64,000 nt of DNA from Vulcanimicrobiota bacterium (GTDB lineage Bacteria > Vulcanimicrobiota > Vulcanimicrobiia > Vulcanimicrobiales > Vulcanimicrobiaceae), in assembly GCA_963833095.1 (NCBI GenBank), contig CAWHWQ010000003.1, positions 1 to 64,000 of the forward strand, given 5' to 3'. The position numbers and the translations under genes were made by a program. Shown here piece by piece: positions 1-64,000 of this stretch. Each line of letters opens with the position of its first letter. Position 1 is the first letter of the stretch. The notes beneath the pieces were generated by a model. That model made no database searches. It was not told the DNA's origin and worked only from the letters and a program-made list of their open reading frames with translations.

Positions 1-107
1 TTTTACACAGAATTGTTTTTTGGTTCCCAGCCCCGCTATTCAGGCAAGCTTGTCATTTGCCGACATTGCTAGAAGTATACTCACGTTGCTTATCGAGGCG
101 GGTGTTG

Positions 108-1953
108 ATGTTGCGCTACCTTTCCCCCTGTTTGTTTTTGGCTGCGATTGTCGTCGCGGGATGCGGGCGGGAGTCTCGCGCCGTCTGTGCCGACCGCGTC
201 GCCAACTCCATCCTCGAGTAGTCTTCCGGTCGGCCCATCGCCGGCGTCGGTGACACTCCACGGCGGTGGCTACACATTGACGTTTGCCGTTCCACCCGTA
301 GTCACGGGGACAACGGCGACGATGACTGCGTCATTATCAACGACGGTGCCGGTCGGCGTCCCGACGCCCTATGTTGACCGACGGACCAGTTCGTCGCGCA
401 CTCCTGCGATCATCGGCAGCCCCGCACCGACCACGCTTGTATACCTCACGGTCTCGAGCACGGGGCAAGTCGGATTTGCGTCGGCACCGAGCTTCACATT
501 TACGCTTCCATCAACCGTGACGATTCCGACCAGCTCGACCGCGTCGTTATTTTTCTACGATCCCAACGCAGGGCCGGCGGGCTGGGTAACGCTCTTGTCG
601 CCGGGAACGGTTTCGGGCCAAACCGTAACGTTTCCGAGCGTGCAGACCGGCGTGAACATTCTTGCAAACACGCAATACGTGTTTGCGCTTGGATATACGA
701 GCCAACCGGTGCCGACCGCAAGCCCTGCGCCGACACCGACCGCATCGCCGGTGCCGAGCCCAACGGCATCGCCCGTGGCGGGAACCGTAGCGTTAACGCT
801 CACCAACCAGAATTCAAACATGCCTTCGAGCGGTATCAATATCTATATCGCTGGACAAGTCAATGGGTCGAACCCGGCTCAATGGGTTTACGTCACGGCC
901 AACGGCGGAACCGTGCCGATGACTGCCAACGGTGCGAACATTCCGCCGATTCCGTTTGGCGGCGGCTCGACGAGCAACACGATCTACTTGCCGCCATTGA
1001 CTTCGGCGCGCGTGTACGTTGTGGAAGGCACATTCAACTTCAACATTCCGACCGGGTCGCCCGTGGGGGCCGGACCGAACAACCCTGCACCGTGGACAGG
1101 CGATGCGTCGAAGAACGAATACTTCGACTACGTCGAATATACGTTTGCTGGGGGCAGTTTCAACGCCGATACGTCGCAAGTCGACAGCTTCAATCTACCG
1201 TTAGGCGTCACGGTGAACGGCGCGACGAGCGGAACGTTCGGCTTCACGGCCGGCGCCGTCAGCTCGCTGCACACCATGCTCGCAAACGATGCGGATTCGG
1301 CGCAGTGGCAAACGCTGAATTCTCAATGGCCATACCGCGTCATGAACCCCGGGCACGGCGACCAAAGCGGATTCTTCAGCAACACGAGTTTCCTCGATTC
1401 AGCGTTGCAGACCGCATGGAATGCGTATCAGTCGCAATGGATGACGCTGAATCTCACGCCCGCAAATGCGGCCTGGGGCACCATCTACGGACAAGTTGAT
1501 GGGAGCGGGAACTTCCAGTTCTATACCACGCAGTCGACGTCCGGAACGCCGGTCGTGACGATTCTCTCGCCGTTTAGCTCGACCAACCAGCAGACGTACA
1601 ACTGGGGGCCGGCAACAATGCAAGTGTTCGCGAACGACGGCGCATTCTCGTATGTGTCGAACACCAATCAAGTTGCTGAGGAAGTTTCAGCGACCGGCAA
1701 TCGCCTCGTGGGCGCGCTGAACCGCGGGATGTTTGGTACCACGTCACAGGTGGCGTGTCCAAATCCCACCGGGCCGTATCCCGGCTCCGCATACCAGAAC
1801 GACTATGCGAGCTATCTCCACCAAATCGCCCTCACATCGATGGGCTACAACGGTGGGGCTTACGGCTTTGCCTACGACGATTCGTGTGGGACGTCAACCG
1901 ATACGACCGTCTCGAGTCCGACGACGATGTCGATCACGATCTATCAACAGTGA
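108..1953 (+). CDS. GH64-type beta-1,3-glucanase, probable lipoprotein (apparent frameshift near 165)
   Basis: C-terminal motifs SARVY, YFDYVEYT, TSQVDSF, NDYASYLH and AYGFAYDD resemble glycoside hydrolase family 64. ATG at 108 gives MLRYLSPCLFLAAIVVAGCG (lipobox) in a different frame from the 148..1953 ORF. Pro/Thr linkers are present. Confidence 0.75.
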
Positions 1954-1991
1954 GGCGCGGACTGATTCGATAGGACCGAGTGCAACACCAG

Positions 1992-2028
1992 GGGGCGGCC
2001 GATTCGTTCGGCCGCCCCGTCGTTTTTT
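1992..2028 (+). terminator. Rho-independent terminator between convergent genes
   Basis: Stem GGGGCGGCCGA / TCGGCCGCCCC followed by GTCGTTTTTT. Confidence 0.7.
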
Positions 2029-2037
2029 GCGCGCTCC

Positions 2038-3414
2038 CTACGGACGAATGCGGTAAATCACTCCCGCTTGATCGTCGCCAATGAACACGCTTCCCTGCGA
2101 GCCGACGGCTACACCAGTTGCGCGGCCGATTCTGCTCGAGCAGCCCGGTTGGAAACCGGAGACCAGCGCTGCGTATTGGCTTGTCGGGTTGGTAGCTCCC
2201 CAATTGGTCATCGCTGTTACCGGCGTATCACCGTTCATCGGAACGTAGTCGACTTCGGGCGCGAGCGTGCATCCGCCGCCGGCTGGGGTGTGCCAGGATC
2301 CGTGACTTGTCACGATGAGTGCACCGCGGTATTGCGAGGGAAAGGCGTACGCACCGGTGGGACTCGCCGGATAGAACGTCGCGCCGATATGGGTGATGTA
2401 CGCCGGAAATTCAACCAGCGGTTGCGCTTGCGCATTGCAATTGGCCGGTGCTCCGCTGCCGGTGTTGTAGAGCAGATGATTCTCTTCGCAGTACGGCCAG
2501 CCGTAGTTCGCGGTGCCGCCGCCGGTCGCGGCTGCCGCCGTGACGTCGTCCATGTATTCGTAGGGATGGTAGGTCGCAAGATCGTCTTGTCCCGCACCGC
2601 CGGCCCAAAGATGTCCGCTCGCGGGATCGACCGCCAGTGCGATCGCATTTCGCATGTGTTGCGCGAAGAGCGCCATTCCCGAACCGTTCAAGCTCATTTT
2701 CCAAATCGCGGCGCGCTGCGGATCGGTCTCTCCCGTGCATCCGTTGCATGAGGAGCCCATGCTCGCGTACAGCGTCGAGCCCGAAACAGCGACGGAGGTT
2801 GACGTGTGGTAGTCGCCGTCGCCGGGATTCGCCGTTGGTCCTGTGCGAACGGTTGCGATCGGCTGCAAGTTCTCGGCGGCGAGATCTCCGTCTTTATACG
2901 GCGTCGACCACACATGATATTCGCTGGAAACGAAAATCGTGCACGTCGCGGCAGAGAACGCGACGCCTTCGGCATTGTTGATGCCGGTGGTTGGTTCGCC
3001 TGGCGGCACTTGCTCGCTGATGGTCGCAAAAACTTTCGGCGTTCCCGGCGCGCCGCTCGCTTCAGCGTTCGGCACGATGTATACATTCGATCCCCCAGTT
3101 CCGACGAGCAGATCGCCATTTGGTAACGCGACCAGTTCGCGGGCTTGTCCAACATTAGCGATCGTCTGAATCACCAAACCGCCCGGCACTGTTAGCGCGG
3201 GCGTCGAGAGCGTCGTTGTCGTGCTGTAAGCCGAAGCCGTTGCGCCGGTGCAACCCGCCGCGTTATTCGGCGAACTCGGCGACGTTGCGCCCGAGGTCGG
3301 TGTTGAGCCGGGATTCGTCGCAATGCTCCCGGGCGCCGAACTCCCACCGCCGCCGCATGCGGTAAGAGCGATAGCGGTTGAGAATAGCAGAACGGCGCAT
3401 GAAGATCGGATCAT
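2038..3414 (-). CDS. PQQ-dependent sugar/sorbosone dehydrogenase-like beta-propeller lipoprotein
   Basis: Lipobox LTAC; motifs MRNAIALA, NYGWPYC, HGSW, GRATGVAVG and IGDDQAGVIYRI. Confidence 0.75.
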   Translation of the reverse strand: MIRSSCAVLLFSTAIALTACGGGGSSAPGSIATNPGSTPTSGATSPSSPNNAAGCTGATASAYSTTTTLSTPALTVPGGLVIQTIANVGQARELVALPNGDLLVGTGGSNVYIVPNAEASGAPGTPKVFATISEQVPPGEPTTGINNAEGVAFSAATCTIFVSSEYHVWSTPYKDGDLAAENLQPIATVRTGPTANPGDGDYHTSTSVAVSGSTLYASMGSSCNGCTGETDPQRAAIWKMSLNGSGMALFAQHMRNAIALAVDPASGHLWAGGAGQDDLATYHPYEYMDDVTAAAATGGGTANYGWPYCEENHLLYNTGSGAPANCNAQAQPLVEFPAYITHIGATFYPASPTGAYAFPSQYRGALIVTSHGSWHTPAGGGCTLAPEVDYVPMNGDTPVTAMTNWGATNPTSQYAALVSGFQPGCSSRIGRATGVAVGSQGSVFIGDDQAGVIYRIRP

Positions 3415-3446
3415 ACACCTGAGTCGTACCCAGTTGCGGAAGCTGT

Positions 3447-4694
3447 CTACCGGCCGGAAGCGACCGAGCGCATGAACTGGTCGCGGAAAAGCGGCGGCGG
3501 AAGATTGGTTTGCGCGGCAAGTTGAGCGAGTTGCGGCGCTTCGAAATCGCGCGGCTCGAGTCGCACCATGTAATCTCGCGCAACGGCGTAGGCTTCGGCG
3601 TTCACGTCGACCTGCCGCGTGCGGATGCGCCCGGTTTGCGGATCGACCAGCGACTCGAGCGATACCGGCTGCACGCGTCCGCCCGAAAGTGCAATCAGTG
3701 CGCCGCTGCCGCCCGCGAGCAGGTAACGCACGGCGCCGTATCCCAGCGTTCGGGTGTAATCAACGTCGAATGCCACCGGCTTTGCGCAACGCAATTCGTA
3801 GCCGATGTCTTTGGTCAGCACGGTGGCTTCAAGGCCGAGCGCGGTCAAACGATCGCGCACGCGATCGCGCAGCAGTGAGCCGATGGGGACGTCGGCGAGA
3901 CGAACGTGTCCGTAGGCATCGCGCGCGACATTTTCCAGACCCTTGAGCGCGTCGGCGGAGATGCGTTCGACGATGCCTTCGGCCACAACGGCGACGCCGT
4001 AGTCACGCCCTTGTGCGCGTCGCTTGATGATCGCGCCCGCAAGCACGTCGACCACCGACTCGATCGCGAGGCTATCGCCGGGAAATTCCTCGGGAATGAC
4101 GGCTAGTGTTGCGCCGGCGGCGCTTGCCATTCCCAGCGCCAGCGCACCCGATTTTCGTCCCATACTCACGACGATGTACCAGCGTACGGTCGTACGCGCG
4201 TCTTCGAGCAAACTCTCGATGATTTGCGCGCCGACCGACCGCGCCGTTTCGAAGCCAAAGGTCGGGGCGTTGTCGGGAAGCGGGAGATCGTTGTCGATCG
4301 TCTTAGGCACCGTTGCGACGCCGATGCGCCCTTTGGTTTGTTCGGCGATTCGCGCGGCGCCGAAGGTCGTGTCGTCGCCCCCGATGCAGATGAGATACCG
4401 AACGCCCAGCGTCTCGAGCGAATGAACCGTGCGATCCAGCGTTTCGGCGTCTTTGGCTGGATTCGTGCGCGACGTGCGCAAGAACGAGCCGCCGCTGGAT
4501 TGCATGAGGGCCGCATCGTCAATGCCAAGCGCGGTCGTTTTCGCCGGCGTTCCGGCCGCAAGATCGCGATAGCCGTCGTAGATGCCGACCACACGGAGGC
4601 CCGCGTTGGTCGCTTCGATGGTGGCAGAAGCGATCACACCATTGATGCCGGGTGCGGGGCCACCGCCCACGAGGATTGCGAGAGTATCGGCCAT
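3447..4694 (-). CDS. pfp: Pyrophosphate-dependent phosphofructokinase
   Basis: GGGPAPGIN, GGDDT (Asp typical of PPi use), PKTIDND, MGR and GYELRC motifs. Confidence 0.85.
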   Translation of the reverse strand: MADTLAILVGGGPAPGINGVIASATIEATNAGLRVVGIYDGYRDLAAGTPAKTTALGIDDAALMQSSGGSFLRTSRTNPAKDAETLDRTVHSLETLGVRYLICIGGDDTTFGAARIAEQTKGRIGVATVPKTIDNDLPLPDNAPTFGFETARSVGAQIIESLLEDARTTVRWYIVVSMGRKSGALALGMASAAGATLAVIPEEFPGDSLAIESVVDVLAGAIIKRRAQGRDYGVAVVAEGIVERISADALKGLENVARDAYGHVRLADVPIGSLLRDRVRDRLTALGLEATVLTKDIGYELRCAKPVAFDVDYTRTLGYGAVRYLLAGGSGALIALSGGRVQPVSLESLVDPQTGRIRTRQVDVNAEAYAVARDYMVRLEPRDFEAPQLAQLAAQTNLPPPLFRDQFMRSVASGR

Positions 4695-4755
4695 GCGGCA
4701 TAAAATGCACGCTGGCGATGGAGCTTTCCTACGTGGGCGTGTTGTGTTCGATCAG

Positions 4756-5142
4756 TTAGGGCGTCGCGACGGGCGCCGGCGGAGCGTTGTTGGTCGCGTT
4801 CTCGTGACGCTGCGCGCGGAACTTTGCTTCATCGCTCTGGAGTTGCACGCGTTGATCGGGCGTGAGGATCGCGTCGATCTGGCTCCGCAATTGCTTGCGA
4901 CCATCGCGGTCCGGCGCGCTGCCTTTGGGATGCGCCTGCCGATAGCTTTGCATGAGCGCCTTGATTTGCGATTTCTGATCATCGCTGAGGTTGAGATCGC
5001 TAAAACGGTGCATCATGCGATCGCCGTGCTGCGATTGATACGGCGGCGCAGGCTGCTGTTGCACCTGGGCGATGGCCGGTAGGGAGAGACCCGCGGCCAT
5101 AAGGCCGGCGAGTACGGTGGCTTGGAGTTTCATAGGCCCCAT
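4756..5142 (-). CDS. Spy/CpxP-like periplasmic protein
   Basis: Signal peptide; LNLSDDQ and ILTPDQR (LTxxQ) motifs. Confidence 0.7.
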   Translation of the reverse strand: MGPMKLQATVLAGLMAAGLSLPAIAQVQQQPAPPYQSQHGDRMMHRFSDLNLSDDQKSQIKALMQSYRQAHPKGSAPDRDGRKQLRSQIDAILTPDQRVQLQSDEAKFRAQRHENATNNAPPAPVATP

Positions 5143-5191
5143 CTTATTGGGAAAGCGCTCAGCGCTTCCTGGGAAACATATTAGACGGAGC

Positions 5192-5614
5192 TTAAACCTC
5201 GCGGCCGATCAATTCGAGTTTCGTGCCGGCCGGATCTTCGAAGAAGACCGCAGGGTAGGTCTCCATCGCGTCGCTTGGTTCAAGGTTGACTGCGCCGATT
5301 TTGCCGAGCAAGGCGATCAGCTCGTTCATGCGCTTATACTCTACGCGAAAGGCGATGCGCGTGTCGTTATTGCGATGCAGCGGGTTCTCGATCAAACCGA
5401 AGAAGCGGCGTGGTTTCGTCGGATGCTGCGGTTCGAAGTATTCGATTGCGTTGTAGTTTTCGAACTCCGTGTGCCACTCGCCGTCCGAATCGACGAAGGC
5501 GTAGCGCTTCTCGGTCAACCCGATCTCGGGCATAAGATCGTCATAGAACGCCTCCACTGCCTCGAGCGAACGCACGCGGCAATCGATATGATCGAAACCG
5601 TAGAACTCCGTCAC
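5192..5614 (-). CDS. VOC/glyoxalase family protein
   Basis: FDHID near the N-terminus and FFEDPAGTKLEL near the C-terminus. Confidence 0.8.
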   Translation of the reverse strand: MTEFYGFDHIDCRVRSLEAVEAFYDDLMPEIGLTEKRYAFVDSDGEWHTEFENYNAIEYFEPQHPTKPRRFFGLIENPLHRNNDTRIAFRVEYKRMNELIALLGKIGAVNLEPSDAMETYPAVFFEDPAGTKLELIGREV

Positions 5615-5624
5615 GGAAGCGTAA

Positions 5625-7196
5625 CTACTTTGCGGCCGGTTTGATTGCGGCGGCGTTCACGGCCGGCGATGCTTGCGCTTCGAAGCGTTTGAAGTTGTTG
5701 TAGAAGAGGCCCACGAGTTTACGCGCCTGTTCGTCGTAGGCGTTCTTGTCGGCCCACATATTGCGCGGATTGAGCACGTCGGACGGAACATCCGGCACGC
5801 TCTTGGGTATGCGTAAGCCGAAGAACGGTTCGGCTTCGAACTCAGCCGGAATGCGGCCTTCGATCGCGGCGTTGACCATCGCGCGCGTGTGCGCGATCGA
5901 CATGCGCTTTCCAACGCCGTATCCGCCACCGCTCCAACCCGTGTTCACGAGCCAGCACTCGACTTCGTGGCGATCGATACGCTCGCCCAGAAGCTTTGCG
6001 TAGACGGTGGGGTGGTGCACCATGAACGGCGCGCCGAAGCAGGTCGAAAAGGTTGCCGTCGGCTCGGTGACGCCGCGCTCGGTACCGGCTACTTTTGCAG
6101 TGTAACCGGAGAGGAAGTGATACATCGCTTGATCGCGAGTGAGTTTGGAGATCGGCGGTAGCACACCGAAGGCGTCGGCGGTGAGCATAATGATCGTGCT
6201 GGGCTGGCCGCCCTTGCTGCCCGGGACGATATTCGGGATGAACTCGAGCGGATAGGCCGAGCGCGTGTTCTCGGTTTTCGCTTCGGAGTCGACATCGAGT
6301 TTACGCGTGCGGTCATCGTACACGACGTTTTCGATGACGGTGGAGAAACGGTGCGTTGCGGCCCAAATCTCGGGCTCGGCGCTCGCCGAAAGACGAATGA
6401 CCTTCGCGTAGCATCCGCCCTCGAAATTAAAGATGCCGTCGTTGGACCAGCCGTGCTCGTCGTCGCCGATAAGCGGGCGGTGCGGATCGGATGAGAGCGT
6501 GGTCTTGCCCGTACCCGAGAGGCCGAAGAAGATGGCAACGTCGCCGTCGCGGCCTTCGTTGGCCGAGCAATGCATCGGCAGCGTGTCGCGCAGCGGCAGC
6601 AAATAGTTCATCACGGTGAAGATCGACTTCTTGATCTCACCGGCGTAACGCGTGCCGCCGATCAGAATGATGCGGCGTTCAAAATTGACCAGAATGAACG
6701 TGGGGCTGGGCACGCCATCGCGCTGCGGATCGGCTTGGAAGAGGGCCGCGTCGACGACCGTGAACTCCGGGCTGAATCCCGGCACCGGATTCTCGGGTGT
6801 AATGAAAAGATGATGCGCGAAAAGGTTGTGCCAGGCAAACTCGCTGTAGACGCGAATCGGCACGCGATAGCGTTCGTCGGCGCCGACATAGCAATCCAGA
6901 GAATACACGTCGCGTTCGGAAAGGTAGGCTTCGACCTTTTCGAAGAGCGCGTCGAAGACCGACTCGTTGATCGGACGATTCGTATCGCCCCAATCGATGT
7001 GTTGTTCGCTCGAAGGTTCTTTGACGAACGCTTTGTCCTTGGGCGAACGGCCGGTGTGGGGACGCGTATCGACAATGAGCTGCCCGTCGCGGCCAAGCAC
7101 ACCTTCGCGATGCCGCAAGGCATGCTCGATGAGCTCGGGCGGCGTAAGGTTCTCCCACAGGTTAGCGGCCTTGAGTTTCTGCGGAACGGTAAGAAT
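5625..7196 (-). CDS. pckA: Phosphoenolpyruvate carboxykinase (ATP)
   Basis: HTGRSPKDK, YAGEIKKS, FFGLSGTGKTTLS, IGDDEHGW and FNFEGGCYAK motifs. The ORF extension to 7802 overlaps the opposite gene and is not credible. The start is uncertain; proposed ATT at 7196. Confidence 0.93.
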   Translation of the reverse strand: MLTVPQKLKAANLWENLTPPELIEHALRHREGVLGRDGQLIVDTRPHTGRSPKDKAFVKEPSSEQHIDWGDTNRPINESVFDALFEKVEAYLSERDVYSLDCYVGADERYRVPIRVYSEFAWHNLFAHHLFITPENPVPGFSPEFTVVDAALFQADPQRDGVPSPTFILVNFERRIILIGGTRYAGEIKKSIFTVMNYLLPLRDTLPMHCSANEGRDGDVAIFFGLSGTGKTTLSSDPHRPLIGDDEHGWSNDGIFNFEGGCYAKVIRLSASAEPEIWAATHRFSTVIENVVYDDRTRKLDVDSEAKTENTRSAYPLEFIPNIVPGSKGGQPSTIIMLTADAFGVLPPISKLTRDQAMYHFLSGYTAKVAGTERGVTEPTATFSTCFGAPFMVHHPTVYAKLLGERIDRHEVECWLVNTGWSGGGYGVGKRMSIAHTRAMVNAAIEGRIPAEFEAEPFFGLRIPKSVPDVPSDVLNPRNMWADKNAYDEQARKLVGLFYNNFKRFEAQASPAVNAAAIKPAAK

Positions 7197-7271
7197 AGTC
7201 GTGTCCCTCGTTGCGTTCGTCTCTAGCGAATTACTAGAGTCTACTTTTTGAGATATTATGAGCGTGCCTGC

Positions 7272-8447
7272 ATGAGAAAACGTTTTCCGATGGGTCTGGT
7301 TGCCTGCCTCGCGATCGCGCTGGTGCTGGGCGGCCGGGCCGAGGCCGTACTGCCCTTCCACTTTGGATTCTTCCCCACCGGACGGCTGGATGCAATCACT
7401 GATGTTGCAGGCGTGCGGGTTGCCAACCTGACCCTGGTCCAGGGACAGGATATCCGGACCGGGGCGACCGCCGTGCTCCCCAACGCCGACCCCTGGAACC
7501 ACAAGGTGGCCGGAGCCTTCCTGTCCTTCAACGGCAACGGCGCGATGACCGGGACCCACTGGATCGAGGAATCCGGCTACCTGGAAGAGCCGGTCGTCCT
7601 GACCGACACGCTGGACGTGGGGCGGGCCTATGACGGGGTCGTGGACTGGGTCATCGAGCACCATCCGCAAGTGGGCGTGACGGACGACGTGCCGCTGCCG
7701 GTGGTCGCCGAGTGCGACGACCAACTGCTCAACGACATTCAACGGCGTGTGGTGGGGCCGGTCGACGTGCACAAATTGCTCAACGAGGCGCGCACCGGAC
7801 AATTCGCGCGCGGCAGCGTCGGCGCGGGCACCGGCATGCGCGCCTTCGGTTTCAAGGCGGGGATCGGCTCGGCATCACGCGTGCTGCCCGCGTCGCTGGG
7901 CGGCTATACCGTGGGCGTTCTCGTGAACGACAACACCGGAAGTTCCCGCGAGGCGCTCACCATCGCCGGCGTTCCGGTTGGCGAGCGACTCAAGAGCGAG
8001 TATCGCACTGTCTACCCCAAGCATCTCTCGGAAGCCGATCTCCACGGGCGGATGGAAAGCGGCAGCATCATCATCGTCGTGGCGACGGATGCGCCGCTGG
8101 ATAGCCGCGAGCTGCGCGCGATTTTATTGCGCGCGGGCCTGGGCATGGGACGAACGGGATTGACGTCCGACGTCGGCAGCGGCGATTTGTTCGTGGGCTT
8201 CTCGACCACCGAAGTCTTCGAACGCACGGCGAATTTTGAAGTAAGTGCCCCGACGCAGCGAATCGTCGAAGACGACGACGTGCTCAACGCGCTGTATCGC
8301 GCAACCGCCGAAGCGACCGAGGCCGCGATCTACGATGCGTTATTCGAGGCGACGACGATGACCGGCCGCGGCGGCGCAACGGTCTATGGTTTGCCCGACG
8401 ATCGCGTGTTGCAGATGCTGCGGGGTGCCGGCGCGATTTCCCAATGA
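7272..8447 (+). CDS. P1 family (DmpA/S58) aminopeptidase with signal peptide
   Basis: ITDVAGVRV, NGNGAMTG, LPVVAECDD, GSVGAGTGM, GFKAGIGSASR and GSIIIVVATDAPL motifs. Confidence 0.85.
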   Translation: MRKRFPMGLVACLAIALVLGGRAEAVLPFHFGFFPTGRLDAITDVAGVRVANLTLVQGQDIRTGATAVLPNADPWNHKVAGAFLSFNGNGAMTGTHWIEESGYLEEPVVLTDTLDVGRAYDGVVDWVIEHHPQVGVTDDVPLPVVAECDDQLLNDIQRRVVGPVDVHKLLNEARTGQFARGSVGAGTGMRAFGFKAGIGSASRVLPASLGGYTVGVLVNDNTGSSREALTIAGVPVGERLKSEYRTVYPKHLSEADLHGRMESGSIIIVVATDAPLDSRELRAILLRAGLGMGRTGLTSDVGSGDLFVGFSTTEVFERTANFEVSAPTQRIVEDDDVLNALYRATAEATEAAIYDALFEATTMTGRGGATVYGLPDDRVLQMLRGAGAISQ

Positions 8448-8953
8448 GCTACATCGAGACGGAGCGGTTGATTGTACGCACGTGGATGTCGGGCGACGCG
8501 CCGGCGCTCGCGGCGATCTACGGCGATCCCGGAACGATGAAGTACATTCTTTCGGGAACCAAGACGCTCGAGCAAACGCGCGCGCTGATCGTGCAGATGG
8601 GCGAAGCCCAGGAACGCGACGGCTGTTCGATGTGGCCGGTCGTTCTCAAGGAGAATTCCGAGCTGATCGGCAGCTGCGGGCTCATGAAGACCGAACGCGA
8701 GCGCGTGCTCGAGCTGGGCTTTGCGTACGCTCCGCAGGCCCGCGGCAAGGGCTATGCGTATGAAGCCGCGCAGGGCGTGCTGACCTTTGGATTCGAGCAG
8801 CTCCGCGCTCCGTCAATCATCGCGTTGGTCCACCCGTTCAACGCACCAGCCATCACGCTGGTCAACAAACTGGGCATGCGTTTCGATCGCGTGGTGCGGT
8901 TGCAGCGTGCGCAGCGTGGCTGCGACGTGTTACGCTACGAGTGTCATGGCTAA
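8444..8953 (+). CDS. GNAT N-acetyltransferase (RimJ/RimL type)
   Basis: IETERL, ELGFAY, RGKGYAYEA and KLGM motifs. Confidence 0.85.
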   Translation: MSYIETERLIVRTWMSGDAPALAAIYGDPGTMKYILSGTKTLEQTRALIVQMGEAQERDGCSMWPVVLKENSELIGSCGLMKTERERVLELGFAYAPQARGKGYAYEAAQGVLTFGFEQLRAPSIIALVHPFNAPAITLVNKLGMRFDRVVRLQRAQRGCDVLRYECHG

Positions 8954-9110
8954 GAAGAAGCGGCGCAAAATAAAGCTGGTGCCGCGCCTAGGCCCGCCGA
9001 CGAATCTGCGGCCGGCTGGCGCGCACGAGACGCTCACGCGCTACAACCGCAAGCGCAAGAAAAAAGAATTGCGCGAAGAGCTCGGCGAGACCGACCTCAA
9101 CGTCGATTAG
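8946..9110 (+). CDS. Small, highly basic hypothetical protein (54 aa)
   Basis: ATG overlaps the GNAT gene end (MAKKKRRKIK...). It fills the gap to the convergent gene. Confidence 0.55.
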   Translation: MAKKKRRKIKLVPRLGPPTNLRPAGAHETLTRYNRKRKKKELREELGETDLNVD

Positions 9111-9113
9111 CGG

Positions 9114-10796
9114 CTAGGACCGCATAGCCAGCATCGCCACTTTCATCGCTGAGAAGGGCGTTTGGCGCATCTCGAAATCGATCAACGCTTGGCCGATCTT
9201 ATCGGCGAGGCGATTGGTCACAAACCACGGCGGTTTGGGCAACAGCGTCGCGCCATAACCAGCGACGCTGCGCGGGAACGGTGCGAAGGGCGCCCAGACG
9301 ACGCTCTTTTGCGCGCGATCGAAGAGATAGCTGTTGTGCACGACCCCGATGCCGCTGCGCACGTCCTGGATCGTATGGCCCGGATACGCGCCCCAGGTTG
9401 TCTCGGTCAGTAAGAAGCCCACGCCGGTCCAGGCATTGACCGCGACACAGCCGTAGCGCAGTCTCGCGATTGCCGCATCGAGATCGCTCGCGTGCGTACT
9501 CATCGTGGCTGGATGCACCACTAAGTTCGCACCGAGGGTCCCCCACAAGCGATCGTTTGCAAACGTCACCGCGTCGCGCAAGAAGGTTGCAGTATCGCCG
9601 GGCAGCGTCGTAATGGCGAGCACGCTCGCAAAAGCTTCGATTTCGAAGTTGGGATCTTCGCTGCTCGCATCGACACGAACGATCGTGCGCGGCGTGTAAC
9701 CTTGATCGCTGCGTCCGTAGCGCTCCGTCTCATGTCCGGTCGCGAGGCGTTCGCAGCGTTGACTTGCTCCAGGATAATAGGCGGGGCGATCGAGCACGTC
9801 GCGCATGACCGCTTCGATCTGGGCGATGAGTTTTGGGGTTCCATCCCAGTCGCGCGGCAGCACGGCGACCTGCGAGGCGATGCAGTTGAACCCGTCGTTG
9901 TGCAGCTTTTGGGTGACGATTTGTTCGGCTTGGAAGCGAAAGTCCGCGTCGGTCCACGGGCCCGGCACGACGATCGTGGGGCTCACGTTGCCAAGTTCGG
10001 CAGTGATCGGTTTGGTCACGCCGCTCGCGACGATCGCATTGAAGGTGCGATCGCTGCCGGTAATGTGGATCTCGTCGACCAGCGGATGATTGCAGAGCAA
10101 CTTGCCGATCTCCGCATCGCCGTAGGCAAAGCGCAGAAAGCCGCCGTCAACCAACGGCTTGAGCGCGTCTTCAAAAATCGGTCCGAGATACTCGTTGACG
10201 GGGTTCATCTTGAGGATGCAGACGGCGCCGTCGGCGATGAGCTTGTAGAGCACGTCGAGCGGAGGGATCGACGCGATGTTGCCCGCGCCAAGCACGAGTG
10301 CAACACGCGGTTGCGGCGCGGACTGCTTGTACCACACCGCCGTCGTGGATTTGAGGTTTTCGCGCGTGACGCCGGGCTGCATCCACACTTGCGCGCGAAC
10401 GCCCGAGAGGAGCAGACGATCGTAAAACGCGTTGGGAAAGACGTCGACGGTGACTTGGCCGTCGGCGCGTTCGTGCACACGGGATGGATCGACGCGCGGC
10501 GCGCCGTCGCGCGCGAGATCGTGCATCGTGCGGATGTAGCGGTTGAGCGCGTAGAGTAGCGCCCACGGTCCGCTGACCCATTCCTCGCCGGCAAGCGGCG
10601 TGCCGGTGAGGCCCTTGGCCTCCGTTGCGGCTTGCGCCCAGCGGGAGGCTTGGTCATAGACGCTTTGCCGGACCGCGATGAGCAGCTCGGCTTTGGCCGC
10701 GGTGCGCAGCGCGACCCAACGCTTCGCACCTTCGCGCAATTCGATGAGTGACTGTTCGATCTCGGTCGGCGTTGCCGGGTGAACGAGCGTGGTCAT
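9114..10796 (-). CDS. Aldehyde dehydrogenase family protein
   Basis: LGAGN, LKMNPVN, IHITGS, AELGNVSP, GFNC and EAF motifs. The MTTLVHP start overlaps the upstream stop codon. Confidence 0.85.
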   Translation of the reverse strand: MTTLVHPATPTEIEQSLIELREGAKRWVALRTAAKAELLIAVRQSVYDQASRWAQAATEAKGLTGTPLAGEEWVSGPWALLYALNRYIRTMHDLARDGAPRVDPSRVHERADGQVTVDVFPNAFYDRLLLSGVRAQVWMQPGVTRENLKSTTAVWYKQSAPQPRVALVLGAGNIASIPPLDVLYKLIADGAVCILKMNPVNEYLGPIFEDALKPLVDGGFLRFAYGDAEIGKLLCNHPLVDEIHITGSDRTFNAIVASGVTKPITAELGNVSPTIVVPGPWTDADFRFQAEQIVTQKLHNDGFNCIASQVAVLPRDWDGTPKLIAQIEAVMRDVLDRPAYYPGASQRCERLATGHETERYGRSDQGYTPRTIVRVDASSEDPNFEIEAFASVLAITTLPGDTATFLRDAVTFANDRLWGTLGANLVVHPATMSTHASDLDAAIARLRYGCVAVNAWTGVGFLLTETTWGAYPGHTIQDVRSGIGVVHNSYLFDRAQKSVVWAPFAPFPRSVAGYGATLLPKPPWFVTNRLADKIGQALIDFEMRQTPFSAMKVAMLAMRS

Positions 10797-11200
10797 TCGT
10801 GCGCCGAGACCATCCACTGAATGCCGAACTTGTCGACGACCTGCCCGAATCGGCCGCCCCAAAACGCCTTCTCGAACGGCATCTCGACCGTGCCGCCTTG
10901 CGAAAGAGCTTTGAAGACGCGCTCGCCCTCGGCGACGTCCTTGGTCGCGATGGAGAGCGCGATATCGTCTTCGCCGTGCGGCGGAGTGCCGGGCCGTCCG
11001 TCGGAGGCCATGAACTTCAAGTCGCCGGCGACGAAGCTCGCGTGCATCACCTTGTTGCCCCACGCCGGATCGCCTTGATGTTCGGGCGGTGAGTCCGACA
11101 TGCGGCTGAGGCCGACGATCTCGCCGCCGAAACAGGCGGCGTAAAAGTTCAGCGCTTCCTCGCAGGTCCCGTGAAAGAAGAGGTACGGCTCGAGCTGCAT
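10793..11200 (-). CDS. VOC family protein (PhnB-like)
   Basis: PYLFFHGTCEEALNFY, VMHA and FWGGRFGQVVDKFGIQWM motifs. Confidence 0.88.
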   Translation of the reverse strand: MQLEPYLFFHGTCEEALNFYAACFGGEIVGLSRMSDSPPEHQGDPAWGNKVMHASFVAGDLKFMASDGRPGTPPHGEDDIALSIATKDVAEGERVFKALSQGGTVEMPFEKAFWGGRFGQVVDKFGIQWMVSAHE

Positions 11201-11258
11201 CTGCGTCTCCTCCGAATGGGGGGACGAAAGCCTTAGGCATCCGTCCCGGGCCCCCTCT

Positions 11259-11285
11259 TGTCATCCCGAGCGTAGTCGAGGGACC
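11259..11285. repeat. Possible REP-like palindromic element (single copy here)
   Basis: TGTCATCCCGAGCGTAGTCGAGGGAC resembles the widespread TGTCATCCYGAGC..GARGGA intergenic repeats. Only one copy is visible. Confidence 0.3.
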
Positions 11286-11482
11286 ACCTGTGTCCTCATT
11301 CCATGCAAGGCGGGAACTGGAAGTTCCAGTATCCGGTTGTAGTTACTTGCGCGGTGCATAGTTCGTTTGGACTATGCGCGTTGTTTCGCGCAGGAAAAAA
11401 GAACCAGTGCGCAGATTACTGCCGGACGTCCAAATGGCCCATGGAAGGGCCTGCACGTCCTTATTTCTTTGGGGTGGAAAAC

Positions 11483-11683
11483 ATGGCTTTGACGGAAATG
11501 GAGAAGACGGTCGTTTCCTGCCTTGCGCAGGGGATGCAAAGTAAAGAGATCGCGGCACACGTAGGGCGAAGCAAACCGACGGTCGAGGGATATATTAGGG
11601 TTCTTTTTGCCAAGACGAACGCGCGCTCGCGAGCACACCTCGTCGCGATCGCTATAGGCATGGATACGGTTAGTGGGAACTGA
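11483..11683 (+). CDS. Stand-alone LuxR/GerE-type helix-turn-helix regulator (66 aa)
   Basis: LTEMEKTVVSCLAQGMQSKEIAAHVGRSKPTVEGYIRVLFAKTNARSRAHLV matches the LuxR C-terminal HTH. Confidence 0.8.
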   Translation: MALTEMEKTVVSCLAQGMQSKEIAAHVGRSKPTVEGYIRVLFAKTNARSRAHLVAIAIGMDTVSGN

Positions 11684-14048
11684 TCGGAATCTGTATCGTT
11701 GCGGCGAACCCGTCGTTGCGGTACGCATTAAGCGTTAGCTGCTGAACCGGCTGCGAGGCACCGAGCGCAAACTGCGTTCCCGGGAATGTCCCCTGCCACT
11801 TGCCCGGACCGACCTGGCTGAGTGACACGCTTGCGTTCGGCGTGCCGATCTGCACGCGCGTCACATTGGTCGTGGTGACGACGGCTATGGATACCGTTGT
11901 GCTCGAGGTCAACACGGTCGGTGAAAGGCGCGCGTAAAAAATCTGCGGCGCGTCTTGCGGTTGGGCGAAATTATTTTGCGGTGCATGGCCAAACTCGAAC
12001 ACGTTCGACGCGGCAAATGCCGACGGCGTTGGTTGCGGCGCGGGCGACGAGCTCGGCACTGGGGTATTGAGCACCGGTAATGGCCCTTGTGTCGGCATGC
12101 CGGTTGGGCGCGCAGCCGGGAGGGCCATGCCGGGCGGAACGGTGGGAAGCGGCTGCGGCGTTGGGAGCCCCATCGTGGCACCCGGCGGCGGCGTCGGCTC
12201 GCCGTCGCGAATGATATGCGGTGTGACGACGATGACGAGTTCGTTGCTCGTATTGTTCGTGTCGTTGTTCTTGAAGAGACCGCCGATGATCGGAATCTGA
12301 CTGAGCAGCGGAAGACTCGTGATCGTGCGCGTGTCCTCGAGTTGAATCAATCCTCCGATGACGAGCGTCTGATTGTCGTGCAGCGTTACGGTTGTCTGCG
12401 CGTTGCGGGTGGAGATCTCCGGCACGCCGTTGGGGTCGCCCGACAGGCTGTTGACGGTTGGATGTACGGTGACGATGATGTTGCCGTCGGCATTGACGAT
12501 CGGCGTAATATCGAGCGTCACGCCGGTATTGAACGACTGAAGCTGCGTTGTGACGACCGTCCCGACGCCGCCGCCCGTGGTCGTGAGGATTGAGAGGGTG
12601 TCGCCGGCCTGGAAATTCGCATCGTGTCCCGAGAGCGTCACGATGCGCGGATCGGCGAGCACACGACCATCGCCGTGCTGGATGAGCAGATTCAACTCGG
12701 CGGTAAGCTGGATCGGCGTTCGGGTGATCGGCTGAATCTTCCCGATGCGGCCTTGATTGCCGTAGGGATCGGGCGTTGGCTGTATCTCTTCAAAGGTCGT
12801 GCTGATCACCGCGTTCGGGAGCTCGAGCCCCAAGTTCTTGGCGAGGCTCCCGTCGATTTCGAGCACTTCGGTATCGAGTTCGACCAGCGGTGGCACGACG
12901 TCGAGCTTGCCGATGAGTTCTTTCGCCAGGCGAATGCTGCTCGGATCGCCGGTGAGAATGAGCGACGCGGAATTTTGCATGACGGTGACGTGCAGCCCCG
13001 AGGCCATTTGTCCAAGCGCCTGCGTAACCGCCGTCGCGATATCTTGAGCCGTGGTCGAGGGCGCCCCGTTGGTACCGGGAATTGCCGATTTTAGCTGAAT
13101 GACCGCCATGTTGCCGTCGCTCATTGCAGCGCCGGATCCGGGCTGCCCCATCATTCCGGCGCCGCCGCTCTTTCCGTCGAGTTGATCGATCGCATCATTG
13201 ATCCGATTCTGCTCGGTTGCCGTTGCGCGCACGGAGATCGCGTTGAGATCGGTGTCGACGACGACTTTCGCGTCGGGATACGTCTTCTGGACGAGATCAC
13301 CGACCGACGCGGCATCGACGCTCTTGAGGTGGTAAACCTGGGTGAAGCTCGAGCCAGCAGGCGGCATGTCGAGTTGCGCTACCAGCGTTTTCGCAGCGGT
13401 GACGGATTGCGGATCACCGGTGATGAGCAGCGATGAACCTGAAACGCTGATCCGTACGCGTGGAACCGTTCGCACAACGGCGCGCGCGACGTACGCGGGA
13501 TGCGCGAGTTTGACGTCGATCGCTTCGACTGGATCGGTCGGCGGGGGTGGCGAGGCCATTGGTGCGGTATCGAGGCTCGCGATGAGGGCCTTAATCTGGG
13601 TTGCATCGAGCGGTTTGGCTTTTAACAGCACACTGTTCTTCGAAGCGACGGTGATCGAGGAAGCCGGAAAGAGCGACGCCACCTTTTGCACGAGCACGTC
13701 GGGCTTGATCGTGTGAAGTGTCACGATTTCGAGCGTTGGTTGGTTTGGATTGCGCACGTCGAGGCCGGAGATAACGGTTCGCACGGTTTGCACGTCATCC
13801 GGTGCGCCTACCACGACGATCGCGTTCGCTCGGGGATCCGTGCGCACGCGCACATGCGGGAAGAGCTGGTGCACGATACCGGCCGCCTGATTCAGAGGCA
13901 TCACCTGCACTTGAATGACGGCGGGAACGGGCGATGGTGTGGGCGCTGGGGCGACATGCGTACCGGCAGCGCCTGCGGGGAGCAGAGCGGCCAAGGATGC
14001 AACCGTGAGCAGCGCGACGATTGACGCGCGGGCGATGAACGAACGCAT
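11670..14048 (-). CDS. Secretin (type II/III secretion system outer-membrane channel) with multiple Secretin_N repeats and a C-terminal extension
   Basis: Signal peptide; repeated D-x-R-x-N-A-I-V-V...I-x-x-L-D N-domains. Secretin core VLADPRIVTLSG, GVTLDITP, TLVIGGLI, LPLLSQIPIIGGLFK and ELVIVVTPHII. Confidence 0.9.
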   Translation of the reverse strand: MRSFIARASIVALLTVASLAALLPAGAAGTHVAPAPTPSPVPAVIQVQVMPLNQAAGIVHQLFPHVRVRTDPRANAIVVVGAPDDVQTVRTVISGLDVRNPNQPTLEIVTLHTIKPDVLVQKVASLFPASSITVASKNSVLLKAKPLDATQIKALIASLDTAPMASPPPPTDPVEAIDVKLAHPAYVARAVVRTVPRVRISVSGSSLLITGDPQSVTAAKTLVAQLDMPPAGSSFTQVYHLKSVDAASVGDLVQKTYPDAKVVVDTDLNAISVRATATEQNRINDAIDQLDGKSGGAGMMGQPGSGAAMSDGNMAVIQLKSAIPGTNGAPSTTAQDIATAVTQALGQMASGLHVTVMQNSASLILTGDPSSIRLAKELIGKLDVVPPLVELDTEVLEIDGSLAKNLGLELPNAVISTTFEEIQPTPDPYGNQGRIGKIQPITRTPIQLTAELNLLIQHGDGRVLADPRIVTLSGHDANFQAGDTLSILTTTGGGVGTVVTTQLQSFNTGVTLDITPIVNADGNIIVTVHPTVNSLSGDPNGVPEISTRNAQTTVTLHDNQTLVIGGLIQLEDTRTITSLPLLSQIPIIGGLFKNNDTNNTSNELVIVVTPHIIRDGEPTPPPGATMGLPTPQPLPTVPPGMALPAARPTGMPTQGPLPVLNTPVPSSSPAPQPTPSAFAASNVFEFGHAPQNNFAQPQDAPQIFYARLSPTVLTSSTTVSIAVVTTTNVTRVQIGTPNASVSLSQVGPGKWQGTFPGTQFALGASQPVQQLTLNAYRNDGFAATIQIPISSH

Positions 14049-14111
14049 GAAGTAGCTTGCACACTTGAATGCGCCTGCACATGGATACCTGCGACAGCGA
14101 GTTATATGTAT

Positions 14112-14138
14112 TGATGATCAAAAGTGATCATCACTTTT
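14112..14138. promoter_or_regulatory. Overlapping palindromes in the divergent secretin/Rhs intergenic region
   Basis: TGATGATCA-aaag-TGATCATCA (14112-14133) and AAAAGTGAT-c-ATCACTTTT (14120-14138) lie in an AT-rich patch. Confidence 0.55.
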
Positions 14139-14229
14139 AATGAGCAGTAATCGTTGAGCATTTCGCAAGGAAGCGCGAGTTTCGAAACGAGAACGCCAGC
14201 GCCATATCGTCTCTTGTGTGGAGAAGTGT

Positions 14230-17200
14230 ATGCGTCGCTTTTTTGCGTTCGTTCTCGTGGCAATATTTTCACTGCAGTCAACCGCGTCGGCCGCGTCGTC
14301 GACGCGGGTCGGCGCTCCGAACCTGCAACCGCTCCTCTCGGCCATCGAGAGCTCGCAGATCTTTGCGCTGGTGACGGGACAAGAGTCCCGTTACGAAGCG
14401 ATGCATGCGCCGGCGCCGACGTTTCCAAAGATTGCGCATACGCGTTCGAATTTCGATGCGAGCCTCTCGCGGCGAGCGATTCTTATACGGCACTCGGGGT
14501 CACCGGGCGCCGGGCCGCAGATGAGCCGCAACTTCGTCGTCCCTCGCGGCGTTGCTGACCCGCTTGCTACGCACGGCCAGGTGCCGCGCCAGATCGGTCT
14601 GCAAAGCGCAGGTGCCTCTCGGGTTGCGGACGCGCGTACCGCGCCTCACCGCATGACCCTCTCGCCGACGAGCATCACCGAGTACGTCGGGCAGACGACG
14701 TACCTCTACCTGGGAAACAACGATGGAACTGCGGCCGGAGCCTCCGGGTGCACTGGAATAGCAAGCTTCAATGGGAACAGCTACGGTGTGACCGGTGTCG
14801 CAGCGGGCACTTGCTCATTGAGGGTTGGATGGAACACGCCAACCGGCGGCAAGGTCGGCGTCGTCAGCGTAACGATCTTGCAACCGACGCCGTCGCCGAC
14901 ACCGACGCGTTCGCCGACACCTACGCCACTCCCAACCGCGACGCCGACACCGGTGTCCACTCCAACGCCCGTGCCGACACCGACGCCGATTCCCGTCACG
15001 CCCACGCCATCACCGACGCCGACCCCCGCTGGATCACCTCTTCCCACACCGGCAACCGGCATCAATCATTGGTGGAGCTACGAGGAGCGCGCCGTGCCGG
15101 GCGTCGGCAAGGCGATGGTCAATGTCGGCAACGGCAACCTGGTCGTGCAGGCAGATGACGTCGATGTTCCCGAGCGTGGAATCGACCTTGCATTCCGCCG
15201 CTCGTACAACGCGATGAGCGGACACGACGCGAGCAGCAGCGACGGCTCCACGCCAAGTGTGTTCGGCAATGGGTGGACGAGCACGTTCGATGCGCACATG
15301 GCCTACAACGCCGTGACTACGACGATGAGCGTCTACGATATCGACGGCGCGCGCTACGACTACGTCCCGAACGGGTCGGGGGGCTGGGCCTCACCGGCCG
15401 GCATGCACGCGCAGCTACTCTACGATGGGTCGTGCGGCTACTATTGGGCTAAACCAACCGGCACGATTTACCATTTCTATTCGCCCTCGCCCTCGGCGAC
15501 AAATTGCCCCTCGGGCAGCGCGCAAACCGCCGGATACTGGGGGCGCATCTATTCGATCTCCGGGCGCAATCACACCAACAGCCTCACCTTGACCTATAGT
15601 TGGAGTGACGGCGTCGGAAATAGTGCCGAGGCACTCACGGCGATTACCGTGACGCACAGCGATGGCCAAGCACTGTCGTTAAAGTTCGCCGTCGTCTCCG
15701 GGACAAGCATCACCGAACTGCAGTCCATCACGCGACCCGACGGCGCCGAGATCAGTTATCAATACGACTCGAGCGGCGATCTGATCGAAGTCGATCGGCC
15801 TGGGAACGCCGTCGACGTCACGCATCAGCAGACGATTACGACCCTGCCCGAGATGTACACCTACACCGGCAAGCATCTGCTGTCGTCGGTGGCAAGTCCA
15901 CGCGACGTGTGGAGTCAACGTTACGCGCCGGGGAACCCCGATGGCGACGTTCTTACTTTCGCGTACGATTCGTCGAATCGCCTCACGGGCATCACCGACG
16001 CATCGTTGGTGGACCCAATTCCGAACGATAACCAGAATGCCCAGCTCCAGCCCACGTTCGGCCAAACCGGCGTCGTGTCGTGGTATCAGGAGACGTTCTC
16101 GGGCTGGGGCAGCGGGACCACGCAGTACACCGATACGGCGGGCCACGCATCGAAGTGGACGGTCGATGCATTATGGCGCGTGACCGCAGAGCCAGGATTT
16201 CAATGGTTCGCTCTGGCTTCAGACCGAGCAATCCTGGGATACCAACAACAACATCATTACGTCGACCGATCCGCGCGGCAAACGACGACATACGCCTACG
16301 ACCAATACGGCGACACGCTCGCCGTCCTGCAACCACAGATAACGACGACGACTGCAGGAACGGTGAATCCGCTCGCGCTCTACTCGTACACGACCAATAC
16401 CGATTCGATCGGCATGACGTATGCGAACCTCGCGTCGTACTGCGATCCGAACTACGTGGCTCTACGCGCAACGTGGAGCGGGACTGGCACGCCACCCGCG
16501 TGCCCGACGGGCACGGGTGCAACGGGCGCGACTCAGTATATTTATGACTACGCTGATAGCAACGAGCCCGCCGGCGTACTGGTGAATACGTACACGCCGC
16601 TCGGATACGAGCATACGATCGGGTATTATTCATCCGCGCAATCCGACAACTACGGTCTTCCGACGTCGGTCACGGGTGCCTCGATCACCCAAAACGACGG
16701 TACCGTGCGCACCCCGACGCAGACCTTCGCATACGACAGCTTCGGGAATCTGACGAGCTACAATGCCGGCAACGGCGCTTGGACGCTGACATACGATACG
16801 CTCAACCGGATGCTGACGCGTAGCGATCCGGATTCAGTTACGAGCTATTCGTGCTACAACGTCGACGGCTCGGTGGCGTATACGGAGAGCGCCTACCAGC
16901 GCTCCTTAGACGGGACGACCGGCTGCCAAAGTACCGCACCCGCCTATGCGGTCTCGCAACTCTACGATGCCGATGGCAACGTGGTGCAGCAAACGCATCA
17001 CTACGGGCAGACCTCAGGTGGAAGTGTCGCTCCAGGCGTGACGCAGAAGTGGTACGACGGCGACGATCGTCTTATCGAAGTCAAGCAGCCGCAGGACACA
17101 ACCGATGTCTACGCGTTTCCCTGGTTGACGCGCTATATCTATGATCTGTCGGAAAATCAGCCCGTCTCGATCACGGGCGGCGCCACGGTTAATGCGTACG

Positions 17201-19506
17201 GTAATCTCTATAAGACGCAGGAATGTCTCCAGGCGACGAGTGTCCTAGTCGCCGGCCCGTTCGCAGGAAAACCATCAGGCAGCCCAACCGTTACGGGAAG
17301 TTGCACGTCATTTTTCGATGTACGTGGCAACAGCTTCGACCCACTCGATCGTGGACTGAACAAATACGAGGTGGCGGCGGGAAGCACACCCGAGTCGACC
17401 GCAACCTATGACACGAATGCCGACCTCGGGCTCCTCAGCGAGAAGACGACCGCGACCGGACAAACCGATACGCTCGCTTACGACGCCGACGGCCATCTCG
17501 CAAGCGAAACCTTCACTGACGGAATCACCCCGAATCGGTCATTCGGCTATGACCCCGACGGCCATCAAACGAGTCTGACATCGACGGCCCTGGGAACGCA
17601 GACGCGTACCTATGATGCGAATGCGCGCCTGATCGGAACGACCGACCCCAGCAGTTTGAGCGATCCGGGTTCCGTGACGTATTCCTATTACCCGGACGGC
17701 ATGCGTCAGGCGCTCAGCTTGAGCATCCCAGCCTTGAACTTCTCGCAGAGTACGCTGTTTGCGTACAACTACCGCGCGGACGGAAAACCGTCGTCGCTGG
17801 TGAGTGCGATCGGCTACGGGAACAAGACCTTCGCCTGGACCTATACTGCAGCGGGCCGAGAACTCACGCAGAGTGATCCATTGACCGGAGCCCAGGTCTA
17901 CGGGAACGACATCAGTCTCGTCCCCGAAACCTACACCTACGACAGCTACGGGCGCGTAAACACGCTGCAGCTGCCGCGCTCGCTAAACCAACTCCAGAGC
18001 TTCACCTATGACGCCGAAGGGAGTGCGGTCAATTTCCAGACCGGCGTTACACCCTATCCGTACGTCTACACCGCAAGAAACGAAACGTGGGGGCCAAACG
18101 CCTATGGCCAAGATGCCAACGGTGCACAGTGTACGCAAGGGAGCAGCTGCACGATAGATTCGCGCTCGAACCAACTACTCTCCGATACCGAGTCCTACAC
18201 GCCGCCGGGCGGCTCAATGGTAACGGCGACGCATACCTATTCGTACGACGCTGCAGGGCGCGAAACGAACGATGCCTCGCAGACGTGCAACGGTTCCGGT
18301 GCGACCGCGCGCACGTACGACACCGACAATCACGTCGCGCAAATGACCGTGAGCGGAAGCTATGACCCCGGCCTAACCACCTATAGCTGCGGAAATCTGT
18401 CGTCAGGTCCCTATACAGACTGCGTACTCTTGGGCGGCGGACGGGCATCTCGCAACGTTGACTAATGCCGCTGGGCCCTATACCGCTCATTGGGATGGCG
18501 ACGACCTGCTTTATGTTGCCGGTCAGCCGCTCACCATCTATATCGGGAAGCTCGGCTTCGTCACGCAAAGCCCGTCGGGATCGGGAACAGCGATCACCGG
18601 TGTATATAACCGCGACTGGAGCGGCACCACCATCGACGAGACCTTCTCACTTGCAACGGATGCTACAGAGGTGGCCTTTAGCGCACTGAATATCAATCGG
18701 CCCTACACTGCGTGCACGTCGGGAAATCCAAAGTGCGGAACGGCAAGCTCATTGCCGGCGGCGGGCGGCCCGAGCAGTGCTGGTGGTACCCCGCCGCAAC
18801 TCGCGCTCGACGCGCAGCGTACCGACGGCTACTACGACGGAGCCAACGTGTTCCAAGCGTGCGCGCGTACGACCCGAGCGCGAATCAATGGACCACGCCA
18901 GACGCATACGCCGGCGATGTGCACGACCCCATGTCACAAAAGCCGTACATGTGGAACAACAACAACGCGATGGCATACAGCGATCCTACGGGCTATGCAC
19001 CTCTCTTTCGAGATGCGAGCAGGGAGGGAGACGCGGCAGAGGACCCCAAACAGGTACACACTGAGGACTCCGCACCGCCGCTGATGTTAATGATACATGC
19101 GGCTGCTCGTGCATATTTGGACGGTCCCGTACTGCCCAGCGGCGGCCTAGTTCGCCCGGGTACGCAGACCGTCTCAGAGCTGGCAGAAAACGCCGATAAC
19201 TACTTGGTTAAAAGCGGCGCCTCAACCACGGAGTCGAGTAGCGACGGTCGAGCCGCGCTCCAAGTGGCTTTCGGTAACGGCCAGACGGGGCAAATGATAT
19301 TCTCTGCTGTCGAAGTCGAGATAGAAGTAAACGACAGGAAGGGAAATGAGATTGTGTCCGACTACAGCGAAGTTCGGTGGCAATGGGACCCTGGGAATTA
19401 CGGGCGGAAGTTTGTCGGCGGTTATCCCGAATACCGAATGGTCAACGCAGGGATAAAGACGTGGCTCCCTGCCCCGCTGCAAAGCGACGTGGAACCTAAG
19501 GAGTGA
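14230..19506 (+). CDS. Rhs/YD-repeat polymorphic toxin with Sec signal peptide (frameshifts near 16200-16270, 18420-18460 and 18855)
   Basis: [21 protein letters not shown] signal, PT-repeat linker, DUF6531-like segment (VNVGNGNL...FRRSYN...FGNGW) and many YD repeats. Core terminus [14 protein letters not shown]...[12 protein letters not shown] at about 18870-18993, then a variable C-terminus. Confidence 0.85.
14884..15050 (+). repeat. Pro-Thr repeat linker within the Rhs N-terminus
   Basis: [35 protein letters not shown]... encoded by degenerate ACGCCG repeats. Confidence 0.85.
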
Positions 19507-19507
19507 G

Positions 19508-19963
19508 ATGCCCATGAACGAATTGGTTCGCAGAACAGCCGCTAGCTTAATGGCGGTGATGCTTTTAGCTGCAGCGGGGACCGACAATTGCTCGGAGCAT
19601 TACGCGGGGCTTATTCGTCAATCCGCACGGTTTGCCGACGCCAAAGATTACGCGAAAGCAGCCGTTTTGCGGGATTCGGCCGGCAAGCTCTTTCAAAGAT
19701 GCTTTGCCGCGGGCACGGCTCCGAAGGACGAAATGTTTCCGTTTGATGGAGCGAACGCATTTACGGTAGCTGGTACGCTATGGCACGTTGCCGGTCACGA
19801 CGATCGCGCGAATACAGCCCTAAAGAGTGCAAAGCTTGCTTTGAAAGCAGTGCTGGCGGTCTCGCCCGAGCGATCGCTGAGCGAGCAGGAGCGACTGTAT
19901 CTTGATCGTGTTAGGACGGTGATCAGCCGGGAGAGTGCGGGGCGTTGGGGCGTTTGGAAGTAG
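19508..19963 (+). CDS. Putative cognate immunity protein with signal peptide
   Basis: Starts immediately after the Rhs stop codon. Hydrophobic N-terminus and helical content. Confidence 0.6.
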   Translation: MPMNELVRRTAASLMAVMLLAAAGTDNCSEHYAGLIRQSARFADAKDYAKAAVLRDSAGKLFQRCFAAGTAPKDEMFPFDGANAFTVAGTLWHVAGHDDRANTALKSAKLALKAVLAVSPERSLSEQERLYLDRVRTVISRESAGRWGVWK

Positions 19964-20243
19964 CTGATGCAGCGCCATGGACAGCGCTCGCGGGTGGCAC
20001 GCACCGATTCGGAGTAGTTGCTTTTCATTTCACAACCGTAGATCGGTTGCACAAGGGTGACTCGAAGGGCCTCCCGAGCTTCGCTGTTGCACGGGCCAAC
20101 TGCGGGTGTCCAATTGTGGCGCTCCTATGCTGTGCTTTCCGCGGTTTGCGTACGTAGAACACATAGCCAACAGCATTCTGGCGCGAAGTGTTAGCTAACC
20201 AGGGCAGCAGGCCGTGAAGTGACTCGACGGCGTATAAATGCTC

Positions 20244-20664
20244 GTGCTTTCGGCGTTTGGTAATCGGCACGAACTGACCGAGGTCGAGGAGCGGCTCTCT
20301 CAGGCTCCCGATGATGTGTCGCTGCTTTTTTCGCGTGCCTGTTTACTCGATTTGCTCGGGCGCAATGATGAGGCGAAAGATGCCTACATCGAAGTCATCA
20401 AGCGCGATGGCACGCACATCGGGGCCCTCGGAAACCTGGGGACGCTGCTCTACAACGCGCGCTATCGCAGCGCGGCGCGGCTGACCCATGGTGAAGCGCT
20501 CAAACACCATCCGCGCGATATGCGCACGCTGATCAATCTCGCCAATGCGCTGCTCGAAAACAACGAGCTCGCCTTCGCGCGGGATTTGTACGAGCGCGCG
20601 CTGGAGGTCGATGCCCAATCGTCGCAGGCGCATCAAGGGCTGGGTCACGTGCTCGGACGGCTCG
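20244..20664 (+). pseudogene. Truncated copy A of the 5' end of the TPR/ATP-grasp gene
   Basis: Near-identical protein sequence to the 33875 gene (LLFSRAC.LDLLGRNDEAKDAYIEVIKRDGTHIGALGNLG...HQGL.HVLGRL), then an abrupt switch to unrelated sequence. Confidence 0.85.
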
Positions 20665-20808
20665 AATTTTCACGGGGCGCGCCCAGTGGATTGCCGATGT
20701 AGGCGGATTCACGGTGGGCAGTCAAGGGGCGGGAGCGAGCCGGTTCGGTAATTCGCTAAGATGCTTTGCTATTTGCTAGCCCTCGGGCACAATCAGGTGA
20801 ATTGATGG

Positions 20809-21104
20809 ATGTCTTTACCGGCGGTGGTCGCCCGTAGCATTCTCGATCGTGTGGGTACTGGCAATGCTCTTCATAATTGTGGGGGGGTGCCGGAGTTGGA
20901 TCCCTCGAGTTCGGCCCATTCCTCCTCTTGTTGATTCCGTTGTGGTTATCTCGGCTGCTTCTAGCCCGCACGTCGACCGCGTCCAACACGTTCAATAGAA
21001 CAGCGCTAAAGTCGATAGGTCTTGTGTGTGAGCTAGCGATGCTTGGGGCATTCGGCTATCTTTACACGTTGCTTGTACTGTCATTCTGCCCACATCCGGG
21101 ATAG
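20809..21104 (+). CDS. Small membrane protein, candidate orphan immunity protein (5' part frameshifted)
   Basis: Several hydrophobic stretches, ends CPHPG and lies within the cassette array. Confidence 0.4.
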
Positions 21105-21326
21105 CCGTTAGCGAAGAGGCGGGTGGGTAGAGCTAGTTCGAAGTGATCGTAGCACTGGCCGGAGCCGAAAATAGGTTCTGCCCTCGTGCTGGGGGACTGC
21201 TAAGGCCGTTCGCGGCATATAAAGCGCTTGTGCTTCCGGAATTTGGTAACCCGCACGAGCTGACCGAAATCGAGAATCGGCTCGCGCCGGCCGGAAGAAA
21301 GGGAATGGTAGGTATTAAACTTGTCG
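21088..21326 (+). repeat. ~240 bp direct repeat, copy 1 (contains short TPR-gene 5' fragment B)
   Basis: Almost identical to 32315-32553. Includes TATAAA...GTGCTTCCGGAATTTGGTAACCCGCACGAGCTGACCGAAATCGAG. Confidence 0.9.
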
Positions 21327-21344
21327 CCGCTCGTAGAGTCTTTT

Positions 21345-22606
21345 TGAAGCTGGCCCGCTTTCGCGGAGAGTTTTTGGTTAGACATCACGCGGCTTGACTC
21401 ATCCGCCGCTCGAACTCCATGGGTGAGATGTTGCCGATGGACGTGTGCCGGCGGCGTGGGTTGTAAAAGCCCTCGATGAATTCGAAGACTGCGAGAGCTG
21501 CGTCGCGTTGAGTTCTTGAAGCGATGCTTAACGAGCAACTCGCATTCGAGGATCGCGTTGAAACTTTCGCACATCGCGTTGTCGTAGCAATCGCCAACCG
21601 AACCCATCGAGGGCCGAACGCTCGCTTCGTCGCAACGTTTGCCGAAAGCGATCGAGGTGTATTGCGATCCCTGATCGGAGTGATGGATGACGTTCTTCGG
21701 CTTGTCGATTATGAATGGCCATGTCCAGTGCATCGACGACAAGTTCGGCACGCATGTGCGTCGCCATCGCCCAGCCAACAACGCGGCGACTGAAGACGTC
21801 GAGCACGATGGCGAGGAATAGAAAGCCAGTCAGACGTCGGCACGTAGGTGATGTCCGCGACCCAAAGTTCATCCGGCGCGGTCGCCGTAAACTGGCGGTT
21901 GACTAAATCGGGCGCGGGACGTGCATCTTTATCGCGGATGGTCGTCTTGAAATGCTTTGCGGCGAGTTGCCCCTTGGATATTCCGCTCGCGCATCAACCG
22001 CGCTACGCGTTTATCGCTCGCGAAGATATTCTCATCGCGCAGATCAGCTTGAATGCGCGGGCGACCATAGTTTTCAAACGAATCTCGATGGAGAGCTTCA
22101 ATGCGATCGCCAAGGACGATATCGGCTTGACGCCGTTTCGACGGCTGTCGTTTAAGCCACGCATAGTAGCCGCTGGTCGAGACCTCCAGCACGCGGCATT
22201 GCGTGACGATCGGCCAAATGGCGTGGTGCGCTTTCACGAATTCGAAGACTTTGACGGGAATCGAATCGGTCTCGCGTGCGAACCACGCCGCGGCTTTTGA
22301 CAGGATATCTCGCTCGATTTCAAGCTGCTTGATGCGCTTGCGAATCGCGCGATCTCTTCTTGCATCATCGGTCGTTACACCATCGCTACGACGGCCCGCA
22401 TCAAGATCGGCTTGCTTAACCCAATTCCGAACCGTTTGTCGCGCGAGCTTGAATTCGTCGGCAAGTTCGTCTGCGCCGCGACCCGATCGCGCGAGCTCAA
22501 TGATCTTAAGCCGAAAGTCCGCCGGGTAGGCCCGGGGATGTTTTCTGGCCATGGGTGGACCTTTCTCCGCTAAGCGGAAAGTATCCACGGAACCGGGCCA
22601 GCTTCA
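21345..22606 (-). mobile_element. IS3-family insertion sequence
   Basis: Terminal IRs TGAAGCTGGCCC / GGGCCAGCTTCA. OrfA MARKHPRAYPADF and OrfB motifs YGRPRI, HHSDQGSQY and DNAMCESFN. Confidence 0.93.
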
Positions 22607-23000
22607 GTGCGCCGACACTGTGACAGCTATTGGCCTATTTATCCTTTCCCTGGTCACCGACGGTGCCACAGCCATGCGGAATCCAGAAGCCGAAGCGGAA
22701 GAGCCCGTGTACGCTAGCGCTCCGCTTGGGAGAAGAGGCGCCCCGCTCAACACAGCGCCACGTACCAATTCCCCGGGCGCGGTCTTGGGGCGCGCCTATT
22801 CCGGGCACGCGTTTGACCAAATGCAAAGCCGCGGGGTCACGCCAACCGTCGTTGAAGACACAATAAAAACTGGTGTCAAGGCAGACTCAAGAGACGGAAC
22901 AACGACGTATACGTCCAGCGCAAATGGCGTACAAGTCGTCCTGAACAAGGAGGGTAAGGTAGTCACGGTGATAACAGTCGAGAAAACCAAGCCCCGCTAG
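22607..23000 (+). pseudogene. Orphan toxin C-terminus, DUF4258-like putative RNase, truncated by IS
   Basis: YSGHAFDQMQSRGVTPTVVEDTIKTG...VQVVLNKEGKVVTVI pattern; begins at the IS end. Confidence 0.65.
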
Positions 23001-23012
23001 CGAGGATGTTGC

Positions 23013-23456
23013 GTGGCCACTGAACTGAAGATAACAGCGCTCCCCGATTTCTCATTTGCGCTTTTAGTCAAGCAAAGGGCGCACCCGACCTCAAGCGATG
23101 AGGACGATCGAGAACTGCTCTCGTGCGAAGTGAAATTGGCTTGTGGGACGTTCCGAGGAGCGGCGGCGGGTTTCATCCGCATTCGAGAGCTCCGCGAGCT
23201 AAACGAAGCAATCCCACGAGGACTAGCGGGCGCCGAAGAGTTCTGCTTTAAGCCGATTGATGGGCTGTTTGAGCTTGAGCTTTTGACTCGGTCAACAGGC
23301 ACCGTTGCCGGGTTTGTCACAGTTATTCGCGAATTTCCAAGATGCCTACTAAAATGCCATTTTGAAGGCGCTGATCGGAACGCTCTGGAAGCGTCCGGTG
23401 CTGCGCTCCGCGATCTCCTGGACGCTTTTTCAGGCGACGCACAACGGGAACTATAG
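23013..23456 (+). CDS. WapI-like immunity protein
   Basis: Follows the toxin fragment. RAHPTSSDEDDRELLSCEVKLACGTFRG resembles the WapI-family N-terminus. Confidence 0.5.
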   Translation: MATELKITALPDFSFALLVKQRAHPTSSDEDDRELLSCEVKLACGTFRGAAAGFIRIRELRELNEAIPRGLAGAEEFCFKPIDGLFELELLTRSTGTVAGFVTVIREFPRCLLKCHFEGADRNALEASGAALRDLLDAFSGDAQREL

Positions 23457-23564
23457 GTCACGCGTTGCTTGTGTGAAGCGGGCAGTTATGGCCAAGGTCA
23501 TCAGTAACTGGAGTGCTGCATTGTGCCCTCTCACTTTGCAATTGCGGCGGAGCATGATAATCAC

Positions 23565-23841
23565 ACGCGCACGGTTGCGCCTGCAACTCCCGCGTGCCCT
23601 CAACGTTGTCCGGGCCTTCTCTTCCGATGCTGAGGGCAACCAGGCCGGTGTCGTGGATGCCGGCAACGGAGCCGGACCATACTACAATAATTCAATGGCG
23701 TACAGCGACCCTTCTGGCTTCGAGACCATTGAACTCTTCGACAATGAGTTTGGTCGTGGTGTGGGGCACGCAGCTATTTTAATAACGAGTGGACACGGCG
23801 ATAGTGGAAAACTCTATTGCTGGTGTGGCTCTAAAGGGTGA
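23565..23841 (+). pseudogene. Internally deleted Rhs remnant with truncated C-terminus
   Basis: LQLPRALNVVRAFSSDAEG matches [19 protein letters not shown] of the main Rhs and is joined almost directly to NNSMAYSDPSG. Confidence 0.7.
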
Positions 23842-24296
23842 TTACAATGCTGTCCTTCATTCTCTTCGCCCTTTCGGCGGAGCCGCGCGCGGCCGGTGCT
23901 CTTATTCCGCCGGGCCTCTATCAGGGTGGTTCACCCTGGTTCGTCGTCGCTTTCGAGTCCAGGTCATCGCGAACGCGGCTCATGTTCTGGTTCGAGGAGA
24001 AAGTAAACGGGCCGGTCGTCTCAGAAAGCTACGATCTTATTGCTCTGCCATCGTCGCACCGATACCGGATAGCGCATGGTGGCGCGTCGTGTGGCACAGC
24101 CGAAATCAGGCCCGCCAACGGAATTCTGACGATTAGGTACGGCGCGACTTTCCTCAAGGTGGCGCCCACGGATAGGACGGTCGTCAACACGGCCATTCAC
24201 CAGGTTGCGGATAATCAGCGTTACGCCCGCCTTCGACCAAATGGCAGCGCTACCGCCTGGTATTACGGCTCGGCCCTTCCAAAATGCACGAGATAG
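23838..24296 (+). CDS. Secreted hypothetical protein, candidate immunity protein
   Basis: Signal-peptide-like N-terminus; overlaps the stop codon of the Rhs remnant. Confidence 0.5.
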   Translation: MITMLSFILFALSAEPRAAGALIPPGLYQGGSPWFVVAFESRSSRTRLMFWFEEKVNGPVVSESYDLIALPSSHRYRIAHGGASCGTAEIRPANGILTIRYGATFLKVAPTDRTVVNTAIHQVADNQRYARLRPNGSATAWYYGSALPKCTR

Positions 24297-24499
24297 TTCC
24301 AGTCGAAGGGAGGCAGTTGGGGAGGCGCGCGGCTTATAGCGTTTCGTGCTCCCTCTCAAGCAGCACCCGGGTGATTCGGGCGGCGTTGGGAAGCGCGGGA
24401 CACCCAGGGGGCCCGCCCCTGGTGACCTCGACCGTTTCACTCGCCCGCGGAATGACCCGATAACAAAACGCTTGTGGAACTTGAGGAGACGAACCAAGC

Positions 24500-25203
24500 G
24501 TGATGCCCTCAGCATTTGACTTTCGTCGCGGCTTGACGTGCTCTTCAAACGCGAAGGCATGGCCATTGGCTACGATCGGTTCTTGAGAATCTATCGTGCA
24601 AATGGTTTGCAAGTTCGGCCGCGGCGGAACCGGAAAGCGAACTATGTTCGCGGCAACGTTGTGCCGGGGCGGTCAGTAGACCGAACAACGCTGGTCGATC
24701 GACTTCATGCACGACCGCCTGACAAACGGGCGCAAAATTCGAACCCTGAACATCGTAGACGACTTCACCCGCGAATGCCTGGCCTTACGTATCGCCTACT
24801 CGTTTGGGAGCGCCGACGTTATCCGAGAATTCGAGGATATCGCCTTCAAGCGCGGCTTTCCTGAAACCGTACGCTTCGACAACGGCTCGGAATTCACGAG
24901 CCTTGCGATGCTTGGTTGGAGCGCAGAGTGTAGGATTCAGACGCATTTCATTGCTCCGGGCAAGTCGACGCAAAACGCGAACATCGAGTCACTTAACGGA
25001 AAAATCCGAGACGAGCTGCTTAACATGCACTCGTTCACCACGATCTTCGAGGCTCGCCGATCCGCCGAGGCATGGCGCGCCGACTACAACGACGTTCGAC
25101 CGCACTCAGCACTCGATCTGCAGACGCCAAGGGAGTTCGCCGATCGATTCAAAACCAACCACTCCTCACAATTATCCGCGGCCTGAAATTGCCTCACATG
25201 TCA
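24500..25203 (+). mobile_element. Partial IS3-family (IS407-group-like) element, right end only
   Basis: OrfB motifs DFMHD, VDDFTRECLA, RFDNGSEF, IESLNGKIRDELLN and RPHSAL. Right end ...GCCTCACATGTCA resembles the ends of the 28547 element. The left boundary is approximate. Confidence 0.85.
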
Positions 25204-25730
25204 CCGGTTACACCGGCGTAGTCCAAGTAAATGGGAATACCGTTACAATAACCGTTTATGTAAAATTCACCGGAGATACCACAAGCGCGGAGGGGAAAAA
25301 GGCGGAACAGAACTTCGTAAACGGTCTCCTAGCCTACAGTGGCCAGCATGGCGCATTCACGGTCACGATGAACGTCGTCGAAGACACGAAAGACATAAAG
25401 AACAGCAGTCTCATTAACACGATCAATATTCAGGATGGCGATGCGCCATCGAGAGACAATAACGCGGCAAATCTTTGGACAATAGGTACAAGCAAGAGCT
25501 ACAATGAATGGGGCGACATGCATGAGGCAGGCCACGTGATAGGGCTTCCGGATGCATACGGTCAGAAGTTTTCGGATGAATGGAGCGGGAATATTATGAA
25601 GGAGCCTTACGGCAAGGTAGATTCTCGGGATTTTGTCTATATGCAACGCGCGGTAGGCAAGTCGGGATCGGCGACGCTCACTGCTGGAACGGCGTGCATG
25701 TCTTGCATGGTGGACCCGGGCTCGCCGTGA
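25204..25730 (+). pseudogene. Orphan Rhs C-terminus with zinc metalloprotease motif
   Basis: Starts at a (T)GY resembling the end of DPxGY, directly at the IS end. Contains HEAGHVIGLPD followed by NIM. Confidence 0.7.
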
Positions 25731-26227
25731 TGAAGCACCTAGCGCTCGCGGTACTCCTGGCGATTGCTTGCACCGAGCAGGCTTGTGCCGATCTGCCTAC
25801 ACCGACAAAGATACCGGGAGACAAGGCCGGCCCCTTATCAAAGGCTCCGGTTGTGCGGCTTGCGGCATTTCCTAGCTATCTTTCGCCTGAAAAGCGAGCG
25901 TTCCAACAGGGCGGCGACTTCGACACAAAAAGCTACTGCTCTGCGACAATTGACATCGGCGCTGATCCAGGTGTTCAGGCGTCGATCGTAATTCTTGGGG
26001 TCGATAACTACCTGAACACGTATGAGACGTTTCCACAGGGACGCTCCGTTACGCTGACCGGCAATGAGAAGCCAGGCGTTGATAACGTTGTCAGGATTTC
26101 TTTTGTGATCGAACTGCGCCAGAATCAGACCGCATTTCTCATCAATCTCATTGGTGACTCCATCAAGGCTCATAAGAATTTCTTTGTTAATATGACGCCA
26201 GTGGCGTGTGGTGCTTCGGTAAACTAG
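25730..26227 (+). CDS. Secreted protein, candidate immunity to the metalloprotease toxin
   Basis: MKHLALAVLLAIAC signal; start overlaps the toxin stop codon. Confidence 0.55.
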   Translation: MKHLALAVLLAIACTEQACADLPTPTKIPGDKAGPLSKAPVVRLAAFPSYLSPEKRAFQQGGDFDTKSYCSATIDIGADPGVQASIVILGVDNYLNTYETFPQGRSVTLTGNEKPGVDNVVRISFVIELRQNQTAFLINLIGDSIKAHKNFFVNMTPVACGASVN

Positions 26228-26312
26228 AAGCCAAGAAGCGAACGGGTGACCGATTCCTACTTCTTTTTGAAGCGGAGAACCAGGTCGCGGGCGAAGCGCA
26301 GCGCGTCGGCTT

Positions 26313-27149
26313 TGGGGCGGCAGTCTCGTCAACGAGCACTTTTCGTTGCCGGCGCAACTGCCAAGTGGCGAAGTCGCGGCGTTTACCGCGCTCACGCCGG
26401 ATCACATCTACAATCAGTGCTCCGTCGGCGTTTGTGCCGCACTGAGCCAAAAACCCATATGGGGCGGTCCAAGCGATGCGGGTACCAATCCGCCTGGTCT
26501 CCCCGCCGATGCGCGCAGAACGGACGGCTACCTTGTCGACGACAATGTATTTCAAGGCGCTCGAGTCTACGATCCCAACGCCAATCAGTGGACCACGCCC
26601 GACGCCTACGCAGGCGACGTTCACGACCCCATGTCGCAAAAGCCATATATGTGGAACAACAACAACGCGATGGCATACAGCGACCCAAGCGGGTACGAGG
26701 GCAATTGCCCAGGCTGTCAAGGACTAGGGGCCCAGCCCGAGGAGAAGATGCCGGCGAACGCAGAGCACTACGTTAAGTTAGAAGCGACCACCGGTTTTGG
26801 AGCGGTGTCCCTTACATTGACATCCTCCGGTCATGCCTACATCTCGGGCGGCGCTGGTGCGCCAGAGCCTTCGGTGTCTGTAATGGCTGGCACTATCGTA
26901 CGCAACGCGGGCAAAACCGCGGATGACGTCGTTAGTGGCTGGAGCGGGGGCGCCAGCTTCGGCGCAGGAGTGGGATTCGAAGCGTGGGGGAACGCGAGCG
27001 GGTCCGCCGTCGGCGTTGGCGTTACGACACCATGGGCTGGAGGCACGGCTACCTACGGCGTGCAAATCGCAAAGCCACAATCGAAGCCAGGCACACAGGT
27101 TACTAAAACGACCGCTACTAAGAAGGAGGACGCGGCTTCGCCGAAGTGA
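26313..27149 (+). pseudogene. Orphan Rhs module: core 3' end plus Gly-rich C-terminal toxin
   Basis: [48 protein letters not shown], followed by a Gly/Ser-rich beta-type domain. Confidence 0.85.
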
Positions 27150-27418
27150 TGGAGAGCAAAATGGTGATTGGTTTTCTTGCACTGATAATCTTGGGGTTTA
27201 TCGGCGTTAAAAGTGCACGTGGCATTCGCATTGAGGCGCGGGTGCGATATGTGGTGGTTTTCGTGATGCTTTGCGTGGCTGGTGCTACTGCTGCGTATTT
27301 TCATCGCGGTTTGATCGCCGATTGTGCAGGCGTATTCGCAATCGCGCTTGCTGCTGGTTTGGCGGTGATGCACCGTGCCTACCGCGCTGGAAGCGAGACG
27401 CCCGGGGTAAAAACGTGA
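27146..27418 (+). CDS. Small three-helix membrane protein, candidate immunity
   Basis: Overlaps the toxin stop codon; three hydrophobic segments. Confidence 0.6.
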   Translation: MMESKMVIGFLALIILGFIGVKSARGIRIEARVRYVVVFVMLCVAGATAAYFHRGLIADCAGVFAIALAAGLAVMHRAYRAGSETPGVKT

Positions 27419-27666
27419 ACTGGCCTGTCATCACGAACTGGCCCATGGCGATTTTCTTTGCAGTCGTCTGCTTTGGAATATCCGCATTCCTGGGGGGTGC
27501 TGCGCTAGTTGCGATAAAGGGGACGCCTAACTGGAAGCCCGCTCAACTGCTCGCTTGGTACGGAGCTGGCGAGTCGCGCCTGCGTCTGGTTCGCACGATC
27601 GGTGCGGCGCTTGGAGCGTTCCTCATTGGGGCGGTCGTACTTGCGCTTGCACTAGCTTCCAGGTAG
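27415..27666 (+). CDS. Small two-helix membrane protein, candidate immunity
   Basis: GTG overlaps the previous stop codon; two hydrophobic segments. Confidence 0.5.
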   Translation: MNWPVITNWPMAIFFAVVCFGISAFLGGAALVAIKGTPNWKPAQLLAWYGAGESRLRLVRTIGAALGAFLIGAVVLALALASR

Positions 27667-27779
27667 CGATCTTTCGTTCCGATCAAGCATGTGTTCATCG
27701 CGTGACGCTGGGAGCGACAAAAGCCTTGGTTGGAGTAGAAATAGCCGGAGATTTCGTTCAATACGTAAAATGGCGGCGC

Positions 27780-28549
27780 ATGCGCATGTTCATTTCTTTC
27801 GCAGCACTTATCATCGGATTGAGCAGCCCGGCCAGCGCCCAGATGGGACGGCGCCCCCGGCAGCAAGGCCTACCCCTCTCGACGCGGCCCGCGATCGTGT
27901 CGAGGCGATGCTCTCTACGGCGCACGCCGAGGCAAGTTGGTTTAGCGCTGCCCTCCTGGCGCAAGCTTCTGTCGGACAGGTTGAAGCGATTCTGGCGCGG
28001 TTCAGAGGTGCGCTCGGCAACTACGAAAGTTTGGAGGGGGCGAAAGGCGACTACATCGCCCATTTCGCGAACGGTACCGACGAAATATTGATTCATCTCG
28101 ATCCGGACAATAAAATCGATACCGTGACCTTCAAGCTCCCGAAACTTGTCGAGCGCGCGGGCGTGAGCGCTATGCGCCAGCTTTCCTTTCTGAAAGGATC
28201 TTGGGCTTGTACACTGAGGGGCGGCAGTTCCAACGGAACCGTTCAAGAAGTGAGATATTCGTTTTCATCTGATGGGTTGTGGATGACCGAGCTTTCACAG
28301 AGCGCGGGAGCGAAAAAGAAGGATTGGGCAACGCAAATGTGGGGATACGACGTTGGCGCTAGCAGGCTGGTCGCGTATCAATTTGCGGCTGACGGTGTGC
28401 ATACGAAAAACGTTGATGGTTGGATCGATGGTGTCTTTAGGAGCGAACGCGATGATAACGGGGCGATAGTTCGGCTGACACCGACCGGTCCGCAGTCAAT
28501 GCAGTGGTCCATTGAGAGTGCCGATCAATCACGTTTGGTCCGGGAGTGA
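27780..28549 (+). CDS. Secreted hypothetical protein (frameshift near 27850), C-terminus cut by IS
   Basis: MRMFISFAALIIGLSSPASAQ signal in one frame and the body in another. LSFLKGSWAC resembles DUF1579-type domains. The stop codon comes from the IS end. Confidence 0.45.
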
Positions 28550-29744
28550 CGCGTAAGGCAATTTCAGGCCGCGGATAATTGTGAGGGATGGTTGATTTTG
28601 AATCGATCGGCGAACTCCCTGGGCGTCTGCAGATCGAGGGCTGAGTGCGGTCGGACGTCGTTGTAGTCGGCGCGCCAGGCTTCGGCAGACCGACGGGCTT
28701 CGAAGATCGTGGTAAACGAATGCATATTGAGGAACTCGTCGCGGGTCTTTCCGTTAAATGATTCGACGTGGGCGTTTTGCGTCGGCTTTCCCGGATGCGA
28801 TGAAGTGCAGCTCGAATTGCCGCTCTGCGCCCCAGCGCAGCATAGCGTGGCTCGTTAACTCTGAGCCGTTATCAAAGCTGAGATTTTCGGTAGTCCGCGT
28901 TCGAAGGCAATGTCCTCGAACACGCTGATCACGCGCCGACTGCTGAAACCCCGAGTCGACGTCGACGGCCAAGCATTCGCGGGTAAAATCGTCGTCGATG
29001 TTCAAGCACGCGCACCTTGCGGCCATTGGCCAGCGGTCGTGCATGAAGTCGAGCGACCAACGCTCGTTGGGCGCGTGACCGGGGCGACGCGTTGCCGCGA
29101 ACGTAGTTGCACCTTGCGTTTTGCCGAGGCCGCACTTGCAGGCCATTCCCGGTAAATCCGCGAAATCGGTAGTATCCGATAGCAAGCCCTCGCGTATGAA
29201 GAGGATCAAAGGCGTCGCCACCCCCAACGCGGCCGCTGCGCTGCGAGATCCTGTAGCCGTGCTTTGACCGGCTGTCATCGTCCTTGGGTTTGCGAGGTAG
29301 TACAGATTGCTGCGCGTGTAGCCAACAGGGCGCATGCTCGCAACGCTGGGCAACTCCTCGATCTTGCAAGGCTCTCACCGCGTCTTGCCGCTGCGAGGGC
29401 CCCAGCCGTTTTTTTAAACCAGCTCTTTCATCGCATCGATCTCAAGCGTCAGCTTGGCGATGATGCGTTGCATCTGCGCGCTCTCGTCTTCGAGCTGCTT
29501 GAGGCGGACCAGATCGCTGGTCTCAAGGCCGCCATACTGGTCCCGCCAGAGCCGGATCGTGTTGGCGTGGATGCCGTGCTTGCGCCCGAGCTCGCTCACC
29601 GGCGTTCCGGCGTCGACCTCCTTGCAAGAATCGAGACGATCTGCGCCTCGGTAAAGCGACTTTTCGCAACCGCGTGTCTCCTTGCTGGGCTCTACGCCCG
29701 GAAACTCACAACTCCCGCAGGCCCGGATTAGGCCTTACGCGTCA
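28547..29744 (-). mobile_element. IS3-family (IS407-group-like) insertion sequence, frameshifted
   Basis: Perfect terminal IRs TGACGCGTAAGGC / GCCTTACGCGTCA. OrfA HGIHANTIRLWRDQYGGLE and OrfB PNERWSLDFMHD. Confidence 0.92.
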
Positions 29745-29755
29745 GAACCGAAGCA

Positions 29756-30842
29756 GCTCATTAGGATGGTGACGACCTGCTTTACGTATCGGGTCATCCG
29801 CTCTATCCGCTCACGATTTATTTCGAAAAGCTTGGATTTGTTACCGTAGGTTCAGGAATGTCCTCCATTACTGGTGTGTACGATCGCGACTGGGGCGGCA
29901 ATCTCGTAAACGAGCACTTTTCGTTGCCGGCGCGATTGCCAAATGGCGAAGTGGCGGCGTTTACCGCGCTCACGCCGGATCACGTTTACAACCAGTGCTC
30001 AGTGGGCGTTTGTGCCGCACTCAGGGCAAAACCCGTAAGCGGTGGTCCAAGCGATGCGGGTACCAATCCGCCTGGTCTCCCCGCCGATGCGCGCAGAACC
30101 GACGGCTATCTCGTCGACGGCAATGTATTTCAGGGGGCGCGCGTTTACGATCCCAATGCAAATCAGCGGACCACGCCCGACGATTACGGCGGCGACGTAG
30201 ACGCGCCCATGTCACAGAAGCCGTACGCATGGAACAATAACAACGGCATGGCCTACAGCGACCCAAGTGGCTACGACGGCGTCCTATTTCGGGATGCGAG
30301 CAATGAGGGAATGAATGCTGAGGCTCCTTCGCAAGTCGACAGCGAACAGTCGTGCCCCCCAGGCGGCACAGTATGTCACGGCCTACTGGTCATAGCGGAC
30401 GTTCAGGCGAGTGCCGCCATAGCGAACCAAATCCACCGCGTGAATTTGCAGCTTGGGTTCTGGACTGGATTCTTACAAGCTGGCATGTTCTTCCTCGGCG
30501 GCTGGGAGGGTGCGGCTGCTGAAGAAATCGGTGCCGCTCTGACTATAAGAAGAGTCACACTCTATCGTGTCTTTGGTGGCGAAGCAAAGGGCATGGGCAG
30601 ATATTGGACTACAGTAAACCCTGGGTCGGTGTCGGACTACAGAACGGCGGGCTGGACTGTTTCCCGGGAATAGTGGGCAGTTCGTAATAGAAGGTACCTT
30701 GAACAAGCTCGACGGTGTGCAATTCCAAACAGCGGCGTCAGGTCCGGGAGGGATAGGGGGCGGCCTTCCCGAGGTATATGTCCCTAACCCCGCATCCCAA
30801 ATTACAATAACTCGAGTCTCGGGAGCGAATCCTCCATTCTGA
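29756..30842 (+). pseudogene. Orphan Rhs module with putative ADP-ribosyltransferase-like C-terminus (frameshift near 30650)
   Basis: H*DGDDLLY (TGG to TAG) and a core ending AYSDPSG. The CT reads LYRVFGGEA...YWTT..., continuing in another frame as FVIEG...GGGLPEVYVPNP...NPPF. Confidence 0.8.
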
Positions 30843-30871
30843 GTGGAGGTTCGTTGAATGAATAGTAGGTC

Positions 30872-31237
30872 GTGAGAACACCGGATTTCTTCATCTCGGC
30901 TGCGGCCGAGGTCAACGGCGATTTGGCGGTCCCGCGAGCTTGTTGGGAGAGAAGCCGGCTTAGGGACGAGACGAGGGATGACTATATGCTCGTCGACGTT
31001 GCGCCCCCTGTCGTTGGGCAAAGATTCGGGCTCGGGGGACGTGACATAACTGACCTAGTCATCTCAGCGCGTTACCGAGGGTCGACGCTGTTTCCGGTGA
31101 GCGAATGGCCTTGCCATGTCTACATTGCCCGGATAAGGGATCCGCTTATCGCGACGACGCTGACGTTCACGGACGGCCAGGTCGAGTTAATCGGCTGGGG
31201 AATGATCTTTCGTAGCGTTGCGGATGCGAACGCATAG
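30872..31237 (+). CDS. Putative immunity protein
   Basis: Small cytoplasmic ORF directly after the toxin C-terminus. Confidence 0.55.
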   Translation: MRTPDFFISAAAEVNGDLAVPRACWERSRLRDETRDDYMLVDVAPPVVGQRFGLGGRDITDLVISARYRGSTLFPVSEWPCHVYIARIRDPLIATTLTFTDGQVELIGWGMIFRSVADANA

Positions 31238-31256
31238 AGGAAGGGATATTCACTCG

Positions 31257-31619
31257 ATGTCACGTGAGTCTTCATCTGGAGGATCCGTCGAGTTCACGGT
31301 ATCTGGACTGACTTTCCTGGGTGAGCAGGACGGGGAGTCAGAGAGGATTCTTAAAGGGCGACTGGCACATCTTTTTGAGACCGACAATTCTGTTGCCACT
31401 GCCTACTTGGCGCGCGCGGTCCTTGGAAATGGGCAGGCCTCCGTGGTTCTCGCATTGCGTGCCGCGCCTCAGCAGGTCGACCTTCTTCTGAAAGAGATCC
31501 ATGAGCAATTCGCGCTCGTGTTTGCTCGATCTGAACATCTGGACATTTTGTTCCTTTCAGAACTACAAGAGACTAAACTTGCGCGTGTTTGCGAGCCTTT
31601 TTTTCGCGGTAACAAGTAG
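31257..31619 (+). CDS. SseB C-terminal-like protein, candidate immunity
   Basis: FLGEQDGESERILK..L..LF...VATAYLAR...LDILFL pattern recalled for SseB_C-like proteins. Confidence 0.55.
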   Translation: MSRESSSGGSVEFTVSGLTFLGEQDGESERILKGRLAHLFETDNSVATAYLARAVLGNGQASVVLALRAAPQQVDLLLKEIHEQFALVFARSEHLDILFLSELQETKLARVCEPFFRGNK

Positions 31620-31703
31620 CCAGTATGGTCGCGTAAACGGAGCAAGATGCCGGGGATCGCGTTCGGCTAGGGATAGCGCTGCTGGGTGTGCGTATAAATG
31701 CTC

Positions 31704-32075
31704 GTGCTTCCAGCGTTTGCTAATCCGCATGAGCTGACCGAGATTGGGGAGCGGCTAGCTCAGGCTCCTGACGACGTCTCGCTGCTTTTTTCGCGTGTCT
31801 GTATCGTTGATTTGCTTGGGCGCAATGACGAGGCAAAAGGTGCCTACATCGAGGTCATCAAGCGCGATTGCGCTCACATCGGTGCCCTGGGGAACCTGGG
31901 GACGTTGCTCTATAACGCAGGTTATCGAAGCGCGGCGCGGCTGACCTACGGCGAAGCACTCAAACACCATCCGCGCGATCTGCGCACGCTGATCAATCTT
32001 GGCAACGCGCTGCTTGAAAATAACGATCTCGCTGACGCACGCGGCTCTACGAGCGCGCGCTTGAGATCGACCCGC
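31704..32075 (+). pseudogene. Truncated copy C of the 5' end of the TPR/ATP-grasp gene
   Basis: LPAFANPHELTEIGERLAQAPDDVSLLFSR...LINLGNALLENN is a diverged copy of the 33875 gene. Confidence 0.85.
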
Positions 32076-32314
32076 TCGATCGAGGATTGGCCAAGTACGA
32101 CAAGTCACGCTCAATGTGACATCCATCGCGAAACGAAGGATATCGCCGAAAGTCACAAGGCAGACGGAACGGATGACGGTAGAGGGCACGATCTCGGAAC
32201 TACGGTCACGTGAGATGGAGATACCCCACATGTGCATGTCGCAGCATCATGCGCCAATTGCATTAGCGCTGGCGATGTTTGCACTACACGATACGGGCGG
32301 ACCTGGATGTTACG

Positions 32315-32553
32315 GCCCACATCCGGGATAGCCGTTAGCGAAGAGGCGGGTGGGTAGAGCTAGTTCGAAGTGATCGTAGCACTGGCCGGGGGCCGAAAAT
32401 AGGTTCTGCCCTCGTGCTGGGGGACTGCTAAGGCCGTTCGCGGCATATAAGCGCTTGTGCTTCCGGAATTTGGTAACCCGCACAAGCTGACCGAAATCGA
32501 GAATCGGCTCGCGCCGGCCGGAAGAAAGGGAATGGTAGGTATTAAACTTGTCG
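32315..32553 (+). repeat. ~240 bp direct repeat, copy 2 (contains short TPR-gene 5' fragment D)
   Basis: Almost identical to 21088-21326; abuts the IS at 32554. Confidence 0.9.
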
Positions 32554-33750
32554 TGACCTGAGGTGGCGTTTTACGCAGCTGATAACTGTGAGAGTTGGTT
32601 GATTTTGAACTGCTCTGCGAACTCCCTTGGCGTTCGATAGCCGAGGGCTGAGTGCGGCCGAACGTCGTTGTAGTCTCGTTGCCAATCTGCGGCCTTCCGC
32701 CGCGCTTCGAAGATCGTCATGAATCGATGCATATTGAACAGCTCGTCGCGGATTTTCCCGTTAAGCGACTCGATGTTCGCATTTTGCGTTGGCTTGCCAG
32801 GCGCGATGAAGTGCAGCTTGATGTCGCGCTCCGCTCCCCAGCGCAGCATCGCGTGGCTCGTGAACTCGGATCCGTTATCGAACCGAATCGTTTCTGGAAA
32901 ACCCCGCTCGAACGCAACCTCCTCGAGCTTACGGATGACGTCGTGGCTGCCGAACGAATAGCCGATCTCCAACGCAAGGCATTCCCGCGTGAAATCGTCG
33001 ACGATATTCATCGAACGGATGTTCCGGTAGTTTCCAATTCGGTCATGCATGAAATCGATCGACCAGCGTTCGTTCGGCCGCGTGACCGGCGCGATGCTAT
33101 TGCCGCGAACGAAGTTCACCTTGCGCTTGCGCCGAGGCCGCACTTGCAGGCCAAGATCGCGGTAAATGCGACGAAAGCGGTGTTCGCCAACGTCAATGCC
33201 TTGACGGCGGAGCATGATAATCAAGCGCCGCCATCCCCAACGAGGTCGCTCGTGCGCAAGATCGTTGATCGGTGTGGCGATCGCGGCTCTCGTCTTTCGG
33301 CTTTCGCGTGTAGTACAGCGTTCGTCGGCATTGCCCAACGAGTGCGCAGGCACGCACTTTCGAAACGCCATGCTCTTCCAACGCCCTCACGGCTTCTTTC
33401 CGCTGCGAGGGCCCCATCCGTTTTTTGAAATCAGGTCTCGCACGGCGTCGACTTCGAGCGTGAGTCGAGCGATGATCCGATCTTTCTTCGCGCTCTCTTC
33501 TTCGAGCTGCTTGAGTCGCGTGAGATCGCTGGTTTCCATGCCGGCGTACCGATCGCGCCAAAGCCGGATGGTATTTGCATGAATGCCGTTCTGTCGTGCA
33601 AGCTCGGCGACGGGAATCGCCCGCATCAAGCTCTTTGAGGACGGCTACGATTTGCGCCTCGGTGAAGCGACTTTTCTTCACGTGAATCTCCTTGGGCCAA
33701 AGGCCCGGGATTCACAGTTTCAACTTGAGCGACTTTGCCACCTCAGGTCA
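32554..33750 (-). mobile_element. IS3-family (IS407-group-like) insertion sequence
   Basis: Perfect IRs TGACCTGAGGTGGC / GCCACCTCAGGTCA. OrfA MKKSRFTEAQIVAVLKE and OrfB DDE motifs. A-run at the orfA/orfB junction near 33421. Confidence 0.95.
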
Positions 33751-33874
33751 AGAGCGCCACGATCGGAGGATATTAGCAGCCGGGCCTGCTGCATCGCTGA
33801 CACACCGCTCCGTTTCCACGCCTGTGTACCGCGTTTAGTCGGGGGAGTTCTGCGTCGGCGGCGTATAGAGCGGT

Positions 33875-35288
33875 ATGCTTCCGGCGTTCGGTAATCCACA
33901 CGAGCTGACCGAGATCGAGCAGCGGCTCGCTCTGACTCCTGATGAAGTTTCGCTGCTGTTTTCGCGTGCCTGCATACTCGATTTGCTCGGGCGCAATGAT
34001 GAGGCGAAAGATGCCTACATCGAGGTCATCAAGCGCGACGGCACGCACATCGGGGCCCTCGGAAACCTGGGAACGCTCCTCTATAACGCGGGCTATCGCA
34101 GTGCGGCACGGCTGACCTACAGCGAAGCGCTCAAACATCATCCGCGCGATCTGCGCACGCTGATCAATCTCGCCAATGCGCTGCTCGAAAACAATGAGCT
34201 CGCCTTCTCGCGGGATTTGTACGAGCGCGCGCTCGAGGTGGATCCGCAATCTTCGCCGGCCCATCAGGGGCTCAGCCACGTTCTCGGCCGGCTTGGCGAG
34301 CAGACGCTCGCAGACGAGCACCGTCGCGCCGGCTTCGAAGCGATGCCCGTCGTCATCAGTGCTTTTCGTGGTGAAGGGTCTACCGGTCTCACTGTTGCTC
34401 CTCGCCTCGGCCTTTCGTGGAAACGTTCCGGTAGACGCTCCGCTCGACGACCATACTTTCCTGACCATCAAATTGTTCACCGACTACTACGAAGCCGATC
34501 TCCCGCTGCCGCCACACGACGTGATTTTCAACGGCATCGGCGATGCGGATCTGTGCCGTTCGTCGCTCGAGGCCGCGCAGCAGTTGCTCGATGCAAACGA
34601 CGCGCACGCGATCAACGATCCGGCGAGTGTCTTGGGAACCGGCCGCGTCGCGATGGCGCAGCGCTTGACGGGCATCGAGGGATTGATCGTGCCGCACATC
34701 GAGGAAATCGACCGACAGGAACTTGATCGCGTTCAGCGCTTTCCAGTGTTGGTTCGGCCACCGGGTTATCACACCGGGGAATTCTTCGAGATGGCGCGCG
34801 ATCGCGATGAACTTGCGCGCGTGGCGGCGACGCTTCCCGGTGAACGCCTCCTTGCGATCGAGCTGCTCGACGCGCGCGGTGGCGACGGGCTCTATCGCAA
34901 GTACCGCCTGCTCTCGATCGGCGGAACCTTGTATCCCGTGCATCTGGCGCGCTCGTCGCAGTGGAAGGTGCATTACTTCTCCGCAGACCAGGTGCGCACG
35001 CCCGAAGCCATCGCGGAAGAAGAAGCGTTTCTCACCGATCCGCGTACGGCGATCGGCGAACGCGCGATGAACGCCATCGAGACGGCGGCGCAGCGAATCG
35101 GCCTGGAGTACTTTGGGATTGATTTCGCGCTCGACCCGCAGGGGAGCGCGCTCTTCTTCGAGGCCAACGCGACAATGCGCGCGGTGGTGCCGGGACCCGA
35201 CGATCTGTCGATCGCCCGCCGCCGTGCGGCTGTCGCGGCCAATGCGGGCTTGCGTGATCTGGTGTTGCGCGCGGCGCGCGCAGACTAA
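33875..35288 (+). CDS. TPR-repeat protein with C-terminal ATP-grasp-like domain (frameshift near 34378)
   Basis: N-terminal TPR helices; C-terminal INDP, FPVLVRP, YRKYR, YFGIDFA and FFEAN motifs. Confidence 0.75.
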
Positions 35289-35581
35289 CGAACCAGCTTG
35301 AGGTGGCCGGTCGCGTAGATGCGCACGTGCGAATCGAAGCGGTGGCTCTTGCCGTCGATACCTTTGACGTGCGAGCGCACCGAGTAATCGACGCTCCCGT
35401 CGTGATGATTGCGCGACATGCCGAGAAAATGCATCAGCGGATGGCCGTTGCGCAGTTCGACCCGCTTGTGGGTGACGAGGAAGTGGGCGATCTTCTCCTG
35501 GACCTCAGGAGCCGGATGAAGTACCGGCATCACTGGAGCCGGGTCAGTCTTGAGTGACGCTTTTCCCTTGAACCAGGACAT
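35285..35581 (-). CDS. Hypothetical His-rich protein (paralog of 35728..36018)
   Basis: RBS GGAGG upstream; shares LMH, DGSVDY.VR and LKL.R with the divergent neighbour. Confidence 0.75.
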   Translation of the reverse strand: MSWFKGKASLKTDPAPVMPVLHPAPEVQEKIAHFLVTHKRVELRNGHPLMHFLGMSRNHHDGSVDYSVRSHVKGIDGKSHRFDSHVRIYATGHLKLVR

Positions 35582-35727
35582 GCCGTTCCTCCTGTCCCTT
35601 TACAATAGCGGTAAAGCGTCCCAAAAGAGTCCGCAATGACGGGTTTCTGCGTTAAGTCGCGGTCAAGTCCGGGCGATCTTTACCATCCCGGCACCACAAG
35701 ACGCGCCGTACTTGAAATAATAGGCGT

Positions 35728-36018
35728 GTGAATCAGTGGTTTTCGAAGCAGTCCACCGCGCCGGCAAAAAGCCCAGCGGTCCCCGCGCATCCGCCGCTCA
35801 ATCTCGAGCACGCGATCAGCGTTCTGCTTTGTCAGCACGGGCGGCTCGAACAGCGCGCCGGACGTCACCTGATGCACTGGGCGGCAACCACCAAGAACGC
35901 CGATGGAAGCGTGGACTATTTAGTCCGCACCCGCGTGCACACCACGCACGGCATGGAACGCAATTTCGAATCCTGCGTGCGCGTCCTCGCTAACCGCACC
36001 CTCAAACTGATTCGCTAG
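35728..36018 (+). CDS. Hypothetical His-rich protein (paralog of 35285..35581)
   Basis: Full-length similarity to the divergent neighbour. Confidence 0.75.
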   Translation: MNQWFSKQSTAPAKSPAVPAHPPLNLEHAISVLLCQHGRLEQRAGRHLMHWAATTKNADGSVDYLVRTRVHTTHGMERNFESCVRVLANRTLKLIR

Positions 36019-36967
36019 CTGATCAGCTCGCGCTCCACCATCACGGTGCGCGGATCGATCAGATGCTTGTTAAGCCCGAGCATATCGGCCGGCACGCCCA
36101 GCGCGAACGCGACCAGTTGCGGAAGATGGAACGTCGGCAGATCGGTGCGGCCCCAGCGCGCGGCCGAATCTTGCTGGTAGCCGTCGAGCGCGAGATGGCA
36201 CAGCGGGCACGGCGTGAGCACGGCCTCGGCGCCATGATCCTTGGCCATGCGCATGTTCTGTCCGACCATGTTGGCGGCGACGTCGTCTTTTTCGAGCTGG
36301 ATGTGGAAGCCGCAGCAGCGCGTCTTGCCGGCGTAGTCGATCGCTTCGCCGCCGATCGCGGCGATGATGTCTTCGAGCGAGTGCGGGTTGCGCGCCGACT
36401 CCCAGCCGTTGACGCTTTCCGGGCGGATGATGTGGCAGCCGTAGAACGGCGCGACTTTGAGGCCGTTGAGCGGGCGCACGACCATCGAGCTGAGCTTGTC
36501 GAGGCCGATGTCGTCGATCAAGCAGCCAGAGCAGGTGGCGAACCGTCACGTTGCCCGAGTACTTGGCGCCGAATTTGCCGAGGATCGAGTTGGCTTGCGC
36601 CATGTGCTCTTCGCTCTCGAGCAGTTCTTTGTTGGCGGCGCGCATGTGGCCCGGTGCAGGTCGAGCAGATCGTGATCACGTCGTCGAGGCCGAGCGCTTC
36701 GGCTTGCGCGTACGTGCGGGCGTTGAGCACGCGCGCCACGTCGCGGTTGACGTCGTTGACGACCGAGGCGCCGCAGCACGACGCCGCGGTGAGTTCGATC
36801 AGCTCGATGCCGAGCTTTTCGGCCAGAAGCATCGTCGAGTTGAAGAGTTCTTTGCACGACTCTTTGGCGACGCAGCCGGGGAAGAAGCCGTAGCGCTTGG
36901 ACTCGCGCGAGCGTGTCTTCTTGTGCGAATCGAGGGCCTGCTCTTCGGGAAGAAGTGTCGTTGACAT
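36015..36967 (-). CDS. HdrB-like CCG-domain subunit of succinate dehydrogenase (frameshifted)
   Basis: FFPGC, SCCGA, ICSTC, FYGCH, RCCGF and PCPLCH motifs across three frames; cotranscribed with sdhAB. Confidence 0.85.
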
Positions 36968-36970
36968 GAG

Positions 36971-37969
36971 TTAAACCGGGACCTCCAGGGACTCGAAAAT
37001 AGTGCGGACTTCGTCGACTTTCGGAATCGGCTTCTGCGAGGGAAGCCCCAACATGGGAGCGGTTCCGCCGACGGCCATCTCAGCCGGCGTCAGCTTGCCG
37101 CGGGCGACCATGCGCAAGCCGAGCGGGGCGACTTTGAGCAGACCGCGGACGTTGAAGCGGCCGACGGTGCCTTGGATGACTTCGGTTTCGGCCAGCATGC
37201 CGGTTTGCTTGATCGTCTTCGACACGACCAGCGCGTGGCGCGGACCGCGCTCGTTCATCATCACCTTGTCGCTGATCGCCGCGCGCTTCACGTCGATGAT
37301 GCGATCGTTGGGATCGACGTGCTTCGGGCAGTACGAGCACGCGTAGCAGTGCGCGCACAGCCACAGGTAGTCTTCGCTGATCTGCGCGATGCGTTCTTTG
37401 CGTTGGCCGTCGCGCACGTCTTCGATGAAGCGGTAGGCGTACGCGATCGCGGCCGGGCCGGCGAACGCCGGATCGACGCTGACGACCGGGCAGAGCGCGT
37501 AGCACGTCGCGCACATCACGCAGTTCGCCACCTCGACGAGCTTCTTCATGTCTTCGGGCGAAACGCGGCGTTCGGTCGGATGATCGGCATCCGCATCCTT
37601 GGGTTGCAGATATGGCTTGAGACGTGAGTACTTGTCCCAGAACGGGTCCATGTGCACGACCAGGTCTTTCATCGGCTGGAAGTTCGGCATCGGATCGACC
37701 GTGATCGAACTGTCGGCCTTGATGACGTCCTTGCAGTGGGTCTTGCACGCAAGCCCCGTGATGCCGTTGATGTTCATCGAACACGAGCCGCAGATCGCCG
37801 AGCGGCACGAGCGGCGGAAGCTGATCGAACCGTCGACTTCGGCCTTGGCCGTCTCGAGCGCGTCGAGCACGGTCGTCGTCTCGGGAACGTCGACTTCGAC
37901 GTGATCGCGATGCGGAACGGTGTCGACGGCTTCGTCGAAGCGGAAGAGATCGAGTTTGATCTTCGCCAT
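36971..37969 (-). CDS. sdhB: Succinate dehydrogenase/fumarate reductase iron-sulfur subunit
   Basis: SCRSAICGSC, CVMCATCYALCP and CAHCYACSYCP motifs. Confidence 0.92.
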   Translation of the reverse strand: MAKIKLDLFRFDEAVDTVPHRDHVEVDVPETTTVLDALETAKAEVDGSISFRRSCRSAICGSCSMNINGITGLACKTHCKDVIKADSSITVDPMPNFQPMKDLVVHMDPFWDKYSRLKPYLQPKDADADHPTERRVSPEDMKKLVEVANCVMCATCYALCPVVSVDPAFAGPAAIAYAYRFIEDVRDGQRKERIAQISEDYLWLCAHCYACSYCPKHVDPNDRIIDVKRAAISDKVMMNERGPRHALVVSKTIKQTGMLAETEVIQGTVGRFNVRGLLKVAPLGLRMVARGKLTPAEMAVGGTAPMLGLPSQKPIPKVDEVRTIFESLEVPV

Positions 37970-37970
37970 G

Positions 37971-39656
37971 TTAGTAGGTTCTCACTTCGGGTTCGAACTT
38001 GGTGATGGTGACGCCGCGCGAGTAGTCGAGACGCGGCGACCCGTCGGCTTGTCGCCACGCGAGCGTGTGCTTCATCCAGTTCGCGTCGTCGCGTTCGGGG
38101 AAGTCGGTGCGCGCCTGCGCGCCGCGCGACTCCGTGCGCTCGAGCGCGCCCTTGGCCAGCGCCAACGCGGCGTCGATGAGGAAGTCGGTTTCGAACGTCG
38201 AGACCAGATCGGTGTTGAACGTCTTGGATTTGTCCATCACGTACACGTTCGCGTCGAACTCTTTGCGCACGCGATCGAGATCTTGCACGGCTTTGGCGAG
38301 GCCCGTCTCGTCGCGGAAGATGAAGGTGTTTTCGCTCATCGTTTCGTTCATCGCGTGGCGCAGCTTCGGCGCGCGCTTGCCGCTGGTGCGCGCGAGCAGG
38401 CCGCGAACGCGGTCTTGCTCGGCTTGAGCGTCTTGTCCGAAGGCGTAACGTCGCCGACCTTCTTGATGTACTCGACCGCGTGTTTGGCCGCGCGCGCTCC
38501 GAAGACGATCGTCTCGAGCAGCGAGTTGCCGCCCAGGCGATTGGCGCCGTGGACGCTGACGCACGCGCATTCGCCGGCCGCGTAGACGCCGGGAACGCGC
38601 GTCGCGCCCCACTTGTCGGTCTCGATGCCGCCCATCGTGTAGTGCGCGCCGGGCAGAATCGGGATCGGCTCGTTGACCGCGTCTTTGCCGGTCGCGTCGA
38701 GCGCGAGTTCGCGAATCTGCGGCAGGCGTTCGAGAATCTTTTCGCGCCCGAGGTGGCGCATGTCGAGCAGCACGCAGCCGTCGACGCCGCGGCCTTCGAG
38801 AATCTCGGTCCACTCGGCGCGCGAGACGACGTCGCGCGAGGCGAGTTCGCCCTTGTTCGGCGCGTACTTGAACATGAAGCGTTCGCCCGCGGCATTGAGC
38901 AGATAGGCGCCTTCGCCGCGCGCGCCTTCGGTCATCAGCACGCCGTTTTCTTTGAGCGTCGTGGGATGGAACTGCATGAACTCCATGTCCATCAGCGGGA
39001 TGCCGGCCTTGTACGCGATGCCCATGCCGTCGGCGGTCGAGGCGTAGCCGTTGGTCGTCTTGAGATACATGCGTCCGGCGCCGCCGGTCGCGAAGATCGT
39101 CGCCTTCGCGGCGATCAGTTCGAGCTCGCCGTTGCGCATGTTGTAGGCGACCACGCCGGTACCGATCCCGTCGTCGATCGCAAGCGCGGTGCAGAAATAC
39201 TCTTCGTAGACTTTGACGCCGAAGCGTTCGAGCTGCTCCCACAGCGTGTGCAGAATCACCAGGCCGGTAACGTCGGCCGAGTAGCACGTGCGCGGGGTGC
39301 CGGCGCCGCCGAAGGGGCGCTGCGCGATGCGGCCGTCGGGCATGCGCGAGAAGATGCAGCCGCGATGTTCGAGCCAGATGATTTGGTGCGGGCGCATCTT
39401 CGCACATCGCTTCGATCGCGTCTTGGTCGCCGAGATAATCGGAGCCCTTGACGGTATCGAAGGCGTGCGCTTGCGGCGAATCTTCCTCGCGGTTGCCGAG
39501 GGCGGCATTGATACCGCCTTGCGCGGCGCCGGAGTGGCTGCGCACCGGATGCATTTTGGAAACGATGGCGACATCGGCACCGCCTTCGGCAGCTTCCACT
39601 GCCGCGCGCATGCCTGCCAGACCGCCGCCGATGACGACGACGTCGTGCTTGATCAT
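37971..39656 (-). CDS. sdhA: Succinate dehydrogenase/fumarate reductase flavoprotein (two frameshifts)
   Basis: [38 protein letters not shown] and ESRGA motifs. Confidence 0.93.
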
Positions 39657-39699
39657 TGCTTCTTTATACTATCCGGCATGGAGGGGGGTCCCATGACTA

Positions 39700-40838
39700 T
39701 TATCGTGCGGGAGGCTCCTCGCCCTTGGAAGGCTCCTCGCCTTTGGTCCGGGAGTAGAAGCGGTACTGGTTCTTGCCCGCTTGCTTGGCCTCATAAAGGG
39801 CCTCGTCGGCGGCGAAAAAGAGGGTCTGGCCGTCGGTCCCGTCGTTGGGGAACATCGCGACCCCGATCGAGCTGGCCAGGCCGTTGCGGCGCAGCGCCGC
39901 CATGATGCGCTCGACGCCCCGGGCCGTCTGCTCCCTGTCGCTCTGGGCCATGACCATCACGAACTCGTCGCCGGCATAGCGGGCGATGATGTCGCCCTTG
40001 CGGGCGTTCTTCTTGAGCACCTGGGCGAAGCGCTTGAGCGCCAGGTCGCCCAGGCTGTGGCCGCCGGAGTCGTTGATCTTTTTGAGGTCGTCCAGGTCCA
40101 GGATGACGAAGGCAAAGGGCGTGTCGTAGCGCTCGGAGGTGTGCAGCTCGCGCTCGAGCAGCTCGTTCAGCGCCCGCCGGTTCGGGATACCGGTCAAGCT
40201 GTCGGTGTGGGCCAGGCGCTGCGTCTCTTCGAGCAGCCGGCGCGTCTCTTCGTAGAGCCGCGCGTTCTCAACCGCGATCGCGGCTTGCGAAGCAAAGTCG
40301 AGTATTACGCGGAGTTGATTCTCGGTGATTTCGTTGCCCGGCGGATCGTCGGCGTAGAGCATGCCGCGCACGACGTCGCGCGCGACCAGCGGGGCGACGC
40401 AGAACGAGCCGCGCGATCTTCCAGCGGCGAGTCGGGGTCGTCGTGGGTGCCGTATGCGAGCTGCAGGTTGCCGTGTGAGACGTCGGCGAGCGCCGAATCG
40501 GGCCGGAACTCGTGCGGGTCAACGGCGTGATTCACGGTGCCGTTGTCGTCGCACTCGAGCCGGCGAATGATCGTATCGTCCTCGACGACGTCGAAGAGCA
40601 TGACCCGCTTGAACTTGAGCGCCTCGACCACGCCGCGCAAGACCATCGAGAGGATGTCGTTGATCTCGAGGGTCGAGTTGATCGTGGAAAAGACCTGTTG
40701 CAGAACGAAGAGTTCGGCGTTCTGTTGTGCGTACTCGTCCCGCTCGGCCTCGAGGATCGCGATGCGACCGCGCAGCCGCTCGAGCTCGTCAAGGAGTTCG
40801 GCGGCGTCCGGAGGGCCTGCGGACAGGTTGGGGCTCAT
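39700..40838 (-). CDS. GAF-GGDEF diguanylate cyclase (frameshift near 40410)
   Basis: GAF end QAAIAVENARLY, DSLTGIPNRR, RxxD I-site (RKGD) and RYAGDEF. Confidence 0.85.
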
Positions 40839-40891
40839 CGTTTAAGGTAACGTCTAGCTTTCCGGTATTCTTTAGGTCAGGCTACAAAGAT

Positions 40892-43800
40892 TTGCAACAG
40901 TTCGTCCATCTTCACGTCCACTCGGAGTATTCGCTGCTGGACGGGGCCTGCCGGGTCGACCGCCTCTGCCGGAAGACCGCCGAGGGAGGCGCCCCGGCCG
41001 TCGCCCTGACCGACCACGGCGTGATGTACGGGGCGATGGAGTTCTACTACGCCGCCCGGGACACCAGCCTGACCCCGATCATCGGCTGCGAGGCCTACAT
41101 CGCCCCGCGCGGCCGCTTCGACCGGACCGTGCGCGAAGAGGCCCACGTGACGCTGCTGGCGGCCGACCTGATCGGCTACCGCAACCTCACCGCGCTGATC
41201 TCCAAGGGCTTTCTCGAAGGCTACTATTACAAGCCGCGCATCGACCTGGATCTCCTGGCGCAGCACCACGACGGCTTGATCGTGCTCTCGGGCTGCATGT
41301 CGGGCATGGTCGCCGCGCCGCTGCTCAAAAACGACTACGAGACCGCGGTCAAAAACGCCAAGACCTACGTCGACATCTTCGGCGACCGGTTCTACATCGA
41401 AGTCATGCGCCACGGCATGCCCGAAGAAGACGTGATCAACACGGGCTTGGTGAAAGTGGCGCGCGAACTGGGTGTGCCGATCGTCGCGACCAACGATTCG
41501 CACTATCTCGATCAACGCGACGCGCCGGCGCACGACGTGCTGCTGTGCATCGGCACCGGCAAGACCGTCTCGGATACCAGCCGGATGAAATTCTACTCCG
41601 ACCAGTTCTACGTCAAGTCGGCAGAAGAGATGTACGAGCTGTGGAGCGATCTTCCCGAAGCGTGCGAAAACACGGTCAAGATCGCCAACCGCATCGACAT
41701 CAAGATTCCCGAAAAGATCTTCCACCTGCCGCAGTTTCCCGTGCCGCAAGAAACGTCCAGCGCACCCGAACGCAGTGCCGAAGAATACTTGCGCGAGATT
41801 TGCGAAGCGGGGCTGATCGATCGTTATGGCGCCGAGCGCGCGGCGAACGACGCGGCCCTGCGCAAGCGCCTGGACTACGAGCTCAACGTCATCAACACGA
41901 TGGGCTTCGCCTCGTACTTTCTCATCGTGTGGGATTTCATCAAGTACGCGCGCGATCACGATATTCCGGTCGGTCCAGGCCGCGGTTCGGCGGTCGGTTC
42001 GGTGGTGTCGTATTGCCTGAAGATCACCGATCTCGACCCGCTCAAGTTCAATCTGTTCTTCGAGCGCTTCTTGAACCCCGATCGCATCTCGATGCCCGAT
42101 ATCGATACCGATTTTTGCGTCGATCGGCGCGACGAAGTGATCGCCTACGTCACCGAAAAGTACGGCAAGGATCGCGTCGCGCAAATCGTGACCTTCGGCA
42201 CGATGGCCGCGCGCGCGGCCGTGCGCGATGCGGGCCGGGCGCTGGGCGTGCCGCTGCCCGATGTCGATAAGGTCGCGAAGATGATTCCCTCGGGTCCGGG
42301 CGGCCTCTCGATCGAGGAAGCGCTCGAGCAGATTCCCGAACTGAAGATGGCCTCGGCGAGCAGCCCGCAGATTCGCAAACTGCTCGACACGGCCAAAGAC
42401 ATCGAGGGCTTGGCGCGCAACGCCGGCACGCACGCGGCGGGCGTCGTGATCTCGGCTGGGCCGCTGATCGACTACGCGCCGCTGGTGAAATTCAACGACG
42501 GCGGCGTCAACACGCAATTCGACATGATCTGGGTCGAGAAGATCGGCCTGCTCAAGATGGATTTCTTGGGCCTGCGCAACCTCACCGTGATGAATAGCGC
42601 GGTCGATGAAATCCGGCGCACCGTCGATGCCGCGTTCGAACTGGCCAAGATCCCCGACGACGACAAGCGGACCTACGAGATGCTCAGCCGCGGCGACACG
42701 ATGGGCGTCTTCCAATTCGAGTCCGACGGGATGAAGCGCGTCTGCACCGAGCTCAAGCCCTCGCGTTTCGAAGACATCATCGCGCTCGTTGCGCTGTATC
42801 GTCCCGGGCCGATGGAATGGATTCCGCAGTACATCAGCAACAAACACGGTCGCACGAAACCGAAGTATCTGCACCCCAAACTCGAGCCGATTCTCGCGGA
42901 AACGTACGGCGTGGCAGTTTACCAAGAGCAGGTCATGCAGATCGCGCGCGATATCGCCGGCTTTACGATGGGGGAAGCCGACGAGTTGCGCAAAGTCATG
43001 GGGAAGAAGCAGAAAGACAAGATTCCCGAGTACCGCGAGAAGTTCATCGAGGGCGCCAAGGTCGACGTCGGATATCAATCGCGATCTCGCCGACAAGATC
43101 TTCGCCTTCATCGAGCCGTTCGCGGGCTACGGCTTCAACAAGTCGCACGCGGCCGCGTACGCTTGGATCAGCCTATCAGACCGCGTATCTCAAAGCCAAT
43201 CATCCGCTGCAATACCTGTCGGCGCTGATGACCTCGGTCAAAGACAAGACCGATAAGCTGGTCGAGTACATCGACGAAGCCAAGAAGATGGGCATCACGG
43301 TGTTGCCGCCCGACATCAACGAGTCGCTGATCGACTTTGCGGTGGTCGGGGATCGCATTCGCTTCGGTCTTGCGGCGGTCAAGGGCGTCGGCGAAGGCGC
43401 GGTGCGCAGCATCATCGAGACGCGCGAGGCCGACGGAAAGTTCACCGATCTCTTCGATCTTGCCAAGCGCGTCGATGCAAAACAAGTGAACCGGCGCGTC
43501 TTTGAGGCGTTGATCAAGTGCGGTGCGCTCGACGAACTGACGGGAAACCGCGCGCAAAATCTGGCTGCGCTCGACGTGGCGCTGGATTTGGCCGCGCACG
43601 CGACCCGCGAAAAGGAGCTCGGACAGGTCTCGCTCTTCGGTGACGCATCGGAGCATGCGCCGTCGCTGACGCCGACGTTGCCCATGATCTCCGCGCCGAC
43701 GACGCGCGAGATGCTTGGCGTGGGAGAAGGAGACGCTCGGGATCTTCGTCTCCGGGCATCCGCTCGCCGACGTCCAAGGTCTGCTGGTGCGCGGCGGAGC

Positions 43801-44350
43801 CACGCTGATGAAAGACTTGCGCGCGGTCGACGACGATGCGCTGGTGACCGTTGCCGGCATGGTCACCTCGGTGCGCCGCACGCTCACCAAGTCGGGTCAG
43901 CAGATGCTCATCGCGCAACTCGAAGATACCAGCGGCGCCTGCGACGTCGTCGTGTTCTCGAAGATGTATCCGACGGTGCAAGGGCTCTTCACCGAAGATG
44001 AAATCCTCGTCGTGAAGGGACGTCTACGGCTGCGCGAGCGGCCCGGCGCCGCGCCCGGCGAAGAAGGACCGGTCGAACTTTCGGTGAGCGCAAATGACGT
44101 CAATGTGTTCGAGATCCCGGCGCGAGTCGCTCCGTCGGTGCCGGTGCGTGAATGGCACGTCGAGGTGGGCTCCCGCGATCAGATCGATCGCCTGGCCGCG
44201 CTGGTCGACGATTGGCCCGGTCACGTTCCCGTCACGATGCACGCGAGCGGCCGCTCGCAGCGCCTCACACGCACGGTCGCGGCGGATCATCGGCTGCGCA
44301 GCGAGCTCGAGCGCATCTTTGGACGCGGGAACGTAAGGCATGACGCTTAG
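40892..44350 (+). CDS. dnaE: DNA polymerase III alpha subunit (frameshifts near 43065-43175 and 43718)
   Basis: HLHVHSEYSLLDG, GRGSA, PDIDTDF, KMDFLGL, GYGFNKSH and EKETLG motifs plus OB domain. Confidence 0.96.
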
Positions 44351-45632
44351 CGTGATGCCGGCCGCCGAACGCATGCGCTCGGCGCGAACGCGGCGCGACG
44401 GTTGGACGCCGTCGCCGGAGCTCATCGCGTCGGTCGCGGAGATTCTTGCCGGGGTGCGCGCACGCGGCGACGCTGCGCTGGTGGAATACACGCGGCGTTA
44501 CGACGACCCGAACTACGATCTCTCAAAATTGCGGGTGGCAATTCCGATGCAAGAGGGCGCGCGCGCGCTGGTGCCGCCCGAGATTGCCGACGCGTTGCGG
44601 CTGGCCAAGGATCGCATCACGCGCTTCCACGAGCGACAGCGGCCCGCGGATCTCTCGTATGTCGATGAAGACGGAACACGCTACGGCCTGCGCTACCGCC
44701 CGCTGGATTCGGTCGCGGTCTACGTGCACGGCGGACGCGCGGCTACGGCATCCGCGGTGTTGATGAGCGCCGTGCCGGCCAAGATCGCCGGCGTATCGCG
44801 CATCATCGTGCTCTCGCCGCCGCGCAACGGCGGCACCGTCCATCCGGCCGTGCTCTATGCCTGCAGTTTGTGCGACGTCGACGAGCTCTACGCGGTCGGC
44901 GGCGCGCATGCGATCGCCGGCGCCGCCTACGGAACCGACTCGATTGCGCGCGTCGACAAGATCGTCGGCTGGGGCGGGGCGATCGTCAGCGAGGCCAAGC
45001 GGCAGATCTACGGTGTGTGCGGCATCGACGGGCTTTCCGGGCCGCCCGAAGTGCTGGTCGTTGCCGACGACGGCGCCAGCAGCGAATACGTCGCCGGCGA
45101 ATTGCTCGCGCAGGCCGAGCGCGAGCCGTTTGCGCGGGTAGCAGTGCTCTCGGAATCGCGTCCGCTCTTAGAAGCCGTGGCGCAACTGCTCGATACGTTC
45201 GACGTGCGCACCCTCGCGCACGGCGAAACCCTGCGGCAGGTGATCGAGGGCGCGTGCTACCTGCTCCACGCGCAGAACCGCGCCGAGCTCCTCGAGGCGA
45301 TCGAAACGATCGCGCCGGAGCGTCTCGCGCTCCAAGTGCGCGAACCCGAACCCTATCTCGCGCGCGTGCGTCGCGTCGGGACCGTGCTCGTCGGCGACAT
45401 GACGCCGCTGGCCTCGGGCGACTATTTGGCCGGCACGAACAACGTGCTTCCCGCTTCGGGTACCGCGCGCTTTGCGTCGGGTCTCCGTCTGGACGATTTT
45501 TTCCGCAGTTTCAGCGTCGTCGAGAATTCGCGCGAGCGCATGCTGCATGACGCGTTGCCGCTCGCGGCGCTGTGCGATTTCGAAGATCTTCCGCATCACG
45601 CGCAAACCTCGCGGATGCGTAGCGGCGGATGA
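44340..45632 (+). CDS. hisD: Histidinol dehydrogenase homolog with substituted catalytic residues
   Basis: Overall HisD pattern (RGDAALVEYT, PAKIAGV, VGGAHAIA, GDYLAG, ARFASGL), but QAER, APERL and NNVLP replace QAEH, APEHL and NHVLP. Confidence 0.8.
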   Translation: MTLSVMPAAERMRSARTRRDGWTPSPELIASVAEILAGVRARGDAALVEYTRRYDDPNYDLSKLRVAIPMQEGARALVPPEIADALRLAKDRITRFHERQRPADLSYVDEDGTRYGLRYRPLDSVAVYVHGGRAATASAVLMSAVPAKIAGVSRIIVLSPPRNGGTVHPAVLYACSLCDVDELYAVGGAHAIAGAAYGTDSIARVDKIVGWGGAIVSEAKRQIYGVCGIDGLSGPPEVLVVADDGASSEYVAGELLAQAEREPFARVAVLSESRPLLEAVAQLLDTFDVRTLAHGETLRQVIEGACYLLHAQNRAELLEAIETIAPERLALQVREPEPYLARVRRVGTVLVGDMTPLASGDYLAGTNNVLPASGTARFASGLRLDDFFRSFSVVENSRERMLHDALPLAALCDFEDLPHHAQTSRMRSGG

Positions 45633-45639
45633 AAACGGC

Positions 45640-46437
45640 ATGAAACTCGTAGCCTTCGACCTCGACGGGACGCTGGTCGGGCGGGATCTCGTGATACGGC
45701 CGCGCGTCCGCGCGGCGATTGCGCGCATGCTCGAGGCCGGCATCCAAGGCTGCATCGTCACGGGACGGATGTATCAGGCCGCCGTTCCCTACGCGCGCGA
45801 ACTCGGTTTCGATGCGCCGGTGGTGTGCTATCAGGGCGCGGCGATTGTCGATCCCACTAGCGACGAGGTGCTGCGCGATACGCCGCTCCAGAACGAGACG
45901 GTCGGCGACGTGATTACGATCGCCGCTGACGTCGAACGTGCACTTGCAGCTCTATCGCAACGACGAATATTACTGCGAGCAAGAGAACCGCTTTTCGCAG
46001 CTCTACGCGCAACTCTCGGGCGTGAACCCGATCATCGTACCCTCGCTGCGTGAGGCGTTTGCGTTCAGCCCCGCGACCAAAGCGGTCGTGATCGACGATC
46101 CGCCGCGCGCCGCCGAAATGGCGGCGCTTTTCACGCAGCGGCTCGGGCAAGCAAGCCTACGTGACGCGCAGCTATCCCGAGTTCGTGGAGATCCTCGATC
46201 CCCACGTCGACAAGGGCGAGGCGTTGCGCTTTGTGGCCGCGCGTCTGGGCGTCGAGATGCGCGACGTCGCGGCGATCGGTGACTCGTGGAACGACGCGCC
46301 CATTGTTGGAAGCGGCCGGATTCGGCATCGCGATGGGCTCGGCGCCCGACGAGCTGCGCAAGGTCGCCAAGGCGGTGGTGGGCGACGTGCAGGACGACGG
46401 CGTGGCCGAAGCCATCGAGCGTTACGTGCTCGCGTGA
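45640..46437 (+). CDS. Cof-type HAD-IIB hydrolase (frameshifted)
   Basis: FDLDGTL, TGR, VDKGEAL and IGDSWND motifs. Confidence 0.85.
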
Positions 46438-47200
46438 AAAAGGGCCGCCCGCAACCACGCCGCCGTCGCGCATCGCCGGCGCGGCGCTTGCGCCCGTTCT
46501 GGTTTCTCATCGCCATCGCGGTGGTGCTCGCCGGGATCGGCGGCTATGTGCTCGCGACCTGGCCCGCGCTCTATCCGCACACCATCGAGGTCGACGGTAA
46601 TCACACCGTTCCTGAAGCAAGCCATCATGGACCGCGCGCAAATCGATCTGAGCAAGAACATGTGGCTGCAGAATACCCGCGCGATGGTAGCACGGGTCGA
46701 ATCACTTCCCTACATCGATCGCGCGGTGATCCACCGGCAACCGCCCGACACGATCGTCATCACGGTGACCGAGCGCACACCGTATGCGTTTGTGGACGAT
46801 CGCGGCGAGCGCGTCACGATCGATCATCGCCTCCGCGTGCTGCAGAACGGTGCGCCACCCGATCTTGCGGACTCGCTACCCGCTTTTGTGCTCGTGCTGC
46901 CCCAGGCCGCCGCCGTGGGGACGACGATCGATGATCCCGATCTGCAAACGCTCGTGGGCGACGCCGACGCGCTCGCTGCCGCGCATCTGGATGCGCGCTC
47001 GTTAGGCTTCGACCGCTTCGGTGATGTCACCGTGCAACTGCGCAGCGGCATTACCGTACTGCTCGGCGATCGCAGCGGCAGCGAGCAGAAGGTCGCGCTC
47101 ATTCGACCCGATTCTGGAAAAAGTCGAGCGCGGCAAGCGTAGAGTTGCCGCGCTCGATTTGCGAGCGATGACCACGCCCGTGGTCGTCTACGCGAAATAG
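46434..47200 (+). CDS. ftsQ: Cell division protein FtsQ/DivIB (frameshifted)
   Basis: Basic N-terminus, single TM helix, POTRA-type IEVDGNH...LPYI...PPDTIVITVTERTP and C-terminal DLR motif. Confidence 0.75.
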
Positions 47201-47209
47201 GCGAGGGTC

Positions 47210-47569
47210 CTAGCGCAAGACCACGCCGTTTGCGATGAATGTGCCGTTGCTGTAATAACCGTAGATGGCGATGCGATCGCCGCGGTGGGGCGTGGCACCG
47301 GTCGGGTGAATCACGGTGCCGTTCTTGAGATCGATCGTCTGCACGTCACCGTCCTGACGTTGGATCTCGACGCGATACGCGCGAAAGTGAACGACCTCGC
47401 CGAGAATGACGTGGCGCCGATCATATTGATAGCGATCCCACGCCGGCTGCCAGGTTGTGTAGGTGGGTCCGTATCCATACTGTTGCGCGGACGCGCTCGG
47501 CGCGAACGCTGCCGAGAGGCCGAGTAAGAGAGCGAGCGTCGCGAAGGCTGTAACAAGTGTTCGTTTCAT
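47210..47569 (-). CDS. Secreted hypothetical protein
   Basis: Signal peptide ending ASAQ; small beta-rich domain. Confidence 0.7.
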   Translation of the reverse strand: MKRTLVTAFATLALLLGLSAAFAPSASAQQYGYGPTYTTWQPAWDRYQYDRRHVILGEVVHFRAYRVEIQRQDGDVQTIDLKNGTVIHPTGATPHRGDRIAIYGYYSNGTFIANGVVLR

Positions 47570-47576
47570 GCATAAG

Positions 47577-47611
47577 AAACGGGCGCCCGATCATTTGCGG
47601 TGCGCCCGTTT
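47577..47611 (-). terminator. GC hairpin, possible terminator or attenuator
   Basis: AAACGGGCGC / GCGCCCGTTT inverted repeat between two same-strand genes, with a weak U-tract. Confidence 0.4.
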
Positions 47612-47651
47612 GCCGTTTCTCATCACGTTCTCATCGAACGCATCAAGCGTG

Positions 47652-47942
47652 TTAGTGGTTGGTGAGATCGAGATAAACCATGACGGCACCCTTGATCAGC
47701 GAGAGTTTGAGTTGATCGCCGGGTTTGATTTTGTCAAAGTCGACGGAATCGCGCCCTGCGGCGAGCGTGGTCTCCGCGCCGTTGTCCATCGTCACCTGAA
47801 TATGTTTGGCATCAACAAGCTTTTCGACTTTGCAGTTGTAGGTGCCGTCGGGTATCAGCGATGCATCGATATTGGCGGCAAGCGCGATCGCTGGCATCAC
47901 GAGAGCCGTTAGGAGGGCGACGAGACTGAGCTTCTTTTGCAC
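47652..47942 (-). CDS. Secreted hypothetical protein, OB-fold-like
   Basis: Signal peptide; FDKIKPGDQLKL motif; RBS GGAG upstream. Confidence 0.7.
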   Translation of the reverse strand: MQKKLSLVALLTALVMPAIALAANIDASLIPDGTYNCKVEKLVDAKHIQVTMDNGAETTLAAGRDSVDFDKIKPGDQLKLSLIKGAVMVYLDLTNH

Positions 47943-48036
47943 GGTTACTCCAGAAAAAAGGGTGAGTTTAACTAAGGGATGGCTTAAACTAAGAGCCTTG
48001 CCTAGGGAAGTTTTCGTCTAATTTGGGGTGTTTGGC

Positions 48037-50159
48037 TTAAGATGATAGCGCAATTGTGTGTGGGTCTTCTAGGGCCCCGCTGCCAGAAGGTGCGCCATCC
48101 TCAAAGGCCACTTGGCCAGTGTGGAACTGCCCGACCATCTCGCGAAGCTCGCTGGCTTGCGATTGGACGTCGTCGGCGCTAGTGGCCATGGTGCCGATGG
48201 CCTCGGAGTTCTTCTCGCCGAGTTCGCTCGACTGCTCGATGCGAGTACCCAGCGCCTTGATCGACCCGCCTGTGCTCCGTGGAGGCTCGCGCCACCTGCG
48301 CGGTGCGGTTCTCGATTTCGGAGACGCTCTCGAGGATCTGGTTCGAAGTAATAGCCTGCTCACGCATGGTCGCCGCGGCCTCGTGGGTCATGGCCCCCAT
48401 CTGTTCGCTTGCCCTGGCAAGTTCTTCTGAGGCGCGAGCCTGTTCGGTCGTCGCAACGTGATTTCGCTCACCAACTGTGCGACTTCCGTCACACGCGTGC
48501 TGATCGTTTCGATCATGGTCGTGACGTTGCGAGCGGACTCGGCATTGTTTTGGACGAGATTGTTCGCGCGCGCGGTCCGTTCGAGAACGGCCGACGTGCG
48601 GCGCTGAATGTCGGCCACGAGCGTGCCGATTTGCTTGGTGGAGCTGGCAGAGTTTTCGGCTAGCTTGCGGACTTCGTCGGCGACGACCGCGAAGCCGCGG
48701 CCGTGTTCGCCGGCGCGCGCCGCTTCGATTGCGGCGTTGAGCGCCAGCAGGTTCGTTTGATCCGCGATCTCTTCGATGAGGCCGAGAATCTCGCCGATCT
48801 GGCGCGAAGCGTGATCGAGGCTCTGCATCTCCGAGACGACGTCGGCGACGGTGTCGCTGATGCGAACCCATGCCTTTGGAGAGCGCGAGCACTTCGTTGC
48901 GGCCTTCGCGCACCTGTTGATCGGTGATGTTCGATTCGGAGCGAACGCGATCGGCGTTGCTGGCGACCTGCACGATCGAGGCCGACATCTCTTGCGTGTT
49001 GGCAACGGCTTGTTCGACGACGGTGGCAAGGTTCAAGAGGTTCTGATCCATCTCTTGGATCGATGCGGTCATTTCAGCGACGGCGCTGGAGATATCCGAA
49101 ACGCGGCGCGCAACGGCCTCGGCGTTATCGGCGACGGAGCCGGCGGCGCCGGAGAGATCGGCGGAATATTGAGCGCCTCGCCGAGCGCGGCCAGCTCTTC
49201 TTTGATGCGGCCGTCGACTTCGAGCGCGATATGATTGCTTTGCTCGCTGGCGCCTTGCACGGTGACGGCGACGCGCGCTGAATCTGACGGCATGATGCGC
49301 CGAAATGCGGTCGCCGAACTCGTCGACGCCGACGCCGAGGCGGCCAAGCAGATCGTGCCCGTGCCAGCTGATGCGCTCGCGAAAGATCGCCGTTGCCCAT
49401 CGCCTCGAAGATGTCGACGCATGCGTCCGATGCTGCGTGAGCATCGTGGCGGCGGAACCAATGTCATGCAGACGATGACGATGACGATCGCGAGCGAGCA
49501 GGCCGCCGATCAAGGCGCGATAGCCGCGGTGCGCGCGGCGATCAAGCAATTTCGATACCGGTCTGCCGCCAGCGCGTTGAGCGCGTCAAGCATCGACTGT
49601 CCGTCTTGCGCTCTGCTTTTCGTAGGCAGGCTGGACGGGACCGTTAATCTGCGCGAGCGCGTCTTTGTTCTTGCCTTGCTGTAGCAGGCTCACGGCGGAG
49701 AGCGCTTGGAAATCGTAGCCGCTTGCGCTGGTACTGAACGCGTTGACCAGCGAGCCGATTTGCTTCGCGATTTCGTCGGTGTTGCTCGCGCACGACGAGT
49801 CGCAGGTCGTCCGTGCTCTTGCTCGCGCTCTTGGTCGGGCAGAAGATTGCGACCATCTTACGCGAGTCGTCGGGGAACTGTTTGACCAGCGTGTTTGCAA
49901 GGGCGGTTGCTTGGCGGCTGCGGCGGGGTCGGTGAGGTCGCGGCTTCGAGCGTCGCCGCGCGCAAGCTGTCAGCATCGGCGGCAACTTTCGCGTAGGCGA
50001 GCTGCCCCGCGATGACGCGTCGCTGAGCACTTCGGCCTGATTCGAAATCCCGTTCAAGGCCCAGAGCATCACTGGGACCATAAGCAATACGACGAGGATC
50101 ACGAGGCCAAAGGCCATCATGAGCCCGCGTTCTAGACTTGTGCGGCGCTGTTCCATCAT
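48037..50159 (-). CDS. Methyl-accepting chemotaxis protein (multiple frameshifts)
   Basis: [39 protein letters not shown]-terminal TM helix, periplasmic region and HAMP-like remnants. Confidence 0.88.
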
Positions 50160-50331
50160 TAGCTTAATCGGCCGACCGGGGTGGGTATTTATTATTAGCA
50201 GCCTATCCCCAGCCCATCCGCATCCTTTCCTCAAGGAGTCGACGCCCTGGGCGCCAAGCCCTCTCGGTTCCCTACTTTTGATGCCCGCATGTAGTAGGGA
50301 TTGCTCGTCGCCGGCACAATATATGGTGGTT

Positions 50332-51553
50332 ATGAAGCACGAGACCGTTTGCGGGCTCGATATCGGGACGACCAAGACCTGCGCGGTCGTTGCCGTGGAA
50401 GGGCCGAGCGGGCTCGAGATCGTCGGGCGTAGGTGAGGCGCCGTCCCTGGGGATGCGCAAGGGGGTCGTGGTCGACCTCGAGGAGACGATCAAGTCGATC
50501 GAGGCAGCAACCGAGAAAGCCGAACGTATGGCCGGCTTCCACGTCTCGGACGTGTTCGTCGGGATAACCGGCGATCACATTCGCAGCACCAACAATCGCG
50601 CCGTGGTTGCAGTATCGGGCGACGACCGCGAAGTGCGCGGTGCCGACGTGCGTCGCGTCATCGACGCAAGCAAGATCATCAATATTCCCGCCGACCGTCA
50701 GATCATCCACGCACTGCCGCGCTACTTCACCGTCGACGGTCAAGAGGGCGTAGAGGATCCGATCGGTATGGCCGGCGGACGCCTAGAAGTCGACACGCAT
50801 ATCATCACCGGCGGTTCGACATTCATCACCAACGTGCTCAAATGCGTGCACCGCGCCGGCCTCGAAGCAGCGGGACTGGTCTTCGAACCGCTCGCGAGTT
50901 CGGCGTCGACGCTGTTGCCCGAAGAAAAACAAGTCGGCGTCGTGTTGCTCGACATCGGCGGCGGCACGACCGACATAGCGGTGTATTCGCTCGGCAGCGC
51001 GATTTTTACGGCGACGGTTCCGGTAGGCGGCAACATTCTAACCAACGACATCTCGCTGGGCCTCAAAACCTCGCTTGCGCGAAGCCGAAGAAGTGAAGAA
51101 GCGTTTCGGCGCCGGCGTTGCGCGATGACGGCGAGATGACGTTTAGCGTGCACGGGCTCGACGGCCGCACGAATAAGGATGCACCACGCAGCAGTTGCGC
51201 GCAGATCGTCGTGCCGCGCGTGCTCGAAACGCTGCGCATGGCCAAGCAAAAAATCGTCGAGAACGTTCCGCGCGACCTCGTTCTCGGCGAAGTGGTCATG
51301 ACCGGCGGCGGCGCGCTTTTGCCGGGTCTCGAGCCGATTGCCGAAGACGTCTTCGGTTTGCCGGTGCGCGTCGGTTCATGCCTCGACCCTGATCGGGCTT
51401 ACCGAAGCGATGAGCCAACCCCAGTATGCAACTGCGATCGGCCTGGTGCTCTTCGGTGCCAACGGCGAGTTAGAAGAGAGCAACGGCGCGCGGCGCAGCG
51501 GCGGATCGATGTTTACCAAAGTCCGACAGTGGTTCGCGGATCTTTGGAACTAG
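50332..51553 (+). CDS. ftsA: Cell division protein FtsA (frameshifted)
   Basis: GLDIGTTK, GMRKGVVVDLE, LDIGGGTTD, VMTGGGA and YATAIGL motifs. Confidence 0.93.
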
Positions 51554-51609
51554 GATGCAGCCTCCATGGACAAACCTAAGCAACTTAATCTAAGCGAGGA
51601 GCAAGCTCG

Positions 51610-52682
51610 ATGGCAGATGCACGGCGCTTTCAACCCGAACATGCCGCGTCGATCAAAGTAATCGGCGTCGGCGGCGGCGGCTGCAACGCCGTCAACCGCA
51701 TGATCGAAGCGGGCCTGACCGGCGTGGAATTCTACGCGGTCAACTCCGACGTGCAGGCGCTGCGCAACTCGCTCACCGAGAACACGGTGCATATCGGCGG
51801 CGGCCAAACGCGTGGCCTGGGCGCCGGCGCGAACCCGACGCTCGGACGCGAAGCCGCCGAAGCCTCGCGCGAAGATCTCGCGATGGTTCTCGACGGCGCG
51901 GACCTGGTGTTTATCACCGCCGGTATGGGCGGCGGCACGGGCAGCGGCGCGGCCCCAGTGATCGCGGAAATCGCGCGCGAATCGGGCGCGCTGACGATTG
52001 CCGTCGTCACCAAGCCGTTCGCGTTCGAAGGCAAAAGCGCATGCAAACCGCCGAAACGTCGATCGCCGACCTAGAAGCCAAGGTCGACACGCTGATCACG
52101 ATTCCGAACGAGCGCATTTTGCAAGTGATCGAAAAGCGGACGCCGCTCAACGAAGCGTTCGCCTACGCCGACGACGTGCTGCGTCAAGGCATTCAGGGTA
52201 TCAGCGATCTGATCACCCAGCCGGGATTGATCAATCTCGACTTCGCCGACGTGAAGACGATGATGAGCGATGCGGGCAGCGCGATGATGGGCATCGGCGA
52301 AGGCACGGGCGAACATCGCGCCGCCGACGCCGCGCAAAAGGCGATCGCTTCGCCGCTGCTTGAGACGACGATCGAAGGCGCGCGCGGCGTGATCTTCAAT
52401 ATCACCGGCGGTCCGGATATGGCGATGTACGAAGTCAACGAGGCAGCCGAAATGATCAGCCGCGCGGTCGATTCGGACGCGCAGATCATCTTCGGTGCGT
52501 CGATCGATCCGATCGATGGCCGGCAAGGTTCGTGTGACGGTACTGGCAGCCGGTTTCGGTGCTCCGCGAGGAGCGTATCGCGCGCATCGGGTCACACATT
52601 CGAAACCGGCAAGCTGGACACCGTGACACCGGTCAACATGGACGACATCGAAGTTCCGGCATTCCTGCGCTATCGCGGCTAG
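51610..52682 (+). CDS. ftsZ: Cell division protein FtsZ (frameshifted)
   Basis: [33 protein letters not shown] and C-terminal DIEVPAFLR. Confidence 0.96.
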
Positions 52683-52692
52683 CAAAGCAACC

Positions 52693-53498
52693 ATGGACGA
52701 CCAGGGCTTCAACGCCCGGGTGCTGGTCGACTCGATCAGCCCCGCGGGTATCCGTTTGACCACACTCGAGGTGCGCTTCCCGCGCTTCGTGCTGAGTGAA
52801 TTTAACACGCATCGTGTTTTCAGTCGGAATAGCGCAAGCAGCCGGGCCATGCCAACCAGTAAAATTGTCGAACGAGTCCTGCAAAATCCCGCGATGCCGG
52901 TCGAATGGGGCGTAAATAAGCCGGGCATGTCGGCAAACGAGACGCTCACCGCGGAACAAGAAGAAGCGGCCAAAGCCGGATGGCTGCGGGCGCGCGATAG
53001 CGCTGTGGAGCACGTGCGGGATTTGCAGAAGCACAACGTGCACAAGCAGATCTCAACCGCATCATCGAACCATTCATGTGGCACACCGTAATCGTGACGG
53101 CGACAGAATGGGACAATTTCTTCAGATTGCGTCTGGCAGAAAATGCGCAGCCCGAGATTCGCGTTGCGGCGCAACATATGCGCGCGGCAATTGATGGCTC
53201 GAAGCCAAAGCCCGTCGCGGTCGGCGGCTGGCATCTGCCCCTGGTTCAAGAGGACGAACGCTCGCTTCCCATCGAGCAGTTGAAGAAAATCAGCGCTGCT
53301 CGCTGCGCGCGCGTGTCGTATCTCACGCACGACGGGAAGCGCGACATCGAAAAGGACATAGAGCTCTGCGCGCGTCTCTTAAGCGATCGCCATCTTAGCC
53401 CGTTCGAGCACGTCGCGACGCCCAGCGGCGACGGCGAATTTCACGCCAATTTCCGCGGATGGCGGCAAATGCGCAAGGAGCTGGAAGAGCAAGGCTAA
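52693..53498 (+). CDS. thyX: FAD-dependent thymidylate synthase (frameshift near 53053)
   Basis: EFNTHRVFSRNSASSRA, NFFRLR...AQPEIR, ARCARVSY and HLSPFEH motifs. Confidence 0.85.
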
Positions 53499-53550
53499 GC
53501 CAAGCCTTAAGCGGGTATGATGAGCCTTGCTAGTACAAGGAGCAACCGCT

Positions 53551-53940
53551 ATGTCGAAATTCGCACTCGCACTCTTTCTGTTCGCGGCCCTTACGCCGAG
53601 TGTCGCCAGCGCATGTAGCAATCTGTCGCTGGGAAGCGTCGGCGTCAAGAACATGACGAGCGACGGCAAGCTCAACTACTACCAGATCAACGGCGTGGTA
53701 ACCAACAATGGCGCAAACCAGCCGTCAAGCACTCTGCAGGCAGTAGACATCTACAAAGGGCCTGTGAAGAAAGATTCCAAGTCGATCCCCCCGCTCAAGG
53801 CCGGTCAGTCGTTCACCTTCACGTATGTCTCGGATCGTTCGAGCGACGCAGGGAAGGGCACGTCGCATTTGCGCTTTATGCTCGATGAAAAGAATGGCTC
53901 GATGTGTACGGCGGCTTCGCCCGCAACCGTGACGTTCTGA
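53551..53940 (+). CDS. Secreted Ig/CARDB-like protein
   Basis: RBS AAGGAG, signal peptide and VTNNG...IPPLKAGQS pattern. Confidence 0.6.
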   Translation: MSKFALALFLFAALTPSVASACSNLSLGSVGVKNMTSDGKLNYYQINGVVTNNGANQPSSTLQAVDIYKGPVKKDSKSIPPLKAGQSFTFTYVSDRSSDAGKGTSHLRFMLDEKNGSMCTAASPATVTF

Positions 53941-54139
53941 CGTCGTGAAGGGGGGCTGGGCCGCTCGGCCCATGCCCCCAAGTAGGGGCTCAGTGCCCGG
54001 CACGGTAGTGATTTGGACATTAAGGTCACCTTTATTTCCACTGTGTTGCAAACTCGTTTCCAATGTGCGATAAAGATGACCCAAGCGTCATATTGCCGCG
54101 GCGCCGGGAAAGTTTGCACCGTCAGGTGGGGTTACGGGT

Positions 54140-55567
54140 GTGCCTCTCTACGCTGAGCCTCGGGCTTTGCTCGAGGGTGAATTTCCTCTTAGCTCACCAG
54201 AAGCGCTAGCGCTGATACCGCACGCCTTGGCGGTCCGGCACGCGGTTCTTGCCAGCCGCGTCGACGGCGACGAGCTACACATCATCGTTCCGGCTCCCTG
54301 CGACGAGAGCCTCATCGACCGCGTGCACGCCCTGACCGGCCTACGCATCGTTGCGGCCGAGGCGCCGCGCGAAGCCATTCGCAATCGCATCGCCGGCTAT
54401 TACGCGCGACCGGAGCTCGTGTCTGACGAACAAGCGGACGATCCGCCGGCGATACGTGCGGTCGATCGGCTCCACGAAATTGCGCTGCGGCTGCGCGCAT
54501 CCGACATTCATTTAGAGCCGGTTCGCACCGGTGGCCGCGTGCGGCTGCGAGTCGACGGCATCCTCCGCGAGAGCGATCAAATGCCGCGCGAGCTTTTTGC
54601 GTCGATGGTTTCGCGCGTTAAACTTCTCGCGGCAATAGATATTGCCGAACGTCGCTTGCCGCAAGACGGACGCTACCTGCTTGAGCGAGGGGGTCGAACG
54701 CTCGACGCGCGCGTTTCGTCGATGCCGACGATTGCCGGGGAAAAACTGGTGATTCGTCTGCTCGACATGCAGGCGGAGGTTCCCGGGCTTGCTTCGCTTG
54801 GAATGAGTGCGGCGATGCTTGCGCGGTACCGGCAAGCGATCCACGCTGCTCACGGCTTCATCGTGGTCTGCGGTCCGACGGGGAGTGGAAAAACCACGAC
54901 GCTTTATGCCTCACTGGCCGAGCGAAATCTCGATGGTCAGCATATCTGCACGGTAGAGGATCCGGTCGAAGTTCAGATGGCGGGCGTGGCGCAGGTACAG
55001 GTAAACGTGAAAGCGGGCCTGACGTTTGCCTCCGCGCTCCGCGCCTTTCTCCGGCAGGATCCGAACGTGATCATGCTCGGCGAGATGCGCGACGCTGAGT
55101 CGGCAAGCGTTGCATTGTCCGCCGCGCTGTCCGGTCAGCTCGTCATGACGACGCTGCATGCCGGCGATGCGCCTCGCGCGGTTGAGCGTCTGGTGGAATT
55201 CGGTTTGAATCGGCACACACTCGCGGCCGGGCTCTCGGCCATCGTGTCGCAACGGCTCGTGCGCCGGCTTTGCACGGGTTGCCGTCGCCACGTTCCCGGC
55301 GCGCGAGGTCCGGCGTTCGAGTCGTCGGGCTGTACCCGCTGCGATGGCTCCGGTTATCGCGGGCGCGTTGCCATCTTCGAGTTCTTACCGATGACGAATG
55401 CCGTTCGATCTGCAGTTGGGCGGGGGGAGACCGCTCTTGAGCTGGCTGAACTGGCGTCGCGAGCGGGCTACGAGCCGATGTTGACTGAGGGCTTGCAGCT
55501 CGTGGCTCGCGGCGAAACGTCACGAAGCGAACTCGAGCGCGTTCTCGGATCGGGCGAGGTGCAATGA
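54140..55567 (+). CDS. pilB: GspE/PilB family pilus assembly ATPase
   Basis: ASDIHLEP, RLPQDGR, GPTGSGKTTTLY, LRQDPNVIMLGEMRD and CxxC...CxxC motifs. Confidence 0.9.
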   Translation: MPLYAEPRALLEGEFPLSSPEALALIPHALAVRHAVLASRVDGDELHIIVPAPCDESLIDRVHALTGLRIVAAEAPREAIRNRIAGYYARPELVSDEQADDPPAIRAVDRLHEIALRLRASDIHLEPVRTGGRVRLRVDGILRESDQMPRELFASMVSRVKLLAAIDIAERRLPQDGRYLLERGGRTLDARVSSMPTIAGEKLVIRLLDMQAEVPGLASLGMSAAMLARYRQAIHAAHGFIVVCGPTGSGKTTTLYASLAERNLDGQHICTVEDPVEVQMAGVAQVQVNVKAGLTFASALRAFLRQDPNVIMLGEMRDAESASVALSAALSGQLVMTTLHAGDAPRAVERLVEFGLNRHTLAAGLSAIVSQRLVRRLCTGCRRHVPGARGPAFESSGCTRCDGSGYRGRVAIFEFLPMTNAVRSAVGRGETALELAELASRAGYEPMLTEGLQLVARGETSRSELERVLGSGEVQ

Positions 55568-56643
55568 GCGCGACAATTCCGCACATTCGCCTCGTTGACG
55601 TATTGCACGTTGGCCGCCAGCAAGACGCGTCAGATATCCATTTTGTTCCAGAGCTTTGTCCGGCGCTGCGCGTCGATGGCGAACTGCAGTTCCTTACCGG
55701 TTCGCCGCTGTCTGCGGAAGACACGATGGAAATCGCGCGCGCGCTTTTGGAGCCTGAGGCGCTAGCTCGCCTCGAGGCCGGCAATGATGTCTCCGCGACG
55801 CGGCTCACCGACGATCGACTCGTGCTGCGCGTCTACGCGTTTCGCGGGTCGCAGGGGTGTACGCTCGCAATTCGCTTGCTCGACAAGCGCATCCCAACGC
55901 TCGAATCCCTCCAGCTCCCGCCGGTCGTGGCGACGCTGGCGCAACGCGATCGCGGGTTGGTCATTTTCGCCGGACCGACCGGAAGTGGCAAGTCGACGTC
56001 GCTCGCCGCGCTCATCGCCGAGATCAACGCAGCCTCGGCTCGGCGGATTATTACGATCGAAGACCCGATCGAGTACCGGTACGACAGCCTACGATCGCTG
56101 ATCACGCAGCGTGAAGTCGGCAGGGACACGCCGTCCTTCGCTGCGGGACTGCTTGGGACGTTGCGCGCCGATCCGGACGTGATAATGCTCGGGGAGATGC
56201 GGGAGAGCGCGACCATGCGAGCGGCGCTTACTGCGGCCGAAACCGGACATCTCGTCTTTACCACGCTCCACACGGGCAGCGCCGTCCAAACGATCGAGCG
56301 GATCACCGATGCGTTCGGCGGCGCGGAGCAGGCACAGGTACGGTCGCAACTAGCGCAGTCGCTGACCGCCGTCGTTTGCCAGCGCCTTCTTCCACGCAAA
56401 CGTGGGCCCGGACGTCGCGCGGCCGTCGAAGTGCTTCTGGTCAACGACGCGGTTCGCGCGATGATTCGAGAATCGAAGACGCACCTTATCCGCAACGCGA
56501 TGACCACAGGACGCCAACTGGGCATGCAGACGCTCGAGCATCACTTGAGCGAGCTCGTGCTGGGTAGCGAGATCGACCGCGATTCTGCACGGCGCGTGAG
56601 CGAGCGATTCGAGGACGTCGCGATTGACCGGCAGGTAGGGTAA
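55564..56643 (+). CDS. pilT: Type IV pilus retraction ATPase
   Basis: GPTGSGKSTS, TIEDPIEY, QREVG, AAETGHLVFTTLH, AVRAMIRE and GMQTL motifs. Confidence 0.92.
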   Translation: MSATIPHIRLVDVLHVGRQQDASDIHFVPELCPALRVDGELQFLTGSPLSAEDTMEIARALLEPEALARLEAGNDVSATRLTDDRLVLRVYAFRGSQGCTLAIRLLDKRIPTLESLQLPPVVATLAQRDRGLVIFAGPTGSGKSTSLAALIAEINAASARRIITIEDPIEYRYDSLRSLITQREVGRDTPSFAAGLLGTLRADPDVIMLGEMRESATMRAALTAAETGHLVFTTLHTGSAVQTIERITDAFGGAEQAQVRSQLAQSLTAVVCQRLLPRKRGPGRRAAVEVLLVNDAVRAMIRESKTHLIRNAMTTGRQLGMQTLEHHLSELVLGSEIDRDSARRVSERFEDVAIDRQVG

Positions 56644-56649
56644 TCGAGC

Positions 56650-57870
56650 GTGGCATCGATCTACGCGTATACGGCACGCGACGGCGACGGAGGCTTCGTC
56701 GCCGGCTCGCTCAGGGCTGACAACCGTGACCAGGCGCTAGCGCATCTGCGCACTCGGACCTTGTATGTAACATCGATCGCCCCGGCGGATTCGGCGCCCG
56801 CGATGATCGGATCGATCGTCACGGGATGGCCCGTGTCGTCTGCCGCGCGCACCGCGTTCTTTCGTTCGTTTGCAACCTTGATTCGGGCGGGAGTGCCGAT
56901 TCGACGGGCGCTCGACGTGGTCGTGGAGAGTTGCCGCGATGCTCGTTTGCGCGAAGCGTTGCGCTCCGTCTCGAGCGATATCGAGTCGGGCAGCGAGCTA
57001 TCGACCGCGATGTCGAGGCGGCCACGTGAATTTCCGCGCCTCTTCGCCGCGATGATTCGCGCCGGCGAACTTGGGGGCGCGCTCGACGAGATCCTCGAAC
57101 GTTTGGCGACGCTTCTCGAGCGTCATCTGGCGGTTCGCAAGAAGGTTCGTTCTGCGTTAGCCTATCCGCTTATTGTTGCGACTGCCGCACTGGCACTCGT
57201 GCTTTTTCTCGTCGGGAGCACGGTACCGGCATTTGCGTCGATGTTCGCAGAGATGCACGTAGCGCTGCCGTGGTCGACCCGGGTGCTCATCGCGGCCGGG
57301 GGAGCGTTGAAGAATCCCCTCGTTTGGGTTGGGCTTGCCGCGCTTCCGCCGGCGATCATCGCGCTGATCCGGGTCGGACGGCGGGAGGAGCGTATTGCGC
57401 TACGGATCGACCAGCTCTCGCTTGCAACACCGCCTTTTGGCGGGATTCTTCGCAAAGCCGTCGTCGCGCGGTTTTCGCGAACGCTCGGCACGTTGCTGCG
57501 ATCCGGTGTGCCGCTGCTAGAGGCTCTGGACGCGGCGAATGACGTCGTCGAGAACGCCGTGTATTCGCGCCTCACGCGCGACCTCTCGGAAGCATTGCGC
57601 GAGGGAACCTCGATCGCAGAGGCTCTTGAACGCAGATCCCTGTTCGAAGGGCTGGTCCTTCAGCTCGTTCGCGTCGGGGAGGAAACCGGAACGCTCGACG
57701 CGATGCTGTTGCGCATTGCCGATTACTATGAGCTCGACGTGGAAACAGCAGTTGCAACTCTTGGCAGCGTGATCGAGCCGATTTTGATCATCGGGCTCGG
57801 CGCACTTGTCGGCCTCATCGTGGCCTCGATCCTGATTCCTGTCTACTCAATGATCGGAAGCATCAAATGA
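56650..57870 (+). CDS. pilC: GspF/PilC inner-membrane platform protein
   Basis: AGELGGALD, SALAYP, RFSRTLGTLLRSGVP and GEETGTLD motifs. Confidence 0.92.
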   Translation: MASIYAYTARDGDGGFVAGSLRADNRDQALAHLRTRTLYVTSIAPADSAPAMIGSIVTGWPVSSAARTAFFRSFATLIRAGVPIRRALDVVVESCRDARLREALRSVSSDIESGSELSTAMSRRPREFPRLFAAMIRAGELGGALDEILERLATLLERHLAVRKKVRSALAYPLIVATAALALVLFLVGSTVPAFASMFAEMHVALPWSTRVLIAAGGALKNPLVWVGLAALPPAIIALIRVGRREERIALRIDQLSLATPPFGGILRKAVVARFSRTLGTLLRSGVPLLEALDAANDVVENAVYSRLTRDLSEALREGTSIAEALERRSLFEGLVLQLVRVGEETGTLDAMLLRIADYYELDVETAVATLGSVIEPILIIGLGALVGLIVASILIPVYSMIGSIK

Positions 57871-58541
57871 TTGCCATTGACTCCGAACGCGAACGAACGA
57901 TTCATGAGTATCGATACCTGTGCGCGCGTGGCGCCAGAAAATTTATGCGCGACGGTATTGACCGAAGGGATCTCGAGCAGGTCGCCGCGATCGGCTTGAT
58001 CAAGGCAGCGGACCGCTTCGATCCAAGCATCGGCACGCCGTTCGAGGCGTATGCGTGGATGCTGGTGCTCGGTGAACTGATGCACTACGTGCGCGACAGC
58101 GAGCGGGCCGTTCGCGCACCGAGGCGTATGCGGGACCTTGAGCGCCGTTGCGGAGCGGCGGAGCGCGAGCTCTGGGCACAGCTTGGTCGCGAGCCCAAGG
58201 CGCAGGAACTGGCCCATTACCTTGGCGTGAGTGAGGGCGAGTTTCGCGAGATGATACGCTACCGTGATGAAGGCACGCCATTGTCGGTGGACGCCTTGCG
58301 CCCCTACGAGCAGCTCGCGTTATCGTACACGATCGACAGTCAGCTCGACCGCGTGCTCATCGAATCGGGACTCGCGTTGCTCTCAGAGGTCGAGCGCGAG
58401 ATCCTGCGAGAGATTTACGAAAACGACACGCCCATTGGAGAGATTGCGCAACGCTTGGGATACTCGCGGCGGCATATCACGCGTTTGCATCGTGCTGCAT
58501 TGCGGAAATTACAACCGCACGCACGTCCCATCAGCGCGTGA
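57867..58541 (+). CDS. Alternative sigma-70 factor (SigB/F/G-like)
   Basis: DLEQVAAIGLIKAADRFDP, GELMHYVRD, LGREP...ELA and EIAQRLGYSRRHITRL (regions 2, 3 and 4). Confidence 0.9.
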   Translation: MIAIDSERERTIHEYRYLCARGARKFMRDGIDRRDLEQVAAIGLIKAADRFDPSIGTPFEAYAWMLVLGELMHYVRDSERAVRAPRRMRDLERRCGAAERELWAQLGREPKAQELAHYLGVSEGEFREMIRYRDEGTPLSVDALRPYEQLALSYTIDSQLDRVLIESGLALLSEVEREILREIYENDTPIGEIAQRLGYSRRHITRLHRAALRKLQPHARPISA

Positions 58542-58589
58542 TCTTGGCACTGAACTCTGTTGAGGGCGCAGGCCGGAAACGGAGGGCGG

Positions 58590-59048
58590 ATGTCACGTAC
58601 GGGAGAGCGCGGGTTCACACTGATCGAGATGATGATCGTCGTGGCGATCATTGCGATTCTGGTTGCGATCTTGGTCCCGAATTTTATGCGTGCCCGTGCC
58701 CAAGCGCAGACTGCGGCATGCGAAGCGAACCTCAAAGAAATTGCCACGGCCCTCGAGGAATACGAAACCGATCACGAGGCATATCCGGACGTTACGACGG
58801 CAACGAACGTCACCTCTACCGACACGAATCTCGGTCAATACTTGCGCCAAACGCCAATCGACCCGGTTGATCCGAGCGGTTTCTACCAGTACCAAGTCGC
58901 GAACTACAACACCGGAAATGCCAGCTACACGATCATCTGCCCCGGACAACACGACCCCGCGACCCTAGCGGCAGTCGGCGGGGGTACGTCGGCGACGCAC
59001 ATCCAGTACGCATCGGGGACTGGATTCACCGCCGTCGCGAGTCAATAG
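58590..59048 (+). CDS. Type IV pilin / pseudopilin
   Basis: Prepilin cleavage site ERG|FTLIEMMIVVAIIAIL, RBS GGAGG and two Cys residues. Confidence 0.92.
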   Translation: MSRTGERGFTLIEMMIVVAIIAILVAILVPNFMRARAQAQTAACEANLKEIATALEEYETDHEAYPDVTTATNVTSTDTNLGQYLRQTPIDPVDPSGFYQYQVANYNTGNASYTIICPGQHDPATLAAVGGGTSATHIQYASGTGFTAVASQ

Positions 59049-59049
59049 C

Positions 59050-59661
59050 ATGAACGCGCTGATCGTGGCGTCGGCATTCGGCGCAGGTTTAGCGACGAGC
59101 ATTGGACCATGCGTGGCGCCGCGCTATCTCGCCTTAGCAGCAATTGTGGCGGATGCAAGCGGACGCGCCAAGTGGTTGCGCGTTGCAGCCTTTGTTGCGG
59201 GATTGGTGCTCTGCTACGGCGTGCTGGCCGTAACGGCGTCGTTCATCGGAACGTTGGTGGCTTTCTCGCCGCTGATCTACCTCGGCCTTGCGGCATGCTT
59301 TTTGTACGTTGGTCTACGAGCGCTCGCCGTTCGCCAAAGCTGTACGCATCAGCGCCAGCAGGATCGCTCGGCCGGCAGGGCGCTGCTCACGGGCGGTGCA
59401 CTGGGCTTGGTCGTTTCACCTTGCTGCACACCGATTGTCGCGACGATGGCCGGTGTTGCCTCGGTCTCCGGGTCGCCGCTTGCGTCATTCACGGTAGCGC
59501 TCGCGTTTGCGCTAGGACACATCGCGCCGCTCGCGAGCGTCGGTTTAGGGTTGCCTTGGAGTGCGCGGCTTGCCGCAGGTCCGGAGCTTCAAAGCGCGTC
59601 GAGCGTCATCGGCGCCGGCATATCGCTTGCACTCGCCGGCTATTATGGGCTTTTGGCATGA
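59050..59661 (+). CDS. CcdA/DsbD-beta family thiol-disulfide transmembrane protein
   Basis: Six hydrophobic segments with GPCVAP and SPCCTP motifs. Confidence 0.8.
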   Translation: MNALIVASAFGAGLATSIGPCVAPRYLALAAIVADASGRAKWLRVAAFVAGLVLCYGVLAVTASFIGTLVAFSPLIYLGLAACFLYVGLRALAVRQSCTHQRQQDRSAGRALLTGGALGLVVSPCCTPIVATMAGVASVSGSPLASFTVALAFALGHIAPLASVGLGLPWSARLAAGPELQSASSVIGAGISLALAGYYGLLA

Positions 59662-60191
59662 TTGCGTGGAGATCATCGTTACGTCGATTGCTTCTCGTGT
59701 TGATCGCGCTCGCATGTGCGTGGCCGATGCTTCGTCCGGCGATCTCCTCCGCTTTGGTGACAAGGGGCGATGCGCTACTTTACGCTCGCGACACCCGCGC
59801 GCAAATGAAGTATCGCTTGGCCCTGCAGATTGATCCGGGAAATATTGTTGCTGCAGATCGCTATGTCTTCGCCGCATTTCTCCTGCGGACAAACGCTGAG
59901 CTCGAAGATGGCGTCAGGGTAGCGGATCTTGTGTTGCTCAATTACCCAGGTGCGATAAGGGTGCGCATGGATCGCGCCCTGTGCCTTCAACGACTCAGGA
60001 AGTATGCGTTGGCCGAGCGCGATTTCGAACGTGTCGGGGAACAGCGCGGTGACGTTCAAGCGCTGGCGCTGGCTGCGTCGGATGCGGCGAGATCTTCGGA
60101 TTCGGCAAAGGCGAAGCGATTGTTGCGCCTAGCCGAACGTATCGACCCGAAATACACTCCCGTTCGAGTAGCACTGACGAGAGTTCGCTGA
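59658..60191 (+). CDS. TPR-like membrane-anchored protein
   Basis: N-terminal hydrophobic helix; ALQIDP and AERIDP helical-repeat ends. Confidence 0.6.
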   Translation: MIAWRSSLRRLLLVLIALACAWPMLRPAISSALVTRGDALLYARDTRAQMKYRLALQIDPGNIVAADRYVFAAFLLRTNAELEDGVRVADLVLLNYPGAIRVRMDRALCLQRLRKYALAERDFERVGEQRGDVQALALAASDAARSSDSAKAKRLLRLAERIDPKYTPVRVALTRVR

Positions 60192-60781
60192 TGGGGTCAT
60201 CGACTGCTCTTGCACTCTTTGGCGCGTTGCTGCTCTTGCTGGCGATGGCGGCCCGTGCCCGAAGCGATGCCGTAACGCTGCTGCGGCCGGCGATTGTGAT
60301 CCTGACTACCGGTGCGGTGTTGGCGATCCTCTTGGCCGATCGCCGCGGCACGCCGATCTCGGTCTGCGCTATTGCGGCCCTGGCGTGCGCCGTGGTGTCC
60401 GCCGCAAGCGATCTCGCGACGGGCTTGGTCTTCGATCGAGTAACGGTTATCGCGGCGATCGCGATTGTATTCGGGTCGGTCGCCGGCCGCTGCCCCTCCG
60501 TCGCGTTGATCGGTGCGGGCGCGTGTGCGGGCTCAATGCTGACACTGTATGCGGCAACGCGCGGGTGCGGCATTGGGCTTGGTGACGTAAAGCTCAGTGG
60601 CGTCATCGGCGCAGGGCTTGGTGGGGTAGCGTCTCTTGGAGCCATCGGCACGGCGTTTGTCGCCGGAGCACTTTGGGCGGCTCCACTGCTGATCTTCAAG
60701 CGCGTGCGGTCCGGCGACCGTGTTGCCTTTGCGCCGTTCTTAGCCATTGGAGCAATCGCGTGTACGGCCTTAGGCTGGTGA
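60191..60781 (+). CDS. pilD: A24 family prepilin peptidase
   Basis: SDL, GIGLGDVKL and AFAPFL motifs; multiple TM helices. Confidence 0.85.
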   Translation: MGSSTALALFGALLLLLAMAARARSDAVTLLRPAIVILTTGAVLAILLADRRGTPISVCAIAALACAVVSAASDLATGLVFDRVTVIAAIAIVFGSVAGRCPSVALIGAGACAGSMLTLYAATRGCGIGLGDVKLSGVIGAGLGGVASLGAIGTAFVAGALWAAPLLIFKRVRSGDRVAFAPFLAIGAIACTALGW

Positions 60782-60787
60782 GCCGCG

Positions 60788-61765
60788 ATGGCTGATTGGA
60801 AGCTGCTTCCGCTTGGCATCGATTTGGGATCGACACGCGCACGCATCGCGTGCGGTGAATCAAATCGCGAAGGTGCGGTTCGTATTCGAGCCATCGTCGC
60901 GCGCGACGTCCCCAGTGACGCCATTTCGCCGTTGCAAGTCGAACAACCCGAGCTCGTTGCAGCGGTAATCGAGGAGATGATCGCGGAGATCGGCACGCGC
61001 GAGCGCCGTTGCGTGCTTGCAGTTGGTGCTCCGGCCTGTGTCTTGCGTACCGTGCGTCTCCCGAAAATGAGCTGGCCAGAGCGACTGCGAGCAGCGCGCT
61101 TCGAGGCGCAGCGTTTCGCCGGTCGGGATCCCGACGAGGAAGAGGCCATCGTGCGCACCCATCCCGTCGACCGGTCCGCCGGTACTTTTGCGATCGGCGT
61201 TACGCAGCCGTTGAGCATCGACTCGCGCGTAGGCGCCGTTCGGTCGGCCGGATTGCGCGCTGTCGCGATCGACCACGATGCATTCGCGATGCGCCGAATC
61301 TTTCCCGATTGCGATGCGATCGTCGACGTCGGGTCGGAGCGCTGTAGTGTTCATCTTTTTGGAGTGTCGGGACCAATGTCGCTCACCACGCAAACCGGCG
61401 GGGCAACCATCACCCGCGGTATCGCCGCCGAGCTTTCGATCGACATGCCCACTGCGGAACGTCGTAAGCGTATCCTCGGCTGTGCCGGCGCGGGACAAAC
61501 GGCGAGCGATGAAGTCGTGGCGGCGATTGCGTCACTCGTCGATCGAGCGCGGTCACGCGGTGCGGTCGCACGCATCGCCGTTACCGGCAACGGCGCGCGC
61601 CTGCCAAACTTCGCGCGCGACCTCGAAGAAGCCACGAGCGCGGTGACAGAAATGCCCGTTCCAGAGGTGCTGCACACCGGAGCCTATCCCGACGATGTGG
61701 TACGGGCCGCCGCGCCGGATTGGGCGCTGGCTGCGAGCCTTGCGCTGTGGAGCGTCGCAGCGTAG
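60788..61765 (+). CDS. pilM: PilM-like actin-fold assembly protein
   Basis: GIDLGS, IVDVGS, GGATIT and VTGNGARL motifs. Confidence 0.85.
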   Translation: MADWKLLPLGIDLGSTRARIACGESNREGAVRIRAIVARDVPSDAISPLQVEQPELVAAVIEEMIAEIGTRERRCVLAVGAPACVLRTVRLPKMSWPERLRAARFEAQRFAGRDPDEEEAIVRTHPVDRSAGTFAIGVTQPLSIDSRVGAVRSAGLRAVAIDHDAFAMRRIFPDCDAIVDVGSERCSVHLFGVSGPMSLTTQTGGATITRGIAAELSIDMPTAERRKRILGCAGAGQTASDEVVAAIASLVDRARSRGAVARIAVTGNGARLPNFARDLEEATSAVTEMPVPEVLHTGAYPDDVVRAAAPDWALAASLALWSVAA

Positions 61766-62319
61766 TGCGTTTCAACTATTTGCGCGACAGCGAGCCCGAT
61801 GCATTCGAGTACCTTCGGCCGAGCCGAATTCCCGAGCCGCTGCGGACGCCGCTTGCGGCACTTGCTACGATTGTGGTCATCGTTGGCGCGTGGTGGGTCA
61901 TCGAGCAGATGTTACTTGGGCAGGCGCGCGACGAGCTGCAACTGCAAACGTTGCGGCTGAATGCCAGTAAAGTCGAGCTGAGCGAACTCAAATTACGTAA
62001 GACCCGCGTGGAGGCGTTGCTCGCGATCGACACGCGGCTTCGCGAGATTCGTCGCTCTGGGGCGGCGCTTTCAAGCGGCGTTGCCGACATTGCCAATCAC
62101 GTACCGGCGCGCGCCTGGCTTACAAGCATTGTACACGTCGACACCGGGATTCAGATCGACGGTCGCGCTGAAGGACTTGACGGCCTCAGCGATACGGTCG
62201 CCGATTTGATGTCGAGTTCGAGTGCAGCGTCTCCGGACCTCATTCGCGCGAGCAAAGAGAATCGCGATCGTTCGGGCACGATCGTCTCGTTTGAAGTGCG
62301 TGTGAGAGCGACGCGATGA
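61765..62319 (+). CDS. pilN: PilN-like protein
   Basis: FNYL N-terminal motif, TM helix, coiled coil and VPARAWLTSI...IDGRA. Confidence 0.8.
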   Translation: MRFNYLRDSEPDAFEYLRPSRIPEPLRTPLAALATIVVIVGAWWVIEQMLLGQARDELQLQTLRLNASKVELSELKLRKTRVEALLAIDTRLREIRRSGAALSSGVADIANHVPARAWLTSIVHVDTGIQIDGRAEGLDGLSDTVADLMSSSSAASPDLIRASKENRDRSGTIVSFEVRVRATR

Positions 62320-62945
62320 AGGTGGGAGGAGCGCTCACGATGTCCGCCGGCATTCGGATCGTTTGGATGCTCGGTGCGGCGATATTCCTCGGCATCGGCG
62401 TTGGCCTCGTGTGGTGGCCGGCATCGCAGACAATAGCGGCGCTCAAATCGCAGGCAAAGAGCCTGTACGACGAAGCCAACCAGAACGAAGCCGATGTTCG
62501 GCATGCCGCCGAACTGCACTCGCTTGCCAAACGTGTGTCGGACGATGTGCGGGTGCTCTCAGGACAGGGCTCGCAAAGCGCGCTAACGGCTGCGACACTG
62601 AGCTTGCTCAATCGCGAAGCGCGTGCCTTCGGCATCGATGTGCGGTCGATCGTGCCGGCGCCGGCATCTTCGCCCACACCGCCCGTGCAGGGGAAAAGCG
62701 CTTCGAGTAGCGCCCTCGAGGGAACCCCAGTCGAGATCGATGTTCGTGGCAGATTTCGAGACGTGCTCGGCTTCGTCTCAGACCTGCCGCGTCACAATGT
62801 TCTCATCGATGTAAGCGACTTGAACCTTGCTGACGACGGAGACCGTTCGGTCAAGCCGGTTCTGAGTGCGAAAATTCACGCCACCGTTTTCCGCTATCGA
62901 GGCATCGCGGAAGAAGGGACGCAACATGCTTCCGGCACTTTATGA
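62316..62945 (+). CDS. pilO: PilO-like protein
   Basis: TM helix, coiled coil and PVEIDVRGRFRDVLGFVSDL; gene order. Confidence 0.75.
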   Translation: MKVGGALTMSAGIRIVWMLGAAIFLGIGVGLVWWPASQTIAALKSQAKSLYDEANQNEADVRHAAELHSLAKRVSDDVRVLSGQGSQSALTAATLSLLNREARAFGIDVRSIVPAPASSPTPPVQGKSASSSALEGTPVEIDVRGRFRDVLGFVSDLPRHNVLIDVSDLNLADDGDRSVKPVLSAKIHATVFRYRGIAEEGTQHASGTL

Positions 62946-63462
62946 CGACGACCGCCGCTCGCTCGCGCGGCTATCGACGATGTTGATTATCGCAGCGATC
63001 GGCGTATTGCCGCTGACAACACAGAGTTCGTCGGTTGCCGGTGCTGCCGACGTGCGTACGCAGGCAAATCTATCGGATCTTTCCCTACCACCACGTCTCA
63101 CATTTCCGGCATATTCGGTCAGCCGGGATCCCTTCGTTCCCGAGCAGTCGATTCGCGCAAGGCTCGATGGCAGCGCGTTGCGCGTCGGACAAGGGAGCGA
63201 GATTGGAGTCGTCTTGCCGCCGAACGCGGGCGCCGAGCAAAATGGTACGATCGGCTCCATGAGCGGCGCATTGCCAAGCGCACCGATCGTTCGCGCGATC
63301 GTTCTCGGGAATCCGGCCCGCGCGCTCGTGGAGGACGGCAGCAGCGTACGCGTGCTGGGCGTCGGGGATCGCATCGGCGATCTTGCCGTCGCGTCCATAA
63401 CCCCGGAGGGTATTACGCTCTCGGACGGGACGCGATTGTTGTTGGACGTGACCCATCGATGA
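62926..63462 (+). CDS. PilP-like protein
   Basis: RDPF motif, ALVE...VGDRIG...VASIT and position between pilO and the secretin. Confidence 0.6.
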   Translation: MLPALYDDDRRSLARLSTMLIIAAIGVLPLTTQSSSVAGAADVRTQANLSDLSLPPRLTFPAYSVSRDPFVPEQSIRARLDGSALRVGQGSEIGVVLPPNAGAEQNGTIGSMSGALPSAPIVRAIVLGNPARALVEDGSSVRVLGVGDRIGDLAVASITPEGITLSDGTRLLLDVTHR

Positions 63463-64000
63463 GGATGTTGCTGTGCTGCGTGCTGTGCATGCTTCTCTGC
63501 GCGCGGGCGTTTGCCGGATCGAGCAATCTGATCACCATCGACGTTCACGACGCGGACATCAGCGACGTCATTACGCTCCTTGCCGCGCAATCGGGCGCGA
63601 ACATCATGACCGACGCTTCGATCAAGCCGCAGCGAGTGACGATTCATTTGCGCAACGTCACCTTCGACCGGGTGCTCGAGGTGCTGGTTACGGCGAACGG
63701 ACTTGCGGTCCATCGCGTCGGGAACGTCTTGATTGTCGGTTCCGCCGACGCGATGAACCGCCGCTATGTCGAGAATCAACCCAACGCCGGTGCGCAAACC
63801 GTGGTGTTGCGCCTAGCCCATGCGAATGCCGATGACGTTGCCAGGGAAATTGGACCGGCGCTCGCGGTCGGTACCGTGATCGTGCCCGATCGCCGTACGA
63901 GCGCGGTCGTAATCACCGGCGACGCGGATACGGTGGCGCGCGCGCAACGATTGATCGCGGCGCTCGATGCCGCGACCCTGGGCGGGGGAAGCGGAACTCT
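63459..64000 (+). CDS. PilQ/GspD secretin, N-terminal part (runs off the window)
   Basis: Open frame from ATG 63459: signal peptide, ITIDVHDADISDVITLLA (N0/STN) and PDRRTSAVVITG...LIAALD (Secretin_N). Confidence 0.85.
   Translation, partial: MRMLLCCVLCMLLCARAFAGSSNLITIDVHDADISDVITLLAAQSGANIMTDASIKPQRVTIHLRNVTFDRVLEVLVTANGLAVHRVGNVLIVGSADAMNRRYVENQPNAGAQTVVLRLAHANADDVAREIGPALAVGTVIVPDRRTSAVVITGDADTVARAQRLIAALDAATLGGGSGT

Follow-up and report, generated by a model that had tools for sequence, protein, structure and literature searches.

How does a Rhs toxin with a Sec-type signal peptide leave a diderm cell? The part of the 2012 survey considered here names no partner gene for this step (Zhang, 2012; PMC3482391). 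The locus described below, which lies in a 64,000-nucleotide stretch of Vulcanimicrobiota DNA (the window), suggests a pore for this step and brings the question within reach of a test with two or three genes. It was originally predicted that the Rhs protein of this locus enters the periplasm through Sec and exits through a dedicated secretin, perhaps powered by pilus-like machinery encoded at 54-64 kb.

Results

Organization of the locus

The locus comprises, in order, a mini-LuxR gene, a secretin gene, a 181-bp divergent gap (measured ATG to ATG), a signal-peptide Rhs gene, a candidate immunity gene and orphan tips. The divergent pair is real, with Pfam support for both genes; the minimal LuxR gene is present on the other side of the secretin, whose stop it overlaps, and the Rhs N-terminus has the signal-peptide-like start, small beta-rich segment and PT linker that had been claimed. 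A basic pro-region follows the signal peptide, and DUF6531 and the RHS repeats come after the linker. As anticipated, the locus proteins matched no PAAR, VgrG, TpsB or T9SS model in Pfam or NCBIfam. The features are as follows.

11483..11683, + strand: minimal LuxR-type HTH regulator gene (GerE E=4e-11), convergent on the secretin
11670..14048, - strand: accessory secretin, 792 aa (Pfam, structure model, secretin folds, tree)
11673..12002, - strand: C-terminal Ig-like beta-sandwich of the secretin, aa 683-792 (structural alignment, HMM matches)
12903..13928, - strand: five tandem Secretin_N-type domains, aa 41-382 (secondary-structure repeats of the model; PF03958 three times)
14112..14133, no strand: candidate palindromic operator TGATGATCA-N4-TGATCATCA between the divergent genes, conserved among congeners
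14230..19506, + strand: Rhs/YD polymorphic toxin gene, ~1,760 aa if continuous (Pfam, NCBIfam, ORFs of relatives)
14230..14292, + strand: Sec-type signal peptide, 21 aa (short basic n-region, strongly hydrophobic h-region)
14293..15051, + strand: basic Pro/Arg-rich pro-region, optional beta domain and PT linker (charge; DPxA motif in homologues)
14653-14883, + strand: optional beta domain
14884-15051, + strand: PT linker
15115..15363, + strand: DUF6531, start of the Rhs cage (PF20148)
18946..18993, + strand: end motif of the Rhs core (…YSDPTG), judging from the family a probable autocleavage site
18994..19506, + strand: variable C-terminal Rhs tip, 170 aa, without Pfam match
19508..19963, + strand: candidate immunity protein, 151 aa (by position)
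22551..30673, + strand: array of orphan Rhs core-end/tip modules among IS3-type elements
54140..64000, + strand: type IVa pilus (T4aP) cluster (PilB, PilT, PilC, pilin, A24 peptidase, PilMNO, own secretin)

The Rhs toxin and its tip

The large Rhs toxin of the original prediction stands as a coding region, which in the present assembly is divided into several ORFs by four breaks in the reading frame (near 16189, 16281-16283, 18419 and 18856). One-base indels are found near 16187-16189, 16279-16283 and at 18419 in the short-read contigs of four out of four runs, and at 18856 in those of three, the fourth run having no depth there; the runs come from one study and may include the source sample. 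Because the short-read contigs carry indels at all four positions, the frameshifts are most likely assembly errors. The corresponding ORFs of relatives are intact (1,600-1,900 aa), and protein P0001 (1,733 aa) has the same tip as the window protein, at 59% identity. Loose read ends occur at 18983; they match the orphan module at 26646 and were therefore not counted as strain polymorphism.

RHS repeats were recognized by PF05593 (2e-15) and TIGR01643, and DUF6531 (E 9.6e-12 to 7.8e-11) is the sole copy found in the genome. The match of TIGR03696 to the core was weak (E=1.4e-4) and below the model's cut-off, and no PDB sequence matched the Rhs body. The small beta domain, present in the window protein as predicted, is not general: it is missing from most of the relatives shown, and the segment had no Pfam match at E<=0.01. 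The signal peptide does recur, being called in 50 of 57 homologues by a simple hydrophobicity rule; RR occurs in 40 of these 50 signal peptides, and a heuristic search found the RRxFL Tat consensus in none of the 57. The signal peptides are probably of the Sec type, with Tat a less likely alternative. Among the same 50 proteins, the pro-region carries a net charge of 0 to +18, and a DPxA motif is recurrent.

Beyond the DPxG core end at 18946, the tips differ among relatives. That of the window protein had atlas scores below 0.9 and gave a low-confidence alpha+beta model (pLDDT 56) with an uninformative best fold match (Z 5.2). Sequence representatives yielded two short fragments (P0002 and P0010) and otherwise long proteins sharing one short stretch, which were taken as spurious after the four that were scanned proved to be ankyrin-repeat proteins. 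The next gene begins 2 nt past the Rhs stop, has a signal-peptide-like start and one homologue (53%), and its position makes it a candidate immunity gene; neither it nor the tip received a family or fold assignment. Three more core-end motifs (23680, 26646 and 30224) mark the orphan tip modules, among which lies a DUF4258-like ORF (22551-23000).

A distinct clade of secretins

The secretin consists of a signal peptide, a PT linker, five KH-like N domains, the barrel, another PT linker and a C-terminal Ig-like domain. Pfam recognized Secretin_N three times and Secretin at aa 455-614, and all five N-domain repeats are visible in the structure model (mean pLDDT 68.6). The N0/STN domain, kept in 18 of 38 aligned clade members, was not found in the window protein or its subclade. 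Five N domains and the Ig-like tail characterize a clade that is an Eremiobacterota lineage, for which the Ig-like domain serves as a marker in HMM searches. In a quick tree with long outgroup branches, this clade was distinct from the paralogue at 63459 (SH-aLRT 97). The genome encodes three secretins rather than the two originally supposed, and the window clade is separate from both of the others; the PilQ position at the end of pilMNOP is occupied by the paralogue at 63459, not by the window secretin.

The GspD model TIGR02517 gave 184 bits, its cut-off being 351. Foldseek placed a Deinococcus secretin first (8CO1; E 5.2e-27, 16% identity), and the fold matches include T2SS GspD (PDB 6I1X, 6HCG and 5W68). 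The Ig-like domain aligns to an Ig-like domain of 6tn6 (VIA-align Z 8.5, rmsd 2.4, 86 aligned), and the matches listed include no direct match to GspP. A homologue of this domain forms the C-terminal part of a small lipoprotein elsewhere in the same genome. Complex prediction with a relative's secretin (aa 298-826) and the companion lipoprotein F5, as a candidate pilotin, returned a score of 0.00, which counts neither way. An F5-like match in the genome of the window (G000, C2:276860) was rejected as an F5 orthologue, given that it keeps copper-ligand-like residues and its position is elsewhere.

Linkage across the phylum

As the original prediction would have it, the linkage of secretin and Rhs is kept across many genera, and it is beyond chance: in new genomes (G151 and above), Rhs lies within 6.5 kb at 29 of 58 secretin loci, where about 0.4 would be expected, and at 41 of 92 in the whole phylum sample. 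The genes are divergent in 32 pairs and tandem in nine, so the pair has outlasted rearrangement. Gene content follows the same pattern, with the reservation that all gene absences in this study rest on incomplete MAGs. In genus g71 (n=66), seven genomes have both genes, none the secretin only, nine Rhs only and 50 neither (p=1.5e-5), and all seven with a match to the secretin C-terminus carry an adjacent Rhs; in the genus of the window (n=12) the counts are seven, one, none and four (p=0.01). Secretin and Rhs trees of 40 linked pairs are correlated (Mantel rho 0.58), and their congruence runs mostly along genus lines, which shows co-inheritance rather than co-adaptation. A second Rhs lineage, with the classical core motif, also adjoins a secretin (L049). 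Only the secretin, Rhs, the LuxR gene and one lipoprotein recur together, other neighbours being variable.

The pairing is, however, neither exclusive to Rhs nor obligatory. Rhs is unlinked at 42 of 71 loci in the new genomes, many of them on short contigs or with a secretin elsewhere, and remnants of the secretin or companion genes lie beside several such loci (L099, L108, L128, L132 and L164). Three genomes that are 93-96% complete (G235, G242 and G256) contain Rhs and no secretin of any kind that we could find, and five more (G040, G097, G127, G016 and G117) contain Rhs with only the other secretins. In the first sample, an S8 protease replaces Rhs as the neighbour at 12 of 59 secretin loci, and at 23 neither lies within 3.5 kb. 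The giant S8 family occurs in 14 of 301 genomes, all 14 of which also have the clade secretin. Thus, the 'dedicated' secretin of the original prediction holds as far as linkage to Rhs goes, and fails as to exclusivity. Some secretin loci without Rhs or S8 are fixed in the chromosome, for example beside secA.

The regulator and the divergent gap

Of 56 Rhs-linked secretin loci, 16 have a LuxR-type HTH gene within 3.5 kb, against 3 of 42 others; the fetched set in which these were counted is enriched for linked loci. The candidate operator is the sole perfect site in the 2.8-Mb genome (two matches at <=2 mismatches) and is kept in the gap of 6/6 aligned congener loci, often in 3-5 copies. A Fur box, judged by its usual consensus, was not adopted as a reading of the operator because the repeats recur every 13 bp. 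A sigma-70 promoter scan gave chance-level results.

Motors, other secretion systems and the cell envelope

The T4P/T2SS machinery at 54-64 kb does not qualify as a general motor. A PilB orthologue was found in 0/81 genomes of g71, which keeps the pair (the PF00437 search gave PilB-level matches in other genera), and neither a T2SSE ATPase nor T2SSF nor an A24 prepilin peptidase was found in G244 (94% complete, 4 contigs), where the clade secretin is the only secretin. The Rhs gene of G244 is frameshifted after the signal-peptide part in the sequence as assembled, which was not compared with reads. G322 (130 contigs) likewise yielded no T2SSF, A24 peptidase or PilB/TadA-level ATPase. Most secretin carriers do have a PilB or TadA-like ATPase; most g71 carriers have a Tad-type system, which could supply a motor, and the ATPases of the window genome are the PilB/PilT pair of its full T4aP cluster only. 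The locus maps contain no gspC/E/F/L/M, pseudopilins or prepilin peptidase, and no pI/Zot ATPase or coat match was found among 48 proteins selected from 111 listed neighbours.

The suspicion that T6SS is not involved was borne out: VipB was found in 0/1 (the window genome, 80.7% complete), Hcp in 1/51 relatives and PAAR in 0/5 genomes, in searches whose controls gave matches, and Pfam detected no PAAR module in the window Rhs. TpsB (PF03865) was found in 0/5 genomes in a search whose positive control was also silent, and the Rhs had no TPS domain match in Pfam or NCBIfam. The hosts bear diderm markers (LpxC in 5/5 genomes, Omp85 in 4/5, the exception being that of the window), and an outer membrane has been seen in Vulcanimicrobium, according to the portion of the report used here (PMC9758169). 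Signal-peptide Rhs toxins are not confined to monoderms, of which the original prediction had taken Sec-exported YD proteins to be typical; the part of the survey considered lists them for all bacteria (Zhang, 2012; PMC3482391).

Discussion

The case for export through the secretin is built on the linkage, the shared operator candidate, the signal peptides, the diderm markers and the T6SS markers and PilB that were not found in many carriers. We lean towards a reading by analogy with two-partner secretion, and think it somewhat better supported than not, in which the secretin would be an ATPase-independent accessory outer-membrane pore for large Sec-exported proteins, chiefly signal-peptide Rhs toxins and giant S8 proteases, with no dedicated ATPase motor. 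The Rhs protein would cross the inner membrane via Sec and enter the long, five-ring periplasmic vestibule of the secretin, and direction might come from the Rhs cage folding once outside the cell, or from removal of the basic pro-region. Cleavage at the DPxG motif would then free the tip for delivery to competitors, and kin would be protected by the downstream gene; the LuxR-type regulator may control both genes from the palindromic array. That one secretin, self-piloted by its fused Ig-like domain, and one giant Sec cargo suffice, with cargo folding driving transit, is a bolder proposal that we put forward tentatively and with some doubt. We know of no secretin that exports a protein without a motor.

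Other explanations bear on the same observations. The clade secretin might replace the housekeeping secretin on a type IV filament machine already present (T4aP here, Tad elsewhere), with the pilus pushing the cargo. The full T4aP cluster of the window genome, the ATPases of most carriers and the N0/STN domain of 18 of 38 members all fit such a swap, but the machinery not found in G244 and in the fragmented G322, a window subclade without N0, and T4aP and Tad clusters that have their own secretins make it unlikely in our judgement. (This model is the motor idea of the original prediction in general form.) The secretin could also be an anchor that tethers or displays the Rhs or protease, or stabilizes the envelope, with export by vesicles, lysis or similar means. 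Rhs genes in genomes where no secretin was found would then be expected, and the Deinococcus secretin 8CO1, in the part of the report considered, contributes to envelope stability and is accompanied by an Ig-like belt lipoprotein (PMC10828601). However, cargo folds as unrelated as two Rhs lineages and two S8 families are common to the clade, and by inspection their N-termini have no evident common anchoring motif; we regard an anchor as quite improbable.

Equally, the two genes may have no physical relation and be carried along by the same variable islands, under a common regulator, a view that would suit the IS elements and variable flanks around many loci, the tree congruence that tracks genus and the unlinked state of about half of the loci. 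It accounts poorly for a set of four genes (secretin, Rhs, LuxR gene and one lipoprotein) that stays together as other neighbours change, for a pair that survives orientation flips and for co-loss within genera, and no plasmid record covered 80% of the secretin; we give hitch-hiking little credence. Outer-membrane proteins are the receptors of CdiA and colicins, and by this analogy the secretin could be the port through which Rhs enters neighbouring kin, for recognition among kin or for signalling. Entry would not readily explain the protease partners, and a receptor for one's own toxin would presumably be costly to keep, so that we consider an entry port very improbable indeed.

Returning to the pore, the repeated retention of a lineage-specific pore gene beside Rhs or giant protease genes, even in carriers where no motor was found, suggests a minimal pore-plus-cargo export route. 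The usual view makes secretins passive components of larger machines (T2SS, T3SS, pili or phage), and it would change if one of them exported large proteins without a motor. Such a route would also reveal a competition weapon of the Eremiobacterota, a soil phylum that is abundant, has scarcely been cultured and in whose genomes T6SS markers hardly ever turned up.

Comparison with known systems

Neither the secretin-Rhs pair nor this secretin clade was described in the titles and abstract starts returned by a full-text literature search, whose scope excluded most subscription papers. In the CdiB-CdiA type of two-partner secretion, one outer-membrane pore serves one large Sec-exported polymorphic toxin and no ATPase is used. 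The gene arrangement here is alike, with the pore gene adjoining the toxin gene, whereas the pore is a secretin rather than an Omp85/TpsB protein and the cargo is a Rhs cage without a TPS domain match. The window secretin shares with GspD of the T2SS a barrel with stacked N domains and a cargo with a Sec signal peptide, and differs in its five N domains, frequently missing N0 and Ig-like tail, in the lack of T2SS partner genes in the locus maps and in having carriers where no ATPase was found.

The toxin itself resembles the signal-peptide Rhs class (Zhang, 2012; PMC3482391) and WapA-type toxins in its signal peptide, RHS repeats, variable tip, downstream immunity candidate and orphan tips. 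Table 1 of that survey lists no characteristic neighbour gene for the class, and the word 'secretin' has 0 occurrences in the part examined (Zhang, 2012; PMC3482391), whereas here the recurrent neighbour is a secretin, in a diderm; for the same reason (LpxC and Omp85) the host differs from the monoderm hosts of WapA. In Neisseria MafA-MafB, too, a diderm makes a polymorphic toxin with a signal peptide whose passage across the outer membrane is unexplained; in the part of the report considered, MafB secretion is independent of PilQ and there is no linked secretin (PMC4287609). Finally, DR_0774 with GspP of Deinococcus radiodurans (8CO1; PMC10828601, in the part considered) likewise combines a long stack of N domains with an Ig-like accessory module where a pilotin would usually be, but in the present clade a PT linker joins the Ig-like domain to the secretin within one protein, and the secretin gene is accompanied by those of toxin and protease cargo.

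Organization of the locus

The window covers C3:1-64000 of the source genome (G000; 80.7% complete, 8 contigs), which carries the following features around its accessory secretin gene.

Features of the secretin-Rhs locus, from the locus reading
11483-11683, + strand: mini-LuxR gene
11670-14048, - strand: accessory secretin gene
181-bp gap, secretin to Rhs
14230-19506, + strand: Rhs gene
19508-19963, after Rhs: candidate immunity gene
To about 30.7 kb, 3' of the immunity candidate: TPR fragment, IS3-type elements and three further Rhs core-end modules

In the G000 assembly the Rhs reading frame is interrupted at four places. However, the gene is most likely intact in reality, because short-read contigs carry indels at the breaks (three sites in 4/4 runs, and 18856 in 3/4 runs, all of one study), intact ORFs in relatives span 1,600-1,900 aa, and the same tip (the variable C-terminal toxin part) occurs at 59% identity on a 1,733-aa Rhs. 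Housekeeping genes are split across frames too (sdhA, dnaE and probably ftsA; window 37971-51139), which is consistent with an indel-rich assembly. Tips differ widely among relatives, and family, profile and fold comparisons gave no assignment for that of the window. The 5' part of the TPR gene is present three times in the window (20224-20662, 31690-32070 and 33855-34293; 83-88% identity); these repeats come after Rhs modules, as they do in congener loci, and may be a recombination handle of the tip array.

The Sec-type signal peptide predicted for Rhs recurs, by a simple rule, in 50 of 57 Rhs N-termini. The RRxFL Tat consensus is missing from all 57, and a basic pro-region is present in nearly all. 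The gap holds a palindrome (14112-14133) that has no second perfect copy in the genome and recurs in the gap of 6/6 aligned congener loci; we infer that the mini-LuxR protein may bind it.

The accessory secretin

In the predicted model, the secretin has five KH-like N domains ahead of a secretin barrel, and a long Pro/Thr linker leads from the barrel to a C-terminal beta-sandwich. Fold searches returned secretins (8CO1 first in Foldseek) and, for the tail, Ig-like domains (Z 8.5, rmsd 2.4, 86 residues), while the protein scored below the curated cut-offs of GspD, PilQ, MshL and SctC. An N0/STN domain is found in 18/38 aligned clade members and is missing from the window secretin, some start calls being uncertain. 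The original prediction was right that the pilus cluster has a separate secretin, but G000 has three secretins in total rather than two; the accessory clade stands apart from the other two in a quick tree (SH-aLRT 97, long outgroup branches). The third (C4:151717-153579; about 510 aa) has a PilP-like small gene before it, and no ATPase was seen beside it. Named homologues of the accessory secretin are mostly from Eremiobacterota.

The tail domain was matched in 71/219 family genomes and 2/81 genomes of other families (E<=1e-5). Weak matches represent a related small lipoprotein, which suggests that this protein is widespread in the family; one in G000 (C1:825603-826135) has a PT linker and an Ig-like domain homologous to that of the secretin.

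Conservation of the secretin-Rhs pair

The secretin-Rhs pair is real and conserved. Our first sample covered 150 family genomes (one scan was limited to the scores of no more than 6 candidates in each) and yielded 59 clade loci, two loci of unpublished genomes and three short loci being left out. Within 3.5 kb of the secretin lay Rhs (24/59), a giant S8 protease (8/59) or an S8 lipoprotein (4/59), and 23/59 had neither Rhs nor S8, many of them at contig ends. The second sample comprised 300 genomes of the phylum with a completeness of 85% or more. Counted by coordinates, with secretin matches at E<1e-10, 41/92 secretin loci and 42/106 Rhs loci were linked within 6.5 kb, with 32 pairs divergent and 9 tandem. 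Genomes new to the survey gave linkage at 29/71 Rhs loci and at 29/58 secretin loci, against about 0.4/58 by chance. Some survey tallies take in unpublished genomes, on which we base no particular claim.

Not every locus conforms. G235, G242 and G256 (93-96% complete; positive for the diderm markers LpxC and Omp85) have Rhs genes, at least two of which are split, but the searches revealed no secretin in them, whatever its type; five further genomes (G040, G097, G127, G016 and G117) have Rhs and only the other secretins. Neither a secretin nor a T2SSE ATPase was found in G235, G242, G256 or G196, all 93-96% complete. Secretin or F5 (companion lipoprotein) remnants adjoin several unlinked Rhs genes, which suggests decay of former pairs, although this does not explain every case. 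The secretin can be called 'dedicated' only in part: the S8 neighbours, the Rhs genes for which no secretin was found and the secretins without obvious cargo speak against strict dedication.

The giant S8 family occurs in 14/301 genomes, 11 from one genus, and all 14 have the secretin clade; its arrays reach 5-6 members per genome, and the family was found only in genomes with this clade. These are secreted proteases of 1,400-1,500 aa with beta-rich C-terminal parts (L066:13098-17666; also loci L054, L055 and L068). F5 lies directly downstream of the secretin at 23/98 fetched loci, a set enriched for Rhs-linked loci, in many genera (for example L150:13648-14310), and is not downstream of it in the window. 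It is a cupredoxin-like lipoprotein, the fold judged by eye, without copper-ligand-like residues or a match in a Pfam search, and is a candidate pilotin or co-cargo.

Possible mechanisms

Rhs would cross the inner membrane by Sec export and then pass the accessory secretin with no ATPase dedicated to this step, folding or processing outside giving direction to the passage; the tip would be released at DPxG and the downstream gene would protect. This reading, whose pore step is drawn from genomic context, is plausible, the likeliest of those considered, and has in our view slightly better than even chances as a whole. The cells are diderm by markers, and an outer membrane has been seen in Vulcanimicrobium (PMC9758169). 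T6SS markers turned up almost nowhere (VipB 0/1 genomes, Hcp 1/51, PAAR 0/5).

Power from the T4P/T2SS-like machinery at 54-64 kb, as originally proposed, found no support as a general feature of the pair. This cluster holds PilB and PilT of G000, with no further T2SSE ATPase above cut-off, and orthologues of the window PilB were found in 0/81 genomes of genus g71 (E<=1e-60; search without positive control). In G244 (94%, 4 contigs), T2SSE, T2SSF and A24 peptidase were not found; its sole secretin is of the accessory clade, flanked by Rhs (one frameshift, unverified), F5 and mini-LuxR. G322 resembles G244, though its assembly is fragmented. In genera other than g71, PF00437 did return scores at PilB level. 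In the majority of g71 carriers, a Tad-like ATPase adjoins its own short secretin. That the accessory secretin is swapped in on a T4aP or Tad motor is unlikely. Outside the window, G000 has a second, reduced flagellar-type export cluster without a secretin (C1:727588-744010; flhA, flhB, fliR/Q/P/N, fliI/H/F/E and, by inspection, flgB/C-like genes), and an FlhA-family gene of similar score is the sole PF00771 match in G244, G240 and G258.

Some secretins occupy fixed positions, such as next to secA, without obvious cargo; in genus g25, a secretin subclade is fixed near prfB and secA without an obvious cargo gene (L045, L139 and L142). A role as surface anchor or in the envelope is improbable, if slightly less so than mere hitch-hiking of secretin and Rhs. 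Trees of 40 linked pairs are correlated (rho 0.58), largely following genus, and family co-occurrence (both/secretin only/Rhs only/neither) is 40/16/18/145 genomes, kin not being independent and one cell counting unpublished G019; the corresponding counts inside single genera are 7/0/9/50 (g71) and 7/1/0/4 (the genus of G000). That the secretin is an entry receptor seems very improbable.

Comparison with known systems

No description of the pair was found in the literature searched (supplements not included). The window Rhs belongs to its family; Rhs toxins that carry a signal peptide were already recognised as a class, for which the relevant part of PMC3482391 names no partner gene. According to portions of two other papers, Neisseria MafB is PilQ-independent (PMC4287609) and a Deinococcus secretin works with an Ig-like belt lipoprotein (PMC10828601). 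The protein described here is a secretin, yet by the features tested it is a member of neither the T2SS nor the T4aP group, and the pair it forms with Rhs would operate as two-partner secretion does but falls outside that class.

Follow-up and report, generated by a model that had tools for sequence, protein, structure and literature searches.

Truncated starts of a downstream host gene punctuate an Rhs toxin array in Vulcanimicrobiota

The window analyzed here, a stretch of 64,000 nucleotides from a Vulcanimicrobiota genome (G000), holds an array of Rhs toxin cassettes in which the start of a downstream host gene recurs several times. This raises the question of how pieces of a conserved gene came to lie between toxin cassettes. 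The left part of the island carries a GspD/PilQ-like secretin gene (11670..14048, minus strand; Pfam Secretin, E 1e-43), which adjoins Rhs in relatives and is missing at the empty site, the aldehyde dehydrogenase-TPR gap of G003, G005, G008, G013 and G015. It is followed on the plus strand, like all array genes named below unless stated otherwise, by a full-length Rhs/YD-repeat gene that is split into three pieces in the assembly (14218..19506, with the present tip, CT1, at about 19006-19506). Its profile matches include DUF6531 as well as RHS_repeat and TIGR01643, the latter two above cut-off, and TIGR03696 below it (E 3e-4); the core ends in a DPxG-like motif, and the protein N-terminus, judged by eye, has a signal-peptide-like stretch. 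A large YD-repeat protein with a conserved core-end motif identifies this as an Rhs locus. Directly behind the tip lies an open reading frame of no family (19508..19963), by its position the putative immunity gene of CT1. At the right end stands the full host gene (33855..35288), with a TATA-like box, a TPR N-terminus, an ATP-grasp-like C-terminus and one frame break near 34380. It matches TPR families and, weakly for the C-terminus, ATP-grasp/RimK; an Atlas search with its C-terminal half returned only unnamed or RimK/ATP-grasp look-alikes. Its open frames in relatives measure 456-604 aa.

The cassettes between these genes are fragmentary. A remnant of a cassette termed x (20663..21104), recognized by similarity to G014:C7, consists of a probable CT tail and a membrane immunity-like gene, the latter sharing 50% identity over 56 aa with the gene that follows the tip of the complete Rhs there. 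Headless CT2 with its WapI-like gene (22607..23456, the latter at 23013-23456) weakly resembles DUF4258 and colicin E5, all of its profile matches being under cut-off (PF14076, E 2e-4; PF12106, E 0.02; PF24716, E 1e-3). A shredded Rhs remnant (tblastx to Rhs, E 4e-6) is followed by a short CT3 and an immunity-like gene, I3 (23581..24296, the gene at 23838-24296), a 27% homolog of which immediately precedes the TPR gene in G011. Headless CT4 has a HEXXH zincin-like motif with weak M6/M7 protease matches and a partner gene, I4 (25191..26227, partner at 25727-26227); the pair recurs in G007 behind an Rhs core end (73%/66%). An Rhs core 3' remnant (TIGR03696, E 1e-5; 86% to the remnant at 29891) precedes a Gly-rich CT5 and two small membrane genes (26313..27666). 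In the open reading frame list and profile searches, 27780..28549 is a probably secreted protein in two frames with no family. Next come an Rhs core remnant (29754-30289), CT6, an immunity-like gene (30872-31237) and an SseB_C-domain gene (31257-31619), and finally a second cassette x remnant (32151..32331) with the CT middle and the last bases of the immunity-like gene, matching the full-Rhs tip of G014:C7 at 56% over 43 aa. The window thus has Rhs core remnants at 23581, 26313, 29754 and 32066. Unrelated tips and small partner genes behind cores of variable length are the rule, the 48 upstream regions falling into 40 classes; among 18 queries from the window, only CT4/I4 and I3 matched relatives' loci, and cassette x did so by tblastx. 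As the candidate families gave only weak matches (DUF4258/colicin E5 with the WapI-like gene; HEXXH protease), the tips are putative toxins and their partners putative immunity proteins.

In a self-BLAST of the window, the start of the gene at 33875 turned up in four further copies on the same strand, as the earlier note had described, with E values that exclude chance by far; no further copy was found elsewhere in the same genome. Stub A (20224-20662) retains the TATA-like box, the start codon and about 140 codons without indels (87.9% over 439 nt, 0 gaps, E 1e-157), stub B (21212-21285) 19 codons (82.4% over 74 nt, E 1e-12), and stub C (31690-32075) about 122 codons (83.1% over 372 nt). Stub D (32440-32512; 81.1% over 74 nt, E 2e-10) is a duplicate of B: both lie in a block (21088-21326 and 32315-32553) that is 98.3% identical over 240 nt, and both end at the same break base. 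The window therefore holds three alleles and three cut points, and the idea that each copy is cut at a different point has to be given up. The differences are mostly synonymous, as had been proposed, with dS 0.33, dN 0.057 and dN/dS 0.17 for the gene and A, dS 0.62, dN 0.076 and dN/dS 0.12 for the gene and C, and dS 0.54 and dN 0.083 for A and C, which argues that A and C diverged from the gene as working alleles. Upstream of the start codon, homology reaches only about 20 bp, to the TATA-like box 5-6 nt before the start. A sigma-70 scan of the window gave 5 sites against 5.8 expected, none at any stub, so that of the promoter said to be copied along, the box stands and a sigma-70 site does not. 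The copies had also been said each to follow an immunity-like gene. This holds for A, behind the small gene of the active tip, and for B, behind the cassette x membrane gene; C follows the SseB_C-domain gene, and D merely the last 17 or so nucleotides of the gene upstream of B. Stub C runs directly into an Rhs remnant of about 35 bp (tblastx, 10/16 residues to the window's Rhs) across a shared word of about 9 bp. Whole units are present at stubs A and C only, 29754..31619 with stub C being the sole full orphan unit, and four further CT/immunity-like pairs (22607 to 27666) have no stub behind them.

To place these stubs in context, we compared 18 genomes of the genus, whose members are uncultured; 15 of the genomes have a close match to the TPR gene. 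Stubs occur in 8 of the 10 genomes with Rhs before the gene versus none of the 5 with an empty site, the genomes being kin and the counts hence not independent. This genus-wide pattern indicates that the stubs are not an assembly artefact. G014, possibly a mixed bin, has two such loci. The Rhs-CT-immunity-TPR arrangement occurs singly in G011 and repeatedly in G002, G009 and G014, and in these congeners it is the basic unit, in line with the earlier note. Sorted by junction, the 33 stubs whose end could be defined give 25 classes, with ends ranging from 44 to 634 nt of about 1410, and the median dN/dS is 0.15 over 28 of 29 stub rows (those with dS>0.05); these counts include some doubtful rows, namely a doubtful stub (L033_136), the 5' half of a hybrid gene (G009_53700), and G007:C2 and L034_689, which reach contig ends and may be whole genes. 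G001:C4 and G007:C2 were dropped as ectopic loci because both stop at a contig break. The TATA-like box and start are retained in most stubs. Taken together, the substitution pattern suggests, as had been supposed, that the stubs were captured as working alleles rather than being decayed duplicates. They cluster, with rough support, with genes of their own species group, and the donors would seem to be close kin. Candidate stubs of other neighboring genes behind 11 other Rhs-region stretches were rejected, the repeats being an IS66-like transposase (G013:C7) and a tRNA-end repeat (G042:C11), labels assigned by eye.

We consider it fairly probable that the stubs are the ragged ends of DNA captured from kin, which later became second homology arms for swaps. 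Two repeats take turns along the array, one being the Rhs core end and the other the start of the neighboring TPR/ATP-grasp gene. Donor Rhs-CT-immunity-TPR DNA would pair by homology in the Rhs core, and its far end, cut at some point within the TPR gene's first half, would join the resident Rhs or tip without long homology; the old tip and its immunity gene would shift downstream, leaving a stub-Rhs junction. Each interval from core to stub would then be a slot with two arms, in which donor units replace residents by double crossover, with unequal exchange copying junctions and moving cassettes; the intact gene, as right arm of the last slot, would become mosaic. For this second step the comparison of sequences in relatives is the basis, and the mechanism is what we infer from it. 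Finally, as the window shows, IS3-type elements and deletions strip heads and stubs.

The proposal that the downstream gene acts as a second homology arm is borne out by the sequences. Beyond B and D, four junction classes recur, each behind two or three unrelated upstream cassettes, and one of them occurs twice in G014:C18. Identity climbs toward the junction inside stubs (G002_50463 versus G014a_34522, from 72-90% to 96-100%). The intact genes of G002 and G014 are 78-93% identical for 1200 nt and then 99.5%, with pepck and the downstream genes at 97.8%. The cassette at the tip of G002 reappears in G014:C18 as orphan 3, its stub allele and junction unchanged; cassette order differs between the two genomes, and at G014:C7 the tip belongs to the cassette x family. 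Tips attached in one genome are thus orphans in another, the mark of Rhs displacement. A two-arm exchange, however, replaces a slot; it neither adds one nor cuts the gene, so that stacking needs an illegitimate join or unequal exchange, and the earlier note's two-arm capture would account for replacement and not for building. The 25 classes among 33 stubs point to repeated one-sided joins, homologous on one side and variable without long homology on the other, probably anchored in Rhs, the side of the anchor being less sure. In G009 the gene consists of two alleles overlapping over about 236 nt at 87.3%, which looks like a non-duplicative join and fits an anchor on either side. Short microhomology is a feature of the illegitimate join in homology-facilitated illegitimate recombination; we found the shared word of about 9 bp at C only, and 2-3 bp or an unclear match at other junctions. 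The latter are too old, or lack a donor sequence to compare, for microhomology calls. A bolder extension, to us doubtful, is an integrase-free two-arm cassette system under selection, in which the host gene start would provide the predicted promoter and attachment arm of a toxin/immunity library; every stub would bring along the entire promoter of its donor, from which the displaced immunity gene behind it would be transcribed, and would make the slot swappable.

The polarity could also be the mirror image, which we regard as unlikely: the donor would anchor in the TPR gene and its left end join inside the 5' part of the resident gene, the stubs being displaced former resident starts, and new immunity genes would be inserted beside the intact gene with the active toxin unchanged. 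The same anatomy and equally low dN/dS are predicted, and clustering with the own species group and the G009 hybrid are both compatible. The cassette preceding the intact gene varies between close relatives. The mosaic intact genes, those of G002 and G014 as well as the two G017 copies, also match best toward the 3' end, although double crossover into the last slot already explains this. Stub-bearing Rhs loci without a nearby 3' part of the gene, at a second locus at 2.47 Mb in the single-contig genome G006 and at G014:C24, speak against this polarity and indicate that the gene is unnecessary as a second arm for arrival. Further points against it are the front of the array, where short-read contigs differ, the leftmost stub, which is clean of indels in 5 of 7 arrays (in G002 it is the most decayed), and the junction cut at nt 341, whose position close to the right end is shared by G002, G009 and G014. 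The relation of stub decay to rank is weak and not significant (Spearman 0.35, p 0.12, 21 stubs), and with a G009 hybrid that fits either anchor, growth from the Rhs side is no more than the likelier polarity. Rhs-side and TPR-side polarities may operate together.

Capture from kin would be unnecessary for the first junctions if these arose within the chromosome, by tandem duplication of the stretch from core through CT and immunity gene to the TPR start, or by excised circles that re-enter at a repeat of the core, the route of Jackson et al. 2009 (PMC2935791), foreign alleles overwriting slots later by double crossover. Such an origin spares a rare one-sided event on foreign DNA and agrees with the near-identical B/D copy within one genome; junction reuse and the altered cassette order of G002 versus G014 look like repeat-mediated shuffling. 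We nevertheless rate it as quite improbable: the G009 overlap, at 87%, is not a fresh duplicate, no fresh whole-unit tandem duplicate was seen in self and cross comparisons of the arrays, and a circle between two cores carries a junction and cannot create the first one.

Four IS3-type pieces lie in the array: an element with inverted ends (21345..22606, minus strand; HTH_21/HTH_Tnp_1; unlike flanks), a remnant (24538..25203, plus strand; rve, rve_3), a decayed element (28547..29744, minus strand; rve; 79.5% to an element in G006) and a further element (32554..33751, minus strand), of which a 93% copy on contig C2 of the same genome has a 4-bp target duplication. The two with intact ends, the first and the last, lack target duplications in the window, and they follow stubs B and D within 33-60 bp. 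Construction of the array by such elements or by a site-specific recombinase is nonetheless very unlikely, since most junctions in G002, G009 and G014 pass from stub to Rhs without an IS, the cut points are scattered, no common att-like core was seen at the junctions, and no phage integrase gene (PF00589) was matched in the window, the nearest being at C3:115111. With scattered cuts (44-634 nt) and no linked integrase, the locus is not an integron or integrative element. Rather than building the array, IS3-type elements without target duplications removed much of it in the window, a point the earlier note had overlooked, and CT2 probably lost its head to an IS rather than to a capture join.

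The assembly was checked with Logan contigs from four short-read runs of one study, which may include the source sample. A short-read contig has 2 gaps against the Rhs gene over 17001-18962, so that the breaks in Rhs are probably assembly errors. In contigs X1, X3 and X4 (three of the four runs), the Rhs core at 18962 is joined to CT2 at 22605 via 91 letters absent from the window, CT2 thus being the tip of a full Rhs in coexisting variants; among the pieces listed, none connects Rhs with CT1 or the IS with CT2. Bins 30575-32425 have a depth of 0-1.4 in all four runs, and the reads therefore neither confirm nor refute the C/D block. Joints with a short side of 19-30 letters (20615-29745, 20641-29876 and 17222-32073) were set aside, together with a loose end at 20662 continuing like the intact gene, as possibly stemming from other organisms. 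Although G000 is a metagenome bin (81% complete) in which frame breaks are numerous, and although the array front varies among coexisting variants, a chimera of several strains' loci is extremely improbable, because mismatch-free pieces (18954-20348 and 20534-21345) span the two flanks of A and continue through B, the same design recurs in single-contig G002 and G006, in 390-contig G007 and in metagenome contigs L033 and L034, and identical junctions appear in separately assembled genomes.

Natural transformation is a plausible, putative route of DNA entry: of 17 congeners, 16 have ComEC and 15 have ComEA, and in G000 (81% complete) DprA was found, whereas neither ComEC nor ComEA was. The pilus cluster, 18.9 kb from the array, does not in itself speak for a link. 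Truncated TPR genes that recur in such bins should be read as biology and not as mis-assembly. Nearly every capture is tagged by a piece of a conserved gene that would show the donor allele, the end of the donor DNA and later junction reuse. Genome sequences by themselves would then suffice to count which way arrays grow, how wide the range of donors is and what proportion of events is illegitimate or homologous, in a phylum that has received little study and where no T6SS was found. If stubs are landing sites for toxin swaps, they would expose how orphan arrays grow.

Among known systems, gnd beside O-antigen clusters is a conserved flank that turns mosaic by hitchhiking as the adjoining variable locus is swapped. 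The identity dip surrounding the island recalls this, although gnd undergoes allelic replacement only, without stacked truncated copies. A search of mostly open-access main texts found no paper on 5' stubs of flanking genes in toxin arrays and none on Rhs in Vulcanimicrobiota. Orphan CT/immunity cassettes behind a full toxin gene are shared with Neisseria mafB-CT cassettes (PMC4287609) and bee-gut Rhs arrays (PMC8125069), the accessible texts of which describe no host-gene stubs between cassettes. In Pseudomonas aeruginosa T6SS effector swapping (PMC11751169), the main breakpoint likewise lies in the upstream gene, with looser sites in a downstream housekeeping gene (argH), but the portions consulted describe single-slot replacement and no stacked stubs. 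How arrays grow is still hypothetical in the accessible literature, with a circular intermediate (PMC2935791) or, 'perhaps', one-sided illegitimate joining (PMC5361080). The latter, the homology-facilitated illegitimate recombination model for Vibrio cholerae T6SS effector-immunity arrays (Kirchberger et al. 2017, PMC5361080), seems close to our best explanation, with an upstream anchor, an illegitimate far end, the old immunity gene pushed back, and two-sided replacement as well. As far as its accessible text goes, it rests on gene order and trees and describes no downstream-gene stubs; Hcp (PF05638) was found in none of the 18 genus genomes, so the Rhs here is probably not T6SS-borne. Rhs C-terminal displacement arrays, in which a full Rhs precedes core remnants that vary in length and carry unrelated tips, are the nearest relatives in anatomy; as in the accessible account of Jackson et al. 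2009 (PMC2935791), what is the tip of one strain stands as an orphan elsewhere, and exchange is limited to close cores. The stub array is Rhs C-terminal displacement with a new element: that account works with the core as its sole repeat and with a circular intermediate, whereas the stub array alternates the cores with a second repeat, the start of the flanking host gene, which would mark the donor end and act as a crossover arm.

Our analysis indicates that the array is real and that it represents a genus-wide Rhs displacement array. It lies in a window that opens contig C3 of the source bin (2.8 Mb in 8 contigs, 81% complete), the ordinary genes of which have numerous frame breaks. The order of the region is an aldehyde dehydrogenase gene (−), a secretin gene (−), an Rhs gene (+), the array, the TPR/ATP-grasp gene (+; 33855..35288, hereafter TPR gene), two small genes and sdhB/A. 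The small genes (35285-36018) are paralogs on opposite strands, 40% identical and without a known family, and they are kept 3' of the TPR gene throughout the genus. The nearest records of the TPR gene come from Candidatus Eremiobacteraeota, Vulcanimicrobiota and Ca. Aquilonibacter sp., which by NCBI placement belongs to Vulcanimicrobiaceae; two carry other labels. A genome-wide self comparison of the source genome also revealed further clusters of diverged direct repeats (C4 12600-17300 and C1 887300-889800).

The four truncated copies of the TPR gene start described in the earlier note were recovered by self-BLAST as stubs A (20224-20662; 87.9% identity to the gene over 439 nt), B (21212-21285), C (31690-32075; 83.1% over 372 nt) and D (32440-32512), with B and D each at about 82% over 74 nt. 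No further copy was found in the rest of the source genome. Because B and D are a single block duplicated at 98.3% and ending at the identical base, there are three alleles rather than four, and the claim that each copy is cut at a different point holds for A, C and the B/D block, but not for B versus D. The earlier note also took the promoter to have been copied: the copies do share a TATA-like box 5-6 nt before the start, but their common sequence begins at this box and extends 5' of the start codon by only ~20 bp. Such a box (33855-33877 in the window) lies 5-6 nt before the GTG or ATG start in most of 18 intact TPR genes, and looks like a leaderless promoter. The copies differ mostly at synonymous sites, as had been noticed, with dN/dS values of 0.17 (gene/A), 0.12 (gene/C) and 0.15 (A/C) at dS 0.33-0.62; for scale, the dS of pepck between the source genome and its congener G009 is 0.48. 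A dead duplicate is expected to drift toward a dN/dS of 1. The low ratios argue that the differences predate truncation and accumulated in working genes.

Read from the left, the array starts with Rhs (14218..19506), its present tip CT1, a partner gene and A, followed by a remnant of cassette x, B and an IS3 element. Then come a headless toxin-tip candidate CT2 with a WapI-like gene, a shredded core-CT3-partner unit, an IS3 remnant, and a headless HEXXH CT4 with its partner. These are followed by core-CT5 with two membrane genes, an IS3 remnant, and core-CT6-partner-SseB_C gene-C. After C come ~35 bp of Rhs and another remnant of cassette x with D, then an IS3 element and finally the TPR gene. 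Position and weak family matches make the toxin and immunity roles of these genes putative. The piece 3' of A matches, at 50%, the immunity-like gene of a cassette attached to a full Rhs on contig C7 of the congener G014, and the piece 3' of C matches the tip of that same cassette at 56%; B and D are therefore two copies of one unit that were differently deleted. C passes straight into Rhs sequence, a ~9-bp word being common to both. Neither of the two IS elements whose ends are intact has a target duplication, unlike the copy on contig C2, and this points to IS-linked deletion.

Mis-assembly of the array is countered by mismatch-free short-read pieces (18954-20348, 19110-20280, 20534-21345, 20842-21345), by recurrence of the design in single-contig genomes, one 390-contig assembly and metagenome contigs, and by identical junctions, where a stub ends and the next sequence begins, in separately made assemblies.

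The proposed Rhs-TPR linkage extends to related genomes. A close match to the TPR gene occurs in 15 of 18 genomes of the genus. In five of these (G003, G005, G008, G013, G015) the gene lies 0.1-1.1 kb from the aldehyde dehydrogenase gene and there are no stubs, whereas Rhs sequence precedes it in ten, eight of which have stubs (G000, G001, G002, G006, G007, G009, G010, G014; the G001 assignment spans a contig break). Stubs are absent from the other two, G011 and G017. On G014:C18, six stubs precede the gene and an Rhs core remnant follows five of them. Over 29 rows, dN/dS has a median of 0.15 (taken from the 28 whose dS exceeds 0.05). A tree built from 48 5' pieces groups the stubs, with rough support, with the genes of the species group they come from. 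Behind some stubs lie the Rhs promoter region and either a second Rhs start or a complete Rhs gene (G014:C7, L097; G001:C4, L109; G007:C1, L103); entire Rhs genes are therefore stacked too. The G014 bin contains an aldehyde dehydrogenase-secretin-Rhs-TPR locus twice, on C18 and on C7, in versions from different species groups, possibly reflecting a mixed bin or transfer. On contig C11 of G042, from outside the family, two full Rhs genes lie 23 kb apart (L221-L223), each with a tRNA-end-like repeat behind it, which suggests tandem integrative islands.

The idea that the downstream gene serves as a second homology arm is supported by reused junctions, identity steps and patchwork intact genes. 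The 33 stubs with a defined end fall into 25 junction classes. Apart from B/D, four classes have several members, each behind 2-3 unrelated upstream cassettes, and one of them occurs twice within G014:C18. In three of the four, identity climbs toward the junction (from 72-90% to 96-100% for G002_50463 versus G014a_34522; the two others are weaker), whereas in the fourth (G009_48714 versus G014a_25983) stub identity remains at 72-92%, with the close match confined to sequence past the junction. Intact genes are mosaic between G002 and G014 (78-93%, then 99.5%) and between the two copies of G017 (83-88%, then 94-100%); between G009 and G014 the gene is 89% identical versus 98.5-99.9% for the flanking genes.

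Two-arm exchange replaces the slot between core and stub but has no means of cutting the gene; illegitimate joins are therefore required to explain the numerous cut points. Such joins would truncate the incoming TPR gene start at varied points, with the incoming DNA anchored on the Rhs side. The G009 gene exemplifies an illegitimate join: its two alleles share an overlap of ~236 nt with 87.3% identity, and the 5' allele is identical to L032. In this hybrid (G009:C14, L091) the two alleles are out of frame, and the TPR gene may be dispensable. Three lines favour the anchor in Rhs. Stubs occur at two Rhs loci without any 3' part of the gene (the second locus of G006, and G014:C24); the leftmost stub has no indel in 5 of 7 arrays; and contigs from 3 of 4 short-read runs of one study join Rhs core 18962 to CT2 at 22605 via 91 letters absent from the window (the version from run X1 has one mismatch on each side). 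Since these letters are foreign to the window, deletion of the window's form cannot yield this variant, and CT2 is an active tip in a coexisting variant. Against the Rhs anchor, the trend of decay by rank is not significant (p = 0.12) and is broken by G002, cassette order is unlike between G002 and G014, and among the read pieces listed, none bridges Rhs to CT1, or IS to CT2. As to entry, ComEC was found in 16 of 17 congeners and ComEA in 15, neither was found in the 81% complete source bin, DprA is present there, and pilus genes begin 18.9 kb from the array. Natural transformation is a plausible route, and transduction a possible alternative.

The secretin gene (GspD/PilQ-like; 11670-14048, −) accompanies the signal-peptide-bearing Rhs (14218-19506, +). 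Its C-terminal part was found in 12 of 17 congeners, almost the same genome set as Rhs, and it adjoins Rhs in G042, from another family. No Hcp was found in the genus. The secretin may be a dedicated export route for Rhs.

In the sections consulted, Jackson et al. (2009, PMC2935791) account for Rhs arrays through circles excised between cores. For V. cholerae, Kirchberger et al. (2017, PMC5361080) propose an upstream anchor with an illegitimate end beside ordinary replacement, and PMC11751169 reports looser breakpoints within the housekeeping gene that lies downstream. Unlike the present array, the systems covered in the consulted sections of these three papers and of PMC8125069, PMC8189183 and PMC4287609 are not described as having stacked 5' stubs of a flanking gene, and our literature search for such stubs in arrays of this kind found no paper. 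The locus is an Rhs displacement array with an added second repeat, which is host-derived and likely both logs donor ends and acts as a crossover arm.
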